Source: a phage. From it: a DNA stretch of 64,000 bases. Each line of letters begins with the position of its first letter. Positions within the stretch are counted from its first letter, which is position 1. The notes beneath the pieces are model-generated. The model made no database searches. It saw nothing but the letters and a program-made list of their open reading frames with translations, and was not told the origin of the DNA. The DNA lies in the NCBI GenBank assembly GCA_033286805.1, contig GCA_033286805.1_4727.1; one strand, written 5' to 3'. A program made the translations under genes and the position numbers. This document shows, piece after piece, positions 1 to 64,000 of the stretch.

Positions 1-13
1 GCATATTAACCTC

Positions 14-50
14 CCTTCCTTCCCTAGCCGTCAAGGCCGGGGAAGGAAGG
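14..50. terminator. GC-rich stem-loop (CCTTCCTTCCC / GGGAAGGAAGG arms, loop tagccgtcaaggcc) followed by TTTATGGTTT
   Basis: Inverted repeat read directly; near-identical copy at 47150-47184; lies just past the 3' end of the minus gene 63..602. Confidence 0.5.
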
Positions 51-62
51 TTTATGGTTTAT

Positions 63-602
63 TTACTGTGTGTTCTTAGCTTCACGAATGAAAATAACAT
101 CAGGATATTCTTGGGATTCAATGAATTCAGGATTACGATAACGACGAATATGACGCATCGTTGTACAAGCAAGTTTGTAAAGATGTTCCTCCTCACGTTG
201 TGTTAATAACATCAGTTGCGCGTCTGGAATCACGAATGGGAGTCTTTCATTCACGTATTCCCGAAGGTCATCGAGATCATCGTGATGAATGCCCTCTGAG
301 AGCTTATATAACGCTTCCAGCAATTCTAATCCACCGAACTGGTAACTTCCTATTGTCGTCGTAAACAATGCGCCAGAACGCGTGGTGGATGCTCTATCGG
401 CGACATCGTATTGTTCTAACATATATCCGTAGACCATGCTACGTCGATCCAGTGTATCCGTAACGAGATTACGCCACCGTTCCAGTCTTTCGAGTGCTTT
501 GTCGATAGAGTAAACGATCATGCCATGTTCATCCAACTCTTCCGCAATACCCAATAGTTCATTGTTGTTAGGTTTTGCTGCACCGATAAGAAAAACACTC
601 AT
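63..602 (-). CDS. hypothetical protein (179 aa)
   Basis: Long ORF in six-frame track; no motif recognised. Confidence 0.5.
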   Translation of the reverse strand: MSVFLIGAAKPNNNELLGIAEELDEHGMIVYSIDKALERLERWRNLVTDTLDRRSMVYGYMLEQYDVADRASTTRSGALFTTTIGSYQFGGLELLEALYKLSEGIHHDDLDDLREYVNERLPFVIPDAQLMLLTQREEEHLYKLACTTMRHIRRYRNPEFIESQEYPDVIFIREAKNTQ

Positions 603-1015
603 TACTCAAACTCCTTATTCCAAAACTCGATTAATGAATCGAGCTGTTCCTTACTGGTTATCTCACCTCCCCTAACAAAATGAAATCGTTCTTGAATGGC
701 GATCTTTTCAAGGATGTCGGTAAGCAAATGACGGTGACAGAAATTTCCTGCAGGACAATAACACCCTAACACCACAACCGGATGGGAGAATAAAGCCAAC
801 CATTCCGATGTATGATCAACAAAGCTTTTGCGCATAAGCGTGTAGTAGCCTGCGGTATATTCATCCTCGGTTAACGTTTTTGATTTGATTCCTGTAACAA
901 GTTCCCATGAAGGTGCGAAGAGCGGGTTACCTGTTTTCACCGTCGTGTCCAGTAGGAACGCTCGTGTGTCTGAAAGCCAACGATGTTTGGCTAATTGAAG
1001 GGTGTATAAAAACAC
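602..1015 (-). CDS. hypothetical protein, possible DUF488-like (C-x-x-P-x-x-x-x-CHR-x-LL motif)
   Basis: Motif LGCYCPAGNFCHRHLL resembles the conserved CHR motif recalled for DUF488 proteins; weak. Confidence 0.35.
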   Translation of the reverse strand: MFLYTLQLAKHRWLSDTRAFLLDTTVKTGNPLFAPSWELVTGIKSKTLTEDEYTAGYYTLMRKSFVDHTSEWLALFSHPVVVLGCYCPAGNFCHRHLLTDILEKIAIQERFHFVRGGEITSKEQLDSLIEFWNKEFE

Positions 1016-1034
1016 AGCGCTAACCCCAAAGGAT

Positions 1035-1090
1035 AAAAATAAAACCTTGACATAACCACCACCGCAACCCCATACAGGGCTACGGTGGGG
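1035..1090 (-). terminator. Putative intrinsic terminator after gene 1119..1598 (stem CCACCG/CGGTGG region followed by a T-rich tract on the minus strand)
   Basis: Hairpin plus GTTTTATTTTTATCC on the minus strand immediately downstream of the stop. Confidence 0.4.
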
Positions 1091-1118
1091 TCATACAGAG
1101 AGACGTGTTAGGTTACAA

Positions 1119-1598
1119 TCAGTCTTTCAGCAGCTCAGCTGCATACGCACTGATGTTGTCGCGAATATGCTTAACCTGAGTTGTTGGGAAAGATTTCTTA
1201 TACGCGGTGGTCAGGCGTCCGTAAACCTGTTTCTTCTCGTTAGAGCCGAAACCAACTTCAGCGCTACGTTGAACCGTTGCAGACACAACGTCTTTGCCCA
1301 GCGGCAGGGTTACAGAAACAACGTCAACCTGTTTGTTATCCGCCATGAACTGCGCGCCAACGCGGCCAACCGCCAGACCGTGAGCCAGACCGATATCGGT
1401 GGTCAGTTTCTGTGCTTTTTCCAGGATTTCTTTTTCTTCCGGCGTTACCAGAGTACCCAGGAAATCACTGCCTAACTTCTGGCTACCAGATTCGTCCAGT
1501 TTAATACCAGCGGCGATTTTATCAGAAAGAGCCTGAACTTCCGGACGTACGTTAGAAGTGGTTTCAGTCGCTACGGTGGTTTCTACAGCTTCAGACAT
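1119..1598 (-). CDS. hypothetical protein (159 aa), strongly host-optimised codons, probably highly expressed
   Basis: Complete ORF; codon choice dominated by CTG/CCG/GGT/CGT/GAA/AAA; promoter-like motif upstream and terminator downstream. Confidence 0.6.
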   Translation of the reverse strand: MSEAVETTVATETTSNVRPEVQALSDKIAAGIKLDESGSQKLGSDFLGTLVTPEEKEILEKAQKLTTDIGLAHGLAVGRVGAQFMADNKQVDVVSVTLPLGKDVVSATVQRSAEVGFGSNEKKQVYGRLTTAYKKSFPTTQVKHIRDNISAYAAELLKD

Positions 1599-1710
1599 GT
1601 TAATACTCCAATTAGTTTTTTCGATCGATCAAAAGGATAAAATCAGAAGATTCTTTCTTCATAGGGAAAACACAAGTCGGTTAAGGTTTACTTCTTAAAC
1701 TCCTTGCGTT

Positions 1711-1733
1711 CTATCAGTTAGGTAATATAGACC
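1711..1733 (-). promoter_or_regulatory. Promoter-like conserved motif, copy 1 (plus-strand text ctatcagttaggtaatatagacc)
   Basis: One of four copies of GGTAATATAG with conserved flanks, each 25-115 nt upstream of a minus-strand gene start. Confidence 0.4.
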
Positions 1734-2534
1734 TCAACTTTTTTCCAATAATGCCGCAACGTTCCGTGCGAAACGAATTACCTTATAATTGCGGGTCTGT
1801 TTGATATCTTCTTCCCCATCACTGTCACCTTCAGACGGATCTTCCCACATGAAGTCTTGTTCGTCCGCTTTCTGTAAGTAGCGGTATAACTGCACCATGC
1901 TGCGTGCGGTCGGAGAGATAGCGCGAAGCTCATCCAATTCTTCATCAGTCAACAGAACGTGCGGTGAACGCAGTGGTTCCATTGTCGTATTGCACAACAG
2001 ACGAATCAGCAGATCGACACACGGAATAACAGAACCTGGTGAGGCGATTTCTGGGTGTAACGTATAACCCCAATATACGGTGTTAAAATACGTCAAAACA
2101 GCAGGTAGTGACGGATGTTCCATCGCACGGCCAATTTGTTGTCTTACGATAGATGCACGATCGTTCAATACATCGAAAGTAATCTGCTGAGGTTCCATAA
2201 CCGCAAGTGAAATACCGTACGCGTCAGCCACACCCAGGATTTCATGAAGGGCCGAACGTTCTTCTTCGGTGGATATTGTCCCGATTGCCTTACGCCCCGC
2301 AAGGTCAATCAGCATCGGTGAAACAGCTTCTTTAACCGCATTAAAAGAAGCCTGGTAAGCGTGTTTATGAATATACAGTGTCCACGCTAATGCGCGCTCA
2401 GCCGCATGAAGCAGATCGACATAAGACAGTTCTTGATGGCATGGGCCATACACACTCACAGCAAGCTTGGTGGCTTTCTCAGAGGCTTGCATAATAACAT
2501 CTGGTGATTTAGGCATATCGCGTTCTTCTTGCAT
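1734..2534 (-). CDS. hypothetical protein (266 aa)
   Basis: Long ORF; no motif recognised. Confidence 0.5.
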   Translation of the reverse strand: MQEERDMPKSPDVIMQASEKATKLAVSVYGPCHQELSYVDLLHAAERALAWTLYIHKHAYQASFNAVKEAVSPMLIDLAGRKAIGTISTEEERSALHEILGVADAYGISLAVMEPQQITFDVLNDRASIVRQQIGRAMEHPSLPAVLTYFNTVYWGYTLHPEIASPGSVIPCVDLLIRLLCNTTMEPLRSPHVLLTDEELDELRAISPTARSMVQLYRYLQKADEQDFMWEDPSEGDSDGEEDIKQTRNYKVIRFARNVAALLEKS

Positions 2535-2816
2535 CTTTTAAATTCCTACTTAACAATAAAGTTCATATACGGCGTATGTATCCGTAGAATAATGGGTTCT
2601 GGTAAGATCTTACATCAAAATGACGGCATAAAAAGTACCTCCTTACCCACATGGGTAAGGAGGTTCGTCCATCACGACGAAAGGACGTTATGTGACGCGG
2701 TGTCCATAACGGCCCTGGTAGCAGGCATTAAAGATAACAAAAAGGATGTAAGTTGAGCTAAACCACCTAAATACGGTAACGATTACTTCCGTACACAATA
2801 TAACGCAACATCTTTT

Positions 2817-3626
2817 TTACCAATGATTAAAGCTGCCCGCTTTAACGACGTCACAACGTAGGTGGTTACGTAACTGATCCAGGAAGACAACCGGACTATC
2901 ACCAGACAACATAGCCAGCGCGTGTTGGCCGCCGGAACGAACAACAAGCTCATCAACCATTGGTGCTGTAATCGGGAGATCATACGCATCCATGATTGCC
3001 TTGGCTTCCTGTTCTACGTCTTTCTGGAACCCTTCCATCGTCGGAGAGTCATATTTGGTTGCAAACTCGATCCCCGGTAAGTTAACGTAATCGTAAGTCA
3101 TGACACGGGTCATAACACGACGGCGCTCACGTTGCCAGATCTGAGGATCGGTTAACGCGCGAACCGAAAAACACACGTTCACTAGCGGTGTTTCAAAATC
3201 TTTACGTAATGGATCACCGTACGGTCCGCAAGGAATAACATCCCCCATCACCATCACGACAGGACGACCACGACGATCACGTCCAGCTTCCTCTAACCAA
3301 ATCTTAGAAAAGCAATGGCTTACCTTCGTTTCTTCGATTCGTAATGCTCGCTGCAAAAAGCTGGTTGCATCCTGACCGATCTCTGGTTTAGGGTGACCGT
3401 ATTCCCCTTTCAACGAACGATTGCGTGCGTTTGTTTGCAATAAGCTATTTTCCAGGAACAGCGGTTTCGAACGCTCAAGTTCGTAATATTCTTCGGTATT
3501 GTTAAAACAGTTAAATCCGCCTATAACACAGGTGTAGGCACCGTCAGCATTAGGACGGATAATACCTTTCTTATTCACACCAAGATAACTGGTGCAAACA
3601 AGATTACTAATTGGTGGTTGCATCAT
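2817..3626 (-). CDS. hypothetical protein (269 aa)
   Basis: Long ORF; no motif recognised. Confidence 0.5.
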   Translation of the reverse strand: MMQPPISNLVCTSYLGVNKKGIIRPNADGAYTCVIGGFNCFNNTEEYYELERSKPLFLENSLLQTNARNRSLKGEYGHPKPEIGQDATSFLQRALRIEETKVSHCFSKIWLEEAGRDRRGRPVVMVMGDVIPCGPYGDPLRKDFETPLVNVCFSVRALTDPQIWQRERRRVMTRVMTYDYVNLPGIEFATKYDSPTMEGFQKDVEQEAKAIMDAYDLPITAPMVDELVVRSGGQHALAMLSGDSPVVFLDQLRNHLRCDVVKAGSFNHW

Positions 3627-3706
3627 AACCCCTTTATAAGCAACTGAGTGAAAAAAAGCGTTACATTCCCGCTTTTACGTCAAGAAGGTGACGCGTAAGC
3701 GTTATA

Positions 3707-4438
3707 TCACCATTCATACGATCCGGCGCACTGATGCCCCAACAGTACCAACGCGTCGTCTTTGGCCGCCAGATATTTTTCTAACGTTATCCGTGAAACG
3801 GACACATTAGAGAAATCCATCACACCTAAGCGATGATCGTAATGGTTAATTTGCATCCGGTAGTAACCTTTCTTTACCACCAGAAACTCGCCTTGACGCA
3901 ACCATAGCGGAACGTCGCCAACCTCCGCATGGATATAAAACACCGGACATTCTGTCGTAACGGAGTTTTCCTTCCCATCGCTATCTGTAATCTTCCCTTT
4001 GGGAACAGCCGCGATAAAACATTCTCCGATACGCTCGGTTTGATACCCGTTTGGATAGCGCGGATCGTGAAATAACCAATGCTCATCGCTAATATCCACA
4101 TCGGATAATAACGTACGATGTGGACGTAAGGCGATATCAAACGGAACACGATAGATAACGTACCCACCTAACCAATGGGCTAAGTGACCACCGGAATAGT
4201 ACTGCTTGATTGCGGTACTGTATCCGTATATACAACCCATCAAACTGCTAGATACACAGATCCTTGGAAACGATCCGTCTTCCATACGCAAGGTACGTTG
4301 TGGGATACGCGGCATCATCGTTTTCAGTTCGGTATCGGTGCTAATATGCAATAAACCGAAAGGAAGCGTTTTGCTCGGCACCCACGCACAACGTTCCATA
4401 ATCGATCTTGGGACAATAGTCTCGATAGACGATAACAT
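3707..4438 (-). CDS. hypothetical protein (243 aa)
   Basis: Long ORF; 1-nt gap to the upstream gene suggests translational coupling. Confidence 0.5.
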   Translation of the reverse strand: MLSSIETIVPRSIMERCAWVPSKTLPFGLLHISTDTELKTMMPRIPQRTLRMEDGSFPRICVSSSLMGCIYGYSTAIKQYYSGGHLAHWLGGYVIYRVPFDIALRPHRTLLSDVDISDEHWLFHDPRYPNGYQTERIGECFIAAVPKGKITDSDGKENSVTTECPVFYIHAEVGDVPLWLRQGEFLVVKKGYYRMQINHYDHRLGVMDFSNVSVSRITLEKYLAAKDDALVLLGHQCAGSYEW

Positions 4439-4439
4439 A

Positions 4440-5150
4440 TCACCCCCTCAGAATCGCTTCTGTTTCGCTGATCGTATCCGCAGGATAAACCAAACTACTA
4501 TCGATTGCGTTATTCACGTAACCACCCATTAAGTTGGTGATGGTGTTTGTACCACTATCGATGATGTTTCGTAATCCGATATCGATGGCTTTTAACGTGC
4601 TGCGTTCCTCATCCGAAAGCAAACGCCATGCCCGACGACGATCGTTGGGGTCACGCGTGGTGATAGAAGCCAGAACAGAATAGATGCTGCTATCCGCATT
4701 CAGTTTAACGCCTGCCAATTTCGCTGACGTGTAGAGCAGCTGATATTTTTCTTTCTCAGTGTACCACCATGGCACCTTACCGAGCGTATAGATCTCGTTA
4801 TACATCAGCCATGGGAAAGAGTTTCGCATCACGACATCGGTTGACACCAACACCGTGTCACCGGGAAGAAACACAAACTCATAAAACGGCTGGCCATCCA
4901 TGGTAATTTCACGGATGTCAGACGGGTCGATATGGAGCTGGGTCAATGCGTGGCTGACACCATACTGACCATCAGGAAGAATAATCGGGCAGCACGCACA
5001 AACCCGGTTCTCACTCCCGATGATAGATAAACCCAATCCCTCGTAACGGACGGGTGTCAGAATCGAACACCCGCCACGAGTAACAACAGATTTATCTTCT
5101 TGTATGTCCCAGTCCGCAAGCACCGCAGCACCGTTGCGGACAAGCGCCAT
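4440..5150 (-). CDS. hypothetical protein (236 aa)
   Basis: Long ORF, abuts neighbours. Confidence 0.5.
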   Translation of the reverse strand: MALVRNGAAVLADWDIQEDKSVVTRGGCSILTPVRYEGLGLSIIGSENRVCACCPIILPDGQYGVSHALTQLHIDPSDIREITMDGQPFYEFVFLPGDTVLVSTDVVMRNSFPWLMYNEIYTLGKVPWWYTEKEKYQLLYTSAKLAGVKLNADSSIYSVLASITTRDPNDRRRAWRLLSDEERSTLKAIDIGLRNIIDSGTNTITNLMGGYVNNAIDSSLVYPADTISETEAILRG

Positions 5151-6674
5151 TTACACCTCGCTAATCTGGATAACGTAAAGCTGCTGGGCCACGTAATCGG
5201 TGGTCAGATGCATCGTTGCGATGGTCGCCGCTTCGAACACCGTGAGTTCAGGACGTTCACGCATAATCAAATCGATCTCGTCGATGAGACGGTTAACGCC
5301 TTGAGCGTCTTCATGATGCATCGTTTTCACGTAAAGTGTACGGAAATACTGCTGGAAGTTAGCTACGTCGGTATCGGTAAGGTTAGCAACTTCACCACGC
5401 ACAATTTCCATGACCTTCTTACGGGCATCTTCATCGAGGTCGACCGTAATCAGATCAGCGAACACACCCTGCAACGCCAGCGCGTATGCACGTAAGCGGT
5501 TTGCGGCTTGCTGGCTGGCTTTCATGTTGATGTAGTTACGGTAATGCTGCATGAAGCCTGCACCGTTAGCCAACAGTTCATCTTTACTGATGAGTTCACG
5601 CTCTAACAGGACGGCTGCGGTTAACGCTTCCGGTGAACCACCTTCTTGCAGATAACCCATGTAGACGTCTGCGTTAACGAAAATCGTCATCGTTGACGCG
5701 TCTTCAGCACGTTGAATCTGAGAAGCCGACGGTGCAGAAAGAATCAGCTCACCACGCTCCATACGCAGGATACGATCACGACCGACGCGTGCCATCCCGT
5801 TGATCGCCGCAGCACGAGCTTGTTGCATTTTAGCGCGGTAGTTTTCAAGCATCATGTCGTTGCCGTCCTGGATATCTTCCAGCAGGTTAACGGCCCACAT
5901 ATAGCAGAGGAATGCAGGAGTTGCCGCAGCGCGGGAACCGTGGAATGCAACATTATCGCTATCCGGATATGTAATCAGATAAGCGGTGTTGTTCGAAGAA
6001 GGAGCGGAACCACGGAAGAAATAGTTGTAGATGTCTTCCAGTGCCTGATCGCTCATCCCTTCCGTTGCTTGCTGTACAAAACGATCCAGGTTTTCATTAC
6101 CGGTATACAGCAACGTACGCAGCTTATCACCGGTGATAAACGCAAGCTTTCCGGTTGGAGTGAAATCGTTATTAATCGAAATCAAGCCATTGAGGTCATA
6201 ATCGCTAACTAAGGCCTGGTACTCTTCGGAGTTATAAAACTCAGGATAGTAACTCAGACTTACTGTCGGGATCAGTTTCGGTGCCAGGATGATCGAATCG
6301 ATACGTTTTTCCAGTTCCGGGTACAGCGCACGGCATTTCGGCAGGATGGTGTTACGCGCCAACTCTTTGGCGTACACCACTTTTTCCACCACGTCTTGAA
6401 CTGCGGTCTGTAAAACTTCATCGTGGATATAAACCTCGCGTTCGCTGGCAGGTGCTACAGCGCCATCTTCGGTTTCATCAAGTGTTTCAGCAACAACCAT
6501 ACGTTCAGCACTGAGCTGCACCAACGCGTCAGCGTCTTCCGGTGGTTGGTTCCAGTGCATGGTTTCACAAACCGCGGCTAACGGAGTACCTGGAATCGCA
6601 GCGACGATTTGGTTACGTTTGATAAACCCTTCGACAATAGGCTCAACAGCATAAACGGTTTTATTGGTGATCAT
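5151..6674 (-). CDS. hypothetical protein (507 aa)
   Basis: Long ORF; start overlaps the stop of the upstream small ORF (TAATG). Confidence 0.55.
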   Translation of the reverse strand: MITNKTVYAVEPIVEGFIKRNQIVAAIPGTPLAAVCETMHWNQPPEDADALVQLSAERMVVAETLDETEDGAVAPASEREVYIHDEVLQTAVQDVVEKVVYAKELARNTILPKCRALYPELEKRIDSIILAPKLIPTVSLSYYPEFYNSEEYQALVSDYDLNGLISINNDFTPTGKLAFITGDKLRTLLYTGNENLDRFVQQATEGMSDQALEDIYNYFFRGSAPSSNNTAYLITYPDSDNVAFHGSRAAATPAFLCYMWAVNLLEDIQDGNDMMLENYRAKMQQARAAAINGMARVGRDRILRMERGELILSAPSASQIQRAEDASTMTIFVNADVYMGYLQEGGSPEALTAAVLLERELISKDELLANGAGFMQHYRNYINMKASQQAANRLRAYALALQGVFADLITVDLDEDARKKVMEIVRGEVANLTDTDVANFQQYFRTLYVKTMHHEDAQGVNRLIDEIDLIMRERPELTVFEAATIATMHLTTDYVAQQLYVIQISEV

Positions 6675-6907
6675 TACTGCGCTCCCTCCAACGCATTACT
6701 ACCTACGGGTTCTTTGGTTTCCAGACGGCTGTTTAAGCGCGCAGCAACCGCATCTTCCAATCCCAACGGCATAACCTTTTTGTTCACGTCAGGATCGGCG
6801 GCATCATTACCAACGGTTTGACGTACGACCTCAGCAACCAACGTTACCGCGTTCGTCAGCGCAACAAAGCTCGCTGCTCGAGCCGTGTTAAGTTGTTCTT
6901 GGTTCAT
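6674..6907 (-). CDS. small hypothetical protein (77 aa)
   Basis: ORF with stop/start overlap to the 507-aa gene. Confidence 0.4.
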   Translation of the reverse strand: MNQEQLNTARAASFVALTNAVTLVAEVVRQTVGNDAADPDVNKKVMPLGLEDAVAARLNSRLETKEPVGSNALEGAQ

Positions 6908-6982
6908 TCACTTTTCCTTTTAATGTCAGAGCATCGCATTCTTGACGTACGTCAAGAAGGTACTGCGTTCAGCGAAATAAAC

Positions 6983-7008
6983 GAGCAGGGGCATGAAGCC
7001 CCCTGCTC
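6983..7008 (-). terminator. Intrinsic terminator hairpin (GAGCAGGGG...CCCCTGCTC) flanked by T-rich tracts on both strands
   Basis: 9-bp GC-rich stem with 8-nt loop directly after the stop of 7009..8232; GTTTATTTCG follows on the minus strand. Confidence 0.6.
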
Positions 7009-8232
7009 TTATTTGGCGTCGTTAAAATAAATATCAACAGCTCGTTCCGTTGCGTAGAGGAGACCAAGATTCACAGTCCCAACCACTTCCGGTGAACCGA
7101 TGATACGGTTAGCGATACTGGTGCCACTGAAGATAGCATCAAGGGTGTGCCCGTCTTCGGTTTTGTTCACACCATGACCCACGGAAGAGACAACGGATTT
7201 CGCTTGAGCTGCGAAGGTACCTTTATCGCCCATCCCCGCACCAAGGTCGTAACGCATGAAAATACGGATGGCGATCTGGTTCTCGCCTAACGGATTACCG
7301 TCTATTCTCACGTTACTATTATTGATACGCCCCGTAGTTGCTTCGTTGAGTTTCAGTTCCTTAACGCGTTTAGCTCGTGCTTTATCCGCTTCACCGACGA
7401 GCGCCGCCATGGTTTCACTCATATCCTCAATCTGAGCGCGGTACAGTACATCGATCTGTACAACTTCACCATGAACGTCAGCACGTGGGTTATACTGACT
7501 CATACGACGTAATGCTTCAACGGCTTCCTGACTCTCATCACTCAGATCGGTCGCAATCGGTTCTTCCAGTGTTGCAAGGATCGTTCGTGGTTCAACATGA
7601 TCGCCGATTTTCACGAGACCACGAATGTTGAGATGAGCGTCAACAATGAGCGTACGGCTCTTAATCGATGGTGTTACGAGACGATCGGCAAGATTGTCGA
7701 AGATATACGAACTGTCCTCGTGAGTCTCTGGAATATCCAGAATACCGACAAGAGACAGAACACCTGCGCGCCAAACAACCTGACCTGGGTTCCACCAATC
7801 GCGTTTAAAATAAAGACGATGGAAGACCACCACATCCTGATCCTTAACGCGATCCCCGACTTTATAATCGGTAATGAGATCGTGAGGATAATACTTACCT
7901 GGTCCTTTCCCGATTATCGTACCGAGCTGGAAAACCTCTTCCCCTAACTCTGGATCGTCGTATTGTATCGTCAGCGCAGTTTTGGTGACCTTCTTAACAA
8001 CACCGTCACCTTGGGCGGCAGCTGCAAAGAGTTTACCAACACGATGCGCGATGACAGTCTCGCCACCCGTACGCCATGGTTGTACATCGTAACCTTCAGC
8101 AGCAATCATGCGGTTGTGCTGTATACCTATAAATACGAGACGCTTTGGCGAAATCCAGCAAAATACATTTACTGTGCGTCTGGATTGTTCAGATAAGGTC
8201 GTTAATCTTATCCCGGAGGCGATGACAGGCAC
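7009..8232 (-). CDS. Multisubunit RNA polymerase beta-like segment (middle region; probable downstream exon of a split beta gene)
   Basis: IQHNRMIAAEG...VQPW...RTGGETVIAHRVG resembles the bacterial beta HDDANRALMGANMQRQAVP...VGTGME region; MGDKGT...GHGVNK resembles GDKxxGRHGNKG; ORF opens only 3 codons upstream of a GTG. Confidence 0.6.
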   Translation of the reverse strand: MPVIASGIRLTTLSEQSRRTVNVFCWISPKRLVFIGIQHNRMIAAEGYDVQPWRTGGETVIAHRVGKLFAAAAQGDGVVKKVTKTALTIQYDDPELGEEVFQLGTIIGKGPGKYYPHDLITDYKVGDRVKDQDVVVFHRLYFKRDWWNPGQVVWRAGVLSLVGILDIPETHEDSSYIFDNLADRLVTPSIKSRTLIVDAHLNIRGLVKIGDHVEPRTILATLEEPIATDLSDESQEAVEALRRMSQYNPRADVHGEVVQIDVLYRAQIEDMSETMAALVGEADKARAKRVKELKLNEATTGRINNSNVRIDGNPLGENQIAIRIFMRYDLGAGMGDKGTFAAQAKSVVSSVGHGVNKTEDGHTLDAIFSGTSIANRIIGSPEVVGTVNLGLLYATERAVDIYFNDAK

Positions 8233-8609
8233 ACCGCCTCCCGCTTACGTTCTCACGCAAGAGCAGACTATATCACATCTCGTTTCAAACGGTGCTTCTT
8301 CAGCACCTCAACGAGAGTTCACTTCTTCCCAGCGCATCCAGCGCCATTCTCTTATCCAAGGAGAATGCCTCACTCGAGGGGTACCGGGGGATGAATCCCT
8401 TAGTCGTTGAACCTTTACCTTAGAACGCTTCACAGCGATCCTTAGGTACTTGGCTGCGGATTGTCCTTAAGCTATTATCTGTTTTTATAACCATACCGTC
8501 TTTCTTTTCAGAATCCGTTTTGGTCGATAACAGCGATGGATGTCTTCGCAATTCAGTGAATCTCATCTACATGTCGCCACATAGACGGACCCTGCTATTA
8601 AAAGCGTTA
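8231..8609 (-). ncRNA. Group I intron (ORF-less), approximate boundaries
   Basis: Minus-strand reading gives P-like GAAUUGCGAAG (about 8543-8556), Q AAUCCGCAGCCAAGUACCUAAGG (about 8447-8466), R GGUUCAACGACUAAGGG (8394-8414), S GAUAUAGUCUGC (8267-8276), in canonical order with GACUA/UAGUC P7 pairing; stop codon immediately at the putative 5' splice site. Confidence 0.75.
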
Positions 8610-11600
8610 ATCATCTCTGTCGGCAGCAGGTACTGCAAGTGCCGATGTACTCATTATTGACGAGCTACCATCCGTTTTCTCGTCGTAGGGTTTCGTTTCA
8701 CCGTATACAGACACAATGTTTGCGTTAGGTGCGAGGTAAGCAGAAATACCTACGTCCCCACTATCCTTCGTACCTTCGGATACAACACCAATGTCCGACT
8801 TGTCGTATTCACGATCGCGTGCGCGTCGAAGCGATGTCTTTGAACGACCCCCGATACCGGTCATCGTTGCTTCTTCACCCTGCTTGATATCCAACATCGG
8901 GTTGGTTTCATCGATCACGATGGAAGCGCTGTCGTCGAGAATTTGGTTCCAGACGCTTACCGGACTGATTGAGATTTTCTGGCGATTTCCTTGACTGCTG
9001 TTCTCATTCTGACGAATAGCGCCAACCAGATCCTTATACACCAATTCAGCGAACTTATCGTACGTTTTAAAACGTTGGTAGTTCACATCGTTGGTGTTAG
9101 GTGCCCAGTCATCCAGAAGCAGTTCAACAGCACGCAGTAACAACATGGCGAAATCGGTAGGTTCTCCCATGTTCTGTAGCAACGTACGGCTTACCGGATC
9201 AACGAAAAGACGCTCCATGAGTTCAAGTTCGCGTAAATGACGAACCTTAAGTCCAGCACCATCGACAACGTTAAAATAGATATCTCGATTGTCAAAAGCG
9301 CCGCGAGCGTAACCAATGTAGTTACGGTACTCGTTAAACCCACCCAGCAACAACGTCGTCATGCGATCGTCTTTACTGAAAATCAAACTTTCGTCGTCAA
9401 AGCTCACCGCGAATTCATCGGGTGCTAAACCCATACGAGAACCGCGAGGTACCGTACGATAGTTTGCTTTAAGATGTTCTAATAACGGGGTAAGTCCACC
9501 CAGATAACTTAGAACAACACCGACCGGAATACGTACACCCATGAATTCAAGATCGGCAGCTTCGATCGGCATCTTAGCCGCATTGATACCGAAGAAATCG
9601 GGGAACGTCCCTACAGGTGTTGGTGTTTGTCCTGACTGACAGATATAGAGCTGATTGCGTTTATCGATTGCTAAGAATTCACCCAGCGTGTTACGCGCAA
9701 ACGTCAGGAGCCCTTCGGCTAACTGTTCGTTGAACCGATCTTCCCCGATGAACTCCGGCAATGTTTTTATATCGAGACGTATATCCCAATCAGCAAATTG
9801 GATTTGGGTATAGTTGCGTGCAAGCACAGCGAAGTAATACGGGACTTTGACGGCCGGATCAAAGACGTTACCACGTTTTAACGTGGTTAAGGGTGAGGAC
9901 TTATCGTAATACATCGCCGTAAGTTGACGTGTTAGCCAACGACCGGCGTTATTAACGACGCGCTCTGAACGTTTAACAAACACCTTACCGTAGGCGGTAC
10001 TCAACGCAACTTCGGATGACGACACCTTTCTGATAGGTTTATCGACGCGTTGTTTACGCATCCGGTACTTGATGCCGTTAACGACATAAATGCCATCCTT
10101 ACGAACCTTCGGCAACATCACCGGGAACGTGGTTGGGACACCGCCTACAGGAGCCAGTTTAATCGTGATGACTTGATAATCCCCCATCACGTCAACAACG
10201 TCTTCGACTTTATAACCCGTAACAGGGTAACCTGCTTGCTGCACCGCAACAACGGCAGCTGCGATGTCCTTTTGCATCACGTGTTCAACGTAATGTTTAT
10301 CCCACACCGCAAGCGTCGATTTACATAGGCTCTTATCGACGATAACATCCGCTTCCGGCATAACCTTTGCTGGCGCTAATTTCGCGGCTTTTGGTTTAAC
10401 TTCAACATACTCAGCAAGTGTTAATCCAGAACCGTCGGGTGCTTCGATTTCGTGGATAGCGTCAGCATTACGCATCGCTGCTTTATATTGAACGCCGCTT
10501 AACTGACCCGCATCCGCCAGATCGCTCGCGCGCACCAACACCGCATCTGATAACGACTGAATATATTCACCGTGCGTTTTTGGTAACGTTGCCGCGTCAA
10601 AGACATCAACCTTTTCTTCTTCGGTATTGTCGGTAACGACTTCGAAGAGATCGTCAGTAATGTCCTGATCTTCATCGGGTTGGAAATCTGGTTGTACTTC
10701 TACCCCGGGTACTTCACGGACATCTTCGAACGAGCGTTCTACAATGGCGTTCCACGCATCAGCGTCATCGTCTTCATCCGACCCACCAACCAACTCCGCT
10801 TCTAACTCATCGGGATCAAGAACAGTGGCCAGATCCTCACCGTTAGGAAGCACGACGTCGCGATCATCGTACTCCGCATCCGGGCTGTCCGCAAGAATAT
10901 CTCGCTCTTGACGAAGAACCTGTTCCTCTTCTTGTTTCTGTTCTTCTTCATTCGCGCTCTGCGACCACAGACGTGTTACCGCCATCATCCAACGACGCTG
11001 GAAGGTTTCAAGTGTCGTTTTATCGAGTTCTTCCCCTTCCTTAACAAGCCCGGTACGCCATTCCTCCAGTAGACCAAGATTCAACGTAAAGAAGTACACA
11101 CCGTCTGTAAATACAACGTTAAGCTTATCCAGTGTGGCTCTGTCTAACGAAGCCATCGTGCTGTTCTCACGATCGGTTCCCAACCAGCGGAAGAAGTCAA
11201 AGAACGATAGCTCCTCCGGCGTGGCGAAATTCATGAGGTTGTTACGGGTCGGTGCCTGTTGCGTGGTACGCATCAACGAAATCTTCGGCAATGTTGACGG
11301 TATACGGAACAACAGAAAGTGTTGACGATCGCTTTGCTGTGCGATTTCGTTGGCTTTCGACCAAATTGTTTTACGCACGTTGAACCATTCATCATACCAA
11401 CGGGTGAGCGTTGGACGATAAATGTACATGTGGTTAAGATGCGCGTAGTTAGCAACGATCTGAGCGTTGATGTTTTTCTCCACCGCGCTCAGATCGGTAA
11501 CCAAACGAAAACGACGATGTGACGCACGATAATCCAATTTCGCTCGTGGGAGTTGGAATCGTTGATCACGTCGAGGTGCGCCCTGTTTGGTTGCGAGATC

Positions 11601-11816
11601 ATCAGCAAACGAAATCCATAGTTGAGCACTTTCTTTACTCAGCATGTATTCGTTTTCTGGAGGACCTATCAATGAAGGATCCGTTGCGGTGTAATGATAG
11701 ACAGCATAACGCGGCAGCTGCAATAGCTGCACTAAACGTAATCTTGGTGATAGTAGCTCTTGGTAGCGTCTGACACCAAACTGTCGGTAGTAATCAAGGT
11801 ATTTAAGTTTTGCCAT
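8607..11816 (-). CDS. Multisubunit RNA polymerase beta-like subunit, N-terminal portion (1069 aa)
   Basis: C-terminal TGIGGRSKTSLRRARDREYD...GVVSEGTKDSGDVGISAYLA matches the bacterial beta GPGGLTRERAGFEVRDVH...[20 protein letters not shown] region; GGAG RBS before the ATG. Confidence 0.65.
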   Translation of the reverse strand: MAKLKYLDYYRQFGVRRYQELLSPRLRLVQLLQLPRYAVYHYTATDPSLIGPPENEYMLSKESAQLWISFADDLATKQGAPRRDQRFQLPRAKLDYRASHRRFRLVTDLSAVEKNINAQIVANYAHLNHMYIYRPTLTRWYDEWFNVRKTIWSKANEIAQQSDRQHFLLFRIPSTLPKISLMRTTQQAPTRNNLMNFATPEELSFFDFFRWLGTDRENSTMASLDRATLDKLNVVFTDGVYFFTLNLGLLEEWRTGLVKEGEELDKTTLETFQRRWMMAVTRLWSQSANEEEQKQEEEQVLRQERDILADSPDAEYDDRDVVLPNGEDLATVLDPDELEAELVGGSDEDDDADAWNAIVERSFEDVREVPGVEVQPDFQPDEDQDITDDLFEVVTDNTEEEKVDVFDAATLPKTHGEYIQSLSDAVLVRASDLADAGQLSGVQYKAAMRNADAIHEIEAPDGSGLTLAEYVEVKPKAAKLAPAKVMPEADVIVDKSLCKSTLAVWDKHYVEHVMQKDIAAAVVAVQQAGYPVTGYKVEDVVDVMGDYQVITIKLAPVGGVPTTFPVMLPKVRKDGIYVVNGIKYRMRKQRVDKPIRKVSSSEVALSTAYGKVFVKRSERVVNNAGRWLTRQLTAMYYDKSSPLTTLKRGNVFDPAVKVPYYFAVLARNYTQIQFADWDIRLDIKTLPEFIGEDRFNEQLAEGLLTFARNTLGEFLAIDKRNQLYICQSGQTPTPVGTFPDFFGINAAKMPIEAADLEFMGVRIPVGVVLSYLGGLTPLLEHLKANYRTVPRGSRMGLAPDEFAVSFDDESLIFSKDDRMTTLLLGGFNEYRNYIGYARGAFDNRDIYFNVVDGAGLKVRHLRELELMERLFVDPVSRTLLQNMGEPTDFAMLLLRAVELLLDDWAPNTNDVNYQRFKTYDKFAELVYKDLVGAIRQNENSSQGNRQKISISPVSVWNQILDDSASIVIDETNPMLDIKQGEEATMTGIGGRSKTSLRRARDREYDKSDIGVVSEGTKDSGDVGISAYLAPNANIVSVYGETKPYDEKTDGSSSIMSTSALAVPAADRDD

Positions 11817-12494
11817 GGGTTAGGCTCCACGAGGTCCCGTTAAGTTGCGTAATAGGAACGCAACCGTATCGTAACCAATATCGATGTTGAATTTATTTTT
11901 ACCACTTACCCAGAAAGCTCGCTTCTTGTGCGAGTTGGTAATTTCGTCAATAGCTTCCATGGAATAAAGAACGTTAACCGAGACCGTATCACCGTCGAAC
12001 CTTGTCTTCGCCTCAGTTCGCTACGCTGAGACCGCCTGCATGGATACGTACATCACAGGCTGCTTGCACTTTCATGCAAGAGGAGACTATATCAAACCGG
12101 CAGCACAACCTGCTACGGTAACCTACACTTCGAAGACGCTTGTCCTCTACAGGGTGGTAAATCCCTTAGTCGTTGAACCTGCGTTGTTTCACATTCTTGC
12201 AAACAAGAATGCCGTATTACTACGCAACAACCAGGCTGCTGATCGCCCATTGTTTCGCACCTTAGCACCGCTTACGCGGCTTTTCTTTCAGCCTAAGCCT
12301 CTTACGGAGGTAGTGCATCTCAACTGTTGTTTCTGCCTTTCGGCACCTCATGGGTCGTTGAGCTTTAGGGGTTCCCAGCAATTCGTAGGTTTTTCAAGCA
12401 CTCTCTTTCGAGAATACCGGACCAATTCAGTTAGTAAACAACATTATTACCATCCCCCATTCTCAAGGGTTAATTTTTTAAAATGATAGAATTA
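11814..12494 (-). ncRNA. Group I intron (ORF-less, about 680 nt), approximate boundaries
   Basis: Minus-strand P-like AAUUGCUGGGAACC (about 12370-12386), Q AUCAGCAGCC (about 12231-12250), R GGUUCAACGACUAAGGG (12160-12180, identical 21-mer to the other intron), S GAUAUAGUCUC (12085-12094). Confidence 0.7.
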
Positions 12495-13985
12495 ATGTGT
12501 TTTTGGGCTAACTCGAAGATCACCGCCTAAACCGGCGAGGTATGGCGCAGGGACAATAGTAGTTTCTACGAACGAAGCATTAGGTAACCAGTCGGGGTAT
12601 TCCCACGCAATAAATCGCTCGTCCGTTATTGGTTCCCAGTTGCTATCCAATTCGGTTTTCGGTTTTGCAGCGACGGTTGTACGCGCGTAACAGGTTAACG
12701 GAATGACGGATTGCATACCCGATACCGGATAACGTGTTACCATCGCTGCCAGGTTATTCCAGTACTTATATCCGGCAATATAGATAAGCTCGGTGTACGT
12801 GATGGGGTGAACATCCGCGCCGGGTTTATTCAACATCTCTGGGGGTAATTCACTCATACCACGGAACAGTCGAAACGAATCATTGTTCACATAGACAAGA
12901 CAAAGATATCGTCCATTAACCATGATAGGTTCGTTACGCACACCAGGATCGCTTAAGGTGTTCAGTAAACGTTCTATTCCGTCCCATGTTGTAAAGTCAT
13001 CGATGGTGTCTGGATCAAGAGTGACACGTTCACGTTCCATCGTTTCGGTATCGATAAGTTCAACTTCTGTAACATCACGGACAAATATTTCCTGCAAAAT
13101 CCCCGTACGTAACGCGTGTTGTGTTACAGGGAGAGCAGCTTTACTCATCTGGTATAACCCTAACTGAACTGCGGTACAGGAAGGCTGGTTAGGCGACCCT
13201 AGTACCTCCGTTGTGGGGTTAATTGCCGAAATAACGTTACGGGTTGAGTTCCAAACACGACGTGAGCCGAACTTCCCTTGGAAGATCCCTTTCTTACCTT
13301 GGAACATATCCAACAGTAAAGCGTAGATATCGTTGAATGTTCTCTGTAAGCTCCAGCGCTGGCCGTCGTAAACGGGATCGGAATAATCTTTTAATCCATC
13401 AGGGACGGTGTTAGAAATTGCAAGGAAACGACGATACAACTCCGTGATTTCTTGCTCGCTTTCATACCCACCTTCTTTTACTTCTATTTCACGTAAGCCC
13501 GCAGGCAATACCAGTAAGTGACGAGTCATCGCTTTGAACATGTTCTCTTCGACGACTTTAATTCGTAGCTCTCGTTGAGCTGAACCCGTTGAAACGAACT
13601 TGATATCCGCGACGTGTTGTGCAAAGAACCCATATCCTGTTTGTCCTGTTAGCGCATCGGACGCAACGAAGTCGCGTTGTTCAGGATCCCACCGAGCGTA
13701 CGCCTTCCCCGACATGATATCACCATAGAGGTGTTTTAGTCGAATGAGGCGGTCGTAAATGACAGGATGCAGGATTTCAACCTTGCATTCAATCACCGCA
13801 AATCGACGGTCTCGATCTTCACTACCCGCACTACCAAAGATGGTGTAAGAATAGAAACCGTCATCGTGGAAATTACCGGTGCTTGGGTCACGGATGCTCA
13901 TGCTCGTGATCTTGGGAAGAAAACGTAACTGCTGTTTATCGAGGTGTAAAATGCTAATGTTAAACGGCTCTCTGACTTTAGCCAT
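12492..13985 (-). CDS. Multisubunit RNA polymerase beta'-like subunit, N-terminal fragment
   Basis: DGFYSYTIFGS ~ beta' DGLFCARIFGP; FAVIECKVEILHPVIY ~ MGHIELASPTAHIWF; LLVLPAGLRE...ELYRRF ~ VLPPDLRP...LYRRV; GKKGIFQGKFGSRRVWNSTRNVIS ~ [23 protein letters not shown]. Start placed at the ATG at 13985 with AAGAGGAG RBS; ORF track extends to 14027. Confidence 0.7.
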   Translation of the reverse strand: MAKVREPFNISILHLDKQQLRFLPKITSMSIRDPSTGNFHDDGFYSYTIFGSAGSEDRDRRFAVIECKVEILHPVIYDRLIRLKHLYGDIMSGKAYARWDPEQRDFVASDALTGQTGYGFFAQHVADIKFVSTGSAQRELRIKVVEENMFKAMTRHLLVLPAGLREIEVKEGGYESEQEITELYRRFLAISNTVPDGLKDYSDPVYDGQRWSLQRTFNDIYALLLDMFQGKKGIFQGKFGSRRVWNSTRNVISAINPTTEVLGSPNQPSCTAVQLGLYQMSKAALPVTQHALRTGILQEIFVRDVTEVELIDTETMERERVTLDPDTIDDFTTWDGIERLLNTLSDPGVRNEPIMVNGRYLCLVYVNNDSFRLFRGMSELPPEMLNKPGADVHPITYTELIYIAGYKYWNNLAAMVTRYPVSGMQSVIPLTCYARTTVAAKPKTELDSNWEPITDERFIAWEYPDWLPNASFVETTIVPAPYLAGLGGDLRVSPKTH

Positions 13986-14230
13986 GGAGACACTCCTCTT
14001 TACCACCACCGGCTGCGGCGGTATCATCTGAACACACGAGAGACGTAATGGGTGATGGCGTCACCCATCGCTTCCTTGCTTGAGGCGAGGAAGTTATTAG
14101 GTTACGTACCTGCCTGATTTTATCAGGTGGGCGATGTGTGAAGTTACGCTTCAACATTATCAATGCCGAAGGTAAACTTCGTGCATCACGTTCCAACGTA
14201 ACATGGGAACGTATCGAACTGGAGGTATAC

Positions 14231-17200
14231 ATGGTAGATAAAACCCGTGTTGAGGGTGATGATAATTGGGACAACTGGGATGAAGACTTCTCCCTGGATC
14301 TCGATTTTAACGAACCCAAAGACGATCGTAAACCGATAACACGCTTTGCGATAGGAGCGGTTAAAGGTGCTGCTGAGGATCTTACTTCCTACGAAAGAAT
14401 GAAGGAGATCGCCAGAAACGCATTGCCTAAGGGCTACAGCGACGGTATGGATCTTATTGATTCCGCCGTCGGATCCACGAAGGAACTATACAATGAAGCC
14501 GTTCGTGACGTTCTTCCTAAGGTCCAAAGTTCAAAACGGTTAGCCGCACAACTGACCAAGAAATACCGTGCGAGCATGCCCGATTTCTCGAAGAAAATTC
14601 TTGAGCAATGGGAGCGAGAAGCCAAGGAAGAAGACGAACGTAAACAAGCTGAAGAAACCCTTCGTCAACGCATGGCGAGCGCGGGGGACGATGAGATCGC
14701 CCGCAAGGTTGCCGAGGTATTAGGCGAATCAGCAAACCAAAGCGCGGATCAGTTCGCTGAACAGCAAGCGAAAGAGAGTATCCGTGACGATATCGCTGAC
14801 AAACGGTACGCTGTAACCAACAAACAAATGAGTGCGATGCAAGAAGGCGTCGCCAAGATGGTTGGTTTCAACAACGAATTCGCTGCACGCTACATGCGTA
14901 AAAGCCTGGAACTGAAATATCGTTCCTTAGCGATTCAACGTGCAAGTTTTGATCAGCATAAAAAGTTAGCCGAAGTCTATATCGGTTTATTACAAAACAT
15001 CCAGAAGAATACGGCTTTACCTGATGCGGCTAAAGCAAAAATGTCGGAAGAATTCCGCCGTAGCGCGTACCAACGTTTCTTTGGTAATGCGTTAGATGCG
15101 ATGAGTTCTTTCGAGAACCGTTTCTTTGCCGATGTTAAGAAGAACCTCGCCACCAACGCATTAGGTGCTTTAAAAGGCGTCGTGTCCGGCGCAAACGATG
15201 CGTTATACGGTTTAAACGAAGCACGTGACTCGATGTCCATGATGGACGGGATGGGGTCAGAAGGCGATATTAAGGAAATGCAAGGAAAGATGTTGGGTCA
15301 GTTCATTGGCTCAACTGTCGCACCATGGATGGCTAATAAAGGCAGGATGGCGTTACGCGATTTAGCAAAACGTCACCCCAATGCTAAATTCGCTAGCGCG
15401 TTAAAAGCCGTGGATCAAGGTGGTGAGGCCGCCGCTTACACGACGCGTAATCTCGGTAAACTGCTCCAGGAAGATATTCGTAAGAACGAATTCAATCTTA
15501 GCGATCCTTTTTACAAGCAATTGTTACGCGGCGCAGGGCGTTGGGCGTTCAACATGGACAGCGGACGTAACTTCCGCGTGATGAACGACACCGCTGAAAC
15601 ACTGGCGGAGCAAACGTCTTTCGACGGTTTAACCTACCGCAGCATCAACGAGGTTATTCCAGGCTTTCTTGCACGCATTCTGAAAAGCAGTGAAGGCATC
15701 CGCACGGGAAACAGCGATCCTGACTACGAGGTCTATGACGGCATCAGCGGGCAATTCGTGTCTCAGCGCACGCGTGAACAAAGCGTCAATGACACGCTGT
15801 TTAACAAACGTACATTTGGTTATTACGCCAGCCGTTTCAATGAAGTCATCTCGGTCATCGATCCTGATAAGCAATTATCGGATAACGCAAGAAAAGGATT
15901 AGCAAAACAGCTAGCTCGTGACAGCGACGCAAACATTGCATTCGACCCGGCTCGTTTTACAGATGAAAGCAACTTCGATCGTAGTATCGACCGTGACGCT
16001 ATTAAGGAACTTTCTAATTACTTCCGTAACCGTTACGGTATCGACTACGTACCCGATGAAAAAGGACAACGCCATCAGGTCATTGGAAACCGCGGGCAAT
16101 ATTACACGGAACGTAACCGAGCGGATCTTCGCTACGGAAATCTGAAATCGTTACAACCGGATATCCAGCGTAACCTTAACCTACTGAAACGCACTGGTGA
16201 CGTCCAATATCTGGAACGTATTGGTATTGTAACGAGAAATAGCGACGGAAGTTACTCGGTTAATCACGATCGGTATTTCTCTGAAATCGATCGGTACATC
16301 GACCGACCGGAGTACGCTGACCGCGGCGATGTTAATACGCGATTAACCGCTCAGGAAACAAGAGCGCTGGCGCTGGGTTATCGTGACGCAAAACCGTCAG
16401 CTGGCGACGTCCAAAATGCGGGTCTGCCGAACATCGACCGTAAGGCTGCTGGAACAGTAACCATTGATGAAAACATCGGTTACGATAAATGGTGGAACGA
16501 CACAGGTGTTATCACCACATCGCTCGAAGAACAGAATCGAGCGTGGCAAGAACTTTATCTCGAAGCGTTGTCCGAAGCATCCGAACAACGTGTCGAAATG
16601 CTTGCGTTGCTGAAAGCCATTTCTGAGAAAGACTGGTCTAATAACGTTTCGCTGGATGGCGAAGATGTACCTGAAGGTACGGCACCCATTTCATTTATCG
16701 ATCGTGCCAAACAAAAACTCGGCACACGCAACCTCTTTAAAGGTGGTCGTAATCTCCTCTGGAAAGGAATTAAAAATACCGCACGTTTGGGTGTTAAAGG
16801 CGCGCGCTGGGGTGCAGAACGCACGTTGGGTAGTTTGGTAAATTCTGGCCGACGCATTATCAATTTCAACCGCTTCGTGTTCGGCGCATTATCCAAGGTC
16901 GATCAGGTTCCGTTTGACATTTACGTTAAAGGGGAATCCCAACCACGCATACTGGCTGCCAAACTTCGTCAGGGGTTATACTTCGACGAAGCGACAGGAA
17001 AAGCCGTAAAACGGATGAAGGATATCAAAGGCCCACTCGTTGATGCGGATGGAAACATCGTAATCAGCAACGAGGATATCGAGAAAGGGTTGGTCACTCG
17101 CGCTGGTCGTGCCTTTGATAATTCAGGACTTAAAGCATGGGCACGTGAAGGTCTTAATGGAATAACGACGGTATTAAGTCTCCCACGGATGTTAAAACGC

Positions 17201-20200
17201 GGTGCGGTCGAGATCTACAAGCAGCTTGACAAAACACCCGACGTTTACGTCAAGGGAGAATCAACGCCTCGTCTATTATCCATGGTGTTAGCGGCGGGTG
17301 GGTACTTCCGTCGCTCGGATGGACAAGTCATCAAAAATCTTGAAGACATCGATGGTGATGTTGTTGATGCACAAGGTAACGTCGTACTTACGCTTGCCGA
17401 CATGCAGAAAGGACTTGTCGATAAATACGGTAAGGCGATTCGTCGTTTAAAAGAAAAGCTCATCAACTTCGGTGTGAAAGCTTTCACGTTACCGTTAACC
17501 TTACTACGCAAGACAAAGGACATCCTTAAAGCCCTTCCAGGTAAAACCGTTAACGGTCTACGGCGGATGGGATTAAATTTCCAATCACCTGACGCATTAC
17601 TGGTGGGAACAACGTCGAGCATGGTAGATCGGCTCGATGCGATTTACCAGCTTCTTGACCAGCGTATGCCGGGTGGTGATAAGGATTACCGCGATTGGAA
17701 TGGCGATGGTGTTCGAGAAGGATCGTTGGAAGACCTGAAACGTAAGCGTGAAGCCAAGGAAAACGGTAAGGACGACACCGGCAAAGATTCCAATAAAGGG
17801 GAAGAAAAGGAGAAGAAACGAGGATTACTCGGAAGCCTTTTCGATATGCTCGGCGATACCGCATTAGGTAAACGACTCATGGCGAGTCCGCTTGGAAAAA
17901 TTCTAGGCGGTCTTGGGGCGGTGTTAAGCGGCGGAGCATCGTTAACCGGATTGTTGGGCAAGGGTCTCATTAGTGGAACCGGCGCGCTAGTCAAGGGAGG
18001 ACTAAGTGCGGCAGGATGGTTAGGACGTGGTGCGTTAATGGCGGGTGGGGCCGCGTTGAACGCCGTTGGTGGTTTATCGGGATTAGGCGCATTCCTTATA
18101 TCACCTGTTGGGCTTGCTATTGCAGGTGGTGCATTGGCTGCTTATGCTGGATGGAAGATCTATCAACATTTCGCCGAGAAGCCTGACCCGATGCAGAAGC
18201 TCCGTCTTATTGCATACGGTGCAAAAGGGGACGATAAAGACTTCAATAAGAAGCTGCTTGCGACAGAAACATACCTCACCGACCATGTGGTTATGACCGG
18301 GGATACCATCGGATTCGATCCGAAAGCGGATTCGGAAAAGATTCTCGAAATCTGGGAATTGTCTCTGGAAGATTCCGATCGAATGAACGAATGGAAACGC
18401 TGGTATCTGCATCGTTTTATTCCTGTTTTCGCTCGTGCGTACAAACTCTGGAAAGAGCATATGCCGGACGAGAAGAAATACATGGAAATGGATAAATATC
18501 CAAACGGTGAGAACAAAGTGAAATGGTCAGAAGCGTTCATCTGGCCTTCCGATAGTCCTGATGGTCCGTATTACGTCGAAGCTAACCCGTTGGGTTCTTC
18601 TGGTGCGACGCGTTATATTGCTGGTCAAGACGTCAAAACCTTGATGCTGAAACAACTCGAAGCCATCAAGAAAGAGTACCAGAATCAGATTAAGCAATAC
18701 ACTCATGATGAGGCTATTGCTGATTGGTCACGGATGTCTGACACACAACGTAAATCCGTTGCGCCTAACGCATTACGTGGTCAGAAAGCGTCGTTACGTT
18801 TTAACGATAAACGTTACAACAGCGCTGGCGCTAAAGGACGACAGAAACTGGATGCAACCGCGGTTATTGAAAGCGTAGACCGTCGCGGTAGGAAATGGGT
18901 TGCCGGTGGATACATCGATGAACTCACCAGTCTCCGTGTTCGTGCGTACGGTATTAAGGTTCCGTTGCTAAGTCAGATAAAAGTGCTGATGGAACTTGAA
19001 GACGCTGTAGAACCTGGTGTAGTCGCTGAAGGTAAAGGTGTTAAATACGGTGGCGATCTTGTTGCGCTCTACAAGAAATTCGCGACGAAGTTCGGAAGAG
19101 ACGTTAACAGCAAGCGGGATCAGGATATCTGGTTTGCTTGGATGAATAACCGTTTCCTGCCCGTCTTTTTAACCTATTACCAACAAGTTAGCGAAATGGG
19201 TGGTCAAGGTCTTCTGTCCGACGTGGTACAGAACCTGAAAGACAGCCAACGTTGGGAAATCGGTGAAGCACTTGTCGCAACGCAATACCGTGATGAGAAA
19301 GGTACACTGCAGCCCGTATGGTCCTGGAATAGTTGTGGTTTCTCCGGTACTGAAGCTAACACCACCAGCAGTTCAACAAAGAGCCAACTCGATCTGTTAA
19401 AAGAATATGCGGATAAAGAGAAGGTTCGTGAGAAGAACGCGGAAGCATCACAAGAGGATACCGATAAATTATCGAAGATCCAAGAGCTGATGATGAAGCA
19501 GGCTGGGTACGAGAAGAAAGACGGTGTCTGGCAGAAGAAATCTCGCATTACCGGCGGGATGAGTAACTCCGAAGCGAATTACAACCCCAATGGGAATAAG
19601 GTCGGTGAAAGCAGCTTTACGGCTTCAGCTACTTCCAGTGCGGGATTGGGGTCAACCGGCGATCTTACTGGATTGCCTAACATGGGCTTACAGAAACCTG
19701 CAACGGGACCAGGTCCTGAAGCTGGACGTCGTGCGCTTGTTAAATCCGCTGTAAAACGCGGTATTACCGATCCAATGGAAATGGCGATGTTCCTTGCGAA
19801 CATCGAACATGAATCGGGGAACTACACTCACGTACGTGAGGGGAACTATAAGACACCAGAGCGTCTTAAACAGGTCTTCCCTTACAAATTCCGTGATGTG
19901 CAGGATGCCGCACAGACGATCAGCATGGGGCCGGAAGCGGTATTCGAACGTGTGTATGGTAATCGTAAAGATCTCGGAAACACACAGAAAGGGGACGGGG
20001 CGAAGTATTTAGGACGTGGCTTCATTCAGGTTACTGGTAAAGCTAACTACGCTCGTCTGTCTAAGACCTTGAATAAGGATCTTGTCAGCGATCCGACATA
20101 CCTGGAAACGCCGGAAGGTGCAGCGGAAGGTAGTGTTGCATGGTGGCTCAACCGAGGTAACGTATTACGCGATCCCGCAAAACGGGGTGACGTACGCCAA

Positions 20201-20896
20201 GTTCGTTATCTGGTTAACGGTGGTTTTAACGGATTACGCGATGTTGAACAACGTTCAGCTTATTGGATTCAGGCGGCTAAGAACGGCACCCTGAAGAGAA
20301 TGATGGACGAGTTATCAGGGTCAACATCAGACGATCAAGCTGAAGGACCGACTACTGCCGAACAGGTGAAGAACGAAGCGGCACAAGAGGCAAACGGAAC
20401 ACCTGCTGTAAGCAACGATCCGCAAGCCCCAGTATCTTCTACTATCCCTGAAGCTAAACCGTCTGCGGCTGCCGGGACGGCTCCAGCACCTGGAGAAGCA
20501 TCGCCAACGCCTGGAAGTTTCGAAACAGCGAAAGCTGCGGCAGGACAACCGACATCGACGCCAGCGCTTAGCGATTTGCCGTCAAACCCGGGCGCAAATC
20601 GAGGGATATCGGTTCCGAATACGCCTGCACAGGTTGCGCAGTCTGCGACACAAACGTCGGCTGCAAGTGAGAACTTCTACGGTAGCGCGGGTGAAATTCT
20701 CCGACAGCAGCTGACCACGCAGCAGAACATCGAGAAGAACACCGGTAGAACGAATGAACTTATTTCGGAATTAATCCAAGCCGTTAAGGGTTCTTCTATC
20801 GGTAAGGGTTCTGCAGGTCCTTCTCAACAACAGACGATGTCGCTACCTAATCGTCCGCAAGGAATATCTCCAACACGGACAAGGTACGCACAGTAG
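14231..20896 (+). CDS. Giant protein (about 2220 aa) with GH19 lysozyme/chitinase-like domain; tape-measure/ejection-protein-like
   Basis: GH19-like motifs FLANIEHESG and YLGRGFIQVTGKANY (about nt 19780-20290); long Gly-rich hydrophobic segment (about nt 17880-18170); internal tandem duplication at about 16910-17560; start placed at the ATG at 14231 with GGAGG RBS (ORF opens at 14138). Confidence 0.7.
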   Translation: MVDKTRVEGDDNWDNWDEDFSLDLDFNEPKDDRKPITRFAIGAVKGAAEDLTSYERMKEIARNALPKGYSDGMDLIDSAVGSTKELYNEAVRDVLPKVQSSKRLAAQLTKKYRASMPDFSKKILEQWEREAKEEDERKQAEETLRQRMASAGDDEIARKVAEVLGESANQSADQFAEQQAKESIRDDIADKRYAVTNKQMSAMQEGVAKMVGFNNEFAARYMRKSLELKYRSLAIQRASFDQHKKLAEVYIGLLQNIQKNTALPDAAKAKMSEEFRRSAYQRFFGNALDAMSSFENRFFADVKKNLATNALGALKGVVSGANDALYGLNEARDSMSMMDGMGSEGDIKEMQGKMLGQFIGSTVAPWMANKGRMALRDLAKRHPNAKFASALKAVDQGGEAAAYTTRNLGKLLQEDIRKNEFNLSDPFYKQLLRGAGRWAFNMDSGRNFRVMNDTAETLAEQTSFDGLTYRSINEVIPGFLARILKSSEGIRTGNSDPDYEVYDGISGQFVSQRTREQSVNDTLFNKRTFGYYASRFNEVISVIDPDKQLSDNARKGLAKQLARDSDANIAFDPARFTDESNFDRSIDRDAIKELSNYFRNRYGIDYVPDEKGQRHQVIGNRGQYYTERNRADLRYGNLKSLQPDIQRNLNLLKRTGDVQYLERIGIVTRNSDGSYSVNHDRYFSEIDRYIDRPEYADRGDVNTRLTAQETRALALGYRDAKPSAGDVQNAGLPNIDRKAAGTVTIDENIGYDKWWNDTGVITTSLEEQNRAWQELYLEALSEASEQRVEMLALLKAISEKDWSNNVSLDGEDVPEGTAPISFIDRAKQKLGTRNLFKGGRNLLWKGIKNTARLGVKGARWGAERTLGSLVNSGRRIINFNRFVFGALSKVDQVPFDIYVKGESQPRILAAKLRQGLYFDEATGKAVKRMKDIKGPLVDADGNIVISNEDIEKGLVTRAGRAFDNSGLKAWAREGLNGITTVLSLPRMLKRGAVEIYKQLDKTPDVYVKGESTPRLLSMVLAAGGYFRRSDGQVIKNLEDIDGDVVDAQGNVVLTLADMQKGLVDKYGKAIRRLKEKLINFGVKAFTLPLTLLRKTKDILKALPGKTVNGLRRMGLNFQSPDALLVGTTSSMVDRLDAIYQLLDQRMPGGDKDYRDWNGDGVREGSLEDLKRKREAKENGKDDTGKDSNKGEEKEKKRGLLGSLFDMLGDTALGKRLMASPLGKILGGLGAVLSGGASLTGLLGKGLISGTGALVKGGLSAAGWLGRGALMAGGAALNAVGGLSGLGAFLISPVGLAIAGGALAAYAGWKIYQHFAEKPDPMQKLRLIAYGAKGDDKDFNKKLLATETYLTDHVVMTGDTIGFDPKADSEKILEIWELSLEDSDRMNEWKRWYLHRFIPVFARAYKLWKEHMPDEKKYMEMDKYPNGENKVKWSEAFIWPSDSPDGPYYVEANPLGSSGATRYIAGQDVKTLMLKQLEAIKKEYQNQIKQYTHDEAIADWSRMSDTQRKSVAPNALRGQKASLRFNDKRYNSAGAKGRQKLDATAVIESVDRRGRKWVAGGYIDELTSLRVRAYGIKVPLLSQIKVLMELEDAVEPGVVAEGKGVKYGGDLVALYKKFATKFGRDVNSKRDQDIWFAWMNNRFLPVFLTYYQQVSEMGGQGLLSDVVQNLKDSQRWEIGEALVATQYRDEKGTLQPVWSWNSCGFSGTEANTTSSSTKSQLDLLKEYADKEKVREKNAEASQEDTDKLSKIQELMMKQAGYEKKDGVWQKKSRITGGMSNSEANYNPNGNKVGESSFTASATSSAGLGSTGDLTGLPNMGLQKPATGPGPEAGRRALVKSAVKRGITDPMEMAMFLANIEHESGNYTHVREGNYKTPERLKQVFPYKFRDVQDAAQTISMGPEAVFERVYGNRKDLGNTQKGDGAKYLGRGFIQVTGKANYARLSKTLNKDLVSDPTYLETPEGAAEGSVAWWLNRGNVLRDPAKRGDVRQVRYLVNGGFNGLRDVEQRSAYWIQAAKNGTLKRMMDELSGSTSDDQAEGPTTAEQVKNEAAQEANGTPAVSNDPQAPVSSTIPEAKPSAAAGTAPAPGEASPTPGSFETAKAAAGQPTSTPALSDLPSNPGANRGISVPNTPAQVAQSATQTSAASENFYGSAGEILRQQLTTQQNIEKNTGRTNELISELIQAVKGSSIGKGSAGPSQQQTMSLPNRPQGISPTRTRYAQ

Positions 20897-20906
20897 TCAT
20901 TAGTTA

Positions 20907-20940
20907 AGGGCGGGAGATTCCCGCCCTCTTCTTGAGGAAT
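20907..20940 (+). terminator. Putative intrinsic terminator/attenuator (GGGCGG...CCGCCC stem, then TCTTCTT)
   Basis: GC stem-loop 11 nt after the stop of the giant gene, immediately before the RBS of the next gene. Confidence 0.5.
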
Positions 20941-20945
20941 GTTAC

Positions 20946-23087
20946 ATGGGTATTCTTGTTCAAAACGCCCTAATTACCAAACAAGCGTTTTTATTACCAG
21001 GCGATAGCAGCACGCTTAGTGCCGACATGATTAAAGCGAGACATACACCGTATTCCTACGATAACGTCGATGATACCACCTTAGGCGGGAACTGGGTGCT
21101 TAACCCACCACCGCAATATACCAAATTTGCCGACATCAAAGAACGCCGACGTGCGGTTATGCCGGGATCAACGGGCATGGGCCGAGGCTATAGTGAAAGC
21201 ATTAACAGCTTTAAAGAAGTCGTTACGTTACGATTCGGTAAACCTCGCTTTACAGGCGCAAGTATCTTCTTTACTGATTTCTACGATGCGGATGTTGCCG
21301 TAACGGTTAAAACCGGTCGCGATCCCGGTATTCTTTATTACGCAGCCAAAGCGTATACCACCGTTCTTTCTTACCTCACACCTCTACCTTACCTGTATAT
21401 GGTTGGACGTATCGGTCGATATTTCCTGGGTAAGCCTACCAGTCAATATTACTATCAAGTACCAACCATGCACGTGTATTGGGCGTCTTTCCAGACGCTG
21501 GTAAACCAAACAGCGATAAACATGGGTCTTATCGCCGGTGCCGGTAAAGATAAAGGCTATGTTGAAGAAGGGGGTACCGTACTCCACCAATATTCAATCG
21601 GTGGTCAGAACGTTGAAGAATTCATCAACTACGCCTCTAAGACGCTACCGGGGATTTATAAGAAAGGTGGTGGGATCGATATCTACCAGATTGCAACACG
21701 TCGTCAGCGTATACAGAACGCATGGGTACGTCGTATTCAATCCATGATGGAAAACGATTACTCGTCTTACGAGGAGTTCTGGAACGATCTTGATAAACGA
21801 CTTGATAGCGGAGCGTTTCCATCGGATGTAACCGGCCGTACGTTAACGCAGTATCTCGCCGACACACAGAAGTCTGCTGTTTACAGTGCGACAGCTGGTG
21901 ATAATAAACAAACGATGGACGACCTTTTATTTGGAAGAGCCTCGTACACCAATAAAGATGCTGACGCCAACTTCAATGTCTCAGCGGCTACCTCCGACGG
22001 AGGTACGTCAACACAGAGTCAGGGTACAACAGCCAATGTCGGTAATTCAACGTCAGGGACAACGCAGGCTTCAACAGCAGCATCAACGGCTGGAGGCGCT
22101 AACGTACAGAGCAAAGGAATCGGTCAAACGAACGCAGCCGAAGAAGCTACGTTTCTTGATCTGATGGATGCTGAACTGGCCGATGGTGCTCAGTTTATCA
22201 GTTTTCGAGTCGACTCTGTCACCAGTGTAACCGAAACGTTTTCAAACAGTGCTTCAGAAAGTTCAATCGCGCAGACGATGAACAGTCGTGCGCAAGCGAA
22301 CATCGAACGTCGTTTCACCCTTTCCGGTGGTAATACAGGTTGGGCTGTACTAGACGAAGCAATCAAAGCCGGTTCCGATCTCGTCAACGGTGCTATTTCC
22401 GGAATGGGTCTGGATGGTATTTTTGGTGCCTTCATGGGTTCCGGCTTCGCTGATATTCCGAAATTCTATTCTGGGTCTTCGGTAAGTCTACCGCGTGCGG
22501 ATCTGACGATGGAATTACGTTCCTGGAGTGGGGATCGTTGGTCGATCTTTACGAACCTCATGGTACCTCTTTTAGCTATCCTTGCAGGTGGTTTGCCTCA
22601 GGCTACCGGTAAATCGTCCTACGGGATGCCATTCATGTGTGAGTGTTATATTCCCGGTAAAGTCCAGATTAAAATGGGTCTTATCGATAACATCACCGTG
22701 ACGCGTCATGTTGGAAACGTACCATCAACACGTGAGCGGTTACCGTTAGGCATCGATGTCAGCTTCAGTGTTTATGACCTGTCGTCCATCGTCGCCATGC
22801 CGATCACAACGACAGCCGCATCGATCGCAAAACTGGATCCTCGTGGCTTCTTAAGTGATCTTCTTGCTGATGATACTCCGCTCAACAACTATCTTGCTGT
22901 ATTATCGGCATTGACACTTACGGAACAAGTTTACATGATTCCTGATTTAAGTCGTCGCATGCATAAAACCATGGCTGATATCGATAGTTTCTGGAGCAAA
23001 GGTAATTTTGCTAGCTGGTTGTCTGACACCATGCCTGGCAGGATAGCATCAGGGCTGTTATGGAAACGTACAGAACGACCGTTCTGA
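20946..23087 (+). CDS. hypothetical protein (713 aa) with Ser/Thr/Gly-rich low-complexity segment; possibly structural
   Basis: Long ORF downstream of the giant gene; low-complexity stretch ATSDGGTSTQSQGTTANVGNSTSGTTQASTAAS. Confidence 0.55.
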   Translation: MGILVQNALITKQAFLLPGDSSTLSADMIKARHTPYSYDNVDDTTLGGNWVLNPPPQYTKFADIKERRRAVMPGSTGMGRGYSESINSFKEVVTLRFGKPRFTGASIFFTDFYDADVAVTVKTGRDPGILYYAAKAYTTVLSYLTPLPYLYMVGRIGRYFLGKPTSQYYYQVPTMHVYWASFQTLVNQTAINMGLIAGAGKDKGYVEEGGTVLHQYSIGGQNVEEFINYASKTLPGIYKKGGGIDIYQIATRRQRIQNAWVRRIQSMMENDYSSYEEFWNDLDKRLDSGAFPSDVTGRTLTQYLADTQKSAVYSATAGDNKQTMDDLLFGRASYTNKDADANFNVSAATSDGGTSTQSQGTTANVGNSTSGTTQASTAASTAGGANVQSKGIGQTNAAEEATFLDLMDAELADGAQFISFRVDSVTSVTETFSNSASESSIAQTMNSRAQANIERRFTLSGGNTGWAVLDEAIKAGSDLVNGAISGMGLDGIFGAFMGSGFADIPKFYSGSSVSLPRADLTMELRSWSGDRWSIFTNLMVPLLAILAGGLPQATGKSSYGMPFMCECYIPGKVQIKMGLIDNITVTRHVGNVPSTRERLPLGIDVSFSVYDLSSIVAMPITTTAASIAKLDPRGFLSDLLADDTPLNNYLAVLSALTLTEQVYMIPDLSRRMHKTMADIDSFWSKGNFASWLSDTMPGRIASGLLWKRTERPF

Positions 23088-23104
23088 TATTCACTGCATA
23101 AACC

Positions 23105-23136
23105 CCCTCTCCCAACCCGTAGGGGAAGGGAGAGGG
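23105..23136. terminator. Conserved stem-loop family member (CCCTCTCCC aa CCC gtag GGG aa GGGAGAGGG) between convergent genes
   Basis: Inverted repeat read directly; same architecture as the hairpins at 40118, 51964 and 63924. Confidence 0.55.
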
Positions 23137-23142
23137 AATATG

Positions 23143-24212
23143 TTAACCTAATGTCACTGTCGGTAAATCAGGATAAAGTTTCTTCAAGCCAGCCATTGTG
23201 GTGGTAGTTGTATAATTCTTACCCATCACAGCAAGAGATGCATATTTCCTGCTGCGGGAGAAAAGAGAATAGAACCCACTGGATGTTTCCATCCACATCG
23301 TGAGGAGTTCTGCATCGTTACCGTGATAGTTCGTTTTACCCCATCCGGGTTTAAACGCATCGGCAAAATCAATTAAACGCGAGGCTTCAGCGTCGTATTC
23401 TTTAAGGGTAATATACGATGGGATACGGTAGTTACGAAACAGTAACGTAATGAGTTCAGGGACAACACTGCGGGCACGTTCAGCCGTAATGAGTTCGGTG
23501 ATAACAGCAGCCGTACGGAAATCGCCGTTGAGACCAACGCTACTTAACGATTCCGCTAAGGTGGTCGCCATCGCTACTTTATCCTCCGCTGACCCGGAGT
23601 CATACAGACTACGTACATCGATGTAGTTGCCTGCTAATGCGGCTTGACGAATCAACGACGTGACAACCGTCCGGTTCGTCTTATAGTCGTTGTAACTGAA
23701 TTCGGTTCGCGTTTTCCCTTGATCGTCGAGATACCGATCGACAATCGTTGAAAGTTTATAATACTCATCGCCCGACATCAGACTATCGAGAAGCTTAACG
23801 TTTCCATCTTTATCAATAAGCTTCCCTAACGCGCCATTGGATTGCTGGTTAATGGTACTGTAAATCTGGTCTTTTACTTGCGATAGGATGTTATCGGTTG
23901 ACGATATATTCAGGCCAGTAACATCTTTGATCTTATTCATCAACGCGTTTTCATTCAGGGAGATTTTGCCTCCGCTGATATCGATGAAAGAATTAAGATC
24001 GCTTATGGAAATCAGGTTTCCTGTTAACGCCGATAGTGTACTATTGATACTGTTCGTAATACTGCTGCGAAAACTGGTTAACGCATCCGCCGCTGAAACA
24101 GCGGTACCGCTAACCGCTTTAAGGAGCGTATCGCGCCCTGTCGAAAAATCGCTGGTGATGGTTTTGATCTTGGACGTATCTATACTCGGCAGTTTGTCGT
24201 AAAGACTCATCA
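23143..24212 (-). CDS. hypothetical protein (about 356 aa)
   Basis: Start placed at the ATG at 24212 (MSLYDKL...) preceded by CAGGAGGA RBS; the ORF-track start at 24261 overlaps the upstream hairpin. Confidence 0.5.
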
Positions 24213-24249
24213 CGTCCTCCTGAAAAAGAAAAAAGAAATACGGCATAAA

Positions 24250-24275
24250 GCCTACCCACACAATGGTGGGTAGGC
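24250..24275 (-). terminator. Intrinsic terminator on the minus strand (GCCTACCCAC...GTGGGTAGGC, then T-rich tract)
   Basis: Perfect 10-bp stem; minus strand continues TTTATGCCGTATTTCTTTTTTCTTTTT. Confidence 0.6.
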
Positions 24276-24292
24276 TAAGATCAACATCGATG

Positions 24293-24850
24293 TTAAACTT
24301 CTTCGTTTTCTGAACCTAATGATTCAGCATCTGGATCGTCAACAGGAATTGTTGCATCAAAATACCGTTTCGTATGCGTGGTTGTATATCCTACGCTATC
24401 TGTGATGGAAATCGTAAACGTGACTTCCCTTGCACGGATTAAGCGTAGTTTATTCATGAAGTTACGGAACGGCATCGATCCCCGATTCAACTCCTTAATG
24501 ACGTTTCCCCGAATACTGGAAATGTCTTTATTCGTTTTATCAGGGTGTCGTTTCTTCACATCACGCATATGTCGGGTAATATACGAATTGAGCTGATTTG
24601 CGCCGATCCCTCTCTCCGTATAAATCTGCAACAGGAACTCCGTAAGGAAATCCTGTCTGCCCGTAGGCGTCCAGAAGTTGTTACCGTGGTTATAGTTAGT
24701 CGCTCGTCCTCGATTACTTTGAGGATTTTCATCATCGCTTTCGTCACGACGCTTAAGCGGATTAATGCGTGCGCGAAAAGAGACTTCGTTATATTTATCG
24801 ATCATATTACACCAGTGTATTGACTGAGTGCGAAGGTTAGGAGTTCGCAA
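24293..24850 (-). CDS. hypothetical protein (185 aa)
   Basis: ORF; overlaps the upstream ORF, so the true start is probably internal. Confidence 0.45.
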   Translation of the reverse strand: MRTPNLRTQSIHWCNMIDKYNEVSFRARINPLKRRDESDDENPQSNRGRATNYNHGNNFWTPTGRQDFLTEFLLQIYTERGIGANQLNSYITRHMRDVKKRHPDKTNKDISSIRGNVIKELNRGSMPFRNFMNKLRLIRAREVTFTISITDSVGYTTTHTKRYFDATIPVDDPDAESLGSENEEV

Positions 24851-25317
24851 CAGTCTCTCGCTAGTTTCCTTGTTTTGCGTAATCCATAAGCCGCATCCAA
24901 ATCGTCACGTTCCGCCAGCGCGTCTAACCACGTCGCAAGTATGCGTCCATACTCGATAACGTCACGCATGAGAACGTCGAACTGGATAACACGACCATCG
25001 GCATCAGCAAGCCAACGATTGAATGTGATTTGTGGTGCTAGTATTGCATATGTTCTCTCCTCTAATGCGATTATGTTTATGTTGCCTTCGTTATCGAACG
25101 CTTGATGCCAACGGCGAAGGTCAAGCATCAACGACTCAGCGTCCATATACCACAACGGTAAATACGTTTTACGTGCAACGCGTATATCGTAGATGTTGTG
25201 AACCCAGGACGTTGTTTTGTAAAGCAACAAGAGTTCGTTTAACCGTTGCCTATCATCTTGAAACGTCTTCCTTTTATAACGTTGGAACGCACGCCTCAAG
25301 AAAAAGCGATGTAACAT
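24802..25317 (-). CDS. hypothetical protein (171 aa)
   Basis: ORF with promoter-like motif about 85 nt upstream. Confidence 0.5.
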   Translation of the reverse strand: MLHRFFLRRAFQRYKRKTFQDDRQRLNELLLLYKTTSWVHNIYDIRVARKTYLPLWYMDAESLMLDLRRWHQAFDNEGNINIIALEERTYAILAPQITFNRWLADADGRVIQFDVLMRDVIEYGRILATWLDALAERDDLDAAYGLRKTRKLARDCCELLTFALSQYTGVI

Positions 25318-25401
25318 GGCATCACCTATGTATCATTCTTGCAGGCATCAATGAAGCCATCACAAGAAGGTAACGTTATACGTCGCCTTCATGACTGTCA
25401 T

Positions 25402-25420
25402 CATGAAGGTAATATAGTCC
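25402..25420 (-). promoter_or_regulatory. Promoter-like conserved motif, copy 2 (catgaaggtaatatagtcc) in a divergent intergenic region
   Basis: Shares GGTAATATAGTC with the copies at 1711, 38520 and 51230. Confidence 0.4.
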
Positions 25421-25450
25421 TGTTATTTTTTTCAATACGGAGAATGTAAA

Positions 25451-26080
25451 ATGAGCGAATATGGTGTTGCCCCCGTAGATGATGAACCGCAAGAAGCACC
25501 AGATAAATTCGAGGTCCGTCTTGACGAAACCCGTAATATCCGCCAACGATTTATTCAACGCCTTGAAATGCTGTTAGATAGCGAATTCAAAGAATTTGAG
25601 CTTAATCACGGCGCTGATAACAAAGCCATCGTCGACGTCGAAAACGTCGACCGAATAGGTAAGCTGTTGTTGAAATCGTTGGGTGATAACGACAAAGTCG
25701 ACTTAACGTTGAAACGTATCAGTGCCGACCAGGCCATGAACGACAGCGCGCTGAAAACAGCACAAGCCCTAACCGAAACCATGCTGCGCCGCTTAGGTCA
25801 GATGGATCAACATCCTCTCGCAGCAGGGGCTGTTTATGAAGGCGAAGTCGTGAAGCCAGTCACGCCTGAAGAACGTGATCGTCGACTTGGTTTTGCGTCG
25901 TTGGAAGAGTTCGATAGCAAGGAGTTTTCACCAGGCGTTCTCATCCAGGGACGTGTCGAAGAAACCAGTGATGCTTTCTACGCTAGAATGGCTCAACTGA
26001 CGGCGTCGGTTCGTGAGGAGGTATCTCAGAAGATGGCTGCAGACCATCAGTCTTCGGAGGCGTCACACGAGGAGGAATAA
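25451..26080 (+). CDS. hypothetical acidic protein (209 aa)
   Basis: ORF with AGGA-type RBS; acidic C-terminus. Confidence 0.5.
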   Translation: MSEYGVAPVDDEPQEAPDKFEVRLDETRNIRQRFIQRLEMLLDSEFKEFELNHGADNKAIVDVENVDRIGKLLLKSLGDNDKVDLTLKRISADQAMNDSALKTAQALTETMLRRLGQMDQHPLAAGAVYEGEVVKPVTPEERDRRLGFASLEEFDSKEFSPGVLIQGRVEETSDAFYARMAQLTASVREEVSQKMAADHQSSEASHEEE

Positions 26081-26771
26081 AATAACTGAACCATTTTATT
26101 CCAAAGAACCGCATGAACATCACAGGTGCGTTAGAAAGTTCGATTGCTTCGTAAAGTTTGTCATAAGCCAGATCGGAATCAGGGATGGTTTCACTGATTC
26201 GTCTGGCTACAACCAATACGTTACAAATCGGATTGTCTTCTAACAGCATCTGATTGGGGAGGTGCCAGCGTTTGAAATCGTAAAAGAACATCGCATTATA
26301 CGTCTTACGGATTTCTGACGGATGCAGTGTGGCCGGATGACGGTAAATAATCTCAACGCTATCTTGCGCGCCGAGGTATTGCTGGATGCCTTCTTTTAAC
26401 GCAATTGCAGCATCTCCCACAAATTCAAACGGGTACGTATTCACATGAACCGAAAAATCCGGCGCAGCAATCCCCGTCAAGCGGTCTTTCATGTAGTCCG
26501 CTACCACGTAACATAATCGCCACATCAACTCCGTCGGAATGCATTTATCGAGAATGGTTTCATCGATATTTGCTAACGCACCCTTAAACTCTTCGTAAGT
26601 GTAAGTAACACCCGCCTGCTTCTCCGGCTCCAGGTTATAGGGTCGGTAATGCCATTTCTTCCCCCACTTTCTGATAGCCTCCGGATCCAACGTTGTTGCT
26701 ACCGCCATTTCGATATCAAGCAGCGCCTCGAGTTCTACGTACACCGTCACTAACGCCGCATTTCCAGTCAT
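25983..26771 (-). CDS. hypothetical protein (262 aa)
   Basis: Long ORF. Confidence 0.5.
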   Translation of the reverse strand: MTGNAALVTVYVELEALLDIEMAVATTLDPEAIRKWGKKWHYRPYNLEPEKQAGVTYTYEEFKGALANIDETILDKCIPTELMWRLCYVVADYMKDRLTGIAAPDFSVHVNTYPFEFVGDAAIALKEGIQQYLGAQDSVEIIYRHPATLHPSEIRKTYNAMFFYDFKRWHLPNQMLLEDNPICNVLVVARRISETIPDSDLAYDKLYEAIELSNAPVMFMRFFGIKWFSYFIPPRVTPPKTDGLQPSSEIPPHEPTPSVEPF

Positions 26772-27475
26772 CGTTGCTCTCCAGCTTCACCGGTTAACAT
26801 CTGCATATCGGGAGACGTTTTAATTTTCTTCTCGTACTCTTTTGTTTGCTTGAATACCAACTCACCGATTTCTTCCAATTCTTCAACGGTGACGGTATGC
26901 AAATAAAGCAACGGAATAATCCAGGTATTCGCACGAAGCATATCCCGAATATCATCAACGGTGGGTAATTCCGTAAAGAACTGTTCGTCTACCGCGAATA
27001 AATCCCGGGCGATACCATCCACCAGTTTATGATTGCTTTCATGGATCCATGCAAAACTTCCAGCAAGATGATCGATAAGCATATCGATGTCATCGACCGT
27101 TGAGAACACTGTACGGCGAACATGCGTTGTGAGGTCCATCGTAAAACCCATTAACGAAGGGGTTTCCTCAGAACGGAGTTCACGCCAAAGACGGATCATG
27201 TTTTCAGGGATAAACAAATCATGGATGAACGTCACACTGAATTTCGTAACCCAATCACGAATTGTTGCCCCTTTGGAATATTGCTGCGGTGGGGAATACA
27301 AATACACCCAGCGTTTTGTGTACGCGATAACTTCCTTTCGCATCGCTGCATCTAAAACAAGCACGTAACGATCGGAAGCAAGCTCTTCTAATAAAAGCTC
27401 GAACGCAGTATCACTCTCTGGGGAGAACGATCGTTTTATTTCTGCGATACGTCGTGATAACCGACCACGTAACAT
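26768..27475 (-). CDS. hypothetical protein (235 aa)
   Basis: Long ORF, 4-nt overlap with the downstream gene. Confidence 0.5.
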   Translation of the reverse strand: MLRGRLSRRIAEIKRSFSPESDTAFELLLEELASDRYVLVLDAAMRKEVIAYTKRWVYLYSPPQQYSKGATIRDWVTKFSVTFIHDLFIPENMIRLWRELRSEETPSLMGFTMDLTTHVRRTVFSTVDDIDMLIDHLAGSFAWIHESNHKLVDGIARDLFAVDEQFFTELPTVDDIRDMLRANTWIIPLLYLHTVTVEELEEIGELVFKQTKEYEKKIKTSPDMQMLTGEAGEQR

Positions 27476-27477
27476 AA

Positions 27478-28152
27478 TTAGCCCTCATCAAGGTTATTCT
27501 GGAGATGCATCGCGGTGAGGATAACGCCAACCGCCGAAACCGATTTTGCCTTGCTGTCTTCAGGGAGCTGCTCCAAGCTTACGGTACCTGTTTCTAACAG
27601 CATGCGGTTCATCGCGTTGAACTTCTTATCGTCACCACCACGAGCCTGCATCAGCTCTCGGTTCACGTTCGGCATCGACCGTCCTAACGTCGCTTGCATT
27701 TCCGGCTGACTCCAAGTGGAACCCTTACTTTCACCCGTCGGCTGATTGGTGAGTTGGTCCTTGGTGTTGTTGTTTTTCGGAATCGATATTTTAGCACTCA
27801 ACGTTTCGGCTTGTCGGCGGTTTGGAATCAGGTACAATCTGGTTGGGCGGTCACGAAGCACCAATTGCCCTGTTTTCTGGTCGGTGAGATAAATGCGCTG
27901 GAAGAAGGGGAAACCGTATTTCTTACCAACTTCCAACGCACGTTTTATCGTCACCTCGTTTTTGTTCATGTTGGGTACCCAGATGGGTAGAATCTCTTTC
28001 TTATCCCGACATAAACGCATATAGGCATCAAACGTCTCATCATCGATTTCAGCAAAACGTTTTTTGTAAATAGCGTAAGTCGGGCTCGATTCACCCACCA
28101 GGTCTTTGATATACCCAAGAATGAATTTTTCTGCTGCAGCGCGGTTGGACAT
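27478..28152 (-). CDS. hypothetical protein (224 aa)
   Basis: Long ORF. Confidence 0.5.
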   Translation of the reverse strand: MSNRAAAEKFILGYIKDLVGESSPTYAIYKKRFAEIDDETFDAYMRLCRDKKEILPIWVPNMNKNEVTIKRALEVGKKYGFPFFQRIYLTDQKTGQLVLRDRPTRLYLIPNRRQAETLSAKISIPKNNNTKDQLTNQPTGESKGSTWSQPEMQATLGRSMPNVNRELMQARGGDDKKFNAMNRMLLETGTVSLEQLPEDSKAKSVSAVGVILTAMHLQNNLDEG

Positions 28153-28161
28153 AAACGTCTC

Positions 28162-28503
28162 CTATTGTCGTGTCTGTTGCGGAAATACCCGAAACACCTG
28201 GACAATGATGTTCTTGTCCTCGCGGTTGGCGATGTCGATCATGTGTTTTGTTCCAGGACTTTTGAAATCCCAGAACGCAATTAAATGCGTAATGACATCG
28301 CCCATCCACTCATTGCGTCTGAATCCAGCACCTTTACGATAAGGGCCATCCCAATCGGCAGGAAACGTGGTGTATTTGAACCCGTAATCCTTCGCATAGC
28401 GGCGCACATGCAAATCAGCACCTGAATGCGCACCGCCAGCAATGAGATGAACCTTGTCGTGAGGAAGGTTGTGTAACATCTGGTTCATACGCTTTTCGAA
28501 CAA
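28162..28503 (-). CDS. SLOG-fold protein, DUF2493/YspA-like (possibly N-terminally longer, to about 28611)
   Basis: HLIAGGAHSGADLHVRRYA...FPADWDG...GAGFRRNEWM...HLIAFWDFKSPGTKHMIDIA matches the recalled GGARGAD...FPADW...GPIRN...AFPGG...GT pattern; the frame stays open upstream and encodes a further RVGVSGSRYWDD strand but has no ATG. Confidence 0.55.
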   Translation of the reverse strand: MFEKRMNQMLHNLPHDKVHLIAGGAHSGADLHVRRYAKDYGFKYTTFPADWDGPYRKGAGFRRNEWMGDVITHLIAFWDFKSPGTKHMIDIANREDKNIIVQVFRVFPQQTRQ

Positions 28504-28556
28504 GGGATAATCATCCCAGTAGCGTGATCCTGATACCCCTACACGATAGGGTTCGC

Positions 28557-28877
28557 TTATCTTCCACCGCGCAATGACTTTACGTTGCGCGCAATAAAGG
28601 GTGCGACGTAATCACGGAAATTATGAATCCATCCTTTAATGGGTTGGTTGTCTAGTAAGCACTCACGTACCGAAAACGTACTTACTTCTAATACACCAAA
28701 CTGTAGTCGCCAATAGCGATTGATTTCAGCTTGGGTATGTTCTAATGTCATGTACTCAGGAACACGAGCCAATAGGTCGTGTTTAAATTGCTCAGCAATC
28801 GCTGGTTGATGTGACGCAATTGTCTGCGTGATAACATCAATCAGTTCATGTGCATGCTTGATAGCAGGTGCGGTCAT
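28557..28877 (-). CDS. hypothetical protein (106 aa)
   Basis: ORF; its 3' end overlaps the open upstream frame of the SLOG gene. Confidence 0.45.
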   Translation of the reverse strand: MTAPAIKHAHELIDVITQTIASHQPAIAEQFKHDLLARVPEYMTLEHTQAEINRYWRLQFGVLEVSTFSVRECLLDNQPIKGWIHNFRDYVAPFIARNVKSLRGGR

Positions 28878-28889
28878 TTATTTAGCCTT

Positions 28890-30380
28890 TTATTTTTTAC
28901 TCGGACGATTCAATGCGGGTACCGGGTTCTTTGGTTGCTTTGTCTTTTCATCCATCCAGTACGGGAAGTACTCACCGGTACGCATACGCAATAAGTCCAT
29001 TGTGGACAGGAACGGCAGTGGGTTAGGATCGTCCAAATACGTCCAGTAACCACGCGTGTTTAACAATACATCCCAATCGAAACCTTTTGCTTTAAGATCG
29101 TCATACAGTTCCTGTGGGGTGCAATACAGCTGTGGGTTTTCGTAAACCTCTTGACGCCAGAGATTATGCATCTGACACAGCTCCGACGTGATTTCCAGAG
29201 CACGCTGTAAATACTCATCCTCTTCGCAGAGAGAACGAATGGTCGTACGCTGCAACGCAACATCCGGATAAATATCCAAATATACCGTTGAAGCGCCATC
29301 AGCTGATTTACCACCTGACGCATGCATACCCCAACCACGCATCCAATCTTTATCACGCAGGTAGTGGTATTCCGTTAACGATGGCTTAACCCCTTCGCTC
29401 TGACTAACCACAATCGGGAACGGTAAGCCGGTGGGTCCGTTTTTAGCACGCATGTTGAAGACTTGAATCAACTGCAGATCGGTATCCCCGATAAGGTTGT
29501 CACCAGGCCCACGCGGATAAAGGACGCGTTTATCGGCGTTCTGAAGAATCGTCAGTTTATCGATTTTCCAGAGGTTATTCGTATAAAACGTGAAGCGTTC
29601 CGGGACGTTCTTAAACTTCTCATCGCCCTTAAACCCTTTCAGTTTTCGTACCGGCTGCTGTCCCGGCATACCACCGACGTTTACACCATCACCAAGGTGG
29701 GCGGTCATGGTAATGTAGATACCCGCCGACGCTGTGAGTACTGGCATCTGTGATAAAATCTGGCTTTTCGCTGCTGCGGAACGCATCGCTTCAGCATTCA
29801 GTTTTGCACCACCGGCGGTTTCTTTATCAAACAACGCATCAACAGCATCGATTGGTAACCCAGAGAAACTGTCGATGAGTACAACGGTCGGCAACCACCA
29901 GGTATAGTTCTCACCGTGTTTATTAATAAACGGAACGGCTTTGCGTTGAGATTTATCTTTGACCTTATCGTCACGGAATTTCTTAATCGCATCAAACCAA
30001 ATGTTACCGCTCATCTGAACAGCATCGGTGATAAACACACGTTCTTCTTCGAAAAGATCGACACCTGCGATATTAGACATGTTCATCGCAAGCGTTAAGA
30101 TACGTGTTGTCGTTAACGACATTTCTGTGTCGTAAACGCTACTATTGCTGTTTGCGTAACGATCGATAACGCGTAACAAGCGAAACATTATGAACGTGGT
30201 TTTGTTCATGTTGCCGCGAGCGCCTGCGCCCTCAACAAGCATCATGCCGCCATTACAAATGCTTTCACCGTGTTTACCGACATAGTACCGACCACCAGAT
30301 GTGGGAATATCCATTAAGCAACCAATGTTGAGATTAAAACGCATCTCTTCACCAGGAGAAAGGTACTTATTAAGATTCAT
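28890..30380 (-). CDS. hypothetical protein (496 aa)
   Basis: Long ORF; only a degenerate P-loop-like GAGARGNMNKTT, no confident assignment. Confidence 0.5.
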   Translation of the reverse strand: MNLNKYLSPGEEMRFNLNIGCLMDIPTSGGRYYVGKHGESICNGGMMLVEGAGARGNMNKTTFIMFRLLRVIDRYANSNSSVYDTEMSLTTTRILTLAMNMSNIAGVDLFEEERVFITDAVQMSGNIWFDAIKKFRDDKVKDKSQRKAVPFINKHGENYTWWLPTVVLIDSFSGLPIDAVDALFDKETAGGAKLNAEAMRSAAAKSQILSQMPVLTASAGIYITMTAHLGDGVNVGGMPGQQPVRKLKGFKGDEKFKNVPERFTFYTNNLWKIDKLTILQNADKRVLYPRGPGDNLIGDTDLQLIQVFNMRAKNGPTGLPFPIVVSQSEGVKPSLTEYHYLRDKDWMRGWGMHASGGKSADGASTVYLDIYPDVALQRTTIRSLCEEDEYLQRALEITSELCQMHNLWRQEVYENPQLYCTPQELYDDLKAKGFDWDVLLNTRGYWTYLDDPNPLPFLSTMDLLRMRTGEYFPYWMDEKTKQPKNPVPALNRPSKK

Positions 30381-30478
30381 TGGGTAAAGACTCCTTCGAT
30401 TCTTCGACTAATTCTTAGTGTTCAGAGAATAACTATTTTTAGTTAAGACTGACAACCGCTATTTCCACGAGGACAATC

Positions 30479-31321
30479 ATGCATAAATTTACCATTCCTG
30501 AAGACCCGATTACACTGCAGACCCTTTGGGATTCACATCGTGCTTTATCAATGGAAGGCTTTGCGCAAGACTTCGCTTCACTTACCGCAGTAACGAACCT
30601 TCGTAGTATGTTTACCAACGGTAAGAAGTTTGTTACCGATTGGCTTAAGAAACGTGATGTGACGGTTTATCCTAAAGTTTTCGATGACCTCGACACCATC
30701 TTTAGCAACAACGCTTACAGCAATCTCATTGGGTATCGTGCTTTTATTCCGAATGGTTTAAATGCGCCGATGTCAGATTATGTTGTCGCTTTAACTCAGA
30801 GTCTGGATAGCGTAATTGGCACCATCCTACCCGATTTGGATAAGTTGACCGTAACGTGCGCTAAAGCCGTCAACGACGTTAACTTCCGCCGTAGTAGTGG
30901 TATGGCTCAAACGCTACCTAAAAACGATCCAGAGAACGTTCTAGAGACGTTACGTGCGATGTTCAAACAAGGGACGGTAACACAGACCACTGTAGGCCGT
31001 GCATATAAGAACGAAGATGATATTCGTCAGATCGGAAAAGATCTGGATGCTTCCCGTATCCGTGCGCTTGACGTTAATCCTAAAGACGTGAAGAAGGCAA
31101 TCGAACGTTTCATGGAGGTAGCTGACCGTTTAACCGAAATCCTGGTTCAAGACTACAACGAAGGTGCGGTGAGCAACGCGATGATTCGCGATATTAGCGA
31201 CGCTATCTACCAAACAGCCAAGCAGGCTGAACTGTACGCGTTTCTCGTGAACGCTTTGGCTGAGGCGATCATCGCATATAACGATACCTGGGACGCTGTT
31301 AAGAAGAACGCGAAAAAATAA
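30479..31321 (+). CDS. hypothetical protein (280 aa)
   Basis: Long ORF followed by a hairpin. Confidence 0.5.
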   Translation: MHKFTIPEDPITLQTLWDSHRALSMEGFAQDFASLTAVTNLRSMFTNGKKFVTDWLKKRDVTVYPKVFDDLDTIFSNNAYSNLIGYRAFIPNGLNAPMSDYVVALTQSLDSVIGTILPDLDKLTVTCAKAVNDVNFRRSSGMAQTLPKNDPENVLETLRAMFKQGTVTQTTVGRAYKNEDDIRQIGKDLDASRIRALDVNPKDVKKAIERFMEVADRLTEILVQDYNEGAVSNAMIRDISDAIYQTAKQAELYAFLVNALAEAIIAYNDTWDAVKKNAKK

Positions 31322-31329
31322 CATAATAA

Positions 31330-31365
31330 CCCACCCTACTACCCCGTTAAGGGCGGTAGGGTGGG
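31330..31365. terminator. Stem-loop (CCCACCCTAC...GTAGGGTGGG) between convergent genes, followed by TAAGGTTTATTTG
   Basis: 10-bp stem with inner CCCC-GTTAA-GGG. Confidence 0.55.
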
Positions 31366-31372
31366 ATAAGGT

Positions 31373-31804
31373 TTATTTGCCGTATAGTTGTACCACTCGT
31401 TGTGTCGTAGGAACGCAGACTCTTACCAGAAGCTTTTTAATCTCCTGACGAATCGTTGCTTTATCATCATAATAAAGCCATGGCGGAACGCGTTGCATTA
31501 TGCACTGCACGGCTTCATCGTAGTTCGCCGTCTCATTAAGTAACGTCTCACTATCCAGATCTTTCCATGCAGTAATACCAAGTCGCGCAGCAAACATCAA
31601 CGCTGAAACCGACTCAGCTATCTCCAATCGCTCATTCATATCCGCAAGACCTTTTAGCATGATGTAATTATCATCATGCTGATGTAAGGTGCCATACAAA
31701 CTTCCGAAGAGAAGTATACGTTTAGCTTTTGCGGTTAAGAGGAACGACAGGAGAGCGTGTTTCAACGGTTGTTTCTCACGTTCTACCTGTTCGACCATCA
31801 CCAT
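31373..31804 (-). CDS. hypothetical protein (143 aa)
   Basis: ORF, 3-nt gap to the upstream RNase H gene. Confidence 0.5.
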   Translation of the reverse strand: MVMVEQVEREKQPLKHALLSFLLTAKAKRILLFGSLYGTLHQHDDNYIMLKGLADMNERLEIAESVSALMFAARLGITAWKDLDSETLLNETANYDEAVQCIMQRVPPWLYYDDKATIRQEIKKLLVRVCVPTTQRVVQLYGK

Positions 31805-31807
31805 TGA

Positions 31808-33346
31808 TTACTCCAACACATAACGTGGGTTACTGTATATGTTAGCCCATATACCAACGTCGGCACCTGACTCAATAATCACAGCGAAACGAAACGCAAC
31901 ATCAGACTCGCGATATGTTACCGCGTACGCTTTCGTTTCCGGTGATGCTAAATAGCTCAAGTTCAGACGTTGAGGCAGGTCTAACCCCAAGGACATGGTA
32001 CAAGACGTAACACCCTGCTTATCGGGGTTCAGTCTGTAATTCACATCCACCTTCAGGCTTTTCGTAACCTGCGTAATCGCACTATGCACTTTGGTCACCG
32101 TTTTGCCTTTCTTATCCTTTTCTGTTTCGAAAAGAACGTCGGTGATTTCGGTTACAACCAGACGCGGTGTGGATTCGCGGTTAGCATCAAGCCATTCATC
32201 CAGTAACGTCTTTAAGAAGTTCAAGGAATCAATCGCACGCCAAGCAAGGTTAGGTGGATTGCACGCTTCCATTAAAATGGCTGTGTTCGATCCACCTAGC
32301 GGAAGATGCACGCTCTTACCGAGGCCCGTCGGACGCATCGTAAGATCGCACTCACCCTCAAGAATATCGCGATGATATTGACGATGATGAAGGTTATCCG
32401 TGTATGCGATATACACTGACTCCGTTGTCCCATGCTCTAATACCCGAGATGCATGCGTACGCATAATCTCAACAGCGTCATCCGGCTTACTTAAATAGAT
32501 AACACTATACGCACTATCGCTAATCCTTTTCCCTAACTCAAGACGTCCCTTGTTGTCTTTATCGGTGTTACCACCGAAATAGATGTAGCGGCCATCTTTC
32601 GCACGCTCTTGCTGCTGGTTGGTGGTAAAGTAGCAGCGTGAGAACGTAAAGAACGGGCTTATTTCCGGTTCGGGGCTCCAATACCCCTTAGCTGGAAGTT
32701 CGCGGCGTATTTGGGTTCTTACAGCCCAGTCCTGGTTTTGTGACAGATATGTTCCACGCGTTGCCAGCATATCCGCACGTTCGTTACCAACATTGCCCTC
32801 GTGTCCAGGAACATAGCGCAGCGAAATATCGATAGCGTCGCGCTTCGCATCCCTTATCGCGCTATCGAGTTTCCGCCACCGTTCCGCATTCATTAACGGT
32901 TTATTGTCGGATTTAACCCAGTTGTTCTCTCGCCAATTAGCAAGATGGTTGGTGGCACCTACAACAACATATTGGCTGTCCGACAACAGCTGGATCCGTT
33001 TTGCCCCCTTTGCTTTTCCAAGTTCAATCGCACGTATTGCAGCATCCAACTCAGCCTGATTGTTCGTTACGTTGAAACCCAAAGCCTCTAACTCGTCCAC
33101 GTATTCCTTGGGTTCGACCAGCACAGCGTCTTTAGGAAAGTCGAGTTTAGGGTCAACATAACCGTATTGCGTTGGTTTGGGCTTCCCACTTTTTGAGGGT
33201 TCCAAGGTGCCTTTTATTTCTTTCACCATATCGTAGGTGTAGCCGTGCACGCCGTAGCCACCATACCCACTCGATGTTGGACGGGATCCTCCATCACAGT
33301 AGAAAACGGCACCGAGCTCAGTATTTCCTGCCATTGTAAACCTCAT
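31808..33346 (-). CDS. rnhA: RNase HI-like ribonuclease with about 300-aa C-terminal extension
   Basis: N-terminal YCDGGSR, NQAELDAAIRAIE, LLSDSQYVV, YVPGHEGNVGNERAD match the RNase HI catalytic D-E-D-H-D arrangement. Confidence 0.8.
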   Translation of the reverse strand: MRFTMAGNTELGAVFYCDGGSRPTSSGYGGYGVHGYTYDMVKEIKGTLEPSKSGKPKPTQYGYVDPKLDFPKDAVLVEPKEYVDELEALGFNVTNNQAELDAAIRAIELGKAKGAKRIQLLSDSQYVVVGATNHLANWRENNWVKSDNKPLMNAERWRKLDSAIRDAKRDAIDISLRYVPGHEGNVGNERADMLATRGTYLSQNQDWAVRTQIRRELPAKGYWSPEPEISPFFTFSRCYFTTNQQQERAKDGRYIYFGGNTDKDNKGRLELGKRISDSAYSVIYLSKPDDAVEIMRTHASRVLEHGTTESVYIAYTDNLHHRQYHRDILEGECDLTMRPTGLGKSVHLPLGGSNTAILMEACNPPNLAWRAIDSLNFLKTLLDEWLDANRESTPRLVVTEITDVLFETEKDKKGKTVTKVHSAITQVTKSLKVDVNYRLNPDKQGVTSCTMSLGLDLPQRLNLSYLASPETKAYAVTYRESDVAFRFAVIIESGADVGIWANIYSNPRYVLE

Positions 33347-33384
33347 TAATCATTGTCCGTATGATAGCCCAAAGTTGTACGGTA

Positions 33385-33936
33385 TTACCGATTACCGTCG
33401 GTTGACGTTGGTTGATCGCGATCGACTTTCATTGACCGCAGTTTTCCGCCGTTAATTACACATTGATTGCGTTGTTTGGCGGAGGTCAGACTATTACAGA
33501 CGTAATAGGTATCGATAAAACGTTCAACGCGTTCTTGAAACTCCCTCTCGTCAACTTTATCTTTTTCAAAGGTTCGTAACGCTCGATCAACCTCACCCTG
33601 GAGAATCCGGTTCTGTTCAACCATACTGTCGATTAAACGGCCTCTTACTTCGTTCGATGTGTAGAGTTGACGAATCAGTTCTCGGTTGGTGTCTCGTGCA
33701 TAACGCAATGTTGCATTTTCCTGACGTAAACTAGTCACGTCAGCCATCAAGGTAATGATTTTTTCGCCAGCAAATAACGTCACGATACCCAATACGATGA
33801 AAAAGCCCGTAATCAAGAATATCGAGGACTGTCGAGCTCCATCTCGACGATAGCGTGTGGGCGGTCGCTTACTTCGCCGAAACAACTCGCGAAGAAAAGG
33901 GAAAAGCCAGGGCAACGCCTTGAGTGTAGTAAACAT
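33385..33936 (-). CDS. membrane/coiled-coil protein (about 183 aa)
   Basis: Start placed at ATG 33936 with AAGGA RBS; hydrophobic helix FLITGFFIVLGIVTLFAG then coiled-coil-like segment. Confidence 0.5.
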   Translation of the reverse strand: MFTTLKALPWLFPFLRELFRRSKRPPTRYRRDGARQSSIFLITGFFIVLGIVTLFAGEKIITLMADVTSLRQENATLRYARDTNRELIRQLYTSNEVRGRLIDSMVEQNRILQGEVDRALRTFEKDKVDEREFQERVERFIDTYYVCNSLTSAKQRNQCVINGGKLRSMKVDRDQPTSTDGNR

Positions 33937-33990
33937 GCGTGTGTCCTTGATAGTATGAAATTTCCAATACAACTTAACCGAGGACGTCGA

Positions 33991-35331
33991 ATGATTAGTA
34001 TTTTTGGTTTTTATACGTACAAAGGGTACGCTAATAACCACCCAAAAACCACGGCGAAATTCGGTGAGTTCAGTCAGCACAGTGCTACGTTCAGTCGCGA
34101 AATCGGCATCTATACCAACACGGCGTACGCACGTACGACCTTATTAGTGTTGAATGCCGAAAACGAAGCTGGTGAAGCACAAACGCTGAATGACGACACC
34201 GCAGGCCGTATTCTTCAGGTTGGTCAATGGTTGCTGGAAAAAGCCGCATCGGGCGAAATCCAAGATGACCGAGACCAAGTTATTGGCTACCTAAAAGACG
34301 ACTTCACAACGTATTTGGATTCTATCGACATCCCGACACCCACCACCGATGGGAACGTCTATCTACCGGCGTGGATCAGTTTCAAGATAACCGCCACGGG
34401 TGATGTTGTCAAGATATGGCTGTCTGATAGCGTATTCCAAAGTCAATATCCAAAATACGAATACGAAGTCGTTCCTCCTGTTCCTAAGGATCAGTTAGAC
34501 ACCTTCTTCGAAGATCTGGCAACGTTGAAGAAACTGGTTGACAGTCGAAGCAGCGAGAAACTGACCGAAGAAATCAACGAGGTGCGCGACCAATTCCCAG
34601 ACACACAATTGTGGACGAAAACCTATAAAGCGTACGATTACACCGACGATTCGAAGTACATTGATACCGATTGGACGGTGATTATCTACGGTGCAGCAGG
34701 TAACAATATTGATAATATCAAGGAGTTCCTGCAAAACTGGATTCTTAGCAATAGCACGCATGGACGCCCAGACTGGGAAATCGTTCTGCCGGATCTTTTT
34801 ATCCCGACAGAACACATCTTCATTCCAATCTGGAACCGCCACAGCGCTCCGGAGATGACCAATCAGGCACGTATCTATAGTCCCATCTTCGATGATTCGT
34901 TGATGGATACCTACCTGAAAAACTTTGCTGATGGTTACGGCGAAACCGCCGAAGTCCGTAAGTCGCTTCAAGCGGTGCCGACGTTGTGGCGCTCGATCGG
35001 TTTCTTAAGTGTTGGTAACTCACGTAACCGTGATGGTAAACTTAAGTTCTACGACCGCTGGCCACAATACGCGCTCATCAGCACAACCAGCATCGACATT
35101 AACCGTATCGACGATGCGACACGTGAATTCATCACCTTCACTTACGAAATGCTGAAACTGGCAGAATCGCTGACCGAAGACGACCCGGTACCGTTGGGTT
35201 ATAGTCGTGTTACGCGTGGTAGCAATAGCTTCTTAGCGAAAAGCCATAACGATGTTCAGTATCTCTTCTTAACAAAAGAAGCGTTCCTGAAGAAAATGCC
35301 GGATGAAGCCGACACGCCTGTTGGAGGTTGA
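33991..35331 (+). CDS. hypothetical protein (about 446 aa)
   Basis: Start placed at ATG 33991 with GAGGA RBS (ORF-track start 33955 would overlap the divergent gene). Confidence 0.5.
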   Translation: MISIFGFYTYKGYANNHPKTTAKFGEFSQHSATFSREIGIYTNTAYARTTLLVLNAENEAGEAQTLNDDTAGRILQVGQWLLEKAASGEIQDDRDQVIGYLKDDFTTYLDSIDIPTPTTDGNVYLPAWISFKITATGDVVKIWLSDSVFQSQYPKYEYEVVPPVPKDQLDTFFEDLATLKKLVDSRSSEKLTEEINEVRDQFPDTQLWTKTYKAYDYTDDSKYIDTDWTVIIYGAAGNNIDNIKEFLQNWILSNSTHGRPDWEIVLPDLFIPTEHIFIPIWNRHSAPEMTNQARIYSPIFDDSLMDTYLKNFADGYGETAEVRKSLQAVPTLWRSIGFLSVGNSRNRDGKLKFYDRWPQYALISTTSIDINRIDDATREFITFTYEMLKLAESLTEDDPVPLGYSRVTRGSNSFLAKSHNDVQYLFLTKEAFLKKMPDEADTPVGG

Positions 35332-35960
35332 TTATGGCTGTAACACGCATGACGCCAAGTCCCGGTGCGGTCGGGGTATTCACAGTATCAGCGCCGTTTT
35401 CCGTTGGTGCGTCAACGCTATATACCGTTACAGCGTTACGCCGATTCAGCGAAGTCATCGGTAGTGGAATCGATCTATTTACGGAACTGTACGAACCGTT
35501 ATCAATAGACAAATCCACTTTCGAAGCGCATCTCGAAGCGAATGCTTATCTCGTCACGTTGCAACCGGATTATGGTGCGCCCGTACTGGTACCTGATACG
35601 TATATCACGTCGTACCCAAAGAACGATTCCTTGCGGTATCGTCGCATTATTCTGGGTATCGATTTCGGGCCTCTTCCTCCCGGTCTTGACCTTTCGTATT
35701 TAACAACGATATTGAAAGGTAAGGCCAGTGATATTCTTGGTGTCGAACCTGAAGTTAAAACGATGGAAATCACTCTCGATGATACCGTTACTCAGGAACA
35801 ACATCAGATAAACGAAGCCCGTCGTCAGGCTGCGATAAAAGAGCGGGATACCATTTACGCACGCTGTGAAACGCAAGAGAAGCAGATAACGGCTTTACTT
35901 GCAACCCAAAAGCAACTTATCAAATTGCTTCAAGACGCCGGTATCAATCCGACACCTTAA
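35328..35960 (+). CDS. hypothetical protein (210 aa)
   Basis: ORF overlapping the upstream stop (ATGA). Confidence 0.5.
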   Translation: MIMAVTRMTPSPGAVGVFTVSAPFSVGASTLYTVTALRRFSEVIGSGIDLFTELYEPLSIDKSTFEAHLEANAYLVTLQPDYGAPVLVPDTYITSYPKNDSLRYRRIILGIDFGPLPPGLDLSYLTTILKGKASDILGVEPEVKTMEITLDDTVTQEQHQINEARRQAAIKERDTIYARCETQEKQITALLATQKQLIKLLQDAGINPTP

Positions 35961-35966
35961 CATATT

Positions 35967-35998
35967 CCCTCCTCCTTCCCTGTTGGGTTGGAGGAGGG
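35967..35998. terminator. Conserved stem-loop family member in inverted orientation (CCCTCCTCC...GGAGGAGGG) between convergent genes
   Basis: Reverse complement is nearly identical to the hairpins at 51964 and 63924. Confidence 0.55.
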
Positions 35999-36070
35999 TT
36001 ATGCCGTCAAGCAAAAAAAAAAAAATGATAGTCACAGGCTCTCCAATGAAGGAGAGCCGTGACCGTCAGT

Positions 36071-36772
36071 TTAAGATGCAGATAATCTCGCGTACTTCTG
36101 GCGAACATGGTTCTTACGGCGAACTTCGTCGTCCTCGTCACGCCATTCGAGGTAAGCAACGAATCGACGTAACTGCGCCGCCGTCATCGTTGACGAGCGG
36201 TCTTCTACGTCTAGAACAACGTAACGAACATCACCAACACCATCGCAATCAACGTAACTGAATACCAAAAGACCATCACCGTATTCAACGATGGTAACTT
36301 CGAATCGTTTATTGAACAAATAAAACAGTTCCGATTCAATGATCATCGGAATGACGCATAAATCAGCACGATTGAGGATTTCCATCATCACCCGTAACGC
36401 GCGAGGAGTATGGCGAGCGAACTGGTCGTTAAAACGTTGTTTCATCGCTTGTTCCACGCCATCTGTTTTTGTTCCAAACCAAGGACGTATTACAGATTTC
36501 GGTGGTGTGAGACGAAAGCGATATGCTTGTATAAACAACAGAATATCAGCGACGTTAGGAAATTCTTCCTGGTCTTCGTATATCTTGCGGATAATATCCG
36601 GAATCGTAACCATCAAGTATTTCTTATCGCCTCCCACTTTCTCGAGATTAGCAATATGTCCTTCTACCATAGGCTGGTAAACGAAATTATACCAATGACG
36701 GTATCTTTCGGTGCGTTGGTAGTTTGGGATAAAATTAAGAATAATACTCACTGCGCGTTTTAATGGGTTCAT
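36071..36772 (-). CDS. hypothetical protein (233 aa)
   Basis: Long ORF. Confidence 0.5.
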   Translation of the reverse strand: MNPLKRAVSIILNFIPNYQRTERYRHWYNFVYQPMVEGHIANLEKVGGDKKYLMVTIPDIIRKIYEDQEEFPNVADILLFIQAYRFRLTPPKSVIRPWFGTKTDGVEQAMKQRFNDQFARHTPRALRVMMEILNRADLCVIPMIIESELFYLFNKRFEVTIVEYGDGLLVFSYVDCDGVGDVRYVVLDVEDRSSTMTAAQLRRFVAYLEWRDEDDEVRRKNHVRQKYARLSAS

Positions 36773-36786
36773 CGGAAGGATCCTTC

Positions 36787-37221
36787 TTATGTTTTAATAT
36801 GCACATCGTCAATCCCCTCGGTAATCCAGCCGATGGGAAGGACAATCGTTGTTATCGTGTTATGGGTGTAATGATTGAGAAAGTGGAAATAGTAATTTTT
36901 GTTAGACTGTTCGATCCGTAGGTCGAGGTGCGCGTCTTCAGGTAACCGTAACCAAGCACCGTACAGTTCATTAAACTTACGCTGAATTTTACCGGGGTTC
37001 ATTGGAACCCCACGACCACGACGATGTAGCTGACGTAATGATTCAATCAAACACTCAGAGATACCCGTTGTCGTTCCGTTATCGCTTGTATCAATAACGA
37101 TGAACTCTCGTGACCCACGACCGAGATAAAAGCCAGCGACAAAAGCTGCAGCAACAAAAATTATCGTACCGATACCAATATACCAATAGTAAGTATCCAT
37201 AACGACCTCACTTATACCCAA
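36787..37221 (-). CDS. small membrane protein (about 140 aa)
   Basis: N-terminal hydrophobic helix YYWYIGIGTIIFVAAAFVAGFYLG. Confidence 0.5.
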   Translation of the reverse strand: MGISEVVMDTYYWYIGIGTIIFVAAAFVAGFYLGRGSREFIVIDTSDNGTTTGISECLIESLRQLHRRGRGVPMNPGKIQRKFNELYGAWLRLPEDAHLDLRIEQSNKNYYFHFLNHYTHNTITTIVLPIGWITEGIDDVHIKT

Positions 37222-37787
37222 TAGTCGGCAAGCGGTTTTACCTTATTAATGGGCAACTGTACTTTACCGATGTTCTCTACATCCGCATCAGCGTAGAGAA
37301 CAATTTTATCATCGTCTCTTTCCCAACGAATAATAAATCGACCAGGAAGAAGATTACTCTGTTCAAGAGACGCAGTAACCTGCTGCGTCAAAACAGACAA
37401 CCAAGCAGGCATCAATGTTGCAATATCTAAGTCATTTGACCACTCAGCACGTTGCTCCACTGGACGTAACATACGTTCGACGGTGCGTTGAACCGTTGCG
37501 GTGATATAGCCTTTATCTTCGTCACTGATTGGATCAGGACGAGACACAAAACGTTCAGCAGGCTTGTGGGTAATATATTCATGCAAATCGATGAGTGGTG
37601 TTGTCATAGTACTCGCTCCATCAGAATGTAATTGGGTAACCCGTAGGGTTGTCTGCATGCTATTCAGAAGCGCAAAAGCGCCATAAACAACAACGATACC
37701 AAGTATAGCCAAAACAGAAATCATTAACGTGTATTGCATTGTCATCTCCCCTACATACGCATCTTGAAGATCGGTTAAAAACAACAA
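37212..37787 (-). CDS. membrane protein (about 190 aa)
   Basis: N-terminal hydrophobic helix LMISVLAILGIVVVYGAFALL. Confidence 0.5.
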   Translation of the reverse strand: MLFLTDLQDAYVGEMTMQYTLMISVLAILGIVVVYGAFALLNSMQTTLRVTQLHSDGASTMTTPLIDLHEYITHKPAERFVSRPDPISDEDKGYITATVQRTVERMLRPVEQRAEWSNDLDIATLMPAWLSVLTQQVTASLEQSNLLPGRFIIRWERDDDKIVLYADADVENIGKVQLPINKVKPLADYWV

Positions 37788-37840
37788 AAGAAAAAACGAT
37801 ATAAAGCAAGGTCCTCTGATATCAGAGGACCTTGGATCAA

Positions 37841-38497
37841 TTAGCTTGCAGCTTCTTCATTTGTATCAGGTTTGCTTCCCCCTAACAAACCGTCAAACAG
37901 ACCCGTATGTTTCAGGTAGAAGAGAGCGATAGCGCCCATTGCTGCTGCGCTCGTCGCCGTTAACGCAACCCCAGCACGATACTGCCATTTACGGTCAGGC
38001 TTTTGATCAAGAGCCATACGACGCATGTATTCAGCCTCTGCTTCATTCCGATGAATTTCGGATTCAGCCAAGCGGGCTAAGGTATCGCGGTCAAGGTTAT
38101 CATAACGTACGTTCATGGTGGTTTCCTCTTGTTTGGAAGTTGATTGCTTAGTGGATTCTTGGTCAACAGTCGTTTCAGATGGTTCAAACGGCTGGTTGTT
38201 CATTTTCTGATCTTTATTGGTCATGATAGACTCCTTCGATTTTTGAGATGAAATTGATTTAAACCATCGTGGATGGCGGTATTCAGTTTTACATGTGCAG
38301 TTAAGTTTCTCGTGCAGGAAAGCGTAAAAACGTTTTGCGCCTACACGTAAGGCTTTCAGCATTACCCATCCACGAGCACTCAAACGGTGTAGCTGTTGCG
38401 GTATGTCTAGTTTCCTAGCCAAGCGAAAGTATCTTTCAATCACTTCGATAGGAAACCATTGTTGTTCCACATCGGTGAGACTGAAAGTCTTATCCAT
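37841..38497 (-). CDS. hypothetical protein with C-terminal transmembrane helix (possibly two genes, internal start near 38224)
   Basis: Internal ATG at 38224 preceded by AAGGAG; C-terminal hydrophobic GVALTATSAAAMGAIALFYL. Confidence 0.45.
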   Translation of the reverse strand: MDKTFSLTDVEQQWFPIEVIERYFRLARKLDIPQQLHRLSARGWVMLKALRVGAKRFYAFLHEKLNCTCKTEYRHPRWFKSISSQKSKESIMTNKDQKMNNQPFEPSETTVDQESTKQSTSKQEETTMNVRYDNLDRDTLARLAESEIHRNEAEAEYMRRMALDQKPDRKWQYRAGVALTATSAAAMGAIALFYLKHTGLFDGLLGGSKPDTNEEAAS

Positions 38498-38519
38498 GAA
38501 TGAAATCTCGCTGGCTTAC

Positions 38520-38541
38520 TTCACTTAAGTAATATAGCCGT
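38520..38541 (-). promoter_or_regulatory. Promoter-like conserved motif, copy 3 (tcacttaagtaatatagccgtg)
   Basis: Near-identical over about 24 nt to copy 4 at 51230; 23 nt upstream of the minus gene start at 38497. Confidence 0.45.
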
Positions 38542-38629
38542 GAAAAATGTTGGAATAAGTTAAATACCGCAACCGCAGCTAATTTTATAGGCTTTTAGCC
38601 TAAACCAATCATCTTCGGAATCATCATCT

Positions 38630-39469
38630 TTGAAACAGGAATCTATCATGGAAAAAGTATTTGTTTGTAAGCTGTTTACCAACGGCAATAGCCAACCAAT
38701 GTACCTGACCGATCCAGTTCTAGGTAATCGGAACAGCACCGTATTCAAAGAAGCTTTCGAATACGCTAAAAATAAAGCCGTGAGAACACTGACGTCCGAT
38801 GACTGTATCAACGGTATCACGTGGGCGGAGTTATTCGGTGATGCTGTTAGACACTTCGTTCGGGACGCAAGAAAACGGGAAATCTGTCTCACGACTATCG
38901 TTGTGCGTGAAAATGCAGAAATTTTATCAAACGTTTTGGTTGATTTTAATGACGTTTGCGTGTTTAATCCAGAGAACACGTTTGAACAATATCTTACTGC
39001 CCTGAACAACCAGCTCGGTAAAGATATTCATCCCGAATTCGCCAAGTTAACATATCAGTTACTTTTTGACGACGTCGATCCAAATACGAAGATCGATACC
39101 AGCTTATCGCCCCTGGTAAAGAAATACGGATCGGTTCTCGCTACGGCAACACCCACCACCGATGGCGGTTATGATATCGAATTGGATGGTCCATTAAAAG
39201 AACAAGAGCCTACTGGGGTTAGGGCGGTACATCACAACCTCGTCGTTAAATCTGATGGGTGCGATGAACATTACGCTATGATAAACGATGAAAACAATTA
39301 CCGTTTAAGTCAAGCGATTGGTGTTCTACGCTATACCGAACCCACTGTTGTAGACGATTATACATCGACAACAACGCACACCACGTGTTTCATTTTCATC
39401 TATCCCAATGAAAGTGTGTACATTACTGACTGCTACGGCAATACCGTAGATAGCTTACGTCGTTACTAA
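38630..39469 (+). CDS. hypothetical protein (279 aa)
   Basis: Long ORF followed by a terminator. Confidence 0.55.
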   Translation: MKQESIMEKVFVCKLFTNGNSQPMYLTDPVLGNRNSTVFKEAFEYAKNKAVRTLTSDDCINGITWAELFGDAVRHFVRDARKREICLTTIVVRENAEILSNVLVDFNDVCVFNPENTFEQYLTALNNQLGKDIHPEFAKLTYQLLFDDVDPNTKIDTSLSPLVKKYGSVLATATPTTDGGYDIELDGPLKEQEPTGVRAVHHNLVVKSDGCDEHYAMINDENNYRLSQAIGVLRYTEPTVVDDYTSTTTHTTCFIFIYPNESVYITDCYGNTVDSLRRY

Positions 39470-39473
39470 TCGT

Positions 39474-39505
39474 CGAGCCTGTCCTTCGGGGCAGGCTTTT
39501 ATGCT
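39474..39505 (+). terminator. Intrinsic terminator (GCCTGTCC-TTCG-GGGCAGGC, then TTTTATG)
   Basis: 9-bp stem with UUCG tetraloop plus T-tract immediately after the stop at 39469. Confidence 0.7.
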
Positions 39506-39571
39506 GTTAAATATCAGGAATAAGAATTAACAAAATAGGAAAATGGTGTGAATATAACACAAAGGAGGGAG

Positions 39572-39694
39572 ATGATCATGTTACTCATTTTAATGGAGAG
39601 AGCATTGCTGGCGGGTATCTGCGCATTCTCTGTTAAACACGCTGTTGCTATCATGGCTGAAGAAAGGCGTAATACGCATAATGTATTACGCTGA
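39572..39694 (+). CDS. small hydrophobic peptide (40 aa), unannotated in the ORF track
   Basis: AAAGGAGGGAG directly before the ATG; translation MIMLLILMERALLAGICAFSVKHAVAIMAEERRNTHNVLR. Confidence 0.4.
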   Translation: MIMLLILMERALLAGICAFSVKHAVAIMAEERRNTHNVLR

Positions 39695-39804
39695 AAACAC
39701 TGTGTGCATTAGTGTATGACGAGAAATCGTCGAGGCCCCCGTCTTCACGAGGGCCAACACCTATGCATGATTATTCATCGTCTGTTAAACAAAAGGTTAT
39801 AAAC

Positions 39805-40113
39805 ATGAGCAATTTGAACGTTGAATTTACTTCAACAACGCCTGTCATGAATGGTGTTGGCACTGAAACCAAAATCGTATTAGAACCCATTCCAGGGTTA
39901 CGCGATCTCGGTGATTTTTATCCACTGATGCCGCGTATACGGAAGGCCTTAAACAGTATCGATCTTGATTCCAATAAAGATTTCCAACACGATACAGAAA
40001 ATACCGATCATGTATTGCTGCCATCAGGGATCGCAAAATTCACCTACACGCAAACATTGAAAGCCTCCGATGGTGAAATCCGTCGTTTTATCGTTGAAGT
40101 AGAAAGCGCATAA
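39805..40113 (+). CDS. hypothetical protein (about 102 aa)
   Basis: Start placed at ATG 39805 (MSNLNVEF...); ORF track begins at 39712. Confidence 0.45.
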   Translation: MSNLNVEFTSTTPVMNGVGTETKIVLEPIPGLRDLGDFYPLMPRIRKALNSIDLDSNKDFQHDTENTDHVLLPSGIAKFTYTQTLKASDGEIRRFIVEVESA

Positions 40114-40117
40114 AAAC

Positions 40118-40149
40118 CATCCTCCCAACCCGTAAGGGAAGGGAGGATG
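40118..40149. terminator. Conserved stem-loop family member (CATCCTCCC aa CCC GTAA GGG aa GGGAGGATG) between convergent genes
   Basis: 9-bp outer stem, A-A internal loop, inner CCC/GGG closed by GUAA (GNRA-type) tetraloop. Confidence 0.6.
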
Positions 40150-40166
40150 AAATATGCCGTTAAACG

Positions 40167-40808
40167 TTATTCAACAAACCCTGCATTCAACAGATTGTCG
40201 TAAACACGATTAGCGACATCAACAGGAGAATGTGTGTTACTGGTATCTATACGCAGCGTTTTCGCGTCGCCGAGATAGTCCATAAAATCCATGTAACGAT
40301 AACGTCGTTTATTGAATGTCGCTTCATCGATGTTATCAAACATCTGATGTTTAGCGTGACGAACACGGAACCGTCTTAAATACGTAGGATAGTCAATATC
40401 CAGATAAACATAGTAAGACGGCATGATAATCGACGGTAGGTTCGGCAACAACGCGTCAAACAGCTTAACGTTGGCATCATTAACCTGGTAAACATACGTC
40501 GAAGCAATCGAACGATCGCTAAGCACAGTTTTCCCTTCGTTAAGGGCTGGATGAATCACCTTGTTGAAGAGATGATTACGTTGCGACATCATCGCCAACA
40601 GCTCGGTTTCCGGATCGAATCTGTTTGTTGGTGTTTGGTCTTCCAGGATAAGTTTACGAATGGCTTCTCCGTAGAGAGTACCACCGGGTTCACGTACGAC
40701 ACAGACATTGTTTAAACGGCTGTGTAAAGACGAGATAACCGAACTCTTTCCTGAATAATCCAAACCTTCAATAACGATATACTTATTACGAGACATTCCC
40801 CGCTCCAA
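40167..40808 (-). CDS. tmk: thymidylate (dTMP) kinase
   Basis: KYIVIEGLDYSGKSS P-loop and REPGGT...GE.IR lid match E. coli Tmk (KYIVIEGLEGAGKTT...REPGGT); true start probably the internal MSRNKY. Confidence 0.8.
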   Translation of the reverse strand: MERGMSRNKYIVIEGLDYSGKSSVISSLHSRLNNVCVVREPGGTLYGEAIRKLILEDQTPTNRFDPETELLAMMSQRNHLFNKVIHPALNEGKTVLSDRSIASTYVYQVNDANVKLFDALLPNLPSIIMPSYYVYLDIDYPTYLRRFRVRHAKHQMFDNIDEATFNKRRYRYMDFMDYLGDAKTLRIDTSNTHSPVDVANRVYDNLLNAGFVE

Positions 40809-40812
40809 TTAA

Positions 40813-41988
40813 CTACTTCGTTTTTGCTGCCAACGGCTGCGATACTGTAATCTCTACCCGATTCTCATCGGTACGTTTAACGATGATAAGGCTGCGTTCA
40901 TCACCGAATGGTTCTGAGATCTTACAAGCCTCTTTAAGATTTTCGAGAATCGAGCCATGGGGTTCAAACACCGCAAAACCGGAACTAGCGTCGATTCTTA
41001 CTAAATATACACGCACATCGTTTACGGTAATGGTGTCATCCGTCTTGAACCCACAGCAGGAGGGTAGATGGAACTGGCCGGGAATACCGGCTACGTATGC
41101 CTCACCACCGAACATTTCTATTAACGTCACCGGTTTAAATGTTTTCTCTGGGAAAGCATTATTAAGAATATCGTTTCCATTCACAAACCAGATCGTTACT
41201 TTATCTTCAGAATACGCTAGTCGGTATGGTTGAGTTGCGGACGCTTGCGCTTTATGCTGGTTAAATAACTTTGATTTTGTCGCAATCACAGCACGGCCTT
41301 GGGCGTCAAAGTACAGAACTTCATACCCAACACATCCGATAAACACGCGACGGTTATTAAGTTCAGGGATTCTGACTACTAACGCATTACCATCTTCCGT
41401 CGGTGTAATACCCCGCAGGATAATCGATTCGTTATTCAATACTGAGTTGTCCACAACGATGCTTCGCATTACCGCTGGGGTTACTGTTTTATCTGCGGTG
41501 GGTTCAGGTTGCTCAGCAATGCGGTCAAAAGGTTCGATGGATACCATGGGAACGAAGTATTCAACGATATGCTTGTTTTCAGCACCAACGTCCATGACGG
41601 TGATCTGCAAACGCGTAGCATCCGAATTCAATGCTTGTTTCACACGTTCTGCATTAGGAGTATCACGGTCAATATGAATCAAGGCTTTTACCACACCGTC
41701 GTCTTCCAACCATCCCGTTAAAACGCGACCGACGATATCATTCACGTCACGAATCGGGAAGCACAGTTCAGCGCCATCGAGCACCGCTTCGATTTTACTG
41801 CTAATGACGGGCACCTTACCGTCGTTAAGATGCGCCAGCAGACCGGTTACTGCACCTTCACTAACCGGATGTTTTGTCGTCGTACTGACCAACGGTACGA
41901 TAAAACGATCTTCGCTGTATTTCTCGACACCACAGATAACCGGGACTTGAGGGCATTGATCAACCAGCCCCCATTCAACAGTATTCAT
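40813..41988 (-). CDS. hypothetical protein (391 aa)
   Basis: Long ORF. Confidence 0.5.
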   Translation of the reverse strand: MNTVEWGLVDQCPQVPVICGVEKYSEDRFIVPLVSTTTKHPVSEGAVTGLLAHLNDGKVPVISSKIEAVLDGAELCFPIRDVNDIVGRVLTGWLEDDGVVKALIHIDRDTPNAERVKQALNSDATRLQITVMDVGAENKHIVEYFVPMVSIEPFDRIAEQPEPTADKTVTPAVMRSIVVDNSVLNNESIILRGITPTEDGNALVVRIPELNNRRVFIGCVGYEVLYFDAQGRAVIATKSKLFNQHKAQASATQPYRLAYSEDKVTIWFVNGNDILNNAFPEKTFKPVTLIEMFGGEAYVAGIPGQFHLPSCCGFKTDDTITVNDVRVYLVRIDASSGFAVFEPHGSILENLKEACKISEPFGDERSLIIVKRTDENRVEITVSQPLAAKTK

Positions 41989-42024
41989 AACGTTTTTTTT
42001 CCTTCTTGGGTTTTGTACGAGTTG

Positions 42025-42666
42025 CTAACGGCGTTTTGTACCGACCTTCCCATTTCGATGGTCATCAAGAATACGCCATTCTTCGAACAGGAGTTCAGCG
42101 GCGAAATAACCGACGGCGATGCTGTCTATCGCATGCTCATCAAGATTCGCTAACACAACACCGTTTCTGGGTGTGATGTTCATGAGGTTCAACACTTTCT
42201 GGCGAACATCGTCCTTACCAACACGGGACGTCATAATCCCAACAGCGCGTTTTGCGCTTCGGTTATCAACCCCTAAGAAAGACACCGTAGGGTCAAAATC
42301 GATAACCGTTGTCTGAATCGCTGAAAACAGCTCGCTGAGCGCCATACCGCTTTGCTTGAAACGACCGATGAATGGTGTCTCACAAGCAACCGCTTGCGGC
42401 TGGTACTCTTGCAATAACGTTGTCAGCGAACGACGGTGTTCTTGGATACGTGCGGCACGATTACCGTATCCAAGCGCAATATCACCATCGGGATCATATC
42501 GACGTGAAGCGTGCCATGTCCCTGCATACAGCAGTTCAATATCTTCGACACGCACGTCCAAACGTAGTAACGACGCACCGAGCGTATCGGTGCCAGGGTC
42601 GATTGCCAGAATATCGTAAGCGTATTCTGGTGGGATCATGGTGTTACAACAGCCTCTACTGACCAT
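42025..42666 (-). CDS. RuvC-like Holliday junction resolvase (RNase H-fold nuclease)
   Basis: ILAIDPGTDTLG, ACETPF and DEHAIDSIAVGY correspond to the RuvC IDPGS...E...D..DA.AIA acidic catalytic motifs. Confidence 0.65.
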   Translation of the reverse strand: MVSRGCCNTMIPPEYAYDILAIDPGTDTLGASLLRLDVRVEDIELLYAGTWHASRRYDPDGDIALGYGNRAARIQEHRRSLTTLLQEYQPQAVACETPFIGRFKQSGMALSELFSAIQTTVIDFDPTVSFLGVDNRSAKRAVGIMTSRVGKDDVRQKVLNLMNITPRNGVVLANLDEHAIDSIAVGYFAAELLFEEWRILDDHRNGKVGTKRR

Positions 42667-43454
42667 GGGAAGGTTTTCGCAACAACACCTTCCAGGAAGC
42701 GTTCAACTTCCGATTGCTCATACACCGAAAGCTTTTCGAACGGCGTTTGGTCTTCGGTTAAACCTACCGCATGAATAGGACCCAGGTCTTTAACCAGGGT
42801 GACTTCACCTTTAACGCCTTCACGTTTAACGATAACGGCGTGGTCATTAACCTTGGGATCGTACAGCACGCGCATCATGGTTACTGCATCATCCGGTTCA
42901 TAACCGAAATCGATGGCAACACGAGCATTCGTCCCTTCATCATCCAGAAGCTTGCTCAGCGCTTTACAACGGTCTTCAATCCAATCCAACGCGACCACGG
43001 TTTCTTGGCGTAGCTGAACCTCAACCTCTTTTCCTTGTTCGTCGATACGTTTCACGGTAACAAAATCGTGTAATAAACGGTCAGGAAGGAGAGAAGCAAT
43101 AAGCTCAACGTCGGGTTCAGGTTTTTCGTTTTCCAGAATGATGGTCGCTTGTGCGTCCAGATGTTCTTTAAAACGGATGTAGCGTGTTAATCGCAGAACT
43201 TCGTCTTGGGATTTTGCGTCTTCGGGAATAATCTCCGTCATGACGTTATAGATCTTTTCAGCGAACGTCGGAATTACGGTGATTGTAATTCGTGCTGGCG
43301 TGCCACGCTCCTGGTACTCATCGGCTAATTTCTTCGCCATCCCGTTAAAGTAGGTTTGGAGAAACGGTTGCTGCGTTAGAAACATTTTCTCCAGATCGGA
43401 ATAGCGATGCTTGCGTGCATGGCCTAGCTTCTTCATGGGTTTTTTCATCAACAT
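42636..43454 (-). CDS. hypothetical protein (272 aa)
   Basis: Long ORF; no phosphoesterase motifs seen, so not an obvious SbcD/Mre11. Confidence 0.5.
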   Translation of the reverse strand: MLMKKPMKKLGHARKHRYSDLEKMFLTQQPFLQTYFNGMAKKLADEYQERGTPARITITVIPTFAEKIYNVMTEIIPEDAKSQDEVLRLTRYIRFKEHLDAQATIILENEKPEPDVELIASLLPDRLLHDFVTVKRIDEQGKEVEVQLRQETVVALDWIEDRCKALSKLLDDEGTNARVAIDFGYEPDDAVTMMRVLYDPKVNDHAVIVKREGVKGEVTLVKDLGPIHAVGLTEDQTPFEKLSVYEQSEVERFLEGVVAKTFPWSVEAVVTP

Positions 43455-43469
43455 AAATCCTTATTTATC

Positions 43470-45926
43470 TTAAATAATCGTGACGTGTTCGTTATACGTT
43501 TCAGGGAGGATGATGTTCGTTTTATCAAGAACCATACACTCGGCTTTACGGAATGATGCATGGTTGATCACATAGTGACTGATGAACCACACCTGGCTTA
43601 CGCGGTGGCCATCAACCAGACGACGAACAAAATCCATGGCATTAGATTGGTGTTGCGGATCAAATGTTGATGCGAATTCATCTAACATCAACGGATAATC
43701 CGTAAACCCTTTGTAATGCATCATCGCGATGATAAACGCGATATTGATAATTTCCTTTTGCCCCTTACTCCCATAAACAATATCTTTTCGCGGTGTCGGA
43801 TACTTCTCAGTTAAAAGCGGAAAACGATAGTTCAATCCTTGCGCGTCGATAGCACACGGGAGTATCTGAAGTTGGTATTCCCAAATACTCGCAATGATGC
43901 CGTTCATGTACTCAACGAACGCGTTGATGGGACCCGCAATTGTTTCGGCAATCAGTCCGTTGGATGGACTCAACTCATCCAGAACAAGTTGTGCGTAACT
44001 GAGCTGTTCTTCCACCTCTTTTTGTGTCGTTTCCAACTGAGCCAGAAGCTGCTGGTCGGTTTTAGCTTCCTGTAACTGCTGTTCGACATGGCTTATTCGG
44101 CGAACCGTATCAGACATCGCAGCACGTAACGATTTCGTGTAGAGGTGTTGCAGATACTCTAACCACAGTTGCGTTAACGCTTTATCGCTGTTATCAGAAC
44201 GCACCTGATCTTCCATAATCGCCGTAATGGTTTCCAATCTACCTTCCGTAGCTGTGATGGCTTGTGTTAACCGCTCAACGGTTGTTAACAACTCTGTCCT
44301 GTTCTTATAAAGCAATTCTCGACGTTGCTGTAACGGTTCAACATCAACCGCTTGTACCCGTTCGAGCATGCCTTGAAGATGCTTCCGTTCCTGTTCGGCT
44401 TGTGTGTAACGCGCAAGTTTCTCAAACGCAAGCAACCAATCGTTAATGATTCCAATGCTGCGGAATCCTAAACCGTTTTTACGTCCTTCTTCCAGCAGAT
44501 TGTCCCACATGGGTTTAATGGCGTAATAATCCTTCGTCCAACGTGTTAACTGACGATGCTGTTCCATCCAGAGCGTATAGCGCTGAACCTTCTCACTAAG
44601 CTCAGCTAACGATTTCTCTTGTTCTTCAACCCAAGCACGACCCTTCTGAATACGTTGTTCAATACCCGCTTTGCTGGTCTTTTCTGTTTCACCAACGTGA
44701 AAGCGATAATTGCATTTTGGACAGCTGGTCTGGGGTTGGTGGTTAAGGTGGTCGAGGTGCGCTTCTAAATCGGCTAACGCATGTTTCGCGTTACGCAAAC
44801 GCATTCTTGCCGCCTCTTCCTCCTTGATGTAAGCTTCAGCATCGTAAACATGATAGGTGTTGTCGGTATCAATCCATTCTTGCAATAGTTCTGTTAACGG
44901 AGCCTGAACTTGCGTGAGCTGTTGTAAACAAACCGCGGCGTCCAGATTCATTGTTAAAAGCTCACCTGGATGATCTTGCTGAAGTTGTTCGTCCAAACAG
45001 GCAAGGCGGGCTTTAATTTGATCAATATCACCTTCTCCAGACTGTTTCAACTGGTCAAGGATATTATCGATACCCAACAGCTCGTCAACCTGACTTTCGA
45101 GTTTCGCATTCGCATTCGCGAGTTGCTCTCTTAGTTCAGCCAGATTCCGCTGTTCTTGTTGCGATGTTCCTCCTTGGTAACGAACAACAGCACGAAGAAG
45201 CTCACGATTAAAATGATGGGCGCGTTGTGCGGATTCCAGAAGCTGTCGTTGATCAACATCGCTATCGAATAACGGCAATCCCATCATCGCTTCGAGCGCT
45301 GAGCGTTGCTGTTTTAACTCTGCTTCCAATCCCTGATGGTCGGTGCCGGTGTATTTCGCTTCAATGCGTTGTGATGTTTCAACCAACTTATTCAGCGTAT
45401 GCTCATTCACCGCTTTCAGTGAACGTACTTGTTGCTTAACCACCTGAAACAACTCAAGCGCATAATCGACGTTAACCGGACATATCTGCGTTAATCGTTC
45501 GCGACGTTTCATCGGTCCCATTTCGGTGAACTGATAAGCCGTTTCGTAACCTAACAACAAACGAATAGTGTCATCATTAAGTTCGAAATGTTCTTCAATC
45601 AGTTTCCACTGAGCGGGTTGTGTACCACCACCATTCAGGTTCTCGCTGTCGTTAACGTAGAACTCATGCTTAAACCCTTTTTCTAAACGACTGATAAGAC
45701 GGTATTGCTTATTACGGTGTTCGCAGCGGTACTCGTAATACCCGTCTTTATCAAAATCGGCACGCTCAGGAACGGTTGGATACAGCAAAGGCAATAGACT
45801 ACTCTTACCCGAACCGTTGCTGCCTAAAATGAGTTGTACGGGATTATCTGGCCGGATGACCAGCTCCCGAATCATCCCGGTATCAAAACGATTGAATCCA
45901 CGTAAGTGGAGATAGGTGCATCGCAT
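43470..45926 (-). CDS. Rad50/SbcC-like SMC-family ATPase
   Basis: N-terminal Walker A LILGSNGSGKSSLL, long coiled-coil-like middle with CPKCNYRF zinc-hook-like motif, C-terminal LMLDEFAS Walker B/D-loop; start placed at ATG 45926 (ORF track begins at 45989). Confidence 0.7.
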   Translation of the reverse strand: MRCTYLHLRGFNRFDTGMIRELVIRPDNPVQLILGSNGSGKSSLLPLLYPTVPERADFDKDGYYEYRCEHRNKQYRLISRLEKGFKHEFYVNDSENLNGGGTQPAQWKLIEEHFELNDDTIRLLLGYETAYQFTEMGPMKRRERLTQICPVNVDYALELFQVVKQQVRSLKAVNEHTLNKLVETSQRIEAKYTGTDHQGLEAELKQQRSALEAMMGLPLFDSDVDQRQLLESAQRAHHFNRELLRAVVRYQGGTSQQEQRNLAELREQLANANAKLESQVDELLGIDNILDQLKQSGEGDIDQIKARLACLDEQLQQDHPGELLTMNLDAAVCLQQLTQVQAPLTELLQEWIDTDNTYHVYDAEAYIKEEEAARMRLRNAKHALADLEAHLDHLNHQPQTSCPKCNYRFHVGETEKTSKAGIEQRIQKGRAWVEEQEKSLAELSEKVQRYTLWMEQHRQLTRWTKDYYAIKPMWDNLLEEGRKNGLGFRSIGIINDWLLAFEKLARYTQAEQERKHLQGMLERVQAVDVEPLQQRRELLYKNRTELLTTVERLTQAITATEGRLETITAIMEDQVRSDNSDKALTQLWLEYLQHLYTKSLRAAMSDTVRRISHVEQQLQEAKTDQQLLAQLETTQKEVEEQLSYAQLVLDELSPSNGLIAETIAGPINAFVEYMNGIIASIWEYQLQILPCAIDAQGLNYRFPLLTEKYPTPRKDIVYGSKGQKEIINIAFIIAMMHYKGFTDYPLMLDEFASTFDPQHQSNAMDFVRRLVDGHRVSQVWFISHYVINHASFRKAECMVLDKTNIILPETYNEHVTII

Positions 45927-46040
45927 GCTATGATAATCCTTCTTCGATACCTTCTGAACCCGTGGTTCAGAATGCGAAGCTGAAGCCATACTTCAGCGTT
46001 ATTTTCTATATCGTTATTTAAATCAGTAGGAGATTACAGC

Positions 46041-47129
46041 ATGAGCGACCTGGCAACAGACAATCGCACAAAAGGGAGTCAGCTAGCTCCAGACAACAAC
46101 GTAAGCGTTTTCCGTATCTTTGCCTTGGGTACTGTTGCTGCCGACTTTTCCAATAAAAGTCTGGAGGAAGATCCTAACCAAACGCTGGAGGTCTTTCTTG
46201 ATGAGATGATGTCAGGCGCTGATGGGAAAGTTGAAGCGGCGGGAAGCGTTAAAGAAGTCAGTGCAACAGACGCTCAAGGAAACAGCTATACGGCGAAAGC
46301 GGCAACAACAACCAGCGTACAGTGTTACTGGTTACCCTTCGGCAGTAACCGGATGACAGCACCTAACTTGAGGAAAGGTCAGCGTGTGGTGGTTTGGCGT
46401 ACCGCCGATGAAGAACAGCTCTACTGGCAACCCAAAGGAGGGGATAGCGAGCTGATGACCATGGAATCGGTTATCCTCACCGTCAGCGCACGTCCTAGCG
46501 CTAAGAAGGACCGTAAATCGATTTCAACGGAAGACTGCTATTACCTAATGGTTGATACCTTCCTCAAGAAGGCGGTTATCGGCACCAGCGCACAGCTTGG
46601 TGAAGTTACCCAAGTTTACATGGAACTTAATCTGGACGAGGGTTACCTACAGGTTGCGGACAGCGTCCATCAAAATCTGCTGTTACTCCATTTCGTTGAA
46701 CATATGCTGCGTTATCAAAACCAGGATGACAGCATCATCGACGTGACAAAAAAGAACATCACATTCCAGTGCGAGGATACGCTCAAAGCAATCGCTAAGA
46801 ACGATATCCGAATGAAAGCAAAAAACATTTATACCGAATGTGAGAACTTCGAGCGTACCAGCAAAACAGAAAGCGTTACGAGTCAGAATGTTTCTTTGAA
46901 GTGTGATCGTTACACCGCGCAAGTATCAGGACAGACCATGTTTAAATGTCCGAATACGGTATTCACTGGGGCTGTAAGCTTCACAGGTGAAGACGGAAAC
47001 ACGATGACGTTGAATGGGAACTTCATACACGTCGCAGGCTCTTGGCGTTCACCAACCGGAACAAACGTATACACCCACGATCACGGCGGTGTAGACCGTG
47101 GCAGCGGTCGTACAGATCCGTTCCAATAA
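46041..47129 (+). CDS. hypothetical protein (362 aa)
   Basis: Long ORF with AGGAG RBS, followed by a hairpin. Confidence 0.55.
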   Translation: MSDLATDNRTKGSQLAPDNNVSVFRIFALGTVAADFSNKSLEEDPNQTLEVFLDEMMSGADGKVEAAGSVKEVSATDAQGNSYTAKAATTTSVQCYWLPFGSNRMTAPNLRKGQRVVVWRTADEEQLYWQPKGGDSELMTMESVILTVSARPSAKKDRKSISTEDCYYLMVDTFLKKAVIGTSAQLGEVTQVYMELNLDEGYLQVADSVHQNLLLLHFVEHMLRYQNQDDSIIDVTKKNITFQCEDTLKAIAKNDIRMKAKNIYTECENFERTSKTESVTSQNVSLKCDRYTAQVSGQTMFKCPNTVFTGAVSFTGEDGNTMTLNGNFIHVAGSWRSPTGTNVYTHDHGGVDRGSGRTDPFQ

Positions 47130-47149
47130 AAAAAAGAAATGCTATACAA

Positions 47150-47184
47150 CCTCCTTCCCTAGCCGTCAAGGCCGGGGAAGGAGG
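47150..47184. terminator. Bidirectional stem-loop (CCTCCTTCCC...GGGAAGGAGG, loop tagccgtcaaggcc), near-identical to 14-50
   Basis: Perfect 10-bp arms; A-run on the left and T-rich on the right give U-tracts on both strands. Confidence 0.6.
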
Positions 47185-47199
47185 ATTATAGTTTATTTA

Positions 47200-47637
47200 T
47201 TAACGCGTTGCATTCTGGATGATTTCTTTTCCGATCTTAACCAAAGCGGGTATCTGTACAGCGGTTGCGCCTCGATGACGAAACGCGGTCGTTAACGCGG
47301 TATCGATACTCACCGCACGTCCGTGAAGACGATCGAAATAGACTTGAGTGATTGCGGTAGCGTAATCCTTTCGCTGTTTCTTGGTTTGGCTCAACAGCGC
47401 CGCACTATGACTAACGATGAAGTAAGCGATTAAGAAGAACGCCGCTGACCGCGAACCAGGTAGAAAACCTTGTCGCTTAGGGAGCATCTCACAATCGCGA
47501 ACACTATTATCGTTCGCCAGCTCTTCCATATCAACACAGCATAATTTTGCATAGGTGTGGAGATAGTGGGTAAAAGTTGAATTTAACATTTTTCTTTCCT
47601 CGATTACAATGAGTTCAATGTATAGCTTAAACGTCAC
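47200..47637 (-). CDS. hypothetical protein (145 aa)
   Basis: ORF, last gene of a minus-strand small-gene operon. Confidence 0.45.
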   Translation of the reverse strand: MTFKLYIELIVIEERKMLNSTFTHYLHTYAKLCCVDMEELANDNSVRDCEMLPKRQGFLPGSRSAAFFLIAYFIVSHSAALLSQTKKQRKDYATAITQVYFDRLHGRAVSIDTALTTAFRHRGATAVQIPALVKIGKEIIQNATR

Positions 47638-47695
47638 AGAACGACGTATAACGGTTTGTTTTAATTTCTAATGGGTTTCCTTATCTAAGATTGAA

Positions 47696-48058
47696 TTAAA
47701 GCGCTCTGAAGAGTTCTGTAGCGTTCTCGTCACGTAAACAGGCTTCGTTCAACAATTCAGCTAACAGCTTCGACCGAACTTCAACAAATGTCCTGAGGCG
47801 ATGCTCCCATTCTAAACGGATAGTGTACGTATTATCCAGGTTTTTGTAATCAACGACAGATACCGAGCAGCGGGGTTCACGTTTGTTCACAGCACTCCAA
47901 ACATCACGGATAACCGTCACGCCTTTCTTGGTGCATGTAAACGTTAAAATACAGCGGTTATTCGCAGCTTCTTCACGGACGCCAACAAATTCACTTCGTA
48001 ACGATGAGACTTTGATCAGTCGGTCAATGGCGAGCGATAAACCGATACGTTGTTGCAT
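47696..48058 (-). CDS. hypothetical protein (120 aa)
   Basis: ORF. Confidence 0.45.
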   Translation of the reverse strand: MQQRIGLSLAIDRLIKVSSLRSEFVGVREEAANNRCILTFTCTKKGVTVIRDVWSAVNKREPRCSVSVVDYKNLDNTYTIRLEWEHRLRTFVEVRSKLLAELLNEACLRDENATELFRAL

Positions 48059-48059
48059 A

Positions 48060-48488
48060 TCAAATCCCCTCTTTCAGAATCTCATTGAGGCTATTAGCAA
48101 CCGCATCTAACTTCGTGCTGATTACTTTTGGTGTCAATCCGTATATTTTCCAAACTATCTGTGGTTGACGTATTCCATTTGTCTGACAATACATCTCGAT
48201 CGACAACACCATATCGTCGGTGAACGTCGTGCTTTCGCAACAACGAAGATAGGCAGCCTCAAGCAACGTCTTTCCTAACGTGGTACACACAAAAGTCAAT
48301 CGAACGCAACGCATAGACAACGTGTTCGCATTCATTGATGCTGAGATCGGCTGAATGTGTTCACGCAGTTTTTCGTCTTCACGTAAAAGTGATAGGGTGC
48401 GATGTAAGCTGGTGTGCTGAGCAACCAGTGAATGATAAAGACCAACGCGCGCTGCAGTTACTGCTGATTCGGGCCATTTAATTTTCAT
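48060..48488 (-). CDS. hypothetical protein (142 aa)
   Basis: ORF. Confidence 0.45.
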   Translation of the reverse strand: MKIKWPESAVTAARVGLYHSLVAQHTSLHRTLSLLREDEKLREHIQPISASMNANTLSMRCVRLTFVCTTLGKTLLEAAYLRCCESTTFTDDMVLSIEMYCQTNGIRQPQIVWKIYGLTPKVISTKLDAVANSLNEILKEGI

Positions 48489-48503
48489 GTTCGATTCCTC
48501 GTA

Positions 48504-48947
48504 TTAACACTGTGTTCCATTCGATAAGCGGGTGGTATCAAAACGATCCAGTTGGTGTACAATGCTATTAGCAACACGATGCAAATAGTGTATTTTGTCC
48601 ATTCGTGAAATCGCAGAAATCGTCCAGCAAGCCTCTGACGTCCAATAGGTGCCGTCTTCACTAAGGCTAACGTTATAAACTAACTTCGTCATCACATTTC
48701 TCGCCTTATGCTCAGCAGACCAGAATATGTTTTCTAACACATCCTTCCCCGTTTGTGAAAACACGAACCCAAGCTTCACGTCGAAGTCGGATGCTTCAAG
48801 ATTAACGCAGTGAAGATGATTCTCTAACGGCGCAAAAGAGGCTAAACGTTCCAGCGCGTTTTGCAGTGTGGGATGATCGAGCTTTTCGAGATCATCCACA
48901 GGTTGTTCAGGTACAATCGCGATCGATTTACAGAATTTAATTTCCAT
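48504..48947 (-). CDS. hypothetical protein (147 aa)
   Basis: ORF with AGAGGA RBS; palindrome 31 nt upstream. Confidence 0.5.
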   Translation of the reverse strand: MEIKFCKSIAIVPEQPVDDLEKLDHPTLQNALERLASFAPLENHLHCVNLEASDFDVKLGFVFSQTGKDVLENIFWSAEHKARNVMTKLVYNVSLSEDGTYWTSEACWTISAISRMDKIHYLHRVANSIVHQLDRFDTTRLSNGTQC

Positions 48948-48977
48948 GGTAGGTTCCTCTTGATAGATGGTAGTAAC

Positions 48978-48997
48978 GGGGATACCGCGGTATCCCC
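48978..48997. promoter_or_regulatory. Perfect 20-bp palindrome GGGGATACC-GC-GGTATCCCC
   Basis: Read directly; related GGATACCC-TG-GGGTATCC at 62562-62579, both about 31-33 nt upstream of a minus-strand start codon. Confidence 0.45.
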
Positions 48998-49004
48998 TAA
49001 GTCT

Positions 49005-49475
49005 TTATAACACGCCCCAAGCCATATTGGGTACAGGCTCGTTACGTTCGATGTAATACATCAAGCGTTCTTTAAGTTTGGTTAACGCCTCAGCAACGAT
49101 GTTCTCTATGGCGACGACCTTTTCCATATTGCTCATCGTATCCTTCCACGTGAACCATTCGATCAAATTAACGGTGTGTAAGACCTTGTTATCGTCGGTC
49201 ATAACCTGGGTATTTTCACGACGATCGCGGGTTGTATACAACGGCGTTTGTATATTCGTTTTAATACGTGTCCAAAGCTCTTCCAGGAACTCACTCGATC
49301 GACTATCTGCCGTGACGATAAGCTCACTACGTACTGATTGTTCTCCTCGCTTTTCAATAACAAATAAACCATCGTAATCGATGTTCATCAATTTACGGAG
49401 GTTATCATTGCTATTCCAGTCTTTTACAACGGCAGGAAGTCGGCTATTGTAACCTTCAGGCAATCTCTCAATCAT
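49005..49475 (-). CDS. hypothetical protein (156 aa)
   Basis: ORF. Confidence 0.45.
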   Translation of the reverse strand: MIERLPEGYNSRLPAVVKDWNSNDNLRKLMNIDYDGLFVIEKRGEQSVRSELIVTADSRSSEFLEELWTRIKTNIQTPLYTTRDRRENTQVMTDDNKVLHTVNLIEWFTWKDTMSNMEKVVAIENIVAEALTKLKERLMYYIERNEPVPNMAWGVL

Positions 49476-49905
49476 CGGTTTCTGCTCCTATATCACGTTT
49501 AAGGTCGGCCACCAGTTTTTCATAATGGTCTTTTATTACATTGGCAATAACGAATTGCACTTTTCTCACCAGCTGCTCATTGGCATCACTGAACGTAAGA
49601 TGCTCACGCACTTCAACCGGACGTGATACACCGCCGATATCGTAGACTTTGTTCGATGTACGGCGAGCAATCACTGGAAGCGGTTCCACGGCGGCCAGTG
49701 CAGTACAGATTTCCGTAACGAGTTCTTGAATGCTGCTTCTGCCTTCGATAATAACAGAACAGCGATAGACATCTACCTCGTTAAGCTGTTCAACGACATC
49801 AGCCTTGATTTTGAAATTTCCAATAAGCGAGCTCACCAAAGTGCTATGCCAGTTGTTCACCACCCCGACCAACAGCGGATGATTCTCAAGATCTCTTCTA
49901 TTCAT
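49468..49905 (-). CDS. hypothetical protein (145 aa)
   Basis: ORF. Confidence 0.45.
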   Translation of the reverse strand: MNRRDLENHPLLVGVVNNWHSTLVSSLIGNFKIKADVVEQLNEVDVYRCSVIIEGRSSIQELVTEICTALAAVEPLPVIARRTSNKVYDIGGVSRPVEVREHLTFSDANEQLVRKVQFVIANVIKDHYEKLVADLKRDIGAETDD

Positions 49906-50080
49906 CAGTTAGCTCCTAAATAGATCTACAACGAACTTTCGATGGAAGGGAGTATGTTTCCCTTCCTTGGGTTCGTTTATTGCGTTACGAAGCTTTACAG
50001 CTTGCGTAAACCACAACGGTTCCATTGTTGATTACCTCAACATCATCCTGGTCCGTTTGATCGCAAGTTTGGTGTCCGCA

Positions 50081-50425
50081 TTAACTCCCTCTGTGGTGCG
50101 AAAACAAAACATCTAACTGTTCCCGTTGTTCTTTTAAGCATGCAGGAAGCTGGTCTTCCCGTACCGTTCCGATTTCCAACGTGATGTACCAACGTTGTTC
50201 TGAGGCCTGCCATTGAAAACTGCTCTGTAACCGCAGGATGTTAGGATCACGTACCTTGTTTGCACTGTAACGGTTGAACCAATCCAGGTATTCTGCTTTC
50301 CCTTCCTCGTCGGCAACGTAACGCTGCACGCTGTTCTTCCCTTTGTTCTCGTATCCCGTTGCACGTATCATGCGAACGTTTCTCCTGTAATGTGTTGTGG
50401 GCGTTGTAGCATGGTAACATCCCAT
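50081..50425 (-). CDS. hypothetical protein (about 100-114 aa)
   Basis: ORF; overlaps the upstream gene, start uncertain. Confidence 0.4.
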   Translation of the reverse strand: MGCYHATTPTTHYRRNVRMIRATGYENKGKNSVQRYVADEEGKAEYLDWFNRYSANKVRDPNILRLQSSFQWQASEQRWYITLEIGTVREDQLPACLKEQREQLDVLFSHHRGS

Positions 50426-51150
50426 TGTACGATCCGGCTCCGGCTTACCAGCATCATGACGGATTCATCATCAAGCCCTGGTTGCGCAACCGGCAACCAA
50501 CGTTCGTTAAGCACCTTCGCTTCAACGCGTTTCTTGCGGGGATTGTAACGCACCTCGCTGACCCAAGCGAATCCAAGCGGATGCACAACCCGTGGATAAT
50601 ACATGCGAAGCAATTGATGCATTTGATCCATTGCCTCCAAGCTCGCATCCGCCAGGTAAGGTTTCACCATGGCAAGCTTTTTGGTGTAATACGTTCCAAC
50701 GGTATGGTTCGCCCACCCAGGAAGCGCGTGATGGAATCCTACCTGTAATTGTGTATTGCCGTTCACCTTCAGCCAACCGTATTGTCCCGCCGCACGTCCC
50801 TCGTCAGTATCGATCCATGTAAGTATATCGATGAACGCACGATCGGCGATCTCGATGCGTTCCACCCGTTCATCCAACGCACCACGTACCACGAATCCGC
50901 TCGCGCTCAGCCGTGCAGGATGCTGGCTACGATGTGCGTACCAATTCTTGTTGCCGGTAAGCAGGTAAGGATACAAGTGCGCACCACGCCAAACAACCTT
51001 TCCGTTCGTCCCGTCGACGCAACGTACACGCATCCCAGCCTGACCGCTGCTGTAGCATGCTACCCTCACGCATTCGTTTTGAACATCGCTCGGTAACGCC
51101 AGGTATTCATCTCCAGTAAACATGGTATCAAAAATCAATGCTTCTTTCAT
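50368..51150 (-). CDS. hypothetical protein (260 aa), first gene of the minus-strand operon
   Basis: Long ORF directly downstream of the large non-coding region and promoter-like motif copy 4. Confidence 0.5.
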   Translation of the reverse strand: MKEALIFDTMFTGDEYLALPSDVQNECVRVACYSSGQAGMRVRCVDGTNGKVVWRGAHLYPYLLTGNKNWYAHRSQHPARLSASGFVVRGALDERVERIEIADRAFIDILTWIDTDEGRAAGQYGWLKVNGNTQLQVGFHHALPGWANHTVGTYYTKKLAMVKPYLADASLEAMDQMHQLLRMYYPRVVHPLGFAWVSEVRYNPRKKRVEAKVLNERWLPVAQPGLDDESVMMLVSRSRIVQWDVTMLQRPQHITGETFA

Positions 51151-51229
51151 CTAAAAAGATCCTCTGTTTTTCACGTTAATTAAACAACGTATTGATTTCT
51201 ATTTGACACAATACGAACATTGTACGTAT

Positions 51230-51257
51230 CTATCACTTAGGTAATATAGTCGTGAAA
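51230..51257 (-). promoter_or_regulatory. Promoter-like conserved motif, copy 4 (ctatcacttaggtaatatagtcgtgaaa)
   Basis: About 80 nt upstream of the start at 51150; shares extended identity with copy 3. Confidence 0.45.
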
Positions 51258-51351
51258 GGATTTGCATTAAAGCAAGGGTTTTGTTTTTTAAGAAGGGATG
51301 GATTTAGAAGAGGTGTTTCAAGGAAGGTAAACGAGGATAGGTATTTTGATT

Positions 51352-51367
51352 TAAGTAAGTAAGTAAG
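51352..51367. repeat. (TAAG)x4 microsatellite
   Basis: Read directly: taagtaagtaagtaag. Confidence 0.8.
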
Positions 51368-51370
51368 ATG

Positions 51371-51516
51371 TTATCTGTATTTGTTAAAAGTGTATTGTCT
51401 AAGTTATCTTGTTTATCTTAGGTTATGTCTTATTGTTTAATCGTTTTATCTTTGTATGTTTAAGTTGTTTTATTTATCTTGTTTGTTTATTTAAAAGTAA
51501 GTTAATAAGCTTATCT
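51371..51516. repeat. Six direct TTATCT(T) repeats at roughly 30-35-nt spacing in a C-depleted T-rich tract
   Basis: Copies at 51371, 51404, 51413, 51446, 51474 and 51511; C is rare on the plus strand between about 51260 and 51520. Confidence 0.6.
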
Positions 51517-51733
51517 TCAAAACAATGGATAACATGTGTTTACCACCTTAACGGTAACACATGTCATCTGTGCATTACACTCCGCTATCACTTCGTTACA
51601 TGCTTATATGTTGGATAACTCAAAAAACATTTGTGATACTCTTCTTCACGTTGTTCATCAGAGTATCTCGTCTATACTCATTGCATTCGTATACGACATA
51701 ACCGTTATACGCTAACGCTACGCTTATAGCTTG

Positions 51734-51800
51734 ATAACTCTAAGGATAAAAACATAAACTCGCTTCGCTCGTTTAGTTTTTCTTTTTCTTAGAGTTATCC
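51734..51800. repeat. 12-bp inverted repeat GATAACTCTAAG ... CTTAGAGTTATC separated by about 43 nt
   Basis: Arms at 51734-51745 and 51789-51800; further GGATAAC-type motifs at 51527 and 51613. Confidence 0.55.
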
Positions 51801-51963
51801 TGTTGCTCGTCTCTAAAGGACTTCGCTCCTCCCCCGTCCCCCGAAGGGGCCGAGGTCGTGGAAATTTTACTTTCCAAATACATTTACAACATCTGTAAAC
51901 TTTTACTCCAGGTACTTAATCTTATCATTAGAAATTATAAAAGAGAATAAACACAAACATAAA

Positions 51964-51995
51964 CCTTCCTCCAACCCAACAGGGAAGGAGGAAGG
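51964..51995. terminator. Conserved stem-loop family member (CCTTCCTCC aacccaacaggg aa GGAGGAAGG) at the 3' end of gene 52012..52905
   Basis: Near-identical to the reverse complement of the 35967 hairpin and to the 63924 hairpin. Confidence 0.55.
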
Positions 51996-52011
51996 GAGAG
52001 ATTAATTAAAA

Positions 52012-52905
52012 TTAATCAGCGACGTTATAACCGAATACTGCTTTACCGTAGGTGTGAGTACCGTTAGCTAACGACAGCACCAGCACATGGTTGTACGTAG
52101 CGTTAACGCCCTTGTCAGTAGACTCGGTGGTAGCACCGTTATAGACAAAGGTAGCCGTTTGCAGATTGGCTTTCAGTTCATTGATGATATCATCACTTAC
52201 GCCGGTCTGCTCTTTGATCAGGGTGGTCAGGTTACCTGCTAAGCTTGCATCGATATTTACTTCGTTGCCAGTAATAGCTTGTAAACCTGGAGCGTAAGTA
52301 CTGAAGTCTAACGGATAGGTTAACAGACGTGCTGACGTTTTGGTACCATCGCCTTCATCAACGTAGGTTAAGTTACCCAGGTTGGTAACCTTGATGATGT
52401 TAGCCAGATCCAGCGTGGTGTTATAAACTTTAACTTGAACAGAGCCATACCACGCCAACGAATCTTCTTTGGCTTCCAGGGTGATCGTCTGGATACCTGA
52501 CTGATCAAAGGTAACCTGAGTAGCTAACGTTTCGGCTTTGATGTCTTTCGTTTTATCCAGGAACTTCTCACCGGAAGGCGTGATCATACCGTAGCGTTGA
52601 GCTACAAGGTCAACCACATCACCGATGGTGGTGTTCGCCTCAACGTTAACACGTACAGCGATCTTCTGGAACCACTTAGCCAGATCCAGACGATGGTAGG
52701 TGACATCGCGGTTATTGAAGTAAGGGGTACCTTCACCAGGACTAAGTGTTAAAGTTGCTTCTGGAGCAGAAGGATTCTTTTCTTTAAGGACGTATTTAAG
52801 GTCGGTGTATTTAAAGTTGGCACCAGTGTCGGCGTTGAGCTGGTTAATCTCATCAACGATAAGTTGCCAAGGTGTTTTTAAAGTAAGCGATACTTGAGCT
52901 GTCAT
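52012..52905 (-). CDS. hypothetical protein (297 aa), paralogous to 53048..53590; possibly virion-associated
   Basis: Shared segments with the neighbouring gene (TYHRLDLAKWF ~ YYDRLALSEVF; LAWYGSVQVKV ~ LVYTGTLQVAL). Confidence 0.55.
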   Translation of the reverse strand: MTAQVSLTLKTPWQLIVDEINQLNADTGANFKYTDLKYVLKEKNPSAPEATLTLSPGEGTPYFNNRDVTYHRLDLAKWFQKIAVRVNVEANTTIGDVVDLVAQRYGMITPSGEKFLDKTKDIKAETLATQVTFDQSGIQTITLEAKEDSLAWYGSVQVKVYNTTLDLANIIKVTNLGNLTYVDEGDGTKTSARLLTYPLDFSTYAPGLQAITGNEVNIDASLAGNLTTLIKEQTGVSDDIINELKANLQTATFVYNGATTESTDKGVNATYNHVLVLSLANGTHTYGKAVFGYNVAD

Positions 52906-53047
52906 TTTCTACCTCTATGGTTGTTACATCACTCTCAAAAGATGTAAGTGTTTACAGAAATAAGTATATTTTATATTAAATGTGAATAATATGGAGAACG
53001 ACTCCGAATCTCCTTTTCGACCATCAAAAATCAGAGGACACACAATC

Positions 53048-53590
53048 ATGGCCTTAGACTTTAACAAAGCAGCGAAATCCCTTCTGCTTGATCTTATCAA
53101 CACCAAAGCAACCCGTGCACTGGCCGAACAAGAACTGCAGTTCGGTACCCCGGGGGCATCTTCCGAACATGAAAAGAACACCGTTATTCAGCTGGACGCT
53201 GCGCCTGAAGCAGAAAACCTGCAGGGTAGTCAGCAGTTCTACTACGATCGTCTGGCTCTGTCCGAAGTTTTCGCTGATGTAACCGGCGACGTTACTTTCG
53301 AACTGCCGCACGGTACCGACAGCATCCAGGCTTCTGAACTGGTAAGCAAGCTGGTCACCAAATTCGGCCTGGCTTCCCTGAACGGTGAAATCAAAGAAGA
53401 AACCTTCCAGCTGTCTGCTGGTACTGTTGGTCAGGTAACTCTGAGTGCGATCGATAATGGTCTGGTATATACCGGCACTCTGCAGGTTGCTCTGACCTAT
53501 GCAGCAGCACCGAAAGACCAACTGGCAACTGTTCTGGCGGATAACGTAGCTGATGGCTTCGTGAAACCGACCGTTAGCGTTGTTGGCTAA
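53048..53590 (+). CDS. hypothetical protein (about 181 aa), strongly host-optimised codons, paralogue of 52012..52905
   Basis: Start placed at ATG 53048 after GAGGA RBS (ORF opens at 52982); codon choice almost exclusively CTG/CCG/GGT/ACC/GAA. Confidence 0.6.
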   Translation: MALDFNKAAKSLLLDLINTKATRALAEQELQFGTPGASSEHEKNTVIQLDAAPEAENLQGSQQFYYDRLALSEVFADVTGDVTFELPHGTDSIQASELVSKLVTKFGLASLNGEIKEETFQLSAGTVGQVTLSAIDNGLVYTGTLQVALTYAAAPKDQLATVLADNVADGFVKPTVSVVG

Positions 53591-53604
53591 TACCAATAGC
53601 TTAG

Positions 53605-53644
53605 AGCAATAGTATGGGTTTTGTACAGCTCGGCTATTGCTCTT
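53605..53644 (+). terminator. Possible terminator hairpin (AGAGCAATAG...CTATTGCTCT) after 53048..53590
   Basis: 10-bp inverted repeat with long loop 15 nt after the stop; U-tract weak. Confidence 0.35.
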
Positions 53645-53792
53645 CTACAATTTGGTTGTAACAATCTGCGTGGTTGCACGCTTATCTTTCTCATTGAGCG
53701 CTTCGTGTGAAGCGTGGTGTTGAAAGGGTTGTGGATCTCCTCAAGCGGCCAGGGACCCAGACCAACCTGAATAAACACGAACACCTGTTAAG

Positions 53793-53824
53793 CCCCTCCT
53801 CATCCGTTATTGGGTGAGGAGGGG
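53793..53824. terminator. Stem-loop CCCCTCCTCA...TGAGGAGGGG followed by TCTTATACGTCTTTAT
   Basis: 10-bp GC-rich stem between convergent transcription units. Confidence 0.55.
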
Positions 53825-53887
53825 TCTTATACGTCTTTATGCGTTCCGTTCGTTCTGGAGCGTTTTAGGACGGTTTACTGCAAGGTT

Positions 53888-54523
53888 TTATTCAACACTG
53901 AAACCGTTCAAACAGATAGCTTCGTAACGCTTACGTTCACGACGTTTACGCGCCTGCCAACCGTAAATGAACTTCTCGTCTTTCTCACGACGTTCAGCTA
54001 ATTCGATGTAATAGGTGCTCTGCATGTCCAGCATCGCATCGATGAGATAATCCTTACCAGTTGCGCCACGCTTAGCGATGTAGGCATCAAGAGCTGCCAG
54101 TGATTTGGGACCCATTGCACCATCAGCATCAATATCTTTCCAGTAAGTTTGACGGTTGTTCATGACGTTCAGGTAACGCTGAAGGTTCTTAACCGCAACC
54201 GTTTTACCTGCATTGATACCCAGGTCAAAGAGACGGTCAGCCAAGAACACAGAACGTTTCATGACTTCGTCAAGCTTCATCTTATCCCAGAAGTGGGTCT
54301 TGTAGATAAAGAACGCCATTTCCGTGGTAAGGTTACGCATGTTACCGTCCCACCCGAATTTCGTTTTCAGCGTGGTTTTGTACTGATCCGCAAGCGCTTT
54401 CGTAATGCCGTGGTTTGTACATTTTCCGCTGTCGTCTGGGTCATCAACATACCCGCCTTCAACATCGGTTTTGTCGCGAATGATGAATTCGCAGGTAAAA
54501 TCTTTTTCAGTAATCTTAGCCAT
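53888..54523 (-). CDS. Endolysin, GH108-type N-acetylmuramidase with peptidoglycan-binding region
   Basis: N-terminal EGGYVDDPDDSGKCTNHGIT matches the GH108 signature E-GGY...D.GG.T..GIT; length and C-terminal basic region fit a PG-binding module. Confidence 0.7.
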   Translation of the reverse strand: MAKITEKDFTCEFIIRDKTDVEGGYVDDPDDSGKCTNHGITKALADQYKTTLKTKFGWDGNMRNLTTEMAFFIYKTHFWDKMKLDEVMKRSVFLADRLFDLGINAGKTVAVKNLQRYLNVMNNRQTYWKDIDADGAMGPKSLAALDAYIAKRGATGKDYLIDAMLDMQSTYYIELAERREKDEKFIYGWQARKRRERKRYEAICLNGFSVE

Positions 54524-54625
54524 TAGAACTCCTCGTTGGAATAACGATTTAGAGGAACAGGGAAGCCCTAGAACACGATAAACGATTTAATCCAGGCAAA
54601 CCCCAGACTAAACTTTTCTAAGCGT

Positions 54626-54639
54626 TAGAACGCGTTCTA
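54626..54639. promoter_or_regulatory. 14-bp perfect palindrome TAGAACGCGTTCTA about 100 nt upstream of the endolysin start
   Basis: Read directly; too tight for a hairpin loop, so more likely a protein-binding site. Confidence 0.3.
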
Positions 54640-54649
54640 GAGCGCAATA

Positions 54650-56698
54650 TCAAATACCTTTGGTTCCCTTCACGTGATGTGCGATTTCTTCAACCATTGC
54701 ACGCAGGGCACGAAGCTGTTGGTCGTGTTCGTACCAACCGCCTAACAGAACCCCGCTATACACCATGGTGTCAAGACTTAACAGTCCTTTATCTGATACG
54801 TTGATCATTTCAGGGAACTGTTCTTGAACACGCTGTGCGATAACACCGATCTTCTCGACATCAGGATCGTAGTTGTGACGGAAACGGGCAAGCCCGCTGC
54901 GCGCCATTTCACGTAAACGTTCACTGAGAGATTCCGGATGATCTTTCAGATAACGAATGTCGTGTTTACTGCGTTCATCCGAGCGGATGTATGCGTTAGG
55001 AACATCGATGTTACTGTTGAAGTACAGCGCACTACCACCACCTGCAGAGTTCCCCCAATAGAAGCGTGTGATCTCACCGCCGCCATTCTCCGTGATGATG
55101 ACATGTTTACCTAAACGCGTACCACCATTACCATCAACGAAGACCAGTTTGTTTCCGCTGTAAGAACCCCAGAACAAGCGTGTATCGATGATGTGTGTTG
55201 CGGCGAGACGGGCGTTACGTGGTGTAGAATACACGGTGTTAACATCTTGCTGTGCATGCGCATCGGAAGCGATCCCGTAGTTCTGTACGTTACCCAACCC
55301 TACCTGCGCTTTTGTAACAGCATGAGGGTTATCCCGACGGTTGGCGTGAGCGTTAACCAGATCACCCGCTAATTTCTGAATTGCCCAGTTGGTAGACTGT
55401 GGTGTCATGTAACGGTTCGTTGCAGAACCACCTTGCGCTTCAGCTTGGTTAGCGGTTGGGTAGTTCTCAACACTTCCTAACCCTACTTGTGCTTTAGACA
55501 CTTGGTGTGGGTTATTCTTATCGGCGATGTGTGCATTAAGCGGAACTAACGCAAAGGTCTCAATGGACGCTTTGGTTGTGTTCGGTGCCATTAATCGGTT
55601 AGCTGCAACACCAGCACGCGCTTCTTCTTCAGAAGCCATTGGGTAGTCTTGCACATTCCCTAACCCAACCTGTGCTTTGGTCACCCTGTGTGGGTTGTTA
55701 TAATCGGCTTTATGCGCATTAAGCGGAATCAATGCGAACTGTTCAATCGATGCAACGGTACGTAGCGGCGTCATGAAACGGTTGTTCGCTGTTCCGGCTT
55801 TCGCCTCATCATCCGAAGCGGTCGGGAAGTTATCAACGTTCCCAAGGTTAACCTGTGCTTTGGTGACACTGTGTGGGTTATCCCGACGGTTAGCATGCGC
55901 GTCGACTAGATCGCCCGCCAGTTTAGCAATCGCCCAGCCAACCGTTTGTGCGGTCATGTAACGGTCAGGTGCGGTACCGGCTTCTGCCTCCGCCTTGTTT
56001 GCGGTAGGATAGTTCTGTACGTTACCTAGTCCGACTTGGGCTTTTGTTACTTCGTGTGGGTTATCGGTACGGTTAGCGTGAGCGTAATGCAGATCGGTTA
56101 GATCTTTATCCGCCGCTTGCATGTCTTTGCGTAGCTGATCGATTGCCGCCCAGAGACGGTTATCGGACGCAGCATCACCGATGAGTATTGCGGCTTTTAA
56201 CGAATAGATCGCTAAGCAAAGATGTTCGGTACCGTAAATAGCACTAACGTGGTGGATGTGTGGTTCAGGCGGATAGAGTTCCGGTTTGTTCTTGATGTCA
56301 TCCCAGTTGATCGGACGATCGTCAAGTTTGAGTTCTTCGATAGCCTGATATAACGCGTCAATAAGACTTACGTAAACACCACCGATGATACGATAGTCGT
56401 TAATTAACGTCCCCTCGATATCATCGTTGATAATGGCGATGGCTGCACAGATTTCTTTACCCGCGTAAAGCGTAGCGTCCTGATACAAGAAGATAGGTTT
56501 GTAGTCCACGCCTCGCACCAGTGTCTTACCGGTAAGCTTTTCAGTGATGACCAGACTTTCGGTGAAGAACGGTCCGCCATCAAGGGCGTAACATTTATTC
56601 TCGGTTCGTGGAACGGTATGTTCTTCGCCAACGATGTGGTTGCTGGCGAGTGTACCGGTCCAGTCCTCGGGGTACTTCAGGGTAATTGGTGTCGACAT
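54650..56698 (-). CDS. Tail fibre protein with repeated NPH-x-VTKAQVGLGNV modules and C-terminal intramolecular chaperone (peptidase S74-like) domain
   Basis: About 5 tandem modules of roughly 40 aa; C-terminal SDERSKHDIRYL matches the S74 chaperone SD-x-R-x-K-x-x-I start motif. Confidence 0.7.
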   Translation of the reverse strand: MSTPITLKYPEDWTGTLASNHIVGEEHTVPRTENKCYALDGGPFFTESLVITEKLTGKTLVRGVDYKPIFLYQDATLYAGKEICAAIAIINDDIEGTLINDYRIIGGVYVSLIDALYQAIEELKLDDRPINWDDIKNKPELYPPEPHIHHVSAIYGTEHLCLAIYSLKAAILIGDAASDNRLWAAIDQLRKDMQAADKDLTDLHYAHANRTDNPHEVTKAQVGLGNVQNYPTANKAEAEAGTAPDRYMTAQTVGWAIAKLAGDLVDAHANRRDNPHSVTKAQVNLGNVDNFPTASDDEAKAGTANNRFMTPLRTVASIEQFALIPLNAHKADYNNPHRVTKAQVGLGNVQDYPMASEEEARAGVAANRLMAPNTTKASIETFALVPLNAHIADKNNPHQVSKAQVGLGSVENYPTANQAEAQGGSATNRYMTPQSTNWAIQKLAGDLVNAHANRRDNPHAVTKAQVGLGNVQNYGIASDAHAQQDVNTVYSTPRNARLAATHIIDTRLFWGSYSGNKLVFVDGNGGTRLGKHVIITENGGGEITRFYWGNSAGGGSALYFNSNIDVPNAYIRSDERSKHDIRYLKDHPESLSERLREMARSGLARFRHNYDPDVEKIGVIAQRVQEQFPEMINVSDKGLLSLDTMVYSGVLLGGWYEHDQQLRALRAMVEEIAHHVKGTKGI

Positions 56699-56711
56699 AA
56701 CCTGGAGGTCC

Positions 56712-59306
56712 TTATAACGTGACTGTACCTAATTTGGTTGTCTTATTGAGATTAATGACAGAGATCTGGGTATCGCTGGTCGTAATCGTTCCGATATTAA
56801 CGCGCTGTCCTTTATCATCTTCTTGCTTGTAGATGGTTAACTCCAGCTCTAACTGGTCGCCATTAGGAACAACGGAAACGTACCATGTTTTATTACCTGG
56901 TGAACTATTATAGTCTTTTAGGTTATAATGGCCTTTAGGTAAGGTCATGACCTTACCGGCAAACAAGCAAGTGATGTCTTCGTTGATGTAGATATCGTAA
57001 CCGGAAGCAGCAACGACCGTAGAAACCATGTAGACATGTTTGACGGTACCTGCGAGGTATTCGGCTACGCTTGGTCCGTATGCTCTGAATACCTGTCCAC
57101 CATTGGATAAACGGTACGCTTCCCCAAGGTCGACGTACCCCAGACCCCATACCGGATGGACGTTGTAACGACGTCCGCTGCTGGCCAAATACTCATAAAG
57201 GTCATCTACCGATAACCCAACCCACGCACCACTGGCGTTCTTAGCACCACGGAATTGAAAATCGTTTGCGTTTCCTGGAGTAGCAACGCGCACGGACATC
57301 GCCCCGGCGATTAACCAACCATCAGCGCATTTACGATACCCTAATGGTCCCCACGCCCCCAGAGTGTTGTCAATGTTATTGATTTGGTCCCGAAGCGTGT
57401 AAGTTACCGTTGTGACGACCCCCGTTACGGTAATGTTCCCTTCCCGAGCGCTGGTCGTCACTTCAGACGTCATGATAGCCGCCTTCCTGGAGACAGGATC
57501 GTACACCGATATGAACATCAAGCAGGGGGCCCCTGTGGACGCCGGAGGAACCACGATAGAGCCGCGTATAACGGAGTATCTCTCAAGCTTCGGCGACGTG
57601 TAGGTATCCCAACAAAGTTTGGCCGCTCTGTCGAGTTCTGCCTGCGTGATGCTTATCGATGCCCCCTTTAAGGCTAACGTATCAGGGTCGACCTCAACCC
57701 TGCTGCTTAATCTCCCTTCCTGTAGCCAACTGCCAGTCACTATCGTCTGGTCGTCGCTCATGTGAATTGTCGCGAAACGTTCGCTCACTGAACCGCCTAC
57801 GTGGACGCGACTGGTTGGCGGGAATCCCATCACATCGACCACGCTGTTCTTATAGCGATAACTCAAATCCCAATCAGCGGTTATTAACCGCTTTTCGAAA
57901 TTGCTCTGACCCCCTGGGATGCGGGATAAGACATAGACCTTGTTCTTCGCCGTGAAGCCAACGAAGCCGTGTGGGCCACAGGACCCAACAACGCGGTCCT
58001 TGATGTTAATCCAGTTCCCCACCTCGTACGCGGATATTGGGGTGAGTTTTGCAAGTTCGTCGAAGACATTACCAGCGTAGTCACCAATGCGATACGATCG
58101 AACCATCGGCGAGGCCAGGTTATCATTCACACAGCTGGTAACCAGACCGTCCTCGCGAATGACCATGTTCCCGGTAAGGTTGGCCCCACCCCATGCCCAG
58201 AATCCGTCTTTATAATCACGGTCACGAGTTGACATCGTACAAGGGCCACGAAAGGACACCGAACCATCGGAGTTCACTTGTAATGACGGCGTTCCAGCAT
58301 TGGGACTTAATGTCCATTGCTTCGTATCCAGGTTCAAATCGACGTACCAGATCGTTGTCCCCTGGTCGGCGATATTCACGGTACTGTTAGTGTACCATGC
58401 CGTCGTGCAGTAGATTCGCGCAATGTTACCTTTTACAACAGCGTAATTTCTAATACCCGCACGAATAGGGACAAGCGTCGTTAATTGACTAGGATACGCT
58501 GTATGGTTTAACACTTCCCAGAAAAGAATATGGTCGAGGTTGGTTTTCGTCGTTCCCTCAAAAATCTTTCCACTAAACCCGGTTTCTTTGGTGAACTGTA
58601 CAGCCGCACCATTTTTAATGTCCGATAACATACAGGTATGTACATCGAGCCCGTTTTTCCCTTCATACGCCCACCAGACTAACAGGTACACTTTGTTTTT
58701 GTAGACGAACGTACTACAGCGCGCCATGCTGTCGGTAATACCCTCTACCGACCCGGTACACATGGCGGCGACATGCTTCTCTACGTTGAATGTGCCGTTA
58801 GTCAGAACGATGTAGGGCTGTGTGTTCTCGTCGTTTGCGTCCATCGCGACACCCATCATCACGCCGTGGTTATGACACCAGACCGATTGTGGGATTTTAG
58901 GTAGTGCTGTAGGCCTATACTGGCGACTGGTACCTATGGCGGTATCGAGCAGCCCTTCACCATTGTTTTTACAGATAGCGTAATACACCCCGTTTTTCAT
59001 GCTGTTGGATGCCGAGCGAAGGATGGAAACACTCCCGTCTGCTTCCTGACAGATTCCGTAGGTACGACGTTCGGTCATGGCTATCGCGCCATCAGCTGAC
59101 CCTTCGATGGCGAGAGGGAAGTAACTTTGATCGCCAATTTGTTCGATATCGGTTACGTCAATATCAATGTACTTTTCCATCTCGGTGTTGAACTCTGCGG
59201 TGCTGTACGCGCCGAGATCGCCAGCCTTTAACCCTGTTGGATTGCTTCGACTAGCGATACGCTCAGTAACGCTGGTCACCAGTTCGCTAAATTTTTTCAT
59301 TGCCAT
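56712..59306 (-). CDS. large hypothetical protein (864 aa), possibly tail spike/receptor-binding
   Basis: Long ORF within the tail-fibre cluster; no motif recognised. Confidence 0.45.
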   Translation of the reverse strand: MAMKKFSELVTSVTERIASRSNPTGLKAGDLGAYSTAEFNTEMEKYIDIDVTDIEQIGDQSYFPLAIEGSADGAIAMTERRTYGICQEADGSVSILRSASNSMKNGVYYAICKNNGEGLLDTAIGTSRQYRPTALPKIPQSVWCHNHGVMMGVAMDANDENTQPYIVLTNGTFNVEKHVAAMCTGSVEGITDSMARCSTFVYKNKVYLLVWWAYEGKNGLDVHTCMLSDIKNGAAVQFTKETGFSGKIFEGTTKTNLDHILFWEVLNHTAYPSQLTTLVPIRAGIRNYAVVKGNIARIYCTTAWYTNSTVNIADQGTTIWYVDLNLDTKQWTLSPNAGTPSLQVNSDGSVSFRGPCTMSTRDRDYKDGFWAWGGANLTGNMVIREDGLVTSCVNDNLASPMVRSYRIGDYAGNVFDELAKLTPISAYEVGNWINIKDRVVGSCGPHGFVGFTAKNKVYVLSRIPGGQSNFEKRLITADWDLSYRYKNSVVDVMGFPPTSRVHVGGSVSERFATIHMSDDQTIVTGSWLQEGRLSSRVEVDPDTLALKGASISITQAELDRAAKLCWDTYTSPKLERYSVIRGSIVVPPASTGAPCLMFISVYDPVSRKAAIMTSEVTTSAREGNITVTGVVTTVTYTLRDQINNIDNTLGAWGPLGYRKCADGWLIAGAMSVRVATPGNANDFQFRGAKNASGAWVGLSVDDLYEYLASSGRRYNVHPVWGLGYVDLGEAYRLSNGGQVFRAYGPSVAEYLAGTVKHVYMVSTVVAASGYDIYINEDITCLFAGKVMTLPKGHYNLKDYNSSPGNKTWYVSVVPNGDQLELELTIYKQEDDKGQRVNIGTITTSDTQISVINLNKTTKLGTVTL

Positions 59307-59318
59307 TATTCACCTCAG

Positions 59319-59804
59319 TTAAATCGGCGAATCAGGTAATTGGCCATCGACAATCTCGGTAGTGGCCACTTTACGTGTCGCAGCAAGATGTGCTGTGCCC
59401 TGAACTTTGTTCCAGGTACCGATACGCATCACGTTTTTATAGCTGCTGTTACTGTCGCTCAATGTGTAAACAAAACCGTTATCCGTGACAGCAAGATAGA
59501 TCCAACCGGTTGATGCGCTAACACCAGAAACATCCAACGTGGTCGCGGGCACCGTTCCTGTTATCGTGTTGTATTCCGCTTCACCTTGGCCGATGCTGAT
59601 CCTCCCGTTGTTGTAGCTGGCTGCTGGAATTATTTTATTTCGGCTGAAGAAAAGGAACGGAAGATAACGTTGTGTGACAAGAGGTGTAAGTTTAGGAGCC
59701 ACTTCTGTCTTGGCGTACACGTTTGTCTGCGTCGTTGTTACTGAATGAGGATTCTTCTTGGCCAGGTAGGCTCCCCATTCAGAAAGCAATGTCGATAACT
59801 TCAT
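59319..59804 (-). CDS. hypothetical protein (161 aa), tail-fibre-cluster gene
   Basis: ORF in the fibre cluster. Confidence 0.45.
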   Translation of the reverse strand: MKLSTLLSEWGAYLAKKNPHSVTTTQTNVYAKTEVAPKLTPLVTQRYLPFLFFSRNKIIPAASYNNGRISIGQGEAEYNTITGTVPATTLDVSGVSASTGWIYLAVTDNGFVYTLSDSNSSYKNVMRIGTWNKVQGTAHLAATRKVATTEIVDGQLPDSPI

Positions 59805-59808
59805 ACGA

Positions 59809-60324
59809 CTACCCCATATAACGTTTTTGGCCGAGGATAAAGACCTTGTTAAGGACCACCGAGGTAATGCCTGACGCGTTGCAACTCACCTGCCCAACAC
59901 GAATCGCTGTTGATGAATCAGCCCCAGCACTACTGTTCCAACTCCAGCCGACCGACCCACCTTTCTGATGAATAAACAGATATCCGGTTTTGTTTGCCCA
60001 ATCGGAAGTAAGATTTTTGATGTCTAACGTTCCTTTCGCCAGAATATAGTCGGTACCAGCGATCATGACGGGGATTTCAGGATACGAGATTACCGTACCG
60101 CTGGCGGTAACGTTGCTGATGCGATCACTACGAATATCAGTACAATCACCGAAATACGCTACGGGGAGTATCCCCTTAGGGAGCTTTTTGCCGATTCTCG
60201 TATCGATAGTGTTTTTATCGGGTGCGTCGATTTGCGCTGCAGTGACTTGGTTAGGGTTATCCTTCCTTGCGTACCATGTCGTCATGCGAGCACCCAATTC
60301 ACTCATTTTTGTGCCCATTTTCAC
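59809..60324 (-). CDS. hypothetical protein (171 aa), tail-fibre-cluster gene
   Basis: ORF in the fibre cluster. Confidence 0.45.
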   Translation of the reverse strand: MKMGTKMSELGARMTTWYARKDNPNQVTAAQIDAPDKNTIDTRIGKKLPKGILPVAYFGDCTDIRSDRISNVTASGTVISYPEIPVMIAGTDYILAKGTLDIKNLTSDWANKTGYLFIHQKGGSVGWSWNSSAGADSSTAIRVGQVSCNASGITSVVLNKVFILGQKRYMG

Positions 60325-60352
60325 ATCCTATCGAAAAATAAAAAGAAGGAAA

Positions 60353-60369
60353 GGTGGGTAGAACCCACC
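60353..60369 (-). terminator. Intrinsic terminator on the minus strand (GGTGGGT...ACCCACC, then T-rich TTTCCTTCTTTTTATTTTTCG)
   Basis: Hairpin immediately after the stop of 60376..62529 with a long U-tract on the minus strand. Confidence 0.6.
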
Positions 60370-60375
60370 CATCCG

Positions 60376-62529
60376 TTATAACGTTTCGAAGTCGGTTGCT
60401 TTGATAACCGCGTTGAAGTTGGCAAGGAATTCCTTAAGCAATGCTTGGAAGACATCACGGAACGCTGTGTTCGTCTGCAAGCTGGTTAAATAATCGTTCT
60501 TAAGGTAATCGCTCAGCTTACCGATCTTCTGCATCTTCTCGCCGTCTTGGTTCTCTCCAGGTTCTTGGCTGTTGATGTTAACCCATTTGATCCCTTCGAG
60601 ATCACCATCGGCAAGGAAGTTGGCGGGTGTCTCATCGTCGTTCAGGATTTTAATCGTATCACTGGATTCAATGCCACCGTAAGCTTCCAGAAGCTGGTTG
60701 ACTGTTAGCGTGTTGGTGTTGATTGAACCATTGACACCATCAATACCGATGCCTGCACCTGTGATGGATGTCGCCGAAAGATCGATCGGTCCGGTTAACT
60801 TACCACCGTTGATCGGTAACGCACCAACTTGCTCGGCGGTGTGTGTATGGTTAGCTAACGCCGCAAACGCCACGATAGACTTATACGTCGAATACGGCGT
60901 CATATACGCTGATTGGTTGGTGTTGTCAGCCGCTTCAGTATCGGTAGCGACATTAAAGTTCTGCACGTTGCTGAGACCGACCTGCGCCTTCGTTACTTCA
61001 TGCGGATTGCTCTTATTGACAACGTGTGCTGCAAAACCATCACCAGCTAAAGCAGTGATTGCCGCTTTTGTCGCAGCCGGTGTCATATAGCGGTTGGTTG
61101 CTTCACCCGTTTGCGCCTCTTCGTCGGAAGCAACAGGATAGTTCTCAACGCTCCCCAAACCAACCTGAGATTTTGTTACTTGGTGTGGGTTTTCGGTATT
61201 CGCGATGTGACTACTGAACCCTTGACCAGCCAGTTGCTCGATTGCGTAACGAACAAGTATTGGCGTCATGTACTTGTTGTTAACTTGACCATCGATAGCT
61301 TCTTGGGTGGTGGCAACCCCGAAGTTTTGCACGCTCCCCAACCCAACCTGCGCTTTCGTAACAGCGTGGGGGTTATTGGTGTTACCGATGTGATCGGTAA
61401 CCGTTGGGGTGATTAATCCTGCGATAGCGGCTGCCGTGGTCGCAGGGGTCATGTATTTATCGTTAGCAACACCCGCAGCAGCTTCTACGTTAGATGCTAC
61501 ACCGTAGTTCAATACATTTCCTAACCCAACTTGAGCTTTGGTTACCCCGTGGGGGTTGTTCTTGTCTCCGGTATGGGTTGTCAACGTAGCGTTAACGTTA
61601 TCGATACGCGTGCTTAAGCCATCGGTGATTGCTTTGATTGCGGCTCGTACACCCACTGGTGTCGTGTACAGATTGGTGGCCGTACCGGTAATGGTTGCAT
61701 TACTATCGGCTGTACCGTAGTTCTCAACGTTTCCGAGTCCCACCTGGGCTTTCGTTACCTTGTGTGGGTTGTTATAGTTGCTGATGTGTGCAGCAGCACT
61801 ATCACCACTCAGGTTAGCGATCATCTTACGCGTCATCGCCAACGTCATGTACAGATTTTCACCGATGGTTTCCAGATCGCTCTCGGTCGCCGTTGTGAAG
61901 TTCTGAACATTCCCCAATCCAACTTGAGCCTTGGTTACCCCATGGGGGTTATCGCGACGATTCTCGTGCTGCAGCAATGCGGTCATTGCTTTATTGAACC
62001 CTTCTTCAAGCGGTTCTTTCAATGATTCGATTGCGGCCACCACATCGTCCCACGTCATTGTGTCGGTTTCGACATTATGTTGGTGGTTGATTGGTGGGAA
62101 TACGGAAGGAACGTCGGCAACCTTTTCCCAGAACGTAACGCGGGGATCGTAAAGGTTGTTGGCTAAAACGTTAAGAATTTGTTGTTGATCAAGTGTAAAC
62201 TCACCCCCCAGTGAATAGTAGTTCAGTTGCAACTGTCCACTGAATGCGGTGTCCAACAGCATGATGGAACCGTATAATTCCAGGCCGGTCAGCGCAGCCA
62301 TGGCACGGAAGGGGTGAGTGCATAAAAAGTCAACGCCTTCTTCCAGATACGCGTTTGTTTCAGGGTTGTAGATCTTTAACCCATTACGAAAATATGGCGC
62401 GTATTTAGGAACGAGAAAGTTAAATCCGGTCCCCGTGGAAGGACGGACAGTGACGAGTTCTTCTGGAACCCATGCGCCATCCAAATTCCCCTGCGGGTTA
62501 TACGGAAGGCGTTTAATTTCATCTGTCAT
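60376..62529 (-). CDS. Tail fibre protein paralogue with about 7 NPH-x-VTKAQVGLG(N/S)V modules
   Basis: Same repeated module as 54650..56698 but no S74-like C-terminus. Confidence 0.65.
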   Translation of the reverse strand: MTDEIKRLPYNPQGNLDGAWVPEELVTVRPSTGTGFNFLVPKYAPYFRNGLKIYNPETNAYLEEGVDFLCTHPFRAMAALTGLELYGSIMLLDTAFSGQLQLNYYSLGGEFTLDQQQILNVLANNLYDPRVTFWEKVADVPSVFPPINHQHNVETDTMTWDDVVAAIESLKEPLEEGFNKAMTALLQHENRRDNPHGVTKAQVGLGNVQNFTTATESDLETIGENLYMTLAMTRKMIANLSGDSAAAHISNYNNPHKVTKAQVGLGNVENYGTADSNATITGTATNLYTTPVGVRAAIKAITDGLSTRIDNVNATLTTHTGDKNNPHGVTKAQVGLGNVLNYGVASNVEAAAGVANDKYMTPATTAAAIAGLITPTVTDHIGNTNNPHAVTKAQVGLGSVQNFGVATTQEAIDGQVNNKYMTPILVRYAIEQLAGQGFSSHIANTENPHQVTKSQVGLGSVENYPVASDEEAQTGEATNRYMTPAATKAAITALAGDGFAAHVVNKSNPHEVTKAQVGLSNVQNFNVATDTEAADNTNQSAYMTPYSTYKSIVAFAALANHTHTAEQVGALPINGGKLTGPIDLSATSITGAGIGIDGVNGSINTNTLTVNQLLEAYGGIESSDTIKILNDDETPANFLADGDLEGIKWVNINSQEPGENQDGEKMQKIGKLSDYLKNDYLTSLQTNTAFRDVFQALLKEFLANFNAVIKATDFETL

Positions 62530-62561
62530 GATGCGCCCTTTACAAGTTGTTAGTAAGTATG

Positions 62562-62579
62562 GGATACCCTGGGGTATCC
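62562..62579. promoter_or_regulatory. Palindrome GGATACCC-TG-GGGTATCC upstream of the tail fibre gene
   Basis: Related to the palindrome at 48978-48997; downstream TTACTA element shared. Confidence 0.45.
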
Positions 62580-62633
62580 TGTGTTAACAGCGGTAAAATA
62601 TTACTGTAACTATAAAATAAGGGGGCCTCTCCC

Positions 62634-63914
62634 ATGTATACATTGGTAAAAACTTACGGATTACCCGTAGGTTCTGGCACGGCCTGGACAGCGCTTGAGG
62701 CGGGTGAAAGTGTCCTGAGTACGTTGTTCTCAACGTATCAAAAACTCAAGATCCAGGTCCATGAAAGCTATGCTGACCAGCAACAAGTTATTGATCTGTA
62801 CGCGTTCCAATCCGAGCTTCAAAACAGCAGTGATACGCTCAATGCGTGGCTGAAGGCGAAATCGGACGCACATACTAACCTCCGTGGACAGCCAGGCGAG
62901 CTGTCGATTAAAACCCACAAGCTTTATTGTCACGACGTTATTACAGTAGGCTTTCTCCCTAAAGTCGGTAATAGCGGCTATCATCCGAGCAACGCGATCC
63001 CTGAGTCGGAACGCACTGATATCCTGTTGACGAAAGCGAATACGAACTACGAAAATATCGGTAAGCATTGCTTGTTTACCGTAGGTGGTTATGTTCATCC
63101 TCACGTTTACGGTAAAGACGTCGGTGTCTATATCCAGGGCGGGTTCAAGACGGCACAGCGTAGCCAAGAAAACGATATCGGCATGATTGATTTTAGCCGT
63201 ATCGGGAGTTTGGAAATCCATGCCATCACAGAAGAGATGATTGCTGATTCCACGAAGCTCTTGCCGTATAAGGACGAGATGTACTTGCGGTTACCGCGCA
63301 AGGTCGCCGAAGATGAAACCGTCGCGCTGGTGTTCGGGGGATATTTACATCTTCTTGACGATTGTTACACGATCGTTAGTGACACGACAGCAAAAATAAA
63401 CTGCATTAACATGTTTCTTTATGAAAGATACTTCCGTTCCCGCAAATACCTTGATCTAACGTCTCTTGGTATTCTGTTGAACGAAGAAGACCCGCAGTCC
63501 GATATTGTTGCCAATCGTTTATTGTCCGATAAAGCATTAAAAGCGTGGGTGACGCATCCTTGCAGTTTCTGGGTGTATATCAAAGCAACATCGATTCAGG
63601 TTACGCAAGAACCTTTACCACGAAGTGGTGTACCAGGACAATATTTCTTAGGTAAGAAACCGGAAGGACTGATTCGAGCCGATCTTGGTGAGTTACCGGC
63701 TTACGTGCAGACCTATGAAAAACCGTTATGGGTACTTCACTCGCGCTGGGGACTTCGTAAGAACATGTTGTTTGAAAACACATTGTACAAGCACACCCGC
63801 GTTAAGCGGCTTAACGATACGCCTTATCTTCACCAGGTCTGGTTGGAAACGCACGCGACGTTGCAGACAGTACACAAGCTCGAATTGATCGATTCCAGTC
63901 AGAAAAACAAATAA
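62634..63914 (+). CDS. hypothetical protein (426 aa)
   Basis: Long ORF followed by a conserved hairpin. Confidence 0.55.
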   Translation: MYTLVKTYGLPVGSGTAWTALEAGESVLSTLFSTYQKLKIQVHESYADQQQVIDLYAFQSELQNSSDTLNAWLKAKSDAHTNLRGQPGELSIKTHKLYCHDVITVGFLPKVGNSGYHPSNAIPESERTDILLTKANTNYENIGKHCLFTVGGYVHPHVYGKDVGVYIQGGFKTAQRSQENDIGMIDFSRIGSLEIHAITEEMIADSTKLLPYKDEMYLRLPRKVAEDETVALVFGGYLHLLDDCYTIVSDTTAKINCINMFLYERYFRSRKYLDLTSLGILLNEEDPQSDIVANRLLSDKALKAWVTHPCSFWVYIKATSIQVTQEPLPRSGVPGQYFLGKKPEGLIRADLGELPAYVQTYEKPLWVLHSRWGLRKNMLFENTLYKHTRVKRLNDTPYLHQVWLETHATLQTVHKLELIDSSQKNK

Positions 63915-63923
63915 CCAAACATA

Positions 63924-63955
63924 ACCCTCCTCCAACCCGTAAGGGAAGGAGGAGG
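63924..63955. terminator. Conserved stem-loop family member (CCCTCCTCC aa CCC GTAA GGG aa GGAGGAGGG)
   Basis: 9-bp outer stem, GUAA tetraloop on an inner CCC/GGG stem; immediately after the stop at 63914. Confidence 0.6.
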
Positions 63956-64000
63956 GAATATGCTGTTATGCTACATATAAGGTTAGATAACCATCGATGA

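Follow-up and report, generated by a model that had tools for sequence, protein, structure and literature searches.

A probable virion RNA polymerase and ejection module of a Goslar-like jumbo phage, with both polymerase genes predicted to be split by group I introns lacking endonuclease genes

The stretch of phage DNA analysed here (the window, 64,000 nucleotides) very probably carries, at positions 7009-20896, the late-expressed virion RNA polymerase (vRNAP) and ejection-apparatus module of a Goslar-like chimallivirus in which both polymerase genes are split by introns. The predicted products of the module are a 1448-aa beta-like subunit (gene B), a 548-aa beta'-N-like subunit (gene A) and a divergent 2252-aa virion protein (gene C). 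The minus-strand ORFs are pieces, four in all, of two genes that are each broken by one group I intron. The initial annotation had placed the ORFs as they are given in Table 1, but it took exon fragments for whole genes and missed the two introns.

Table 1. Positions and strands of the open reading frames, exons, introns and other features of the module in the window.
Feature	Position	Strand	Description
ORF	7009..8232	-	407 aa
ORF	8607..11816	-	1069 aa
ORF	12492..14027	-	511 aa
ORF	14138..20896	+	2252 aa
Terminator-like hairpin	6983..7008	-	9-bp stem with 7 GC pairs, then T-rich tail; immediately follows the stop codon of gene B
Gene B exon 2	7009..8148	-	Codons 1070-1448 and stop
Group I intron 2 (predicted)	8149..8609	-	461 nt, no endonuclease ORF; Rfam RF00028
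Gene B exon 1	8610..11816	-	Codons 1-1069, ends ...AADRDD; beta-like, predicted orthologue of phiKZ gp178 and Goslar gp207
Gene A exon 2	11820..11999	-	59 codons and stop, begins FDGDTVSVNVLYS (from translation)
Group I intron 1 (predicted)	12000..12518	-	519 nt, no endonuclease ORF; Rfam RF00028
Gene A exon 1	12519..13985	-	Codons 1-489 from ATG at 13985; beta'-N-like, predicted orthologue of phiKZ gp180 and Goslar gp205
Gene C	14138..20896	+	2252-aa giant virion protein; predicted orthologue of phiKZ gp181 and Goslar gp204
GH19-type peptidoglycan hydrolase domain of gene C	19733..20404	+	Residues 1866-2089

Sequence comparison found the 64-kb window to be colinear over its full length with Escherichia phage Goslar, a phiKZ-like jumbo phage that forms a nucleus, and the module is 95.8% identical to Goslar at the nucleotide level. 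Judged by this comparison, the window is jumbo-phage DNA from a Goslar-like chimallivirus; the initial annotation had also taken it for jumbo-phage DNA. The phiKZ-type arrangement that it had proposed for these genes was borne out as well. The three genes match phiKZ gp178, gp180 and gp181 with the same order and orientation, and the neighbours of the module are homologues of phiKZ gp175, gp176, gp177 and gp182. The GC content of the DNA is 48%, the ORFs of 1069 and 2252 codons are far beyond chance expectation, and all four ORFs match jumbo-phage PHROG families with E values from 1e-120 to 1e-293.

The Goslar genes gp207, gp205 and gp204 (NC_048170) form the same module with matching flanking genes, and the products of genes B and C are 98.8% and 98.0% identical to gp207 and gp204. 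Goslar differs in that its beta gene has no intron, whereas the beta gene of the window has one of 461 nt. The beta' intron of Goslar is ~2 kb long and holds a 490-aa HNH gene, gp206, whereas the counterpart in the window is 519 nt long and endonuclease-less. The RefSeq annotation of Goslar leaves the beta' exons unjoined. The phiKZ genes (gp178/gp179/gp180/gp181) resemble the module in order, orientation and sizes, with identities of 31% for B and gp178, 38% for A and gp180 and 25% for C and gp181. However, the beta gene of phiKZ is uninterrupted, its beta' intron keeps the endonuclease and gp181 has an SLT domain, not a GH19 domain.

Exon 1 of gene B matches PHROG 3148 (E 3.5e-290). The description of this gene as beta-like was borne out by a profile of 42 members of the gene B family, which matches Thermus RNAP beta (1IW7_C, E 6.7e-18) in four colinear blocks; conserved beta blocks in the family include EHDDANR and GDK..HGNKG. 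Residues 417-1072 of phiKZ gp178 align to 10553..8610 and residues 1073-1433 align to 8148..7051. The 407-aa ORF has a GTG start inside intron 2, its first 28 codons (8232..8149) are intron sequence, and its PHROG match starts at residue 28. By alignment, a single gene of 1448 aa takes in the 1069-aa and 407-aa ORFs as its two exons, and its spliced product aligns without gaps to the uninterrupted Goslar gp207. The Goslar annotation has a terminator at the same place as the hairpin that follows gene B.

Exon 1 of gene A matches PHROG 2986 (E 2.8e-161), and residues 1-490 of phiKZ gp180 align to it with 37.7% identity. The Met at 13985 is the start of the natural intronless alleles of gene A, and an upstream in-frame ATG at 14027 is probably unused. 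The 511-aa ORF is without the last 59 codons of the gene, which lie 519 nt further on and include the FDGD of the catalytic DFDGD. The catalytic (N)ADFDGD-type loop is complete only once the intron is removed. The stop codon of exon 2 lies 3 nt ahead of the start codon of gene B. An equivalent hidden exon follows gp179 and its intron core in phiKZ. Gene A had been called beta'-N-like and lacking the zinc-finger region, and both points stood: the product matches the beta' N-terminal subunit of AR9 (7S00_d, E 4.7e-4), with GGDFDGD of the spliced product aligned with SGDYDGD, and inspection of the cysteine positions found no zinc ribbon in the beta' fragment, which has only four scattered cysteines (81, 284, 376 and 446).

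Both interruptions match the group I intron model of Rfam, intron 1 with 56.5 bits (E 1e-11, over 12063-12447) and intron 2 with 55.3 bits (E ~1e-11, over 8244-8611), scores that are only 5-6 bits above the gathering score of 50. Matches above this score were also obtained for Goslar, phiKZ, PhiPA3 and two relatives of the window, L007 and L008. The window introns have the P7 strands GACUA and UAGUC, and double pair-keeping changes were found in 23 of the 107 predicted pairs among only four sequences (window, L007, L008 and PhiPA3). A pairing of 3-6 bp between GAU, at the end of the 5' exon, and the GUC of a conserved GGUCCG motif, proposed by eye only, is a candidate for P1 and the internal guide. 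At both sites U is the last nucleotide of the 5' exon and G that of the intron; the boundaries (slashes) are GGUGAU/C...AAGG/UUCGAC for intron 1 and GAUGAU/U...UUCG/CCAAAG for intron 2. Intron 1 separates the first Asp from the Phe in the beta' catalytic motif (GGD/FDGD), and the phiKZ gene is interrupted at this codon too (GAD/FDGD), by a group I intron with gp179 inside. Intron 2 follows two conserved Asp residues of beta (DRDD/PKR). Introns and endonucleases in phiKZ RNAP genes have been reported (PMC11512511). Removal of each intron restores the reading frame and the spliced products equal natural uninterrupted alleles. The junction of intron 1 was confirmed by 548-aa intronless alleles, which differ from the predicted spliced product at 2 residues. 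Model matches and allele comparison showed both interruptions to be, at the level of sequence, group I introns with exact junctions, and both would be spliced in vivo.

No endonuclease ORF was found in either intron of the window; the sole ORF is a 148-aa antisense one (12040..12486) with no family match. Variations in the state of the two introns were observed among the relatives. Some have the same introns with HNH endonuclease genes (Goslar at the beta' site, L008 at the beta site), some have no intron, and L007, which is ~96% identical to the window overall, has the same two endonuclease-less introns. The Goslar counterpart of intron 1 is 86.9% identical, and 1570 nt that include gp206 replace 94 nt of the window. 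Intron 2 is missing from Goslar gp207. The same intron holds a 403-aa HNH ORF in L008, the best phage match of which is PhiPA3 gp210 (36% identity, E 5e-46; HNH and NUMOD domains). The PhiPA3 intron is inserted after two Asp residues at a position equivalent to D1072 of phiKZ gp178 (PMC11620839). Intron 2 is at this site: gp178 aligns up to residue 1072 at 8610 and resumes with residue 1073 at 8148. The mobile intron of PhiPA3 (gp211/gp210/gp209; Birkholz et al., Science 2024; PMC11620839) and intron 2 share the insertion site and have homologous ribozymes. In PhiPA3 and L008 the endonuclease ORF lies upstream of, and overlaps, the ribozyme core. The window copy differs from that of PhiPA3 in having no endonuclease gene, and therefore it cannot nick competitors or move alone; the hosts also differ, Pseudomonas for PhiPA3 and E. 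coli for the phage of the window.

Intron 2 is also similar to the T4-type td group I intron (subgroup IA2). The two introns match exactly over 32 nt (UCCGGGAUAAGAUUAACGACCUUAUCUGAACA) and match over another 15 nt in the P7-P9 region, and each of them starts with an in-frame UAA. However, the td intron differs in host gene, insertion site and the remaining ribozyme sequence, and it has a GIY-YIG endonuclease in another loop. The flanking exon of intron 2 carries a co-conversion tract, which is evidence of homing. In the comparison with intronless Goslar, mismatches in the exon flanks rise to 26 and 21 per 100 nt at the insertion site from a background of ~3, a density about eightfold above background. 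The flank haplotype splits fully by intron state in the 12 sampled alleles (3 of 3 intronless versus 9 of 9 intron-bearing).

Could the introns have lost splicing along with their endonuclease genes, leaving polymerase pseudogenes in a defective phage? The Rfam scores are below those of the endonuclease-bearing counterparts, 56.5 against 67.7 bits for Goslar and 55.3 against 67.8 bits for PhiPA3, and no clear P1 helix was found. This explanation is nevertheless very unlikely, since the exons have no frameshifts or stops, the protein is 98-100% identical to that of intronless alleles, and the ribozyme helices have changed in a compensatory way. A product identical to that of gene A exon 1 is encoded on 29 contigs, which reach 244 kb in length, and the presence of the same endonuclease-less intron pair in L007, an independent relative, suggests that the arrangement has persisted through divergence.

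Even less likely is that the gaps are real extra gene splits, with beta made as polypeptides of 1069 and ~380 aa, beta'-N made as two and no RNA splicing involved. RNAPs of the phiKZ type are already divided into N- and C-terminal polypeptides (PMC10612078), and gene callers list the pieces as separate ORFs in L006 and in NCBI records. However, both gaps match the group I model and the ribozyme helices covary among relatives, while near-identical phages hold uninterrupted genes. No start codon lies near FDGD in exon 2 of gene A, and the GTG start of the 407-aa ORF is intronic. Placing D/FDGD on two polypeptides would break the metal-binding loop. The intron reported in a vRNAP subunit gene of 201phi2-1, gp273/274, is backed by proteomics and two spliced reads (PMC11512511).

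Searches with A and B by tblastn (cut-off E < 0.01) covered the phiKZ regions holding gp55, gp68, gp71-74 and gp80. Only gp178 and gp180 were matched, and these align end to end with B and A; no match at E < 0.01 was found to the non-virion subunits gp55, gp71, gp73 and gp74. By homology, A and B are orthologous to the virion rather than the non-virion RNAP set. That they belong to the non-virion (middle/late) polymerase is the least probable alternative, for although both enzymes are split beta/beta' homologues that PHROG labels do not tell apart, the regions searched gave no match and the genes keep their order relative to the head protease, gp176, gp177, gp181 and gp182. A homologue of gp80 (beta' C-terminal) was not found in the 64-kb window. 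The composition, virion presence and injection of the phiKZ vRNAP have been documented (PMC10612078), and the Goslar vRNAP has been described (PMC12908238). The products of genes A, B and C are assumed, by orthology, to be located in the virion.

Gene C is divergent from gene A with a spacer of 152 nt. Its product matches PHROG 3201 (E 4e-293) and is 24.6% identical to phiKZ gp181 over residues 66-1761 (E 2e-45), and the two have the same position beside the vRNAP genes. The phiKZ protein has an SLT domain (PF01464, residues 1885-1978). A domain search found no C-terminal SLT lytic transglycosylase domain in the gene C product, which has a GH19-type domain at residues 1866-2089 instead. The initial annotation had likewise called the hydrolase GH19-like and not a lytic transglycosylase. 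The domain matches the GH19-type endolysins 9EOI (E 1.9e-24) and 4OK7 (E 3.5e-19) in the PDB, GH19 chitinases at ~1e-3 and the PHROG 181 endolysin (E 5e-53); the Pfam GH19 match is below threshold (E 0.0022). Within HESGNYTHVRE, E1892 and E1901 are candidates for the catalytic pair of Glu residues. About 170 residues align with GH19-type phage endolysins such as that of Salmonella phage SPN1S (PDB 4OK7), and the glutamate pair in HES...E is conserved. However, the SPN1S-type endolysin is a free lysis enzyme, whereas the domain of gene C forms part of a 2252-aa virion protein, close to its C-terminus.

In the preferred reading of an intron-split vRNAP and ejection module, genes A and B would form one minus-strand unit that ends at the hairpin terminator. 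A, which contains the catalytic DFDGD, would supply the N-terminal half of beta', and B the N-terminal two thirds of beta behind a phage-specific extension of ~540 aa. By homology with phiKZ, they may join two further subunits encoded elsewhere, the C-terminal parts of beta and beta' (homologues of gp149 and gp80). The complex would be packaged in the head and injected with the DNA, and it would need neither host RNAP nor sigma to transcribe early genes. The GH19-type muramidase domain of gene C may open the peptidoglycan during ejection. Both polymerase genes would be readable only after RNA splicing, each putative ribozyme interrupting the coding sequence of an active-site motif behind a GAU codon for Asp. 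At the same sites, sister genomes keep an HNH homing-endonuclease gene that both introns of the window appear to have lost.

Introns without an endonuclease gene would be passengers with no movement of their own. They interrupt the target sites of the endonucleases, and therefore the genome should resist cleavage by the cognate endonucleases of co-infecting relatives. It is possible, though rather doubtful, that the endonuclease-less introns are selected immunity alleles rather than decaying leftovers. HNH endonucleases of the Goslar type, directed against the beta' site, or of the L008 type, directed against the beta site, would then circulate, and a genome in which both sites are filled by splicing-competent unarmed introns would resist both weapons without the cost of a nuclease.

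The polymerase module is textbook for phiKZ-like phages, and finding it again adds no new biology. The value for annotation is that RefSeq Goslar and many NCBI drafts list exon fragments as separate hypothetical proteins, and the exon encoding FDGD, most of the beta' catalytic motif, is missing from public records. Among Goslar-like phages, two mobile introns, one at each of the two active-site motifs of the same enzyme, are found in every state (empty, armed and disarmed), and this natural polymorphism in an E. coli model phage group is modestly interesting. The idea of the intron as a weapon has reportedly been demonstrated with PhiPA3 against phiKZ. Goslar, a phage of E. coli, is open to gene-knockdown tools, so the idea is testable with natural allele combinations. 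If the introns are indeed immunity alleles, the many allele types would be a balanced polymorphism driven by competition in co-infected cells.

The beta'-N-like and beta-like genes of the window, called A and B here, are virion RNA polymerase (RNAP) genes that are each interrupted by a group I intron. The initial annotation had described phiKZ-type virion RNAP genes next to a gp181-type giant protein, and both the observation and its interpretation proved correct. The minus-strand RNAP ORFs matched no recognised family in a Pfam search. In PHROGs, the 1069-aa and 407-aa ORFs are successive stretches (2-1050 and 1050-1420) of a single family of 1424 positions, phrog_3148, labelled 'RNA polymerase beta subunit', and the 511-aa ORF matches phrog_2986 except for its final ~55 positions.

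Features of the virion RNAP module and the basis on which each was placed
Feature	Coordinates	Strand	Basis
ORF, 407 aa	7009..8232	-	ORF listing
ORF, 1069 aa	8607..11816	-	ORF listing
ORF, 511 aa	12492..14027	-	ORF listing
ORF, 2252 aa	14138..20896	+	ORF listing; divergent from other three
RF00028 match (intron 1, gene A)	12063-12447	-	Rfam, 56.5 bits
RF00028 match (intron 2, gene B)	8244-8611	-	Rfam, 55.3 bits
Intron 1, 519 nt	12000-12518	-	
Intron 2, 461 nt	8149-8609	-	alignment with uninterrupted Goslar gp207

Across the 64 kb, Rfam gives exactly two matches, each of them to RF00028 on the minus strand. With intron 2 removed, the product is 1448 aa long and aligns with gp207 of Escherichia phage vB_EcoM_Goslar at 98.8% identity and with zero gaps; the gene B junction falls between DRDD and PKRL (predicted exon ligation GAUGAU + CCAAAG). 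Past the Rfam match of intron 1 there is an exon that starts with FDGDTVSVNV and ends 3 nt ahead of the gene B start codon, and ligation of GGUGAU to UUCGAC in silico restores GGDFDGD in A. Uninterrupted 548-aa proteins from public assemblies (P0153, P0154, P0155 and others) are nearly identical to the predicted spliced A from Met15, with 2 residue differences each for P0154 and P0155. These natural intronless alleles confirm the intron-1 junction, and the start codon of gene A is likely at 13985 since they begin at Met15. Translation of the pieces of A and B as separate polypeptides without splicing fits poorly, as does the reading of both genes as dead pseudogenes. The junction-spanning peptides predicted for the spliced products are GLGGDFDGDTVSVNVLYSMEAIDEITNSHK in A and AADRDDPK in B. 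Both introns keep the group I boundary rules (the exon ends in U and the intron in G), and a GAU Asp codon closes the 5' exon at both sites. Inspection for P1 and P10 gave only a weak P1 candidate of 3-6 bp, in which GUC of the conserved GGUCCG motif could pair with this codon. Intron 1 also contains an antisense 148-aa ORF at 12040-12486 (plus strand). The gene calls of the Logan contig include this ORF, but it matches nothing in Pfam or PHROGs and most likely is not a real gene.

The subunit assignments are supported by comparisons with known polymerases. Spliced A matches the beta' N-terminal subunit of the phage AR9 RNAP (7S00_d, E 4.7e-4), with GGDFDGD opposite SGDYDGD. The zinc ribbon is missing from this beta' fragment, as had been noted, because its only cysteines are four scattered ones. 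As a single-sequence PDB query B found no RNAP, and a word-indexed homologue search with B returned 2 proteins only. When the C-terminal 912 residues of the near-identical protein P0001 were used as the query of a full HMMER scan, 2052 relatives emerged. A family profile built from 42 of these picks up bacterial beta subunits (1IW7_C, E 6.7e-18) through four blocks in colinear order, namely GTFIINGxxR, the fork-loop region, EHDDANR and GDKxxxRHGNKG. Since these blocks are shared in order with bacterial beta, B represents the N-terminal two thirds of beta, behind a phage-specific extension of ~540 aa with an acidic stretch. Aligned end to end, A is 38% identical to phiKZ gp180 and B 31% identical to phiKZ gp178. 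These matches bear out the beta'-N-like and beta-like genes in the phiKZ arrangement. The phiKZ record labels gp178 and gp180 as structural head proteins, and the virion RNAP has been shown experimentally to consist of gp178, gp180, gp80 and gp149 and is injected along with the DNA (PMC10612078). A non-virion RNAP fits poorly; A and B have no match to the phiKZ non-virion subunits gp55, gp71, gp73 and gp74. A separate 224-aa ORF at 27478-28152 (minus strand), equivalent to Goslar gp196, matches phrog_3233 'RNA polymerase beta subunit' at E 2e-65; neither a PDB search nor tblastn against the phiKZ regions compared tied it to any RNAP, so this label is tentative.

Introns and endonucleases in the phiKZ RNAP genes are already in the literature (PMC11512511). 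In phiKZ, a stop codon comes directly after ...GAD at the end of gp180; between this and a hidden exon starting FDGDTVSF lie the endonuclease-like gp179 and a group I core of 92 bits, so the beta' intron site is common to phiKZ and the window. RefSeq phiKZ gp180 (region 14159-15789 of locus L003) and Goslar gp205 (region 13530-15574 of locus L001) stop at the intron, so that the exon for the catalytic-motif FDGD is omitted; in the Goslar record the ribozyme is marked, but the exons are not joined into one CDS. A DFDGD-type motif is absent from 34 of the 120 best homologues of A. Because ~30 of these 34 end at or a few residues past G[AG]D, the beta' site is occupied in a sizeable share of the 120. 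For the beta site, the alignment with phiKZ gp178 stops at residue 1072 (window 8610) and restarts at residue 1073 (window 8148), and D1072 is the residue bordering the PhiPA3 intron insertion site (Birkholz et al.; PMC11620839). This site is occupied in two Goslar-like loci only among 80 IMG/VR relatives, a sample that was picked by best score and is biased towards uninterrupted genes.

Other intron states occur among IMG/VR relatives (n=3) that are ~95-96% identical in DNA and 99% identical in protein B. Goslar (locus L009) has a ~2 kb intron with the HNH gene gp206 at the beta' site and an empty beta site. In relative L008 the beta' site is empty and the beta site holds a 1583-nt intron with a 403-aa HNH/NUMOD ORF, and in relative L007, as in the window, both sites hold introns without an endonuclease. 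The best phage-database match of the L008 intron ORF is PhiPA3 gp210 (36% identity, E 5e-46). Ribozyme sequences can be aligned across the window, L007, L008 and PhiPA3, with double changes preserving 23 predicted pairs. L008 and PhiPA3 also agree in the position of the ORF, upstream of the ribozyme core and overlapping it. By this shared layout, the gp210-like ORF and the alignable ribozymes, window intron 2 is a gp210-type mobile intron that has been disarmed. Compared with L008, it is 94% identical over its 3' 320 nt and only 72% over its 5' core, and the latter stretch is coding sequence in L008. At 8186-8217 (intron 2 positions 393-424) an exact 32-nt match, joined by one more of 15 nt, links intron 2 to P7-P9 of the thymidylate synthase (td) group I intron found in T4-like coliphages. 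This td-type match is common to >220 phage records and suggests shared IA2 ancestry, or that unrelated E. coli phages have traded pieces of their introns.

The exons around intron 2 carry a footprint of their own. Mismatches to intronless Goslar reach 26 and 21 per 100 nt right around the site, over a background of ~3; comparison with L007 and L008, which have the intron, shows no such peak. Window B and intronless P0001 differ at 13 amino acids, nine of which lie within residues 1009-1076. Among the sampled cluster members, the flank haplotype VGIV...RPF...ISSV...AVDRDDGKR is found in 3/3 intronless alleles and KPY...SSI...AADRDD in 9/9 intron-bearing alleles, one of which has a shorter tract. 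Such a pattern is the expected product of co-conversion when an intron homes from a diverged donor. The two protein clusters, of 665 and 235 members, contain B in 1448-aa and 1069-aa forms and A in a 548-aa intronless form, with at least 6 different read-through tails after GGD in A. The intronless A homologue P0288 (38 contigs) is strongly diverged just ahead of the intron site, with TQVGQVFLAGLGAD before FDGD versus TIVPAPYLAGLGGD; this may be the footprint of past intron gain and loss, or an endonuclease-resistant target variant.

The divergent gene C encodes a giant virion protein that is 98% identical to Goslar gp204. It is 25% identical to phiKZ gp181 over residues 66-1761, and the hydrolase parts do not align. 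PHROGs assigns residues 42-1205 to phrog_3201 and residues 1866-2089 to an endolysin family; Pfam gave GH19 only, below threshold. Residues 1866-2089 match GH19-type phage lysins (9EOI at 1.9e-24, 4OK7 at 3.5e-19) and, more weakly, GH19 chitinases, and the glutamate pair HES...E is kept. In phiKZ gp181, described as a peptidoglycan hydrolase that the virion carries in its cell-puncturing device (PMC5380687), an SLT domain occupies residues 1885-1978 instead. The replacement of a lytic transglycosylase by a GH19-like hydrolase had thus been recognised correctly, but this swap is not new because it is common to Goslar.

The module is 95.8% identical to Goslar, and the entire window runs colinear with that genome, first along 200216-237304 and then along 1-27821. 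The gene order is shared with phiKZ (head protease gp175, gp176, gp177, gp178, gp179, gp180, and divergent gp181 and gp182). Window 35974-36025 spans both ends of the linear Goslar GenBank record (237304 then 1, with ~50 nt overlap), so either the source genome is permuted relative to Goslar or the ends of that record are arbitrary. Two stretches have no close Goslar counterpart: 49154-50117, where small hypothetical genes are replaced, and 57032-58967, inside an 864-aa ORF (56712..59306) between two tail-fibre-like genes, which may bear on host range. Downstream of the module, genes for a UvsX-like recombinase, a large RNase H-family protein and an SbcC-like protein (28890-30380, 31808-33346 and 43470-45989, all minus strand) are replication and recombination functions of the kind normally found in this phage group. 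No tRNAs were found anywhere in the window, and the module has no match in complete E. coli genomes or PLSDB plasmids. Goslar-like contigs of 235-248 kb, seen through the protein clusters of 8607-11816 and 12492-13985, occur in many NCBI draft assemblies labelled E. coli (O157 included) or Salmonella enterica; such phages are often co-sequenced with isolates, as carrier state or contamination.

A hairpin terminator at 7008..6983 closes the A-B unit, and a sigma-70 promoter scan found sites no more numerous than in shuffled sequence. In the best-supported reading, A and B form one transcription unit ending at this hairpin, whose RNA would encode beta'-N and beta only once both group I introns have been spliced out. 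The two products would join the packaged virion RNAP, which would start early transcription, and gene C would give wall-cutting activity at ejection. As both window introns lack an endonuclease, they are unable to move by themselves. By breaking up the nuclease targets, they should shield this genome from relatives that are armed. The module itself is already known and has been annotated in Goslar; the present analysis adds a corrected gene structure and the intron polymorphism.

Follow-up and report, generated by a model that had tools for sequence, protein, structure and literature searches.

The two introns that interrupt an RNA polymerase gene cluster in this phage share an identical 21-nt segment, and the question raised by this locus is whether one is a copy of the other or whether each arrived on its own. 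An initial annotation favoured duplication or repeated homing, and pointed to a possible deletion by recombination between the two copies. We addressed these proposals in the stretch of DNA at hand (64,000 nucleotides, hereafter the window), which comes from a jumbo phage of E. coli that is Goslar-like and forms a nucleus.

Organization of the locus

Two adjacent genes for subunits of the virion RNA polymerase lie on the minus strand, each interrupted by one group I intron inside an active-site motif (Table 1). As first described, the introns are in direct orientation within one RNA polymerase gene cluster. The DNA between them had been read as a single beta exon; it consists of the last exon of the beta'-like gene and exon 1 of the beta-like gene. 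In the Goslar record, the 59-codon FDGD exon of gp205 and the true intron ends carry no annotation.

Table 1. Features of the intron-bearing virion RNA polymerase locus (window positions).
Feature	Position	Strand	Description
Exon 1, beta'-like virion RNA polymerase subunit gene (phiKZ gp180 / Goslar gp205 homologue)	12519..14027	-	From ORF list; ends ...PAPYLAGLGGD
Intron B, 519 nt, group I by Rfam match	12000..12518	-	Rfam core, empty alleles L012 and L020, homologues; starts CUUCGAG, ends ...GACAAGG (terminal G); no endonuclease ORF
Variable L1 region of intron B, 95 nt, AT-rich	12424..12518	-	Position of the 490-494 aa HNH endonuclease ORF in Goslar, L015, L016, L019
Putative internal guide sequence GGUC, intron B	12420..12423	-	Predicted to pair with exon GAU and first intron base (P1; U-1.G wobble); minimum-free-energy folds
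Shared 21-mer in intron B	12160..12180	-	RNA sense AGGUUCAACGACUAAGGGAUU; 3' side of P6, J6/7, P7 5' strand, start of P7.1
Exon 2, beta'-like gene	11820..11999	-	59 codons and stop; begins FDGDTVSVNVLYS (catalytic metal-binding motif)
Exon 1, beta-like virion RNA polymerase subunit gene (phiKZ gp178 / Goslar gp207 homologue)	8610..11816	-	Ends ...AADRDD
Exon-1 side of intron-A-linked haplotype (co-conversion tract)	8610..8693	-	Divergence from Goslar raised to about -390 nt from junction
Intron A, 461 nt, group I by Rfam match	8149..8609	-	Rfam core and empty alleles; starts UAACGC, ends ...GGAUUUCG (terminal G); no endonuclease ORF
Putative internal guide sequence GGUC, intron A	8588..8591	-	Predicted to pair with exon GAU and U (P1); from folds
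Shared 21-mer in intron A	8394..8414	-	Structural position as in intron B
td-identical segment of intron A (P9.2 hairpin and flanks), 32 nt	8186..8217	-	100% identical to td intron of T-even phages
Exon-2 side of intron-A-linked haplotype	8128..8148	-	Abrupt end at about +21 to +30 nt
Exon 2, beta-like gene	7009..8148	-	Begins PKRLVFIGIQHNRM

Intron boundaries and insertion sites

Both introns matched the Rfam group I intron model RF00028 on the minus strand, intron A at 8244-8611 (55.3 bits) and intron B at 12063-12447 (56.5 bits). The matches exceed the gathering score of 50 and cover the full model (positions 1-253), and the introns themselves extend beyond them. Both are group I introns, and they probably splice themselves.

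Their ends are fixed by intron-free alleles in phages about 96% identical. At site B, L012 and L020 read ...LGGD FDGD... without interruption; at site A, Goslar, L016, L017, L018 and L020 read ...DRDD GKR..., and exactly the 461 nt of intron A are absent from Goslar and the four other genomes. After removal of 8149-8609 and 12000-12518 from the window, and of the 2,044-nt intron from Goslar, the two sequences are collinear and each exactly 12,021 nt long, and the beta-like gene without its intron measures 4,347 nt in either phage. The boundaries also agree with distant intron-free homologues (PhiPA3 gp212, KTN4, Eowyn, pEa_SNUABM_54); in the beta'-like subunit, intron-free homologues read ...LG(A/G)D-FDGDT.... 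Precise removal of either intron restores a continuous, conserved reading frame, as judged from both the empty alleles and the distant homologues. Intron B splits the catalytic motif of the beta'-like subunit as LGGD/FDGD (slash, insertion site), between the D and the FDGD of the metal-binding motif. Intron A splits the beta-like subunit as DRDD/PKR, just after two conserved aspartates.

The shared 21-mer and the predicted ribozyme structure

The segment AATCCCTTAGTCGTTGAACCT (plus strand) occurs exactly twice in the window, as first noted, with no match in shuffled sequences. The S core reported alongside it, GACTATATCA, is likewise present in exact copies at 8266-8275 and 12085-12094. Both introns carry the R and S core elements GUUCAACGACUA and GAUAUAGUCU, in which GACUA pairs with UAGUC to form P7, the guanosine-binding helix. 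An identical 21-mer is found in the intron of Vibrio phage pir03. The PhiPA3 intron retains 18 of the 21 bases, including an identical run of 15; the three bases after this run are changed along with their pairing partners, and the P7.1 stem is kept. The shared 21-mer is a conserved part of the ribozyme core around P7, held identical by selection on ribozyme function, and gives no sign of duplication.

The full secondary structure was assembled from the Rfam alignment and local hairpins, as long-range pairs from RNAalifold are unreliable because P3 and P7 form a pseudoknot. Base pairs are preserved through two-sided changes in P2, P6, P7.1 and P9.1. Two hairpins follow P7 in introns A and B and in those of PhiPA3 and pir03, with the P7.1 pairing kept (GGG..CCC versus CCG..CGG). 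P9 is followed by P9.1 and P9.2, in which alleles differ by compensatory changes. The td-like subgroup IA is marked by such additional hairpins, P7.1/P7.2 ahead of P3' and P9.1/P9.2 downstream of P9, and introns A and B can be placed in it by their hairpin layout and by comparison with td.

In minimum-free-energy folds, all alleles of both introns have a common predicted P1, in which GAU and a following N pair with GGUC or UGUC, and allele-specific P1a stems are predicted to close the variable loop or ORF. The predicted P1 helices are short, with 4-5 bp. Both 5' exons end in ...GAU, and both introns end in G. Splicing would use this short P1, with the exon end ...GAU paired to the conserved GGUC guide just upstream of P2.

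Endonuclease content and allelic states

The absence of a homing endonuclease gene from both introns was borne out: the longest sense-strand ORFs within the introns have 48 and 45 aa, and none of the six small ORFs found there on either strand has a Pfam match. A tblastn search with three related intron endonucleases returned only a 37-aa stretch overlapping the ribozyme 5' core. The internal ORFs had been described as antisense only; some of them are sense.

The search for intron-less and intron-containing alleles in related phages yielded both kinds at both sites. Among ten Goslar-like genomes (the window phage and nine relatives), each site is empty, occupied by an ORF-less intron, or occupied by an intron with an HNH endonuclease in L1, and the states of the two sites combine freely. 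Endonuclease carriers are L012 at site A and Goslar, L015, L016 and L019 at site B. The L1 region of the window intron B has no match in any other allele. The L012 endonuclease is 36% identical to PhiPA3 gp210 (E = 1e-55) and 27% identical to Goslar gp206, and all three proteins have HNH_3/NUMOD1 domains. The endonucleases of sites A and B, only 27% identical to each other, belong to different HNH lineages. Among the relatives, each of the two introns thus has a separate endonuclease gene of the HNH/NUMOD1 nicking type in L1. In the window phage both introns are ORF-less, either because the gene was lost or because it had yet to arrive. The homing cycle of Goddard and Burt reportedly runs through gain, endonuclease decay and loss. 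Its empty, ORF-less and endonuclease-carrying states all occur at both positions among these close genomes.

Intron A is accompanied by a divergent exon flank. Between -360 and +60 nt of site A, the mismatch to Goslar is 15.7%, compared to 3.3% elsewhere in the gene (p = 8e-22). When nine genomes are grouped by whether they have intron A, the two groups show 25 fixed differences, 20 of which fall between -84 and +21 nt; no other 4-versus-5 split yields more than 5. This strict linkage indicates co-conversion of the flanks, the footprint of homing. Intron A probably came from a divergent donor, through homing or recombination, together with about 100-400 nt of flanking exon. At site B, the -1 base is U in every intron-bearing allele and C in the two empty ones; apart from -1, the sole position with a fixed difference between the states is +3.

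Comparison with known introns

In jumbo phages, virion RNA polymerase genes can contain group I introns that carry HNH endonucleases, and such introns were recently shown to serve as weapons between co-infecting phages (PhiPA3 against PhiKZ). The PhiPA3 intron encoding gp210 interrupts gp211/gp209, the gene for the vRNAP beta subunit (Birkholz et al. 2024, Science; PMC11620839). Intron A lies at exactly this site, behind the pair of conserved aspartates in the phiKZ gp178 homologue (...DD/PKR aligned with PhiPA3 ...DD/(M)KR), with the same P1 logic and P9.2 hairpin architecture, and L012 has a gp210 homologue in L1 of its A-site intron. In contrast to the PhiPA3 intron, the window intron A has no endonuclease gene, resides in a phage of E. 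coli instead of Pseudomonas, has an only weakly similar ribozyme (local score 57) and contains an additional 3' hairpin ahead of the splice site.

The group I intron of Goslar (HOV27_gs002, 'Intron_gpI'), which carries gp206, is the orthologue of intron B, at the same site and with 96-98% identity over the ribozyme core. However, it measures 2,044 nt, with a 490-aa HNH_3/NUMOD1 ORF in L1 and a P8 loop 49 nt longer, whereas the window copy has 519 nt and an unrelated L1 of 95 nt.

The intron of Vibrio phage vB_pir03, in its RNA polymerase beta' gene, has a position equivalent to that of intron B (NAD/FDGD), with boundaries deduced from the protein motif only. Besides the 21-mer, it has a td-like P9.2 loop, AUUAACGAC. 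It differs in its length of about 1.3 kb, its fragmented ORFs, its divergent host and polymerase gene, and its deduced -1 base, which is C and not U.

The td (thymidylate synthase) intron of T4 and other T-even phages has the same P7.1/P7.2 and P9-P9.1-P9.2 layout as intron A. In addition to the 32-nt segment of Table 1, a 15-nt S element is 100% identical. The gene is different, the phage family is unrelated, and the rest of the sequence has no detectable similarity to intron A. The td endonuclease, I-TevI, is a GIY-YIG enzyme and is not located in L1.

Relationship between the two introns

The pairwise alignment called for by the initial annotation gave a global identity of 44% between introns A and B, against 47 ± 1.3% for shuffled sequence. 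Significance was confined to two blocks, the 21-mer and one of 23 nt with 91% identity, which represent the core elements R and S (J6/7-P7-P7.1 and P7'-P9), conserved universally. Local alignment scores were 46 for A-B, 78 for A-pir03, 64 for A-td, 57 for A-PhiPA3 and 64 for B-pir03; for each intron, the neighbour thus scores below introns from elsewhere (pir03, T4 td, PhiPA3). Because similarity outside the core blocks is at the shuffled level, and because a Vibrio phage intron has the same 21-mer, the introns are not recent duplicates. In all likelihood they are independent mobile elements that reached the locus in two separate invasions. The proposed repeated homing holds in this sense, as invasions by two different mobile introns, and in no other.

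At a deeper time scale, and compatible with separate invasions, one td-like family may long ago have entered the RNA polymerase genes of jumbo phages at several ...GAU/ sites, for instance by GGUC-guided reverse splicing, and then diverged. We regard such ancient common ancestry with site switching as plausible, if somewhat short of an even prospect. Introns A and B and that of PhiPA3 have the GAU/GGUC P1 in common, the endonuclease always sits in L1, the P7.1/P7.2 and P9-P9.1-P9.2 layout is common, both endonucleases have the HNH_3 and NUMOD1 architecture, and pir03 has features in common with A and with B. However, the similarity is too low for a specific shared origin beyond one broad structural class, and convergence on GAU sites could simply reflect aspartate-rich active-site motifs favoured by homing endonucleases.

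It is highly improbable that one intron was recently copied, or ectopically homed, into the neighbouring polymerase gene to leave two young paralogues. The two core blocks, the common orientation at a distance of 3.8 kb and the shared P1 logic would suit such an event, but the alignments given above, the pir03 21-mer, the low identity between the relatives' endonucleases at the two sites and the independent occurrence of A and B across the ten genomes all argue against it.

Formally, the suggested deletion by recombination between the introns could occur over the shared 21 bp. The FDGD catalytic exon would then be lost along with about 1,069 codons of the beta-like subunit, and the hybrid intron left behind would have two P3 strands that do not pair. 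With the catalytic exons deleted and helix P3 broken, the crossover is very likely lethal, and no such deletion product is present in the ten related genomes.

Extent and integrity of the introns

Two further readings are barely credible. Intron A could comprise just the 368-nt Rfam match, with the next 93-96 nt coding for an in-frame insertion of ~32 residues (SGGGVPVIASGIRL...WIS) in the beta-like subunit; the frame is open from 8243 to 8148, and with a U before 8610 and a G at 8244 this alternative splice, derived by hand, is formally in frame, but the five close genomes lack exactly 461 nt and not 368, no homologue has an insertion there, and hairpins P9.1 and P9.2, in which alleles show compensatory changes, are formed by this very segment, which also contains the td-identical 32-mer.

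Alternatively, the introns could be decaying relics that have lost splicing, and the polymerase genes pseudogenes, as the missing endonuclease genes and the score of the window intron B (56.5 bits versus 67.7 for the Goslar copy) might suggest. Yet both genes are otherwise intact and under purifying selection (164 synonymous and 18 non-synonymous codon differences from Goslar, counted along the beta-like gene). The full-length model matches lie above the gathering score and paired positions are maintained; the lower score of intron B reflects a shorter P8 loop, which also occurs in L018. Finally, the interrupted motifs hold catalytic residues of a virion polymerase that is needed for infection (PMC11620839).

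Implications

Introns A and B are further members of an already known intron class, real but fairly ordinary, and the message of the 21-mer as first noted is a modest one of ribozyme core conservation. For annotation, the catalytic FDGD exon missing from the record of Goslar gp205 can be restored, and the beta-like gene of intron-bearing phages, which ORF callers break into two, can be joined.

We tentatively postulate that the ORF-less introns, and the exon haplotype brought with intron A, are kept as immunity alleles, which would make the virion RNA polymerase genes resistant to the HNH endonucleases of co-infecting Goslar-like relatives (at site B those of the Goslar gp206 type, at site A those of the L012 / PhiPA3-gp210 type), free of the cost of an endonuclease, and that the 32-nt identity with td records an exchange of intron modules between nucleus-forming phages and unrelated coliphages. 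We consider this possible but rather doubtful. The Goslar-like phages of E. coli are naturally polymorphic at two sites, the PhiPA3 site and the beta' DFDGD motif (the window phage and nine relatives), and offer a natural and tractable set of genotypes with which homing, immunity and competition can be tested in an E. coli phage that forms a nucleus. If the immunity reading is true, these phages would constitute a ready-made two-locus system for intron-mediated interference competition of the kind seen between PhiPA3 and PhiKZ.

Identity and boundaries of the polymerase gene introns

The region shares about 96% identity with Escherichia phage vB_EcoM_Goslar, a jumbo phage of the nucleus-forming type, and carries genes for a beta'-like and a beta-like RNA polymerase subunit, the phiKZ homologue of the latter (gp178) being the beta subunit of the virion-packaged polymerase (PMC11620839). 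Each gene is interrupted by a group I intron read on the minus strand, here called intron A (beta-like gene, inserted at site A) and intron B (beta'-like gene, site B); a scan of the whole 64 kb against Rfam returned no match besides these two. As the initial annotation stated, the 21-mer AATCCCTTAGTCGTTGAACCT is present in exactly two copies in the window, at 8394-8414 and 12160-12180 (0 copies in dinucleotide-preserving shuffles), and the S core GACTATATCA is matched exactly in both introns, at 8266-8275 and 12085-12094.

Intron-free homologues place the insertion points (hyphens) within ...LG(A/G)D-FDGDT... for the beta'-like protein and within ...DD-(P/G)KR... for the beta-like one. Empty, that is intron-free, alleles of related phages are continuous across site B in L012 and L020, and across site A in Goslar, L016, L017, L018 and L020. 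Both 5' exons end in U and both introns in G. Splicing is predicted from these features and would give the junctions GGCGGUGAU-UUCGACGGU upon removal of the 519-nt intron B and AGAGAUGAU-CCAAAGCGU upon removal of the 461-nt intron A. With the introns removed, window stretch 4000-17000 and the Goslar locus are each exactly 12,021 nt long, and the spliced beta-like gene measures 4,347 nt in both phages.

The ends of the Rfam matches were rejected as intron ends, as the 3' ends reach 63-95 nt beyond them (P9.1/P9.2) and the 5' end of intron B 71 nt beyond. A version of intron A ending at the Rfam 3' end, which is in frame and adds about 32 residues, was excluded because every empty allele lacks the 461 nt, no homologue carries an insertion, and the extra segment consists of conserved hairpins. 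A first guess for the B junction, PYLAG-FDGD, used as a tblastn query, was likewise rejected, the homologues giving LGGD-FDGD. In the Goslar records, gp205 is annotated as ending in intron read-through, the 59-codon exon with the catalytic FDGD motif (Goslar 7360-7539, the counterpart of beta'-like exon 2) is unannotated, and the intron feature comprises the Rfam core alone. ORF callers would split the beta-like gene of the window into pieces of 1069 and 407 aa with false ends. At 2638-2664, directly past a stop codon, we also observed a strong inverted repeat, ACCTCCTTACCCA CA TGGGTAAGGAGGT, which is conserved in contig L011 and looks like a terminator-type hairpin.

Polymerase genes and introns in the window
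Feature	Position	Strand	Remarks
Beta'-like RNA polymerase subunit gene	First in minus-strand order	minus	Goslar gp205; PhiPA3 gp212; phiKZ gp180 homologue
Beta'-like exon 1	End at 12519	minus	C-terminal ...PYLAGLGGD
Intron B	12000-12518	minus	519 nt; boundaries from intron-free homologues and empty alleles
Intron B core, RF00028	12063-12447	minus	Rfam, full-length match, 56.5 bits
Beta'-like exon 2	11820-11999	minus	59 codons; starts with FDGDTVSVNVLYS
Beta-like subunit gene	After beta'-like gene in minus-strand order	minus	Goslar gp207; PhiPA3 gp211/209; phiKZ gp178 homologue
Beta-like exon 1	End at 8610	minus	C-terminal ...AADRDD
Intron A	8149-8609	minus	461 nt; boundaries from intron-free homologues and empty alleles
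Intron A core, RF00028	8244-8611	minus	Rfam, full-length match, 55.3 bits
Beta-like exon 2	Start at 8148	minus	PKRLVFIGIQ first

Relationship between introns A and B

The common 21-mer had initially been taken as a sign of intron duplication or repeated homing. A recent duplication of one intron is not borne out by global alignment against shuffles, which confines the similarity to two core blocks. Overall identity is 44%, compared to 47 ± 1.3% for shuffled sequence, and the only significant blocks are the 21-mer and a 23-mer with 91% identity, which the Rfam alignment identifies as the R and S core elements. This shuffle-tested alignment replaced a MAFFT value of 69% mean column identity, which is not meaningful for two sequences. 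The 21-mer spans the 3' side of P6, J6/7, the 5' strand of P7 and the start of P7.1. It recurs with 0 mismatches in the intron of Vibrio phage vB_pir03 (pir03) and with three in the PhiPA3 intron, all of them P7.1 stem bases that are altered together with their partners (GGG..CCC to CCG..CGG). The local alignment score of A with B is 46, little above that of the 21-mer alone, while scores of 78, 64 and 57 were obtained for A with pir03, td and PhiPA3, respectively, and 64 for B with pir03. The copy in pir03, the near-copy in PhiPA3 and the low A-B scores argue that the common 21-mer is family-level conservation of the catalytic core and not the product of recent duplication. As a whole, the two elements are very probably independent group I introns at two polymerase sites; the initial annotation thus holds for group I introns without endonuclease, but not for duplicates.

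Predicted RNA structure

Consensus folds computed with RNAalifold for four introns each of the A and B types were used for local hairpins and compensatory changes, whereas their long-range pairs were discarded as not credible because of the P3/P7 pseudoknot and the misaligned pir03 and PhiPA3 sequences. Pairing is kept in P2, P6, P7.1 and P9.1 despite two-sided changes among alleles and relatives. The P7.1/P7.2 and P9-P9.1-P9.2 layout of the window introns matches the T4 td type. In minimum-free-energy folds of the 5' region, the predicted P1 is the same in all alleles of both introns, consisting of the exon-end GAU and the first intron base paired with GGUC (UGUC in some alleles) directly upstream of P2. 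It is followed by an allele-specific predicted stem, P1a (about 10 bp in Goslar and L015, 13 bp in L012, 6 bp with further pairs in window intron B), which closes a variable loop or an endonuclease ORF; the endonuclease genes therefore sit in loop L1.

Alleles and endonucleases in related phages

Viral and metagenome scans brought the set to ten Goslar-like genomes. A search for exact copies of a conserved 29-mer of exon 1, aimed at following the L011 contig further upstream, matched Goslar only, and a locus search by protein took its place. Intron-less and intron-containing alleles, for which the initial annotation had suggested a search, were found at each site. Every state of the homing cycle is represented at both sites: empty, ORF-less and endonuclease-carrying. 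Given the combinations of states in the ten genomes, introns A and B assort independently.

Allelic states at the two insertion sites in ten Goslar-like genomes
Genome	Site B	Site A
Window	519 nt, ORF-less	461 nt, ORF-less
Goslar	2,044 nt, HNH ORF	empty
L012	empty	1,583 nt, HNH ORF
L014	510 nt, ORF-less	461 nt, ORF-less
L015	2,016 nt, HNH ORF	contig ends
L016	2,077 nt, HNH ORF	empty
L017	546 nt, ORF-less	empty
L018	462 nt, ORF-less	empty
L019	2,015 nt, HNH ORF	503 nt, ORF-less
L020	empty	empty

Neither window intron contains an endonuclease ORF, in agreement with the initial annotation; the longest sense-strand ORFs encode 48 and 45 aa, and Pfam gave no match for the small ORFs of either strand. 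A tblastn search of the whole window with three intron endonucleases, for a free-standing enzyme mobilising the introns in trans, gave nothing convincing. Likewise, blastn and global alignment detected no remnant of the Goslar or L015 endonuclease gene or leader in L1 of window intron B, so that a simple deletion history finds no support. Goslar intron B encodes gp206, whose 490 aa include HNH_3 and NUMOD1 domains. The intron A of L012, a metagenomic phage, contains a 403-aa ORF with a significant NUMOD1 match and sub-threshold HNH_3 and I-TevI DNA-binding matches. This ORF is 36% identical to PhiPA3 gp210 (E = 1e-55), the HNH endonuclease in the beta-subunit gene intron of that phage, and 27% identical to gp206, and sites A and B therefore host different endonuclease lineages.

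Within the L012 intron (12900-14482), a 13-bp inverted repeat (UUGUAAACAGAAU and AUUCUGUUUACAA) closes the endonuclease ORF, the 3' end of which overlaps the ribozyme core (P1'-P6) by about 230 nt. The ORF-less intron A alleles are about 79% identical to L012 over the 5' 140 nt and 91-94% over the 3' 320 nt. L1 of window intron B (12424-12518) comprises 95 AT-rich nucleotides with no detectable similarity to L1 of the other alleles (Goslar type, L015 type, and the short hairpin type of L014, L017 and L018).

Exon flanks

Compared to intron-free Goslar, mismatches at site A amount to about 30% in the 30 nt nearest the junction, taper off over 200-390 nt into exon 1 and end at about +30 nt in exon 2, giving 15.7% mismatch in the tract versus 3.3% outside (p = 8e-22). 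Gene-wide, the beta-like genes of window and Goslar differ at 164 synonymous versus 18 non-synonymous codons. The flank haplotype is AADRDD-PKRLVFIG in all four genomes with intron A and AVDRDD-GKRLVFVG in all five with an empty site. Splitting these nine genomes by intron A presence gives 25 fixed differences, 20 of them within -84 to +21 nt of the site, versus 5 for the next best of the 126 4-versus-5 partitions. The raised divergence and the linked haplotype point to a homing footprint at site A.

At site B, the near-junction positions fixed between states are -1, which is U in alleles carrying the intron and C in empty ones, and +3; the U at -1 fits a 5' splice site that requires a U.G wobble. 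Immediately 5' of site B, the stretch of 30 nt that ends beta' exon 1 (12519-12548) is unusually variable, with 3-9 differences per 30 nt in pairwise comparisons among the window, Goslar, L012 and L014; most are synonymous, and one changes A to Q. Exon 2 is nearly invariant over its initial 200 nt. The variability at 12519-12548 may stem from an evolving recognition site of the endonuclease or from several short co-conversion tracts.

Deletion between the 21-mers

The initial annotation had also proposed deletion by recombination between the intron copies. Such an event might rarely yield a defective by-product, but no biological role is evident for it, and it is seen in none of the ten Goslar-like genomes. 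A crossover inside the 21-mer would remove 3,766 bp, comprising the FDGD exon, the whole beta-like exon 1 and portions of both introns, and the product would be missing catalytic residues that belong to an essential virion enzyme. In the hybrid intron, the P3 strands read from the Rfam alignment (5' strand AACCU from B, 3' strand GUGAA from A) are unable to pair. Efficient homologous recombination in E. coli has a minimal length of about 23-27 bp, and 21 bp lies at or below it.

Relation to known introns

Window intron A corresponds, within the Goslar lineage, to the gp210 intron of PhiPA3, which has been studied experimentally, but is itself ORF-less. Window intron B, also ORF-less, is orthologous to the intron that the Goslar GenBank record annotates. 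At the equivalent NAD-FDGD position of its beta' gene, pir03 carries a group I intron (L009 2911-4233, boundaries deduced solely from the protein motif), the 5' part of which contains small, fragmented ORFs; with boundaries so placed, the 5' splice site is, unusually, preceded by C and not by U.

A 32-nt segment of intron A, TCCGGGATAAGATTAACGACCTTATCTGAACA (8186-8217, minus strand; intron positions 393-424), forms the P9.2 hairpin and its flanks. It matches the td intron of T-even phages at 100% identity, with hits to about 226 phage records, while intron A is otherwise not detectably td-like except for the 15-nt S element. PhiPA3 and pir03 possess the same P9.2 hairpin with different stem sequences, so functional constraint alone is not an obvious cause of the identity. 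Introns of unrelated coliphages may have exchanged modules, which would explain this shared stretch.

A full-text literature search retrieved no description of the Goslar intron, its site or its polymorphism, the sole co-mention of Goslar and group I introns being a general review. The value of these introns lies in the natural two-locus polymorphism and the annotation corrections, and not in the 21-mer.

Follow-up and report, generated by a model that had tools for sequence, protein, structure and literature searches.

A predicted group I intron without an endonuclease at the DFDGD codons of a virion RNA polymerase beta'-N gene in a Goslar-like jumbo coliphage

The 64,000-nucleotide stretch of phage DNA analysed here (the window) is that of a jumbo coliphage of the nucleus-forming, Goslar-like kind. 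As judged from its sequence, the virion RNA polymerase (vRNAP) beta'-N gene of this phage, a homolog of phiKZ gp180 and Goslar gp205, is split within its DFDGD codons by a real group I intron of 519 nt that has no endonuclease. We consider it highly probable that this ORF-less intron sits at D/FDGD (the slash marks a junction throughout) and is spliced out to give one protein of 548 aa. The sequence data show what the intron is, where it begins and ends, that the frame is restored and that the site is polymorphic; splicing activity, the P1 register and the homing history are inferred. Introns in chimallivirus RNA polymerase genes have already been published (PhiPA3 gp210); the window intron is an ordinary endonuclease-less case and reveals no new mechanism. 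The gene itself is mis-called, both here and in the RefSeq entry for Goslar as well as in dozens of contigs from metagenomes: the called product is truncated and has lost two of the three catalytic aspartates. The correct beta'-N coding sequence would be join(13985..12519, 11999..11820).

Gene context, intron boundaries and the restored reading frame

The original prediction placed a group I intron at 11814-12494, between the genes for beta'-N and beta. Its identification of the two neighbours was sound. Exon 1 matches positions 3-484 of the 539 in phrog_2986 (E = 3e-161, PHROG profile search), the DFDGD motif is found, and the two genes are syntenic with phiKZ gp180/gp178 and PhiPA3 gp212/gp211, the phiKZ gp180/gp178 homologs in synteny being annotated as virion-associated. 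PDB matches are weak (AR9 beta', 7s01_d, E = 4e-4; plastid and cyanobacterial beta'/gamma). A Pfam search with all RNA polymerase pieces gave no match, and PHROGs were needed instead.

The position of the intron, however, had to be revised. It does not lie between two genes but inside the beta'-N gene, from 12518 to 12000, and begins 24 nt within the upstream ORF, beyond the end first given for it. Position 484 of the beta'-N family profile (PHROG) is exactly where the match to the upstream ORF ends and that to the peptide following the intron begins. Exon 1, which is 503 aa long if the upstream ATG at 14027 is used, ends ...GGC GGT GAT at 12519. The upstream ORF does end in CAT TAA (12497-12492), as had been read, 24 nt further on; the 5' splice site, proposed at this CAU/UAA, is instead GAU/CUU at 12519/12518, eight codons upstream. 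The eight codons read through by the ORF (LRVSPKTH) are missing from all homologs in the alignments and would not be part of the mature protein. Excision leaves an uninterrupted frame in which the GAT/TTC join restores DFDGD (...PYLAGLGGD/FDGDTVSV..., with the junction peptide containing AGLGGDFDGDTVSVNVL), and only once spliced is the catalytic (N)ADFDGD Mg-binding motif found in one polypeptide (...GLGGD/FDGDT). All 13 Rfam-confirmed intron-bearing alleles have U at -1 (GAT), against GAC in three of the four intronless alleles, and a G precedes exon 2 in every Rfam-confirmed intron-bearing allele with an inspected 3' junction (all but OMKO1). The coordinates are collected in Table 1.

Table 1. 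Features of the predicted intron and its flanking exons in the window (helices are predicted)
Feature	Position	Strand	Basis or remark
Group I intron, 519 nt, no internal ORF	12000..12518	-	RF00028; boundaries from intronless alleles and homologs
Exon 1, beta'-N	12519..13985	-	489 aa from MAKVREP..., ends ...PYLAGLGGD (GAT, T at 12519)
Exon 2, 59 codons (FDGDTVSVNVLYSMEAIDEITNSHKKRAFWVSGKNKFNIDIGYDTVAFLLRNLTGPRGA) and TAA (11822-11820)	11820..11999	-	phrog_2986 positions 484-538 of 539, E = 1e-10
First 24 nt of the intron, called as 8 extra codons (LRVSPKTH), TAA at 12494-12492	12495..12518	-	ORF read-through
Terminal G (omega-G), G12000; 3' splice site ...ACAAGG/UUCGAC	12000..12000	-	G before exon 2
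Start of the vRNAP beta gene: GGAG 11828-11825, ATG 11816-11814	11814..11828	-	separate gene
Internal guide sequence G-GUCC (P1 3' strand)	12419..12423	-	RNAduplex
P1 extension and loop, allele-specific insert	12424..12517	-	closed by AGUUAG (12513-12508) with CUAACU
P2 hairpin, GAAA loop	12394..12421	-	one compensatory pair (U-A to C-G or the reverse) and one wobble change among alleles
P3 5' strand AACCUACG; partner UGUAGGUU at 12127-12120	12384..12391	-	RF00028 alignment, fold
P4, UGCUGG 12380-12375 with UCAGCA 12242-12237, enclosing P5 (CCC/GGG)	12237..12380	-	RF00028 alignment, fold
P6, P6a, P6b	12177..12236	-	MFE fold
P7 5' strand GACUA (in R); partner UAGUC 12089-12085 (in S)	12167..12171	-	invariant in 8/8 alleles
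P7.1 (AGGG/CCCU) and P7.2 (GAGGAC/GUCUUC), between P7 and the P3 3' strand	12132..12166	-	hairpins 12166-12151 and 12147-12132 in the MFE fold
P8, short form	12096..12119	-	fold
P9 (12080-12063), P9.1 (12060-12034), P9.2 (12032-12010)	12010..12080	-	fold

What had been taken for a gap thus holds coding sequence, since its last 180 nt (11999-11820) are exon 2. The exon 2 protein is 100% identical in Goslar and collinear in intronless homologs, and its conserved TAA lies 3 nt before the beta ATG at 11816; the GGAG noted 8 nt before that ATG was confirmed. ORF callers show 676 nt of non-coding sequence here, and public gene calls on identical contigs leave the same gap empty, which would suit an intron in an untranslated spacer (the beta'-N 3' UTR or the beta 5' UTR) whose excision has no effect on any protein. 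Against this, the 180 nt that follow the intron correspond to the last 55 positions of the beta'-N profile and directly adjoin exon 1 in intronless alleles; on this evidence we regard the spacer placement as refuted and its probability as negligible. Nor does the intron region contain promoter-like or terminator-like sites, as would be looked for in an ordinary intergenic spacer. In the assembly index, the exact 511-aa upstream ORF is not on record, while a 497-aa form starting from an internal Met is.

The main reading of the original prediction was that splicing from CAU/UAA fuses beta'-N in frame to beta at its ATG. The CAT TAA ending of the ORF favours this, as does the window's other intron (about 8149-8609), which interrupts the beta gene further downstream and starts right at a stop codon (GAT/TAA at 8610/8609). 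Such a fusion would nevertheless delete the FDGD-containing 59 residues found in every homolog and would keep LRVSPKTH, which occurs in none. Further, beta'-N and beta are two separate genes in intronless relatives, with a spacer of 0-5 nt, and the conserved TAA closes exon 2. Homolog alignments have already refuted the fusion, and we give it next to no weight; exon 1 joins the 59-codon exon 2 instead. Among the contexts first proposed, the fallback of a short overlapping exon comes closest. The spacing of about 270 nt between S and the beta ATG was also close (about 267 nt), but it does not reflect a decayed insert: it is made up of approximately 85 nt of P9, P9.1 and P9.2 followed by the 180 nt of exon 2.

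Searches for an endonuclease came back empty. There is no ORF on the intron strand, the antisense ORF of 148 aa has no family match, no intron-encoded homing endonuclease ORF was found in the window allele, and no homolog of Goslar gp206 was found in the 64-kb window.

Predicted fold and splicing pathway

A covariance-model scan bore out the prediction of a group I intron. The Rfam RF00028 match (12063-12447, minus strand) covers the full model (1-253) with 56.5 bits and E = 1.1e-11 for the whole 64-kb window; the score is only 6.5 bits above the gathering score of 50, and the match is far better than expected by chance. All four elements (P, Q, R and S) were recovered as described, on the minus strand and in the right 5' to 3' order (AATTGCTGGGAACC at 12383-12370, ATCAGCAGCC at 12243-12234, GGTTCAACGACTAAGGG at 12179-12163 and GATATAGTCTC at 12093-12083), and P4 and P7 pair as expected. 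The MFE fold recovers P2 to P9.2. P3 (8 bp) and P7 can both form, crossing each other; their columns are invariant in eight alleles and so give no covariation signal. P7.1 and P7.2 amount to a 37-nt insertion relative to the Rfam consensus, an arrangement that we take to be typical of subgroup IA introns (Michel-Westhof classes).

The peripheral helices vary between alleles. The P5 extension of about 110 nt contains several hairpins with GAAA or GUAA loops, and other alleles carry an extra 33-nt hairpin insertion there. The P6a loop alternates between GUAA and GCAA, keeping the GNRA form, and P6b shows wobble changes. P8 has extra extensions elsewhere, of 49 columns in Goslar and shorter in some assemblies.

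For P1, the predicted pairs are a U12519.G12422 wobble at the splice-site U, A12520-U12421, G12521-C12420 and C12518 (+1)-G12423. RNAduplex gave one and the same register in three alleles whose P1 extensions are unrelated, with energies of -10.0, -14.2 and -17.4 kcal/mol for the cognate pairings and of -4.2 to -8.8 for the non-cognate ones, and the intron +1 pair covaries over these three alleles (C:G, C:G, A:U). The helix is short, with 3-4 pairs beside the splice site, and the MFE fold places U12421 and C12420 in a P2 extension instead. The distance from the 5' splice site to the shared core is 95 nt here, 38 nt in IMG/VR UViG_3300045988_173921 and 1571 nt in Goslar, the last including the HNH ORF gp206. 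Local alignments showed no significant similarity, and so no sign that the 95-nt insert derives from the endonuclease ORF of Goslar or from the 5' end of the OMKO1 intron; the scores were equalled or exceeded by 359/500, 488/500 and 217/500 shuffles. Some pairings were discarded. A first guess for P1, GGUGAU with GUUAGCC, was dropped as it has no equivalent in the Goslar and UViG_173921 alleles and AGUUAG pairs with CUAACU in the window. In the MFE fold, the 5' CUUCG of the intron pairs with the 3' CGAAG; this helix was disregarded because it is not conserved in Goslar. A P10 between exon 2 UUC and a GAA upstream of the guide sequence is weak, possible in two alleles, absent in Goslar and not claimed.

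In the pathway we propose, the pre-mRNA would form a canonical P3-P8 core that has P7.1/P7.2 of the IA type, a large extension on P5 and helices P9-P9.2. The exon-1 end G-A-U would pair with the guide GUC(C) at 12422-12419, with U12519 in the U.G wobble. Exogenous guanosine would then attack after U12519, and the freed 3'-OH of exon 1 would attack after the terminal G12000, ligating GAU to UUC. The product would be a single protein of 548 aa (562 aa from the upstream ATG), ...LGGDFDGDTVSV...GPRGA, ending 3 nt short of the beta gene, which is translated separately. The intron would be a homing-type element that lacks its endonuclease here, the Goslar allele having an HNH/NUMOD1 ORF and a sister genome being intronless.

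It is also conceivable, though rather unlikely, that the group I intron is genuine and correctly delimited but splices inefficiently alone, and needs help from a protein of the phage or the host (an RNA chaperone or a maturase-like factor) or the conditions of the phage nucleus. The short P1, the weak P10 and the large peripheral extensions of P5, P8 and P9, which vary between alleles, are compatible with such a need, but most phage group I introns tested self-splice in vitro. Folding of T4 introns is reportedly ribosome-assisted (work of Sandegren and Sjoberg from 2007). Nucleus-forming phages separate transcription from translation (PMC12908238), and folding assistance of the T4 type should therefore be unavailable to them. 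One result speaks against splicing as such: ONT-cappable-seq of phiKZ gave no splicing for predicted intron endonuclease genes, including gp179 (PMC10914365). However, KTN4, a genome of the phiKZ species, has no intron at the D/FDGD site.

Alleles and polymorphism at the insertion site

Intronless relatives define the insertion site directly. The homologs of KTN4 (phiKZ species, gp180-type), PhiPA3 (gp212) and Erwinia phage pEa_SNUABM_54 align ungapped over the join (...L.GDFDGDT.S...), and 246 out of 285 phage records match the junction-spanning query in a single place with a coverage of 80% or more. A further case is the Goslar-like IMG/VR UViG_3300011560_000001, whose intronless allele (L009) has 100% protein identity, the junction GGGGAC/TTTGAT and the target sequence GGTGGGGAC/TTTGATGGTGAT. 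The 19 nt left unaligned in L009 are the 13 nt of the exon 1 end and the 6 nt of the exon 2 start; there is therefore no indel at the join, and the count fits an intron of exactly 12518-12000. Genomes with about 95% nucleotide identity are polymorphic at this site, with an intronless form (L009), two ORF-less forms and one ORF-bearing form, so that presence or absence of the intron beside an intact intronless target is found among close relatives.

Among eight alleles, 99.2% of cells are paired, and variation is rarer in paired columns (12 of 250) than in unpaired ones (27 of 181; Fisher p = 5e-4). Formal covariation is weak (18/500 shuffles, one compensatory pair) because these alleles are 93-98% identical; with three alleles, the covariation test was uninformative (167/500).

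These data bear on the possibility that the intron is a dead relic and that beta'-N is made as two polypeptides, one of 497/511 aa ending LRVSPKTH and a small C-terminal piece. As the RNA polymerases of jumbo phages naturally come as 4-5 separate polypeptides (PMC7598289), this would be one more split. The modest Rfam score and the missing endonuclease ORF fit a relic, and translation from position 11960, the sole ATG of the exon-2 frame, could yield a peptide of 46 aa. However, FDGD lies upstream of that ATG, and between the TAG at 12023-12021 and FDGD the frame contains no ATG, GTG or TTG, so two of the three catalytic Asp could not be translated without splicing. The core is also invariant over eight alleles with substitutions avoiding helices, and exon 2 is 100% conserved at the protein level, in frame, with an exact GAU/UUC join. 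We therefore consider a relic very improbable, and a spliced beta'-N remains the preferred reading.

Comparison with known introns

No description of an intron at this beta'-N position turned up in a literature search, nothing relevant was found on phage introns in DFDGD codons, and Korf 2019 on Goslar does not mention introns. The T4 td, nrdB and sunY introns of subgroup IA are similar in kind: phage-borne, in a conserved enzyme gene, with P7.1/P7.2, a U.G 5' site and a terminal G. Introns of that type occur in natural populations in both ORF-containing and ORF-less forms. They differ in host gene and, presumably, in carrying their ORF in peripheral loops of the 3' half (P6 or P9), whereas the variable insert is in the P1 loop here.

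The closest relative is Intron_gpI of Goslar (NC_048170, HOV27_gs002, between gp205/gp206 and gp207), which occupies the same insertion site in the same gene (GGCGGTGAT/...AAGG/TTCGACGGTGAT) and whose core is 96-98% identical to that of the window from the guide sequence to the terminal G. Exon 1 has 99% aa identity to gp205 up to ...GLGGD, where the two diverge. The Goslar intron is 2044 nt long; its P8 is longer, and its P1 loop contains the ORF of a 490-aa HNH_3 and NUMOD1 endonuclease (gp206). The window intron lacks an ORF, its P8 is short and its 95-nt P1 extension is unrelated. The Goslar record leaves the exons unjoined: the gp205 CDS runs on for 13 codons into the 5' end of the Goslar intron, which differs from that of the window, and exon 2 has no annotation. 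Goslar is an isolated phage, and the same core is present there in the same gene.

More distant introns share the site. OMKO1 and U1B (Pseudomonas), RTH11 (Xanthomonas) and Yong XC32 (Vibrio) have the identical junction ..GAT / TT[CT] GA[CT] GG. in the ortholog, with Rfam scores of 69-93 bits; several introns of this group begin directly with TAA and some have ORFs. The one allele aligned, that of OMKO1, is only loosely alignable with the window intron outside the universal core. Pseudomonas phage fMGyn-Pae01 was seen at D/FDGD only as a two-piece protein match like that of OMKO1.

A published counterpart comes from PhiPA3, whose vRNAP beta gene (gp211/209) contains the gp210 intron. This intron is of the homing type and encodes an active HNH nicking endonuclease that gives a competitive advantage (Birkholz et al. 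2024, PMC11620839). It too is a group I intron at conserved catalytic-region Asp codons of a chimallivirus vRNAP gene, but it differs in gene (beta, not beta'-N), in site and in its active endonuclease, which the window intron lacks. The PhiPA3 gp210 site is occupied in the window by the other intron (about 8149-8609), and D/FDGD would be a second recurrently used homing site in chimallivirus vRNAP genes.

A wider view can be put forward only tentatively, as we think it improbable in full. The Goslar-like vRNAP introns in beta'-N and beta may be independently assorting modules in an ongoing cycle of gain, endonuclease loss and intron loss within one near-species-level population. The ORF-less form might persist because it confers immunity on the DNA of the catalytic site against the HNH nickase (Goslar gp206 type) of relatives in a co-infection. 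Splicing would have to be independent of translation because transcription takes place inside the ribosome-free phage nucleus, and such splicing could gate export or timing of the vRNAP mRNA. The allele series (intronless, two ORF-less, one HNH-bearing) is usable for tests of homing and endonuclease interference-competition in E. coli jumbo phages, of the kind already carried out with PhiPA3 and phiKZ. If immunity of the ORF-less form is true, it would be the defensive counterpart of the 'weaponised intron' of PhiPA3 gp210.

The intron and the gene it interrupts

The original prediction of a group I intron upstream of the virion RNA polymerase (vRNAP) beta gene was borne out. The four strings proposed as the conserved elements P, Q, R and S were all located in the stated order (Table), and a covariance-model scan of the whole window with Rfam returned RF00028 at full model length over 12063-12447(-), scoring 56.5 bits (E = 1.1e-11) against a gathering score of 50. 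Further, the upstream ORF (12492-14027) does terminate in CAT TAA and a GGAG does lie 8 nt ahead of the ATG at 11816. Based on these observations, the intron is real and chance is excluded. Window features lie on the minus strand unless marked.

The interrupted gene was approached through its flanks, for which a Pfam search of the ORFs gave no match. In PHROGs, the upstream ORF matched phrog_2986 ('RNA polymerase beta subunit') over profile positions 3-484 of 539 (E = 3e-161); the beta-like subunit phrog_3148 is divided between the 1069-aa and 407-aa ORFs downstream, one half in each. Sixty-six residues translated from 12020-11820, inside the supposed gap, matched phrog_2986 positions 484-538 (E = 1e-10) and contain ...FDGDTVSV...; this stretch is coding, which refutes a location of the intron in a UTR. 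The window is ~95% identical to Escherichia phage Goslar, where the locus runs tail-fibre gene, gp205, gp206, ncRNA 'Intron_gpI' and gp207. Identity between gp205 and the upstream ORF is 99% as far as ...PYLAGLGGD, after which the two diverge. Synteny with PhiPA3 (gp213 tail fibre, gp212 ~ phiKZ gp180, gp211 ~ phiKZ gp178) and with KTN4, a phage of the phiKZ species whose genes are annotated 'virion-associated beta/beta'-like', identifies the interrupted gene as the N-terminal beta' piece (beta'-N) of vRNAP. PDB searches gave weak beta'/gamma matches, including AR9 beta', whose ...LSGDYDGD... aligned to the joined motif.

Joining GAT (T = 12519) in frame to TTC (11999) gives ...PYLAGLGGD/FDGDTVSVNV...GPRGA and a stop codon, and three independent lines fix this join. 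First, the intronless homologs of pEa_SNUABM_54 (...LSGLDGDFDGDTAS...), KTN4 (...LAPLGADFDGDTVS...) and PhiPA3 align without a gap across it; 246 of 285 phage records have one place that accounts for at least 80% of the junction-spanning query, and the other 39 have none. Second, the IMG/VR genome UViG_3300011560_000001 (237.5 kb) has the gene without an intron and with 100% protein identity; its junction reads GGT GGG GAC/TTT GAT GGT GAT, and BLAST left 19 bases unaligned, equal to the 13 + 6 bases flanking 12518-12000. Third, shifting either boundary by one base yields GATC-TCGAC or GAG-TTC, neither of which fits the homologs' GAY TTY GAY. The intron boundaries in the Table follow from these three lines, and LRVSPKTH, the eight codons ahead of TAA 12494-12492, is intron sequence. 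The proposed fusion of beta'-N to beta is thereby refuted, as exon 1 joins a short exon 2 that ends in TAA just before the beta ATG. As judged from sequence, beta'-N is correctly modelled as two exons, with the split falling inside its active-site motif.

Features of the beta'-N intron and its downstream exon
Feature	Position	Strand	Basis or remark
Group I intron	12518-12000	minus	519 nt; three lines of boundary evidence
Exon 2	11999-11820	minus	59 codons + TAA; beta ATG 3 nt later
AATTGCTGGGAACC	12383-12370	minus	string named in the original prediction
ATCAGCAGCC	12243-12234	minus	string named in the original prediction
GGTTCAACGACTAAGGG	12179-12163	minus	R element
GATATAGTCTC	12093-12083	minus	string named in the original prediction
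P2	12421-12394	minus	MFE fold
P3	12391-12384 with 12127-12120	minus	MFE fold
P4	12380-12375 with 12242-12237	minus	MFE fold
P5 + ~110-nt multi-hairpin extension		minus	MFE fold
P6, P6a, P6b	12236-12177	minus	MFE fold
P7	GACUA 12171-12167 with UAGUC 12089-12085	minus	crosses P3 as expected
P7.1 + P7.2	12166-12132	minus	MFE fold
P8	12119-12096	minus	MFE fold
P9, P9.1, P9.2	12080-12010	minus	MFE fold

The same correction applies to deposited records. In Goslar (NC_048170, exons at 2963-4471 and 6474-6653 of the extracted locus), the gp205 CDS reads through 13 codons of intron sequence, and RefSeq leaves the 59 codons of exon 2, FDGD included, without annotation, so that the deposited beta'-N is truncated; the site appears there as an Rfam annotation only, with the exons left unjoined. 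Gene calls on metagenomic contigs carry the same truncated beta'-N.

Predicted fold and the P1 insert

Folding the intron by MFE (z = -2.1 against shuffles) yields P2-P6b, P7.1/P7.2, P8 and P9-P9.2. The hairpins P7.1 and P7.2, which separate P7 from P3', are the hallmark of subgroup IA. A 148-aa ORF antisense to the intron (12040-12486, plus strand) has no PHROG match and lies wholly inside the structured intron RNA, and is thus almost certainly spurious.

P1 was deduced by comparing the window allele with those of Goslar and UViG_173921 (IMG/VR genome UViG_3300045988_173921). The distance from the 5' splice site to the shared core is 95 nt in the window, 38 nt in UViG_173921 and 1571 nt, with an HNH ORF, in Goslar, and the intervening sequences are unrelated. 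The opening 15-20 nt of all three introns pair with the ~20 nt preceding an invariant GUCC, the cognate duplexes reaching -10.0, -14.2 and -17.4 kcal/mol versus -4.2 to -8.8 for all non-cognate combinations. The exon U at -1 pairs with the G of GUCC in all three, and position +1 of the intron and its partner covary (C:G, C:G, A:U). This shared pairing places the variable insert, and with it the endonuclease gene of Goslar, in the predicted P1 loop.

Variation among related genomes

Public assemblies contain the exact 497-aa exon-1 product, read-through tail included, in 47 indexed blocks; one carrier is a 235-kb contig of NCBI assembly GCA_008101945.1. Across six such contigs the intron measures 519, 539, 552 or 573 nt, the variants differing by clean hairpin modules of 33 nt in the P5 extension and 21 nt in P8, with the core unchanged. 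The beta'-N and beta introns assort independently among these near-identical genomes: every length variant occurs together with either an intact beta gene of 1448 aa or an interrupted one of 1069 aa. Over 8 distinct alleles, standard pairs fill 99.2% of pair cells, with one compensatory pair (P2, U-A to C-G) and several G.U-preserving single changes. The covariation shuffle control was weak (18/500) because the 8 alleles are so similar. Variable columns are rarer in helices (12/250 paired versus 27/181 unpaired; Fisher p = 5e-4).

All 13 Rfam-confirmed intron-bearing alleles examined (window, Goslar, UViG_173921, the six assemblies, OMKO1, U1B, RTH11 and Yong XC32) have T at -1 (GAT), and three of four intronless alleles end exon 1 in GAC. 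In UViG_3300011560_000001, a Goslar-like genome, beta similarity to the window is lost at the site of the beta intron, and ~1 kb beyond lies an intron core (4040-4463 of its beta locus, 51.4 bits), which suggests an ORF-containing intron in that beta gene.

Splicing, mobility and introns at other sites

The mechanism is most likely standard group I splicing. P1 would present U12519.G12422 and exogenous guanosine would cut after U12519; the terminal G12000 would then enter the P7 site, exon 1 would attack after G12000, and GAU-UUC ligation would recreate the DFDGD metal-binding loop. A functional enzyme would require splicing, since, past the in-frame TAG 12023-12021, no start codon precedes FDGD. 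No promoter-like or terminator-like sites were found in the intron region. Goslar gp206 is an HNH_3 + NUMOD1 endonuclease without a counterpart in the window; lacking an endonuclease, the window intron cannot home by itself. From general homing biology, a gp206-type enzyme could mobilise it in trans in a mixed infection, and the window intron, by interrupting the target, should be immune to that enzyme. The value of the locus lies mainly in the annotation correction and in a set of naturally occurring alleles on which homing and competition could be studied experimentally.

Rfam-positive introns lie at exactly ..GAT/TTY GAY.. in OMKO1 and U1B (Phikzvirus), Xanthomonas RTH11 and Vibrio Yong XC32, and the beta'-N site is thus used repeatedly among phages; a literature search found no paper describing it. 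Photobacterium phage PDCC-1 has its beta'-N gene interrupted at the same residue (3773-5479 of its locus), with exon 1 ending GAC, followed by a 416-aa ORF and a 59-aa CDS annotated 'RNA polymerase beta subunit'. The interruption has no Rfam match at the gathering score and may be either a diverged intron or some other insertion. A related core, 81-85% identical over 50-70 nt, interrupts phrog_2987, the paralogous beta'-like gene. In the Seoulvirus phages Proteus phage 7 and Salmonella phage SaP7 this core lies just upstream of ...DFDGDQF and is accompanied by a phrog_59 HNH ORF; in Vibrio phage vB_pir03 the intron contains several small ORFs and lies upstream of ...FDGDMM. The distribution suggests that, in both RNA polymerase sets, introns of this family use the homologous active-site region. 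The R-element scan also gave, as by-catch, group II matches (RF02004, 91 bits; RF00029, 43 bits) at 1179-1710 of a locus from the 266-kb viral contig IMGVR_UViG_3300021254_000020, three tandem group I matches (76-98 bits) on an 8-kb contig (L016), and two group I matches at a further locus (L020).

The window's second RF00028 match (8244-8611(-), 55.3 bits) is the other intron of the original prediction, at ~8149-8609, and shares the R element GGTTCAACGACTAAGGG. It splits beta after ...AADRDD, with GAT at 8610 and TAA directly following; its 3' end is approximate, as residue 1070 is G in Goslar and would be P if the terminal G were 8149. Among known systems, PhiPA3 carries a self-splicing intron, gp65-66, in nvRNAP (10.1101/2023.09.22.559000) and the gp210 HNH intron in its vRNAP beta gene gp211/209, at ~ phiKZ gp178 D1072 (PMC11620839; review PMC12908238). 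The window's other intron occupies the site of the latter, flanked by the equivalents of residues 1-1069 and 1071-1448 of the uninterrupted Goslar gp207, but is ORF-less where the PhiPA3 intron encodes an HNH enzyme. The beta'-N intron is likewise an ORF-less group I intron, and self-splicing introns in chimallivirus RNA polymerase genes have already been published.
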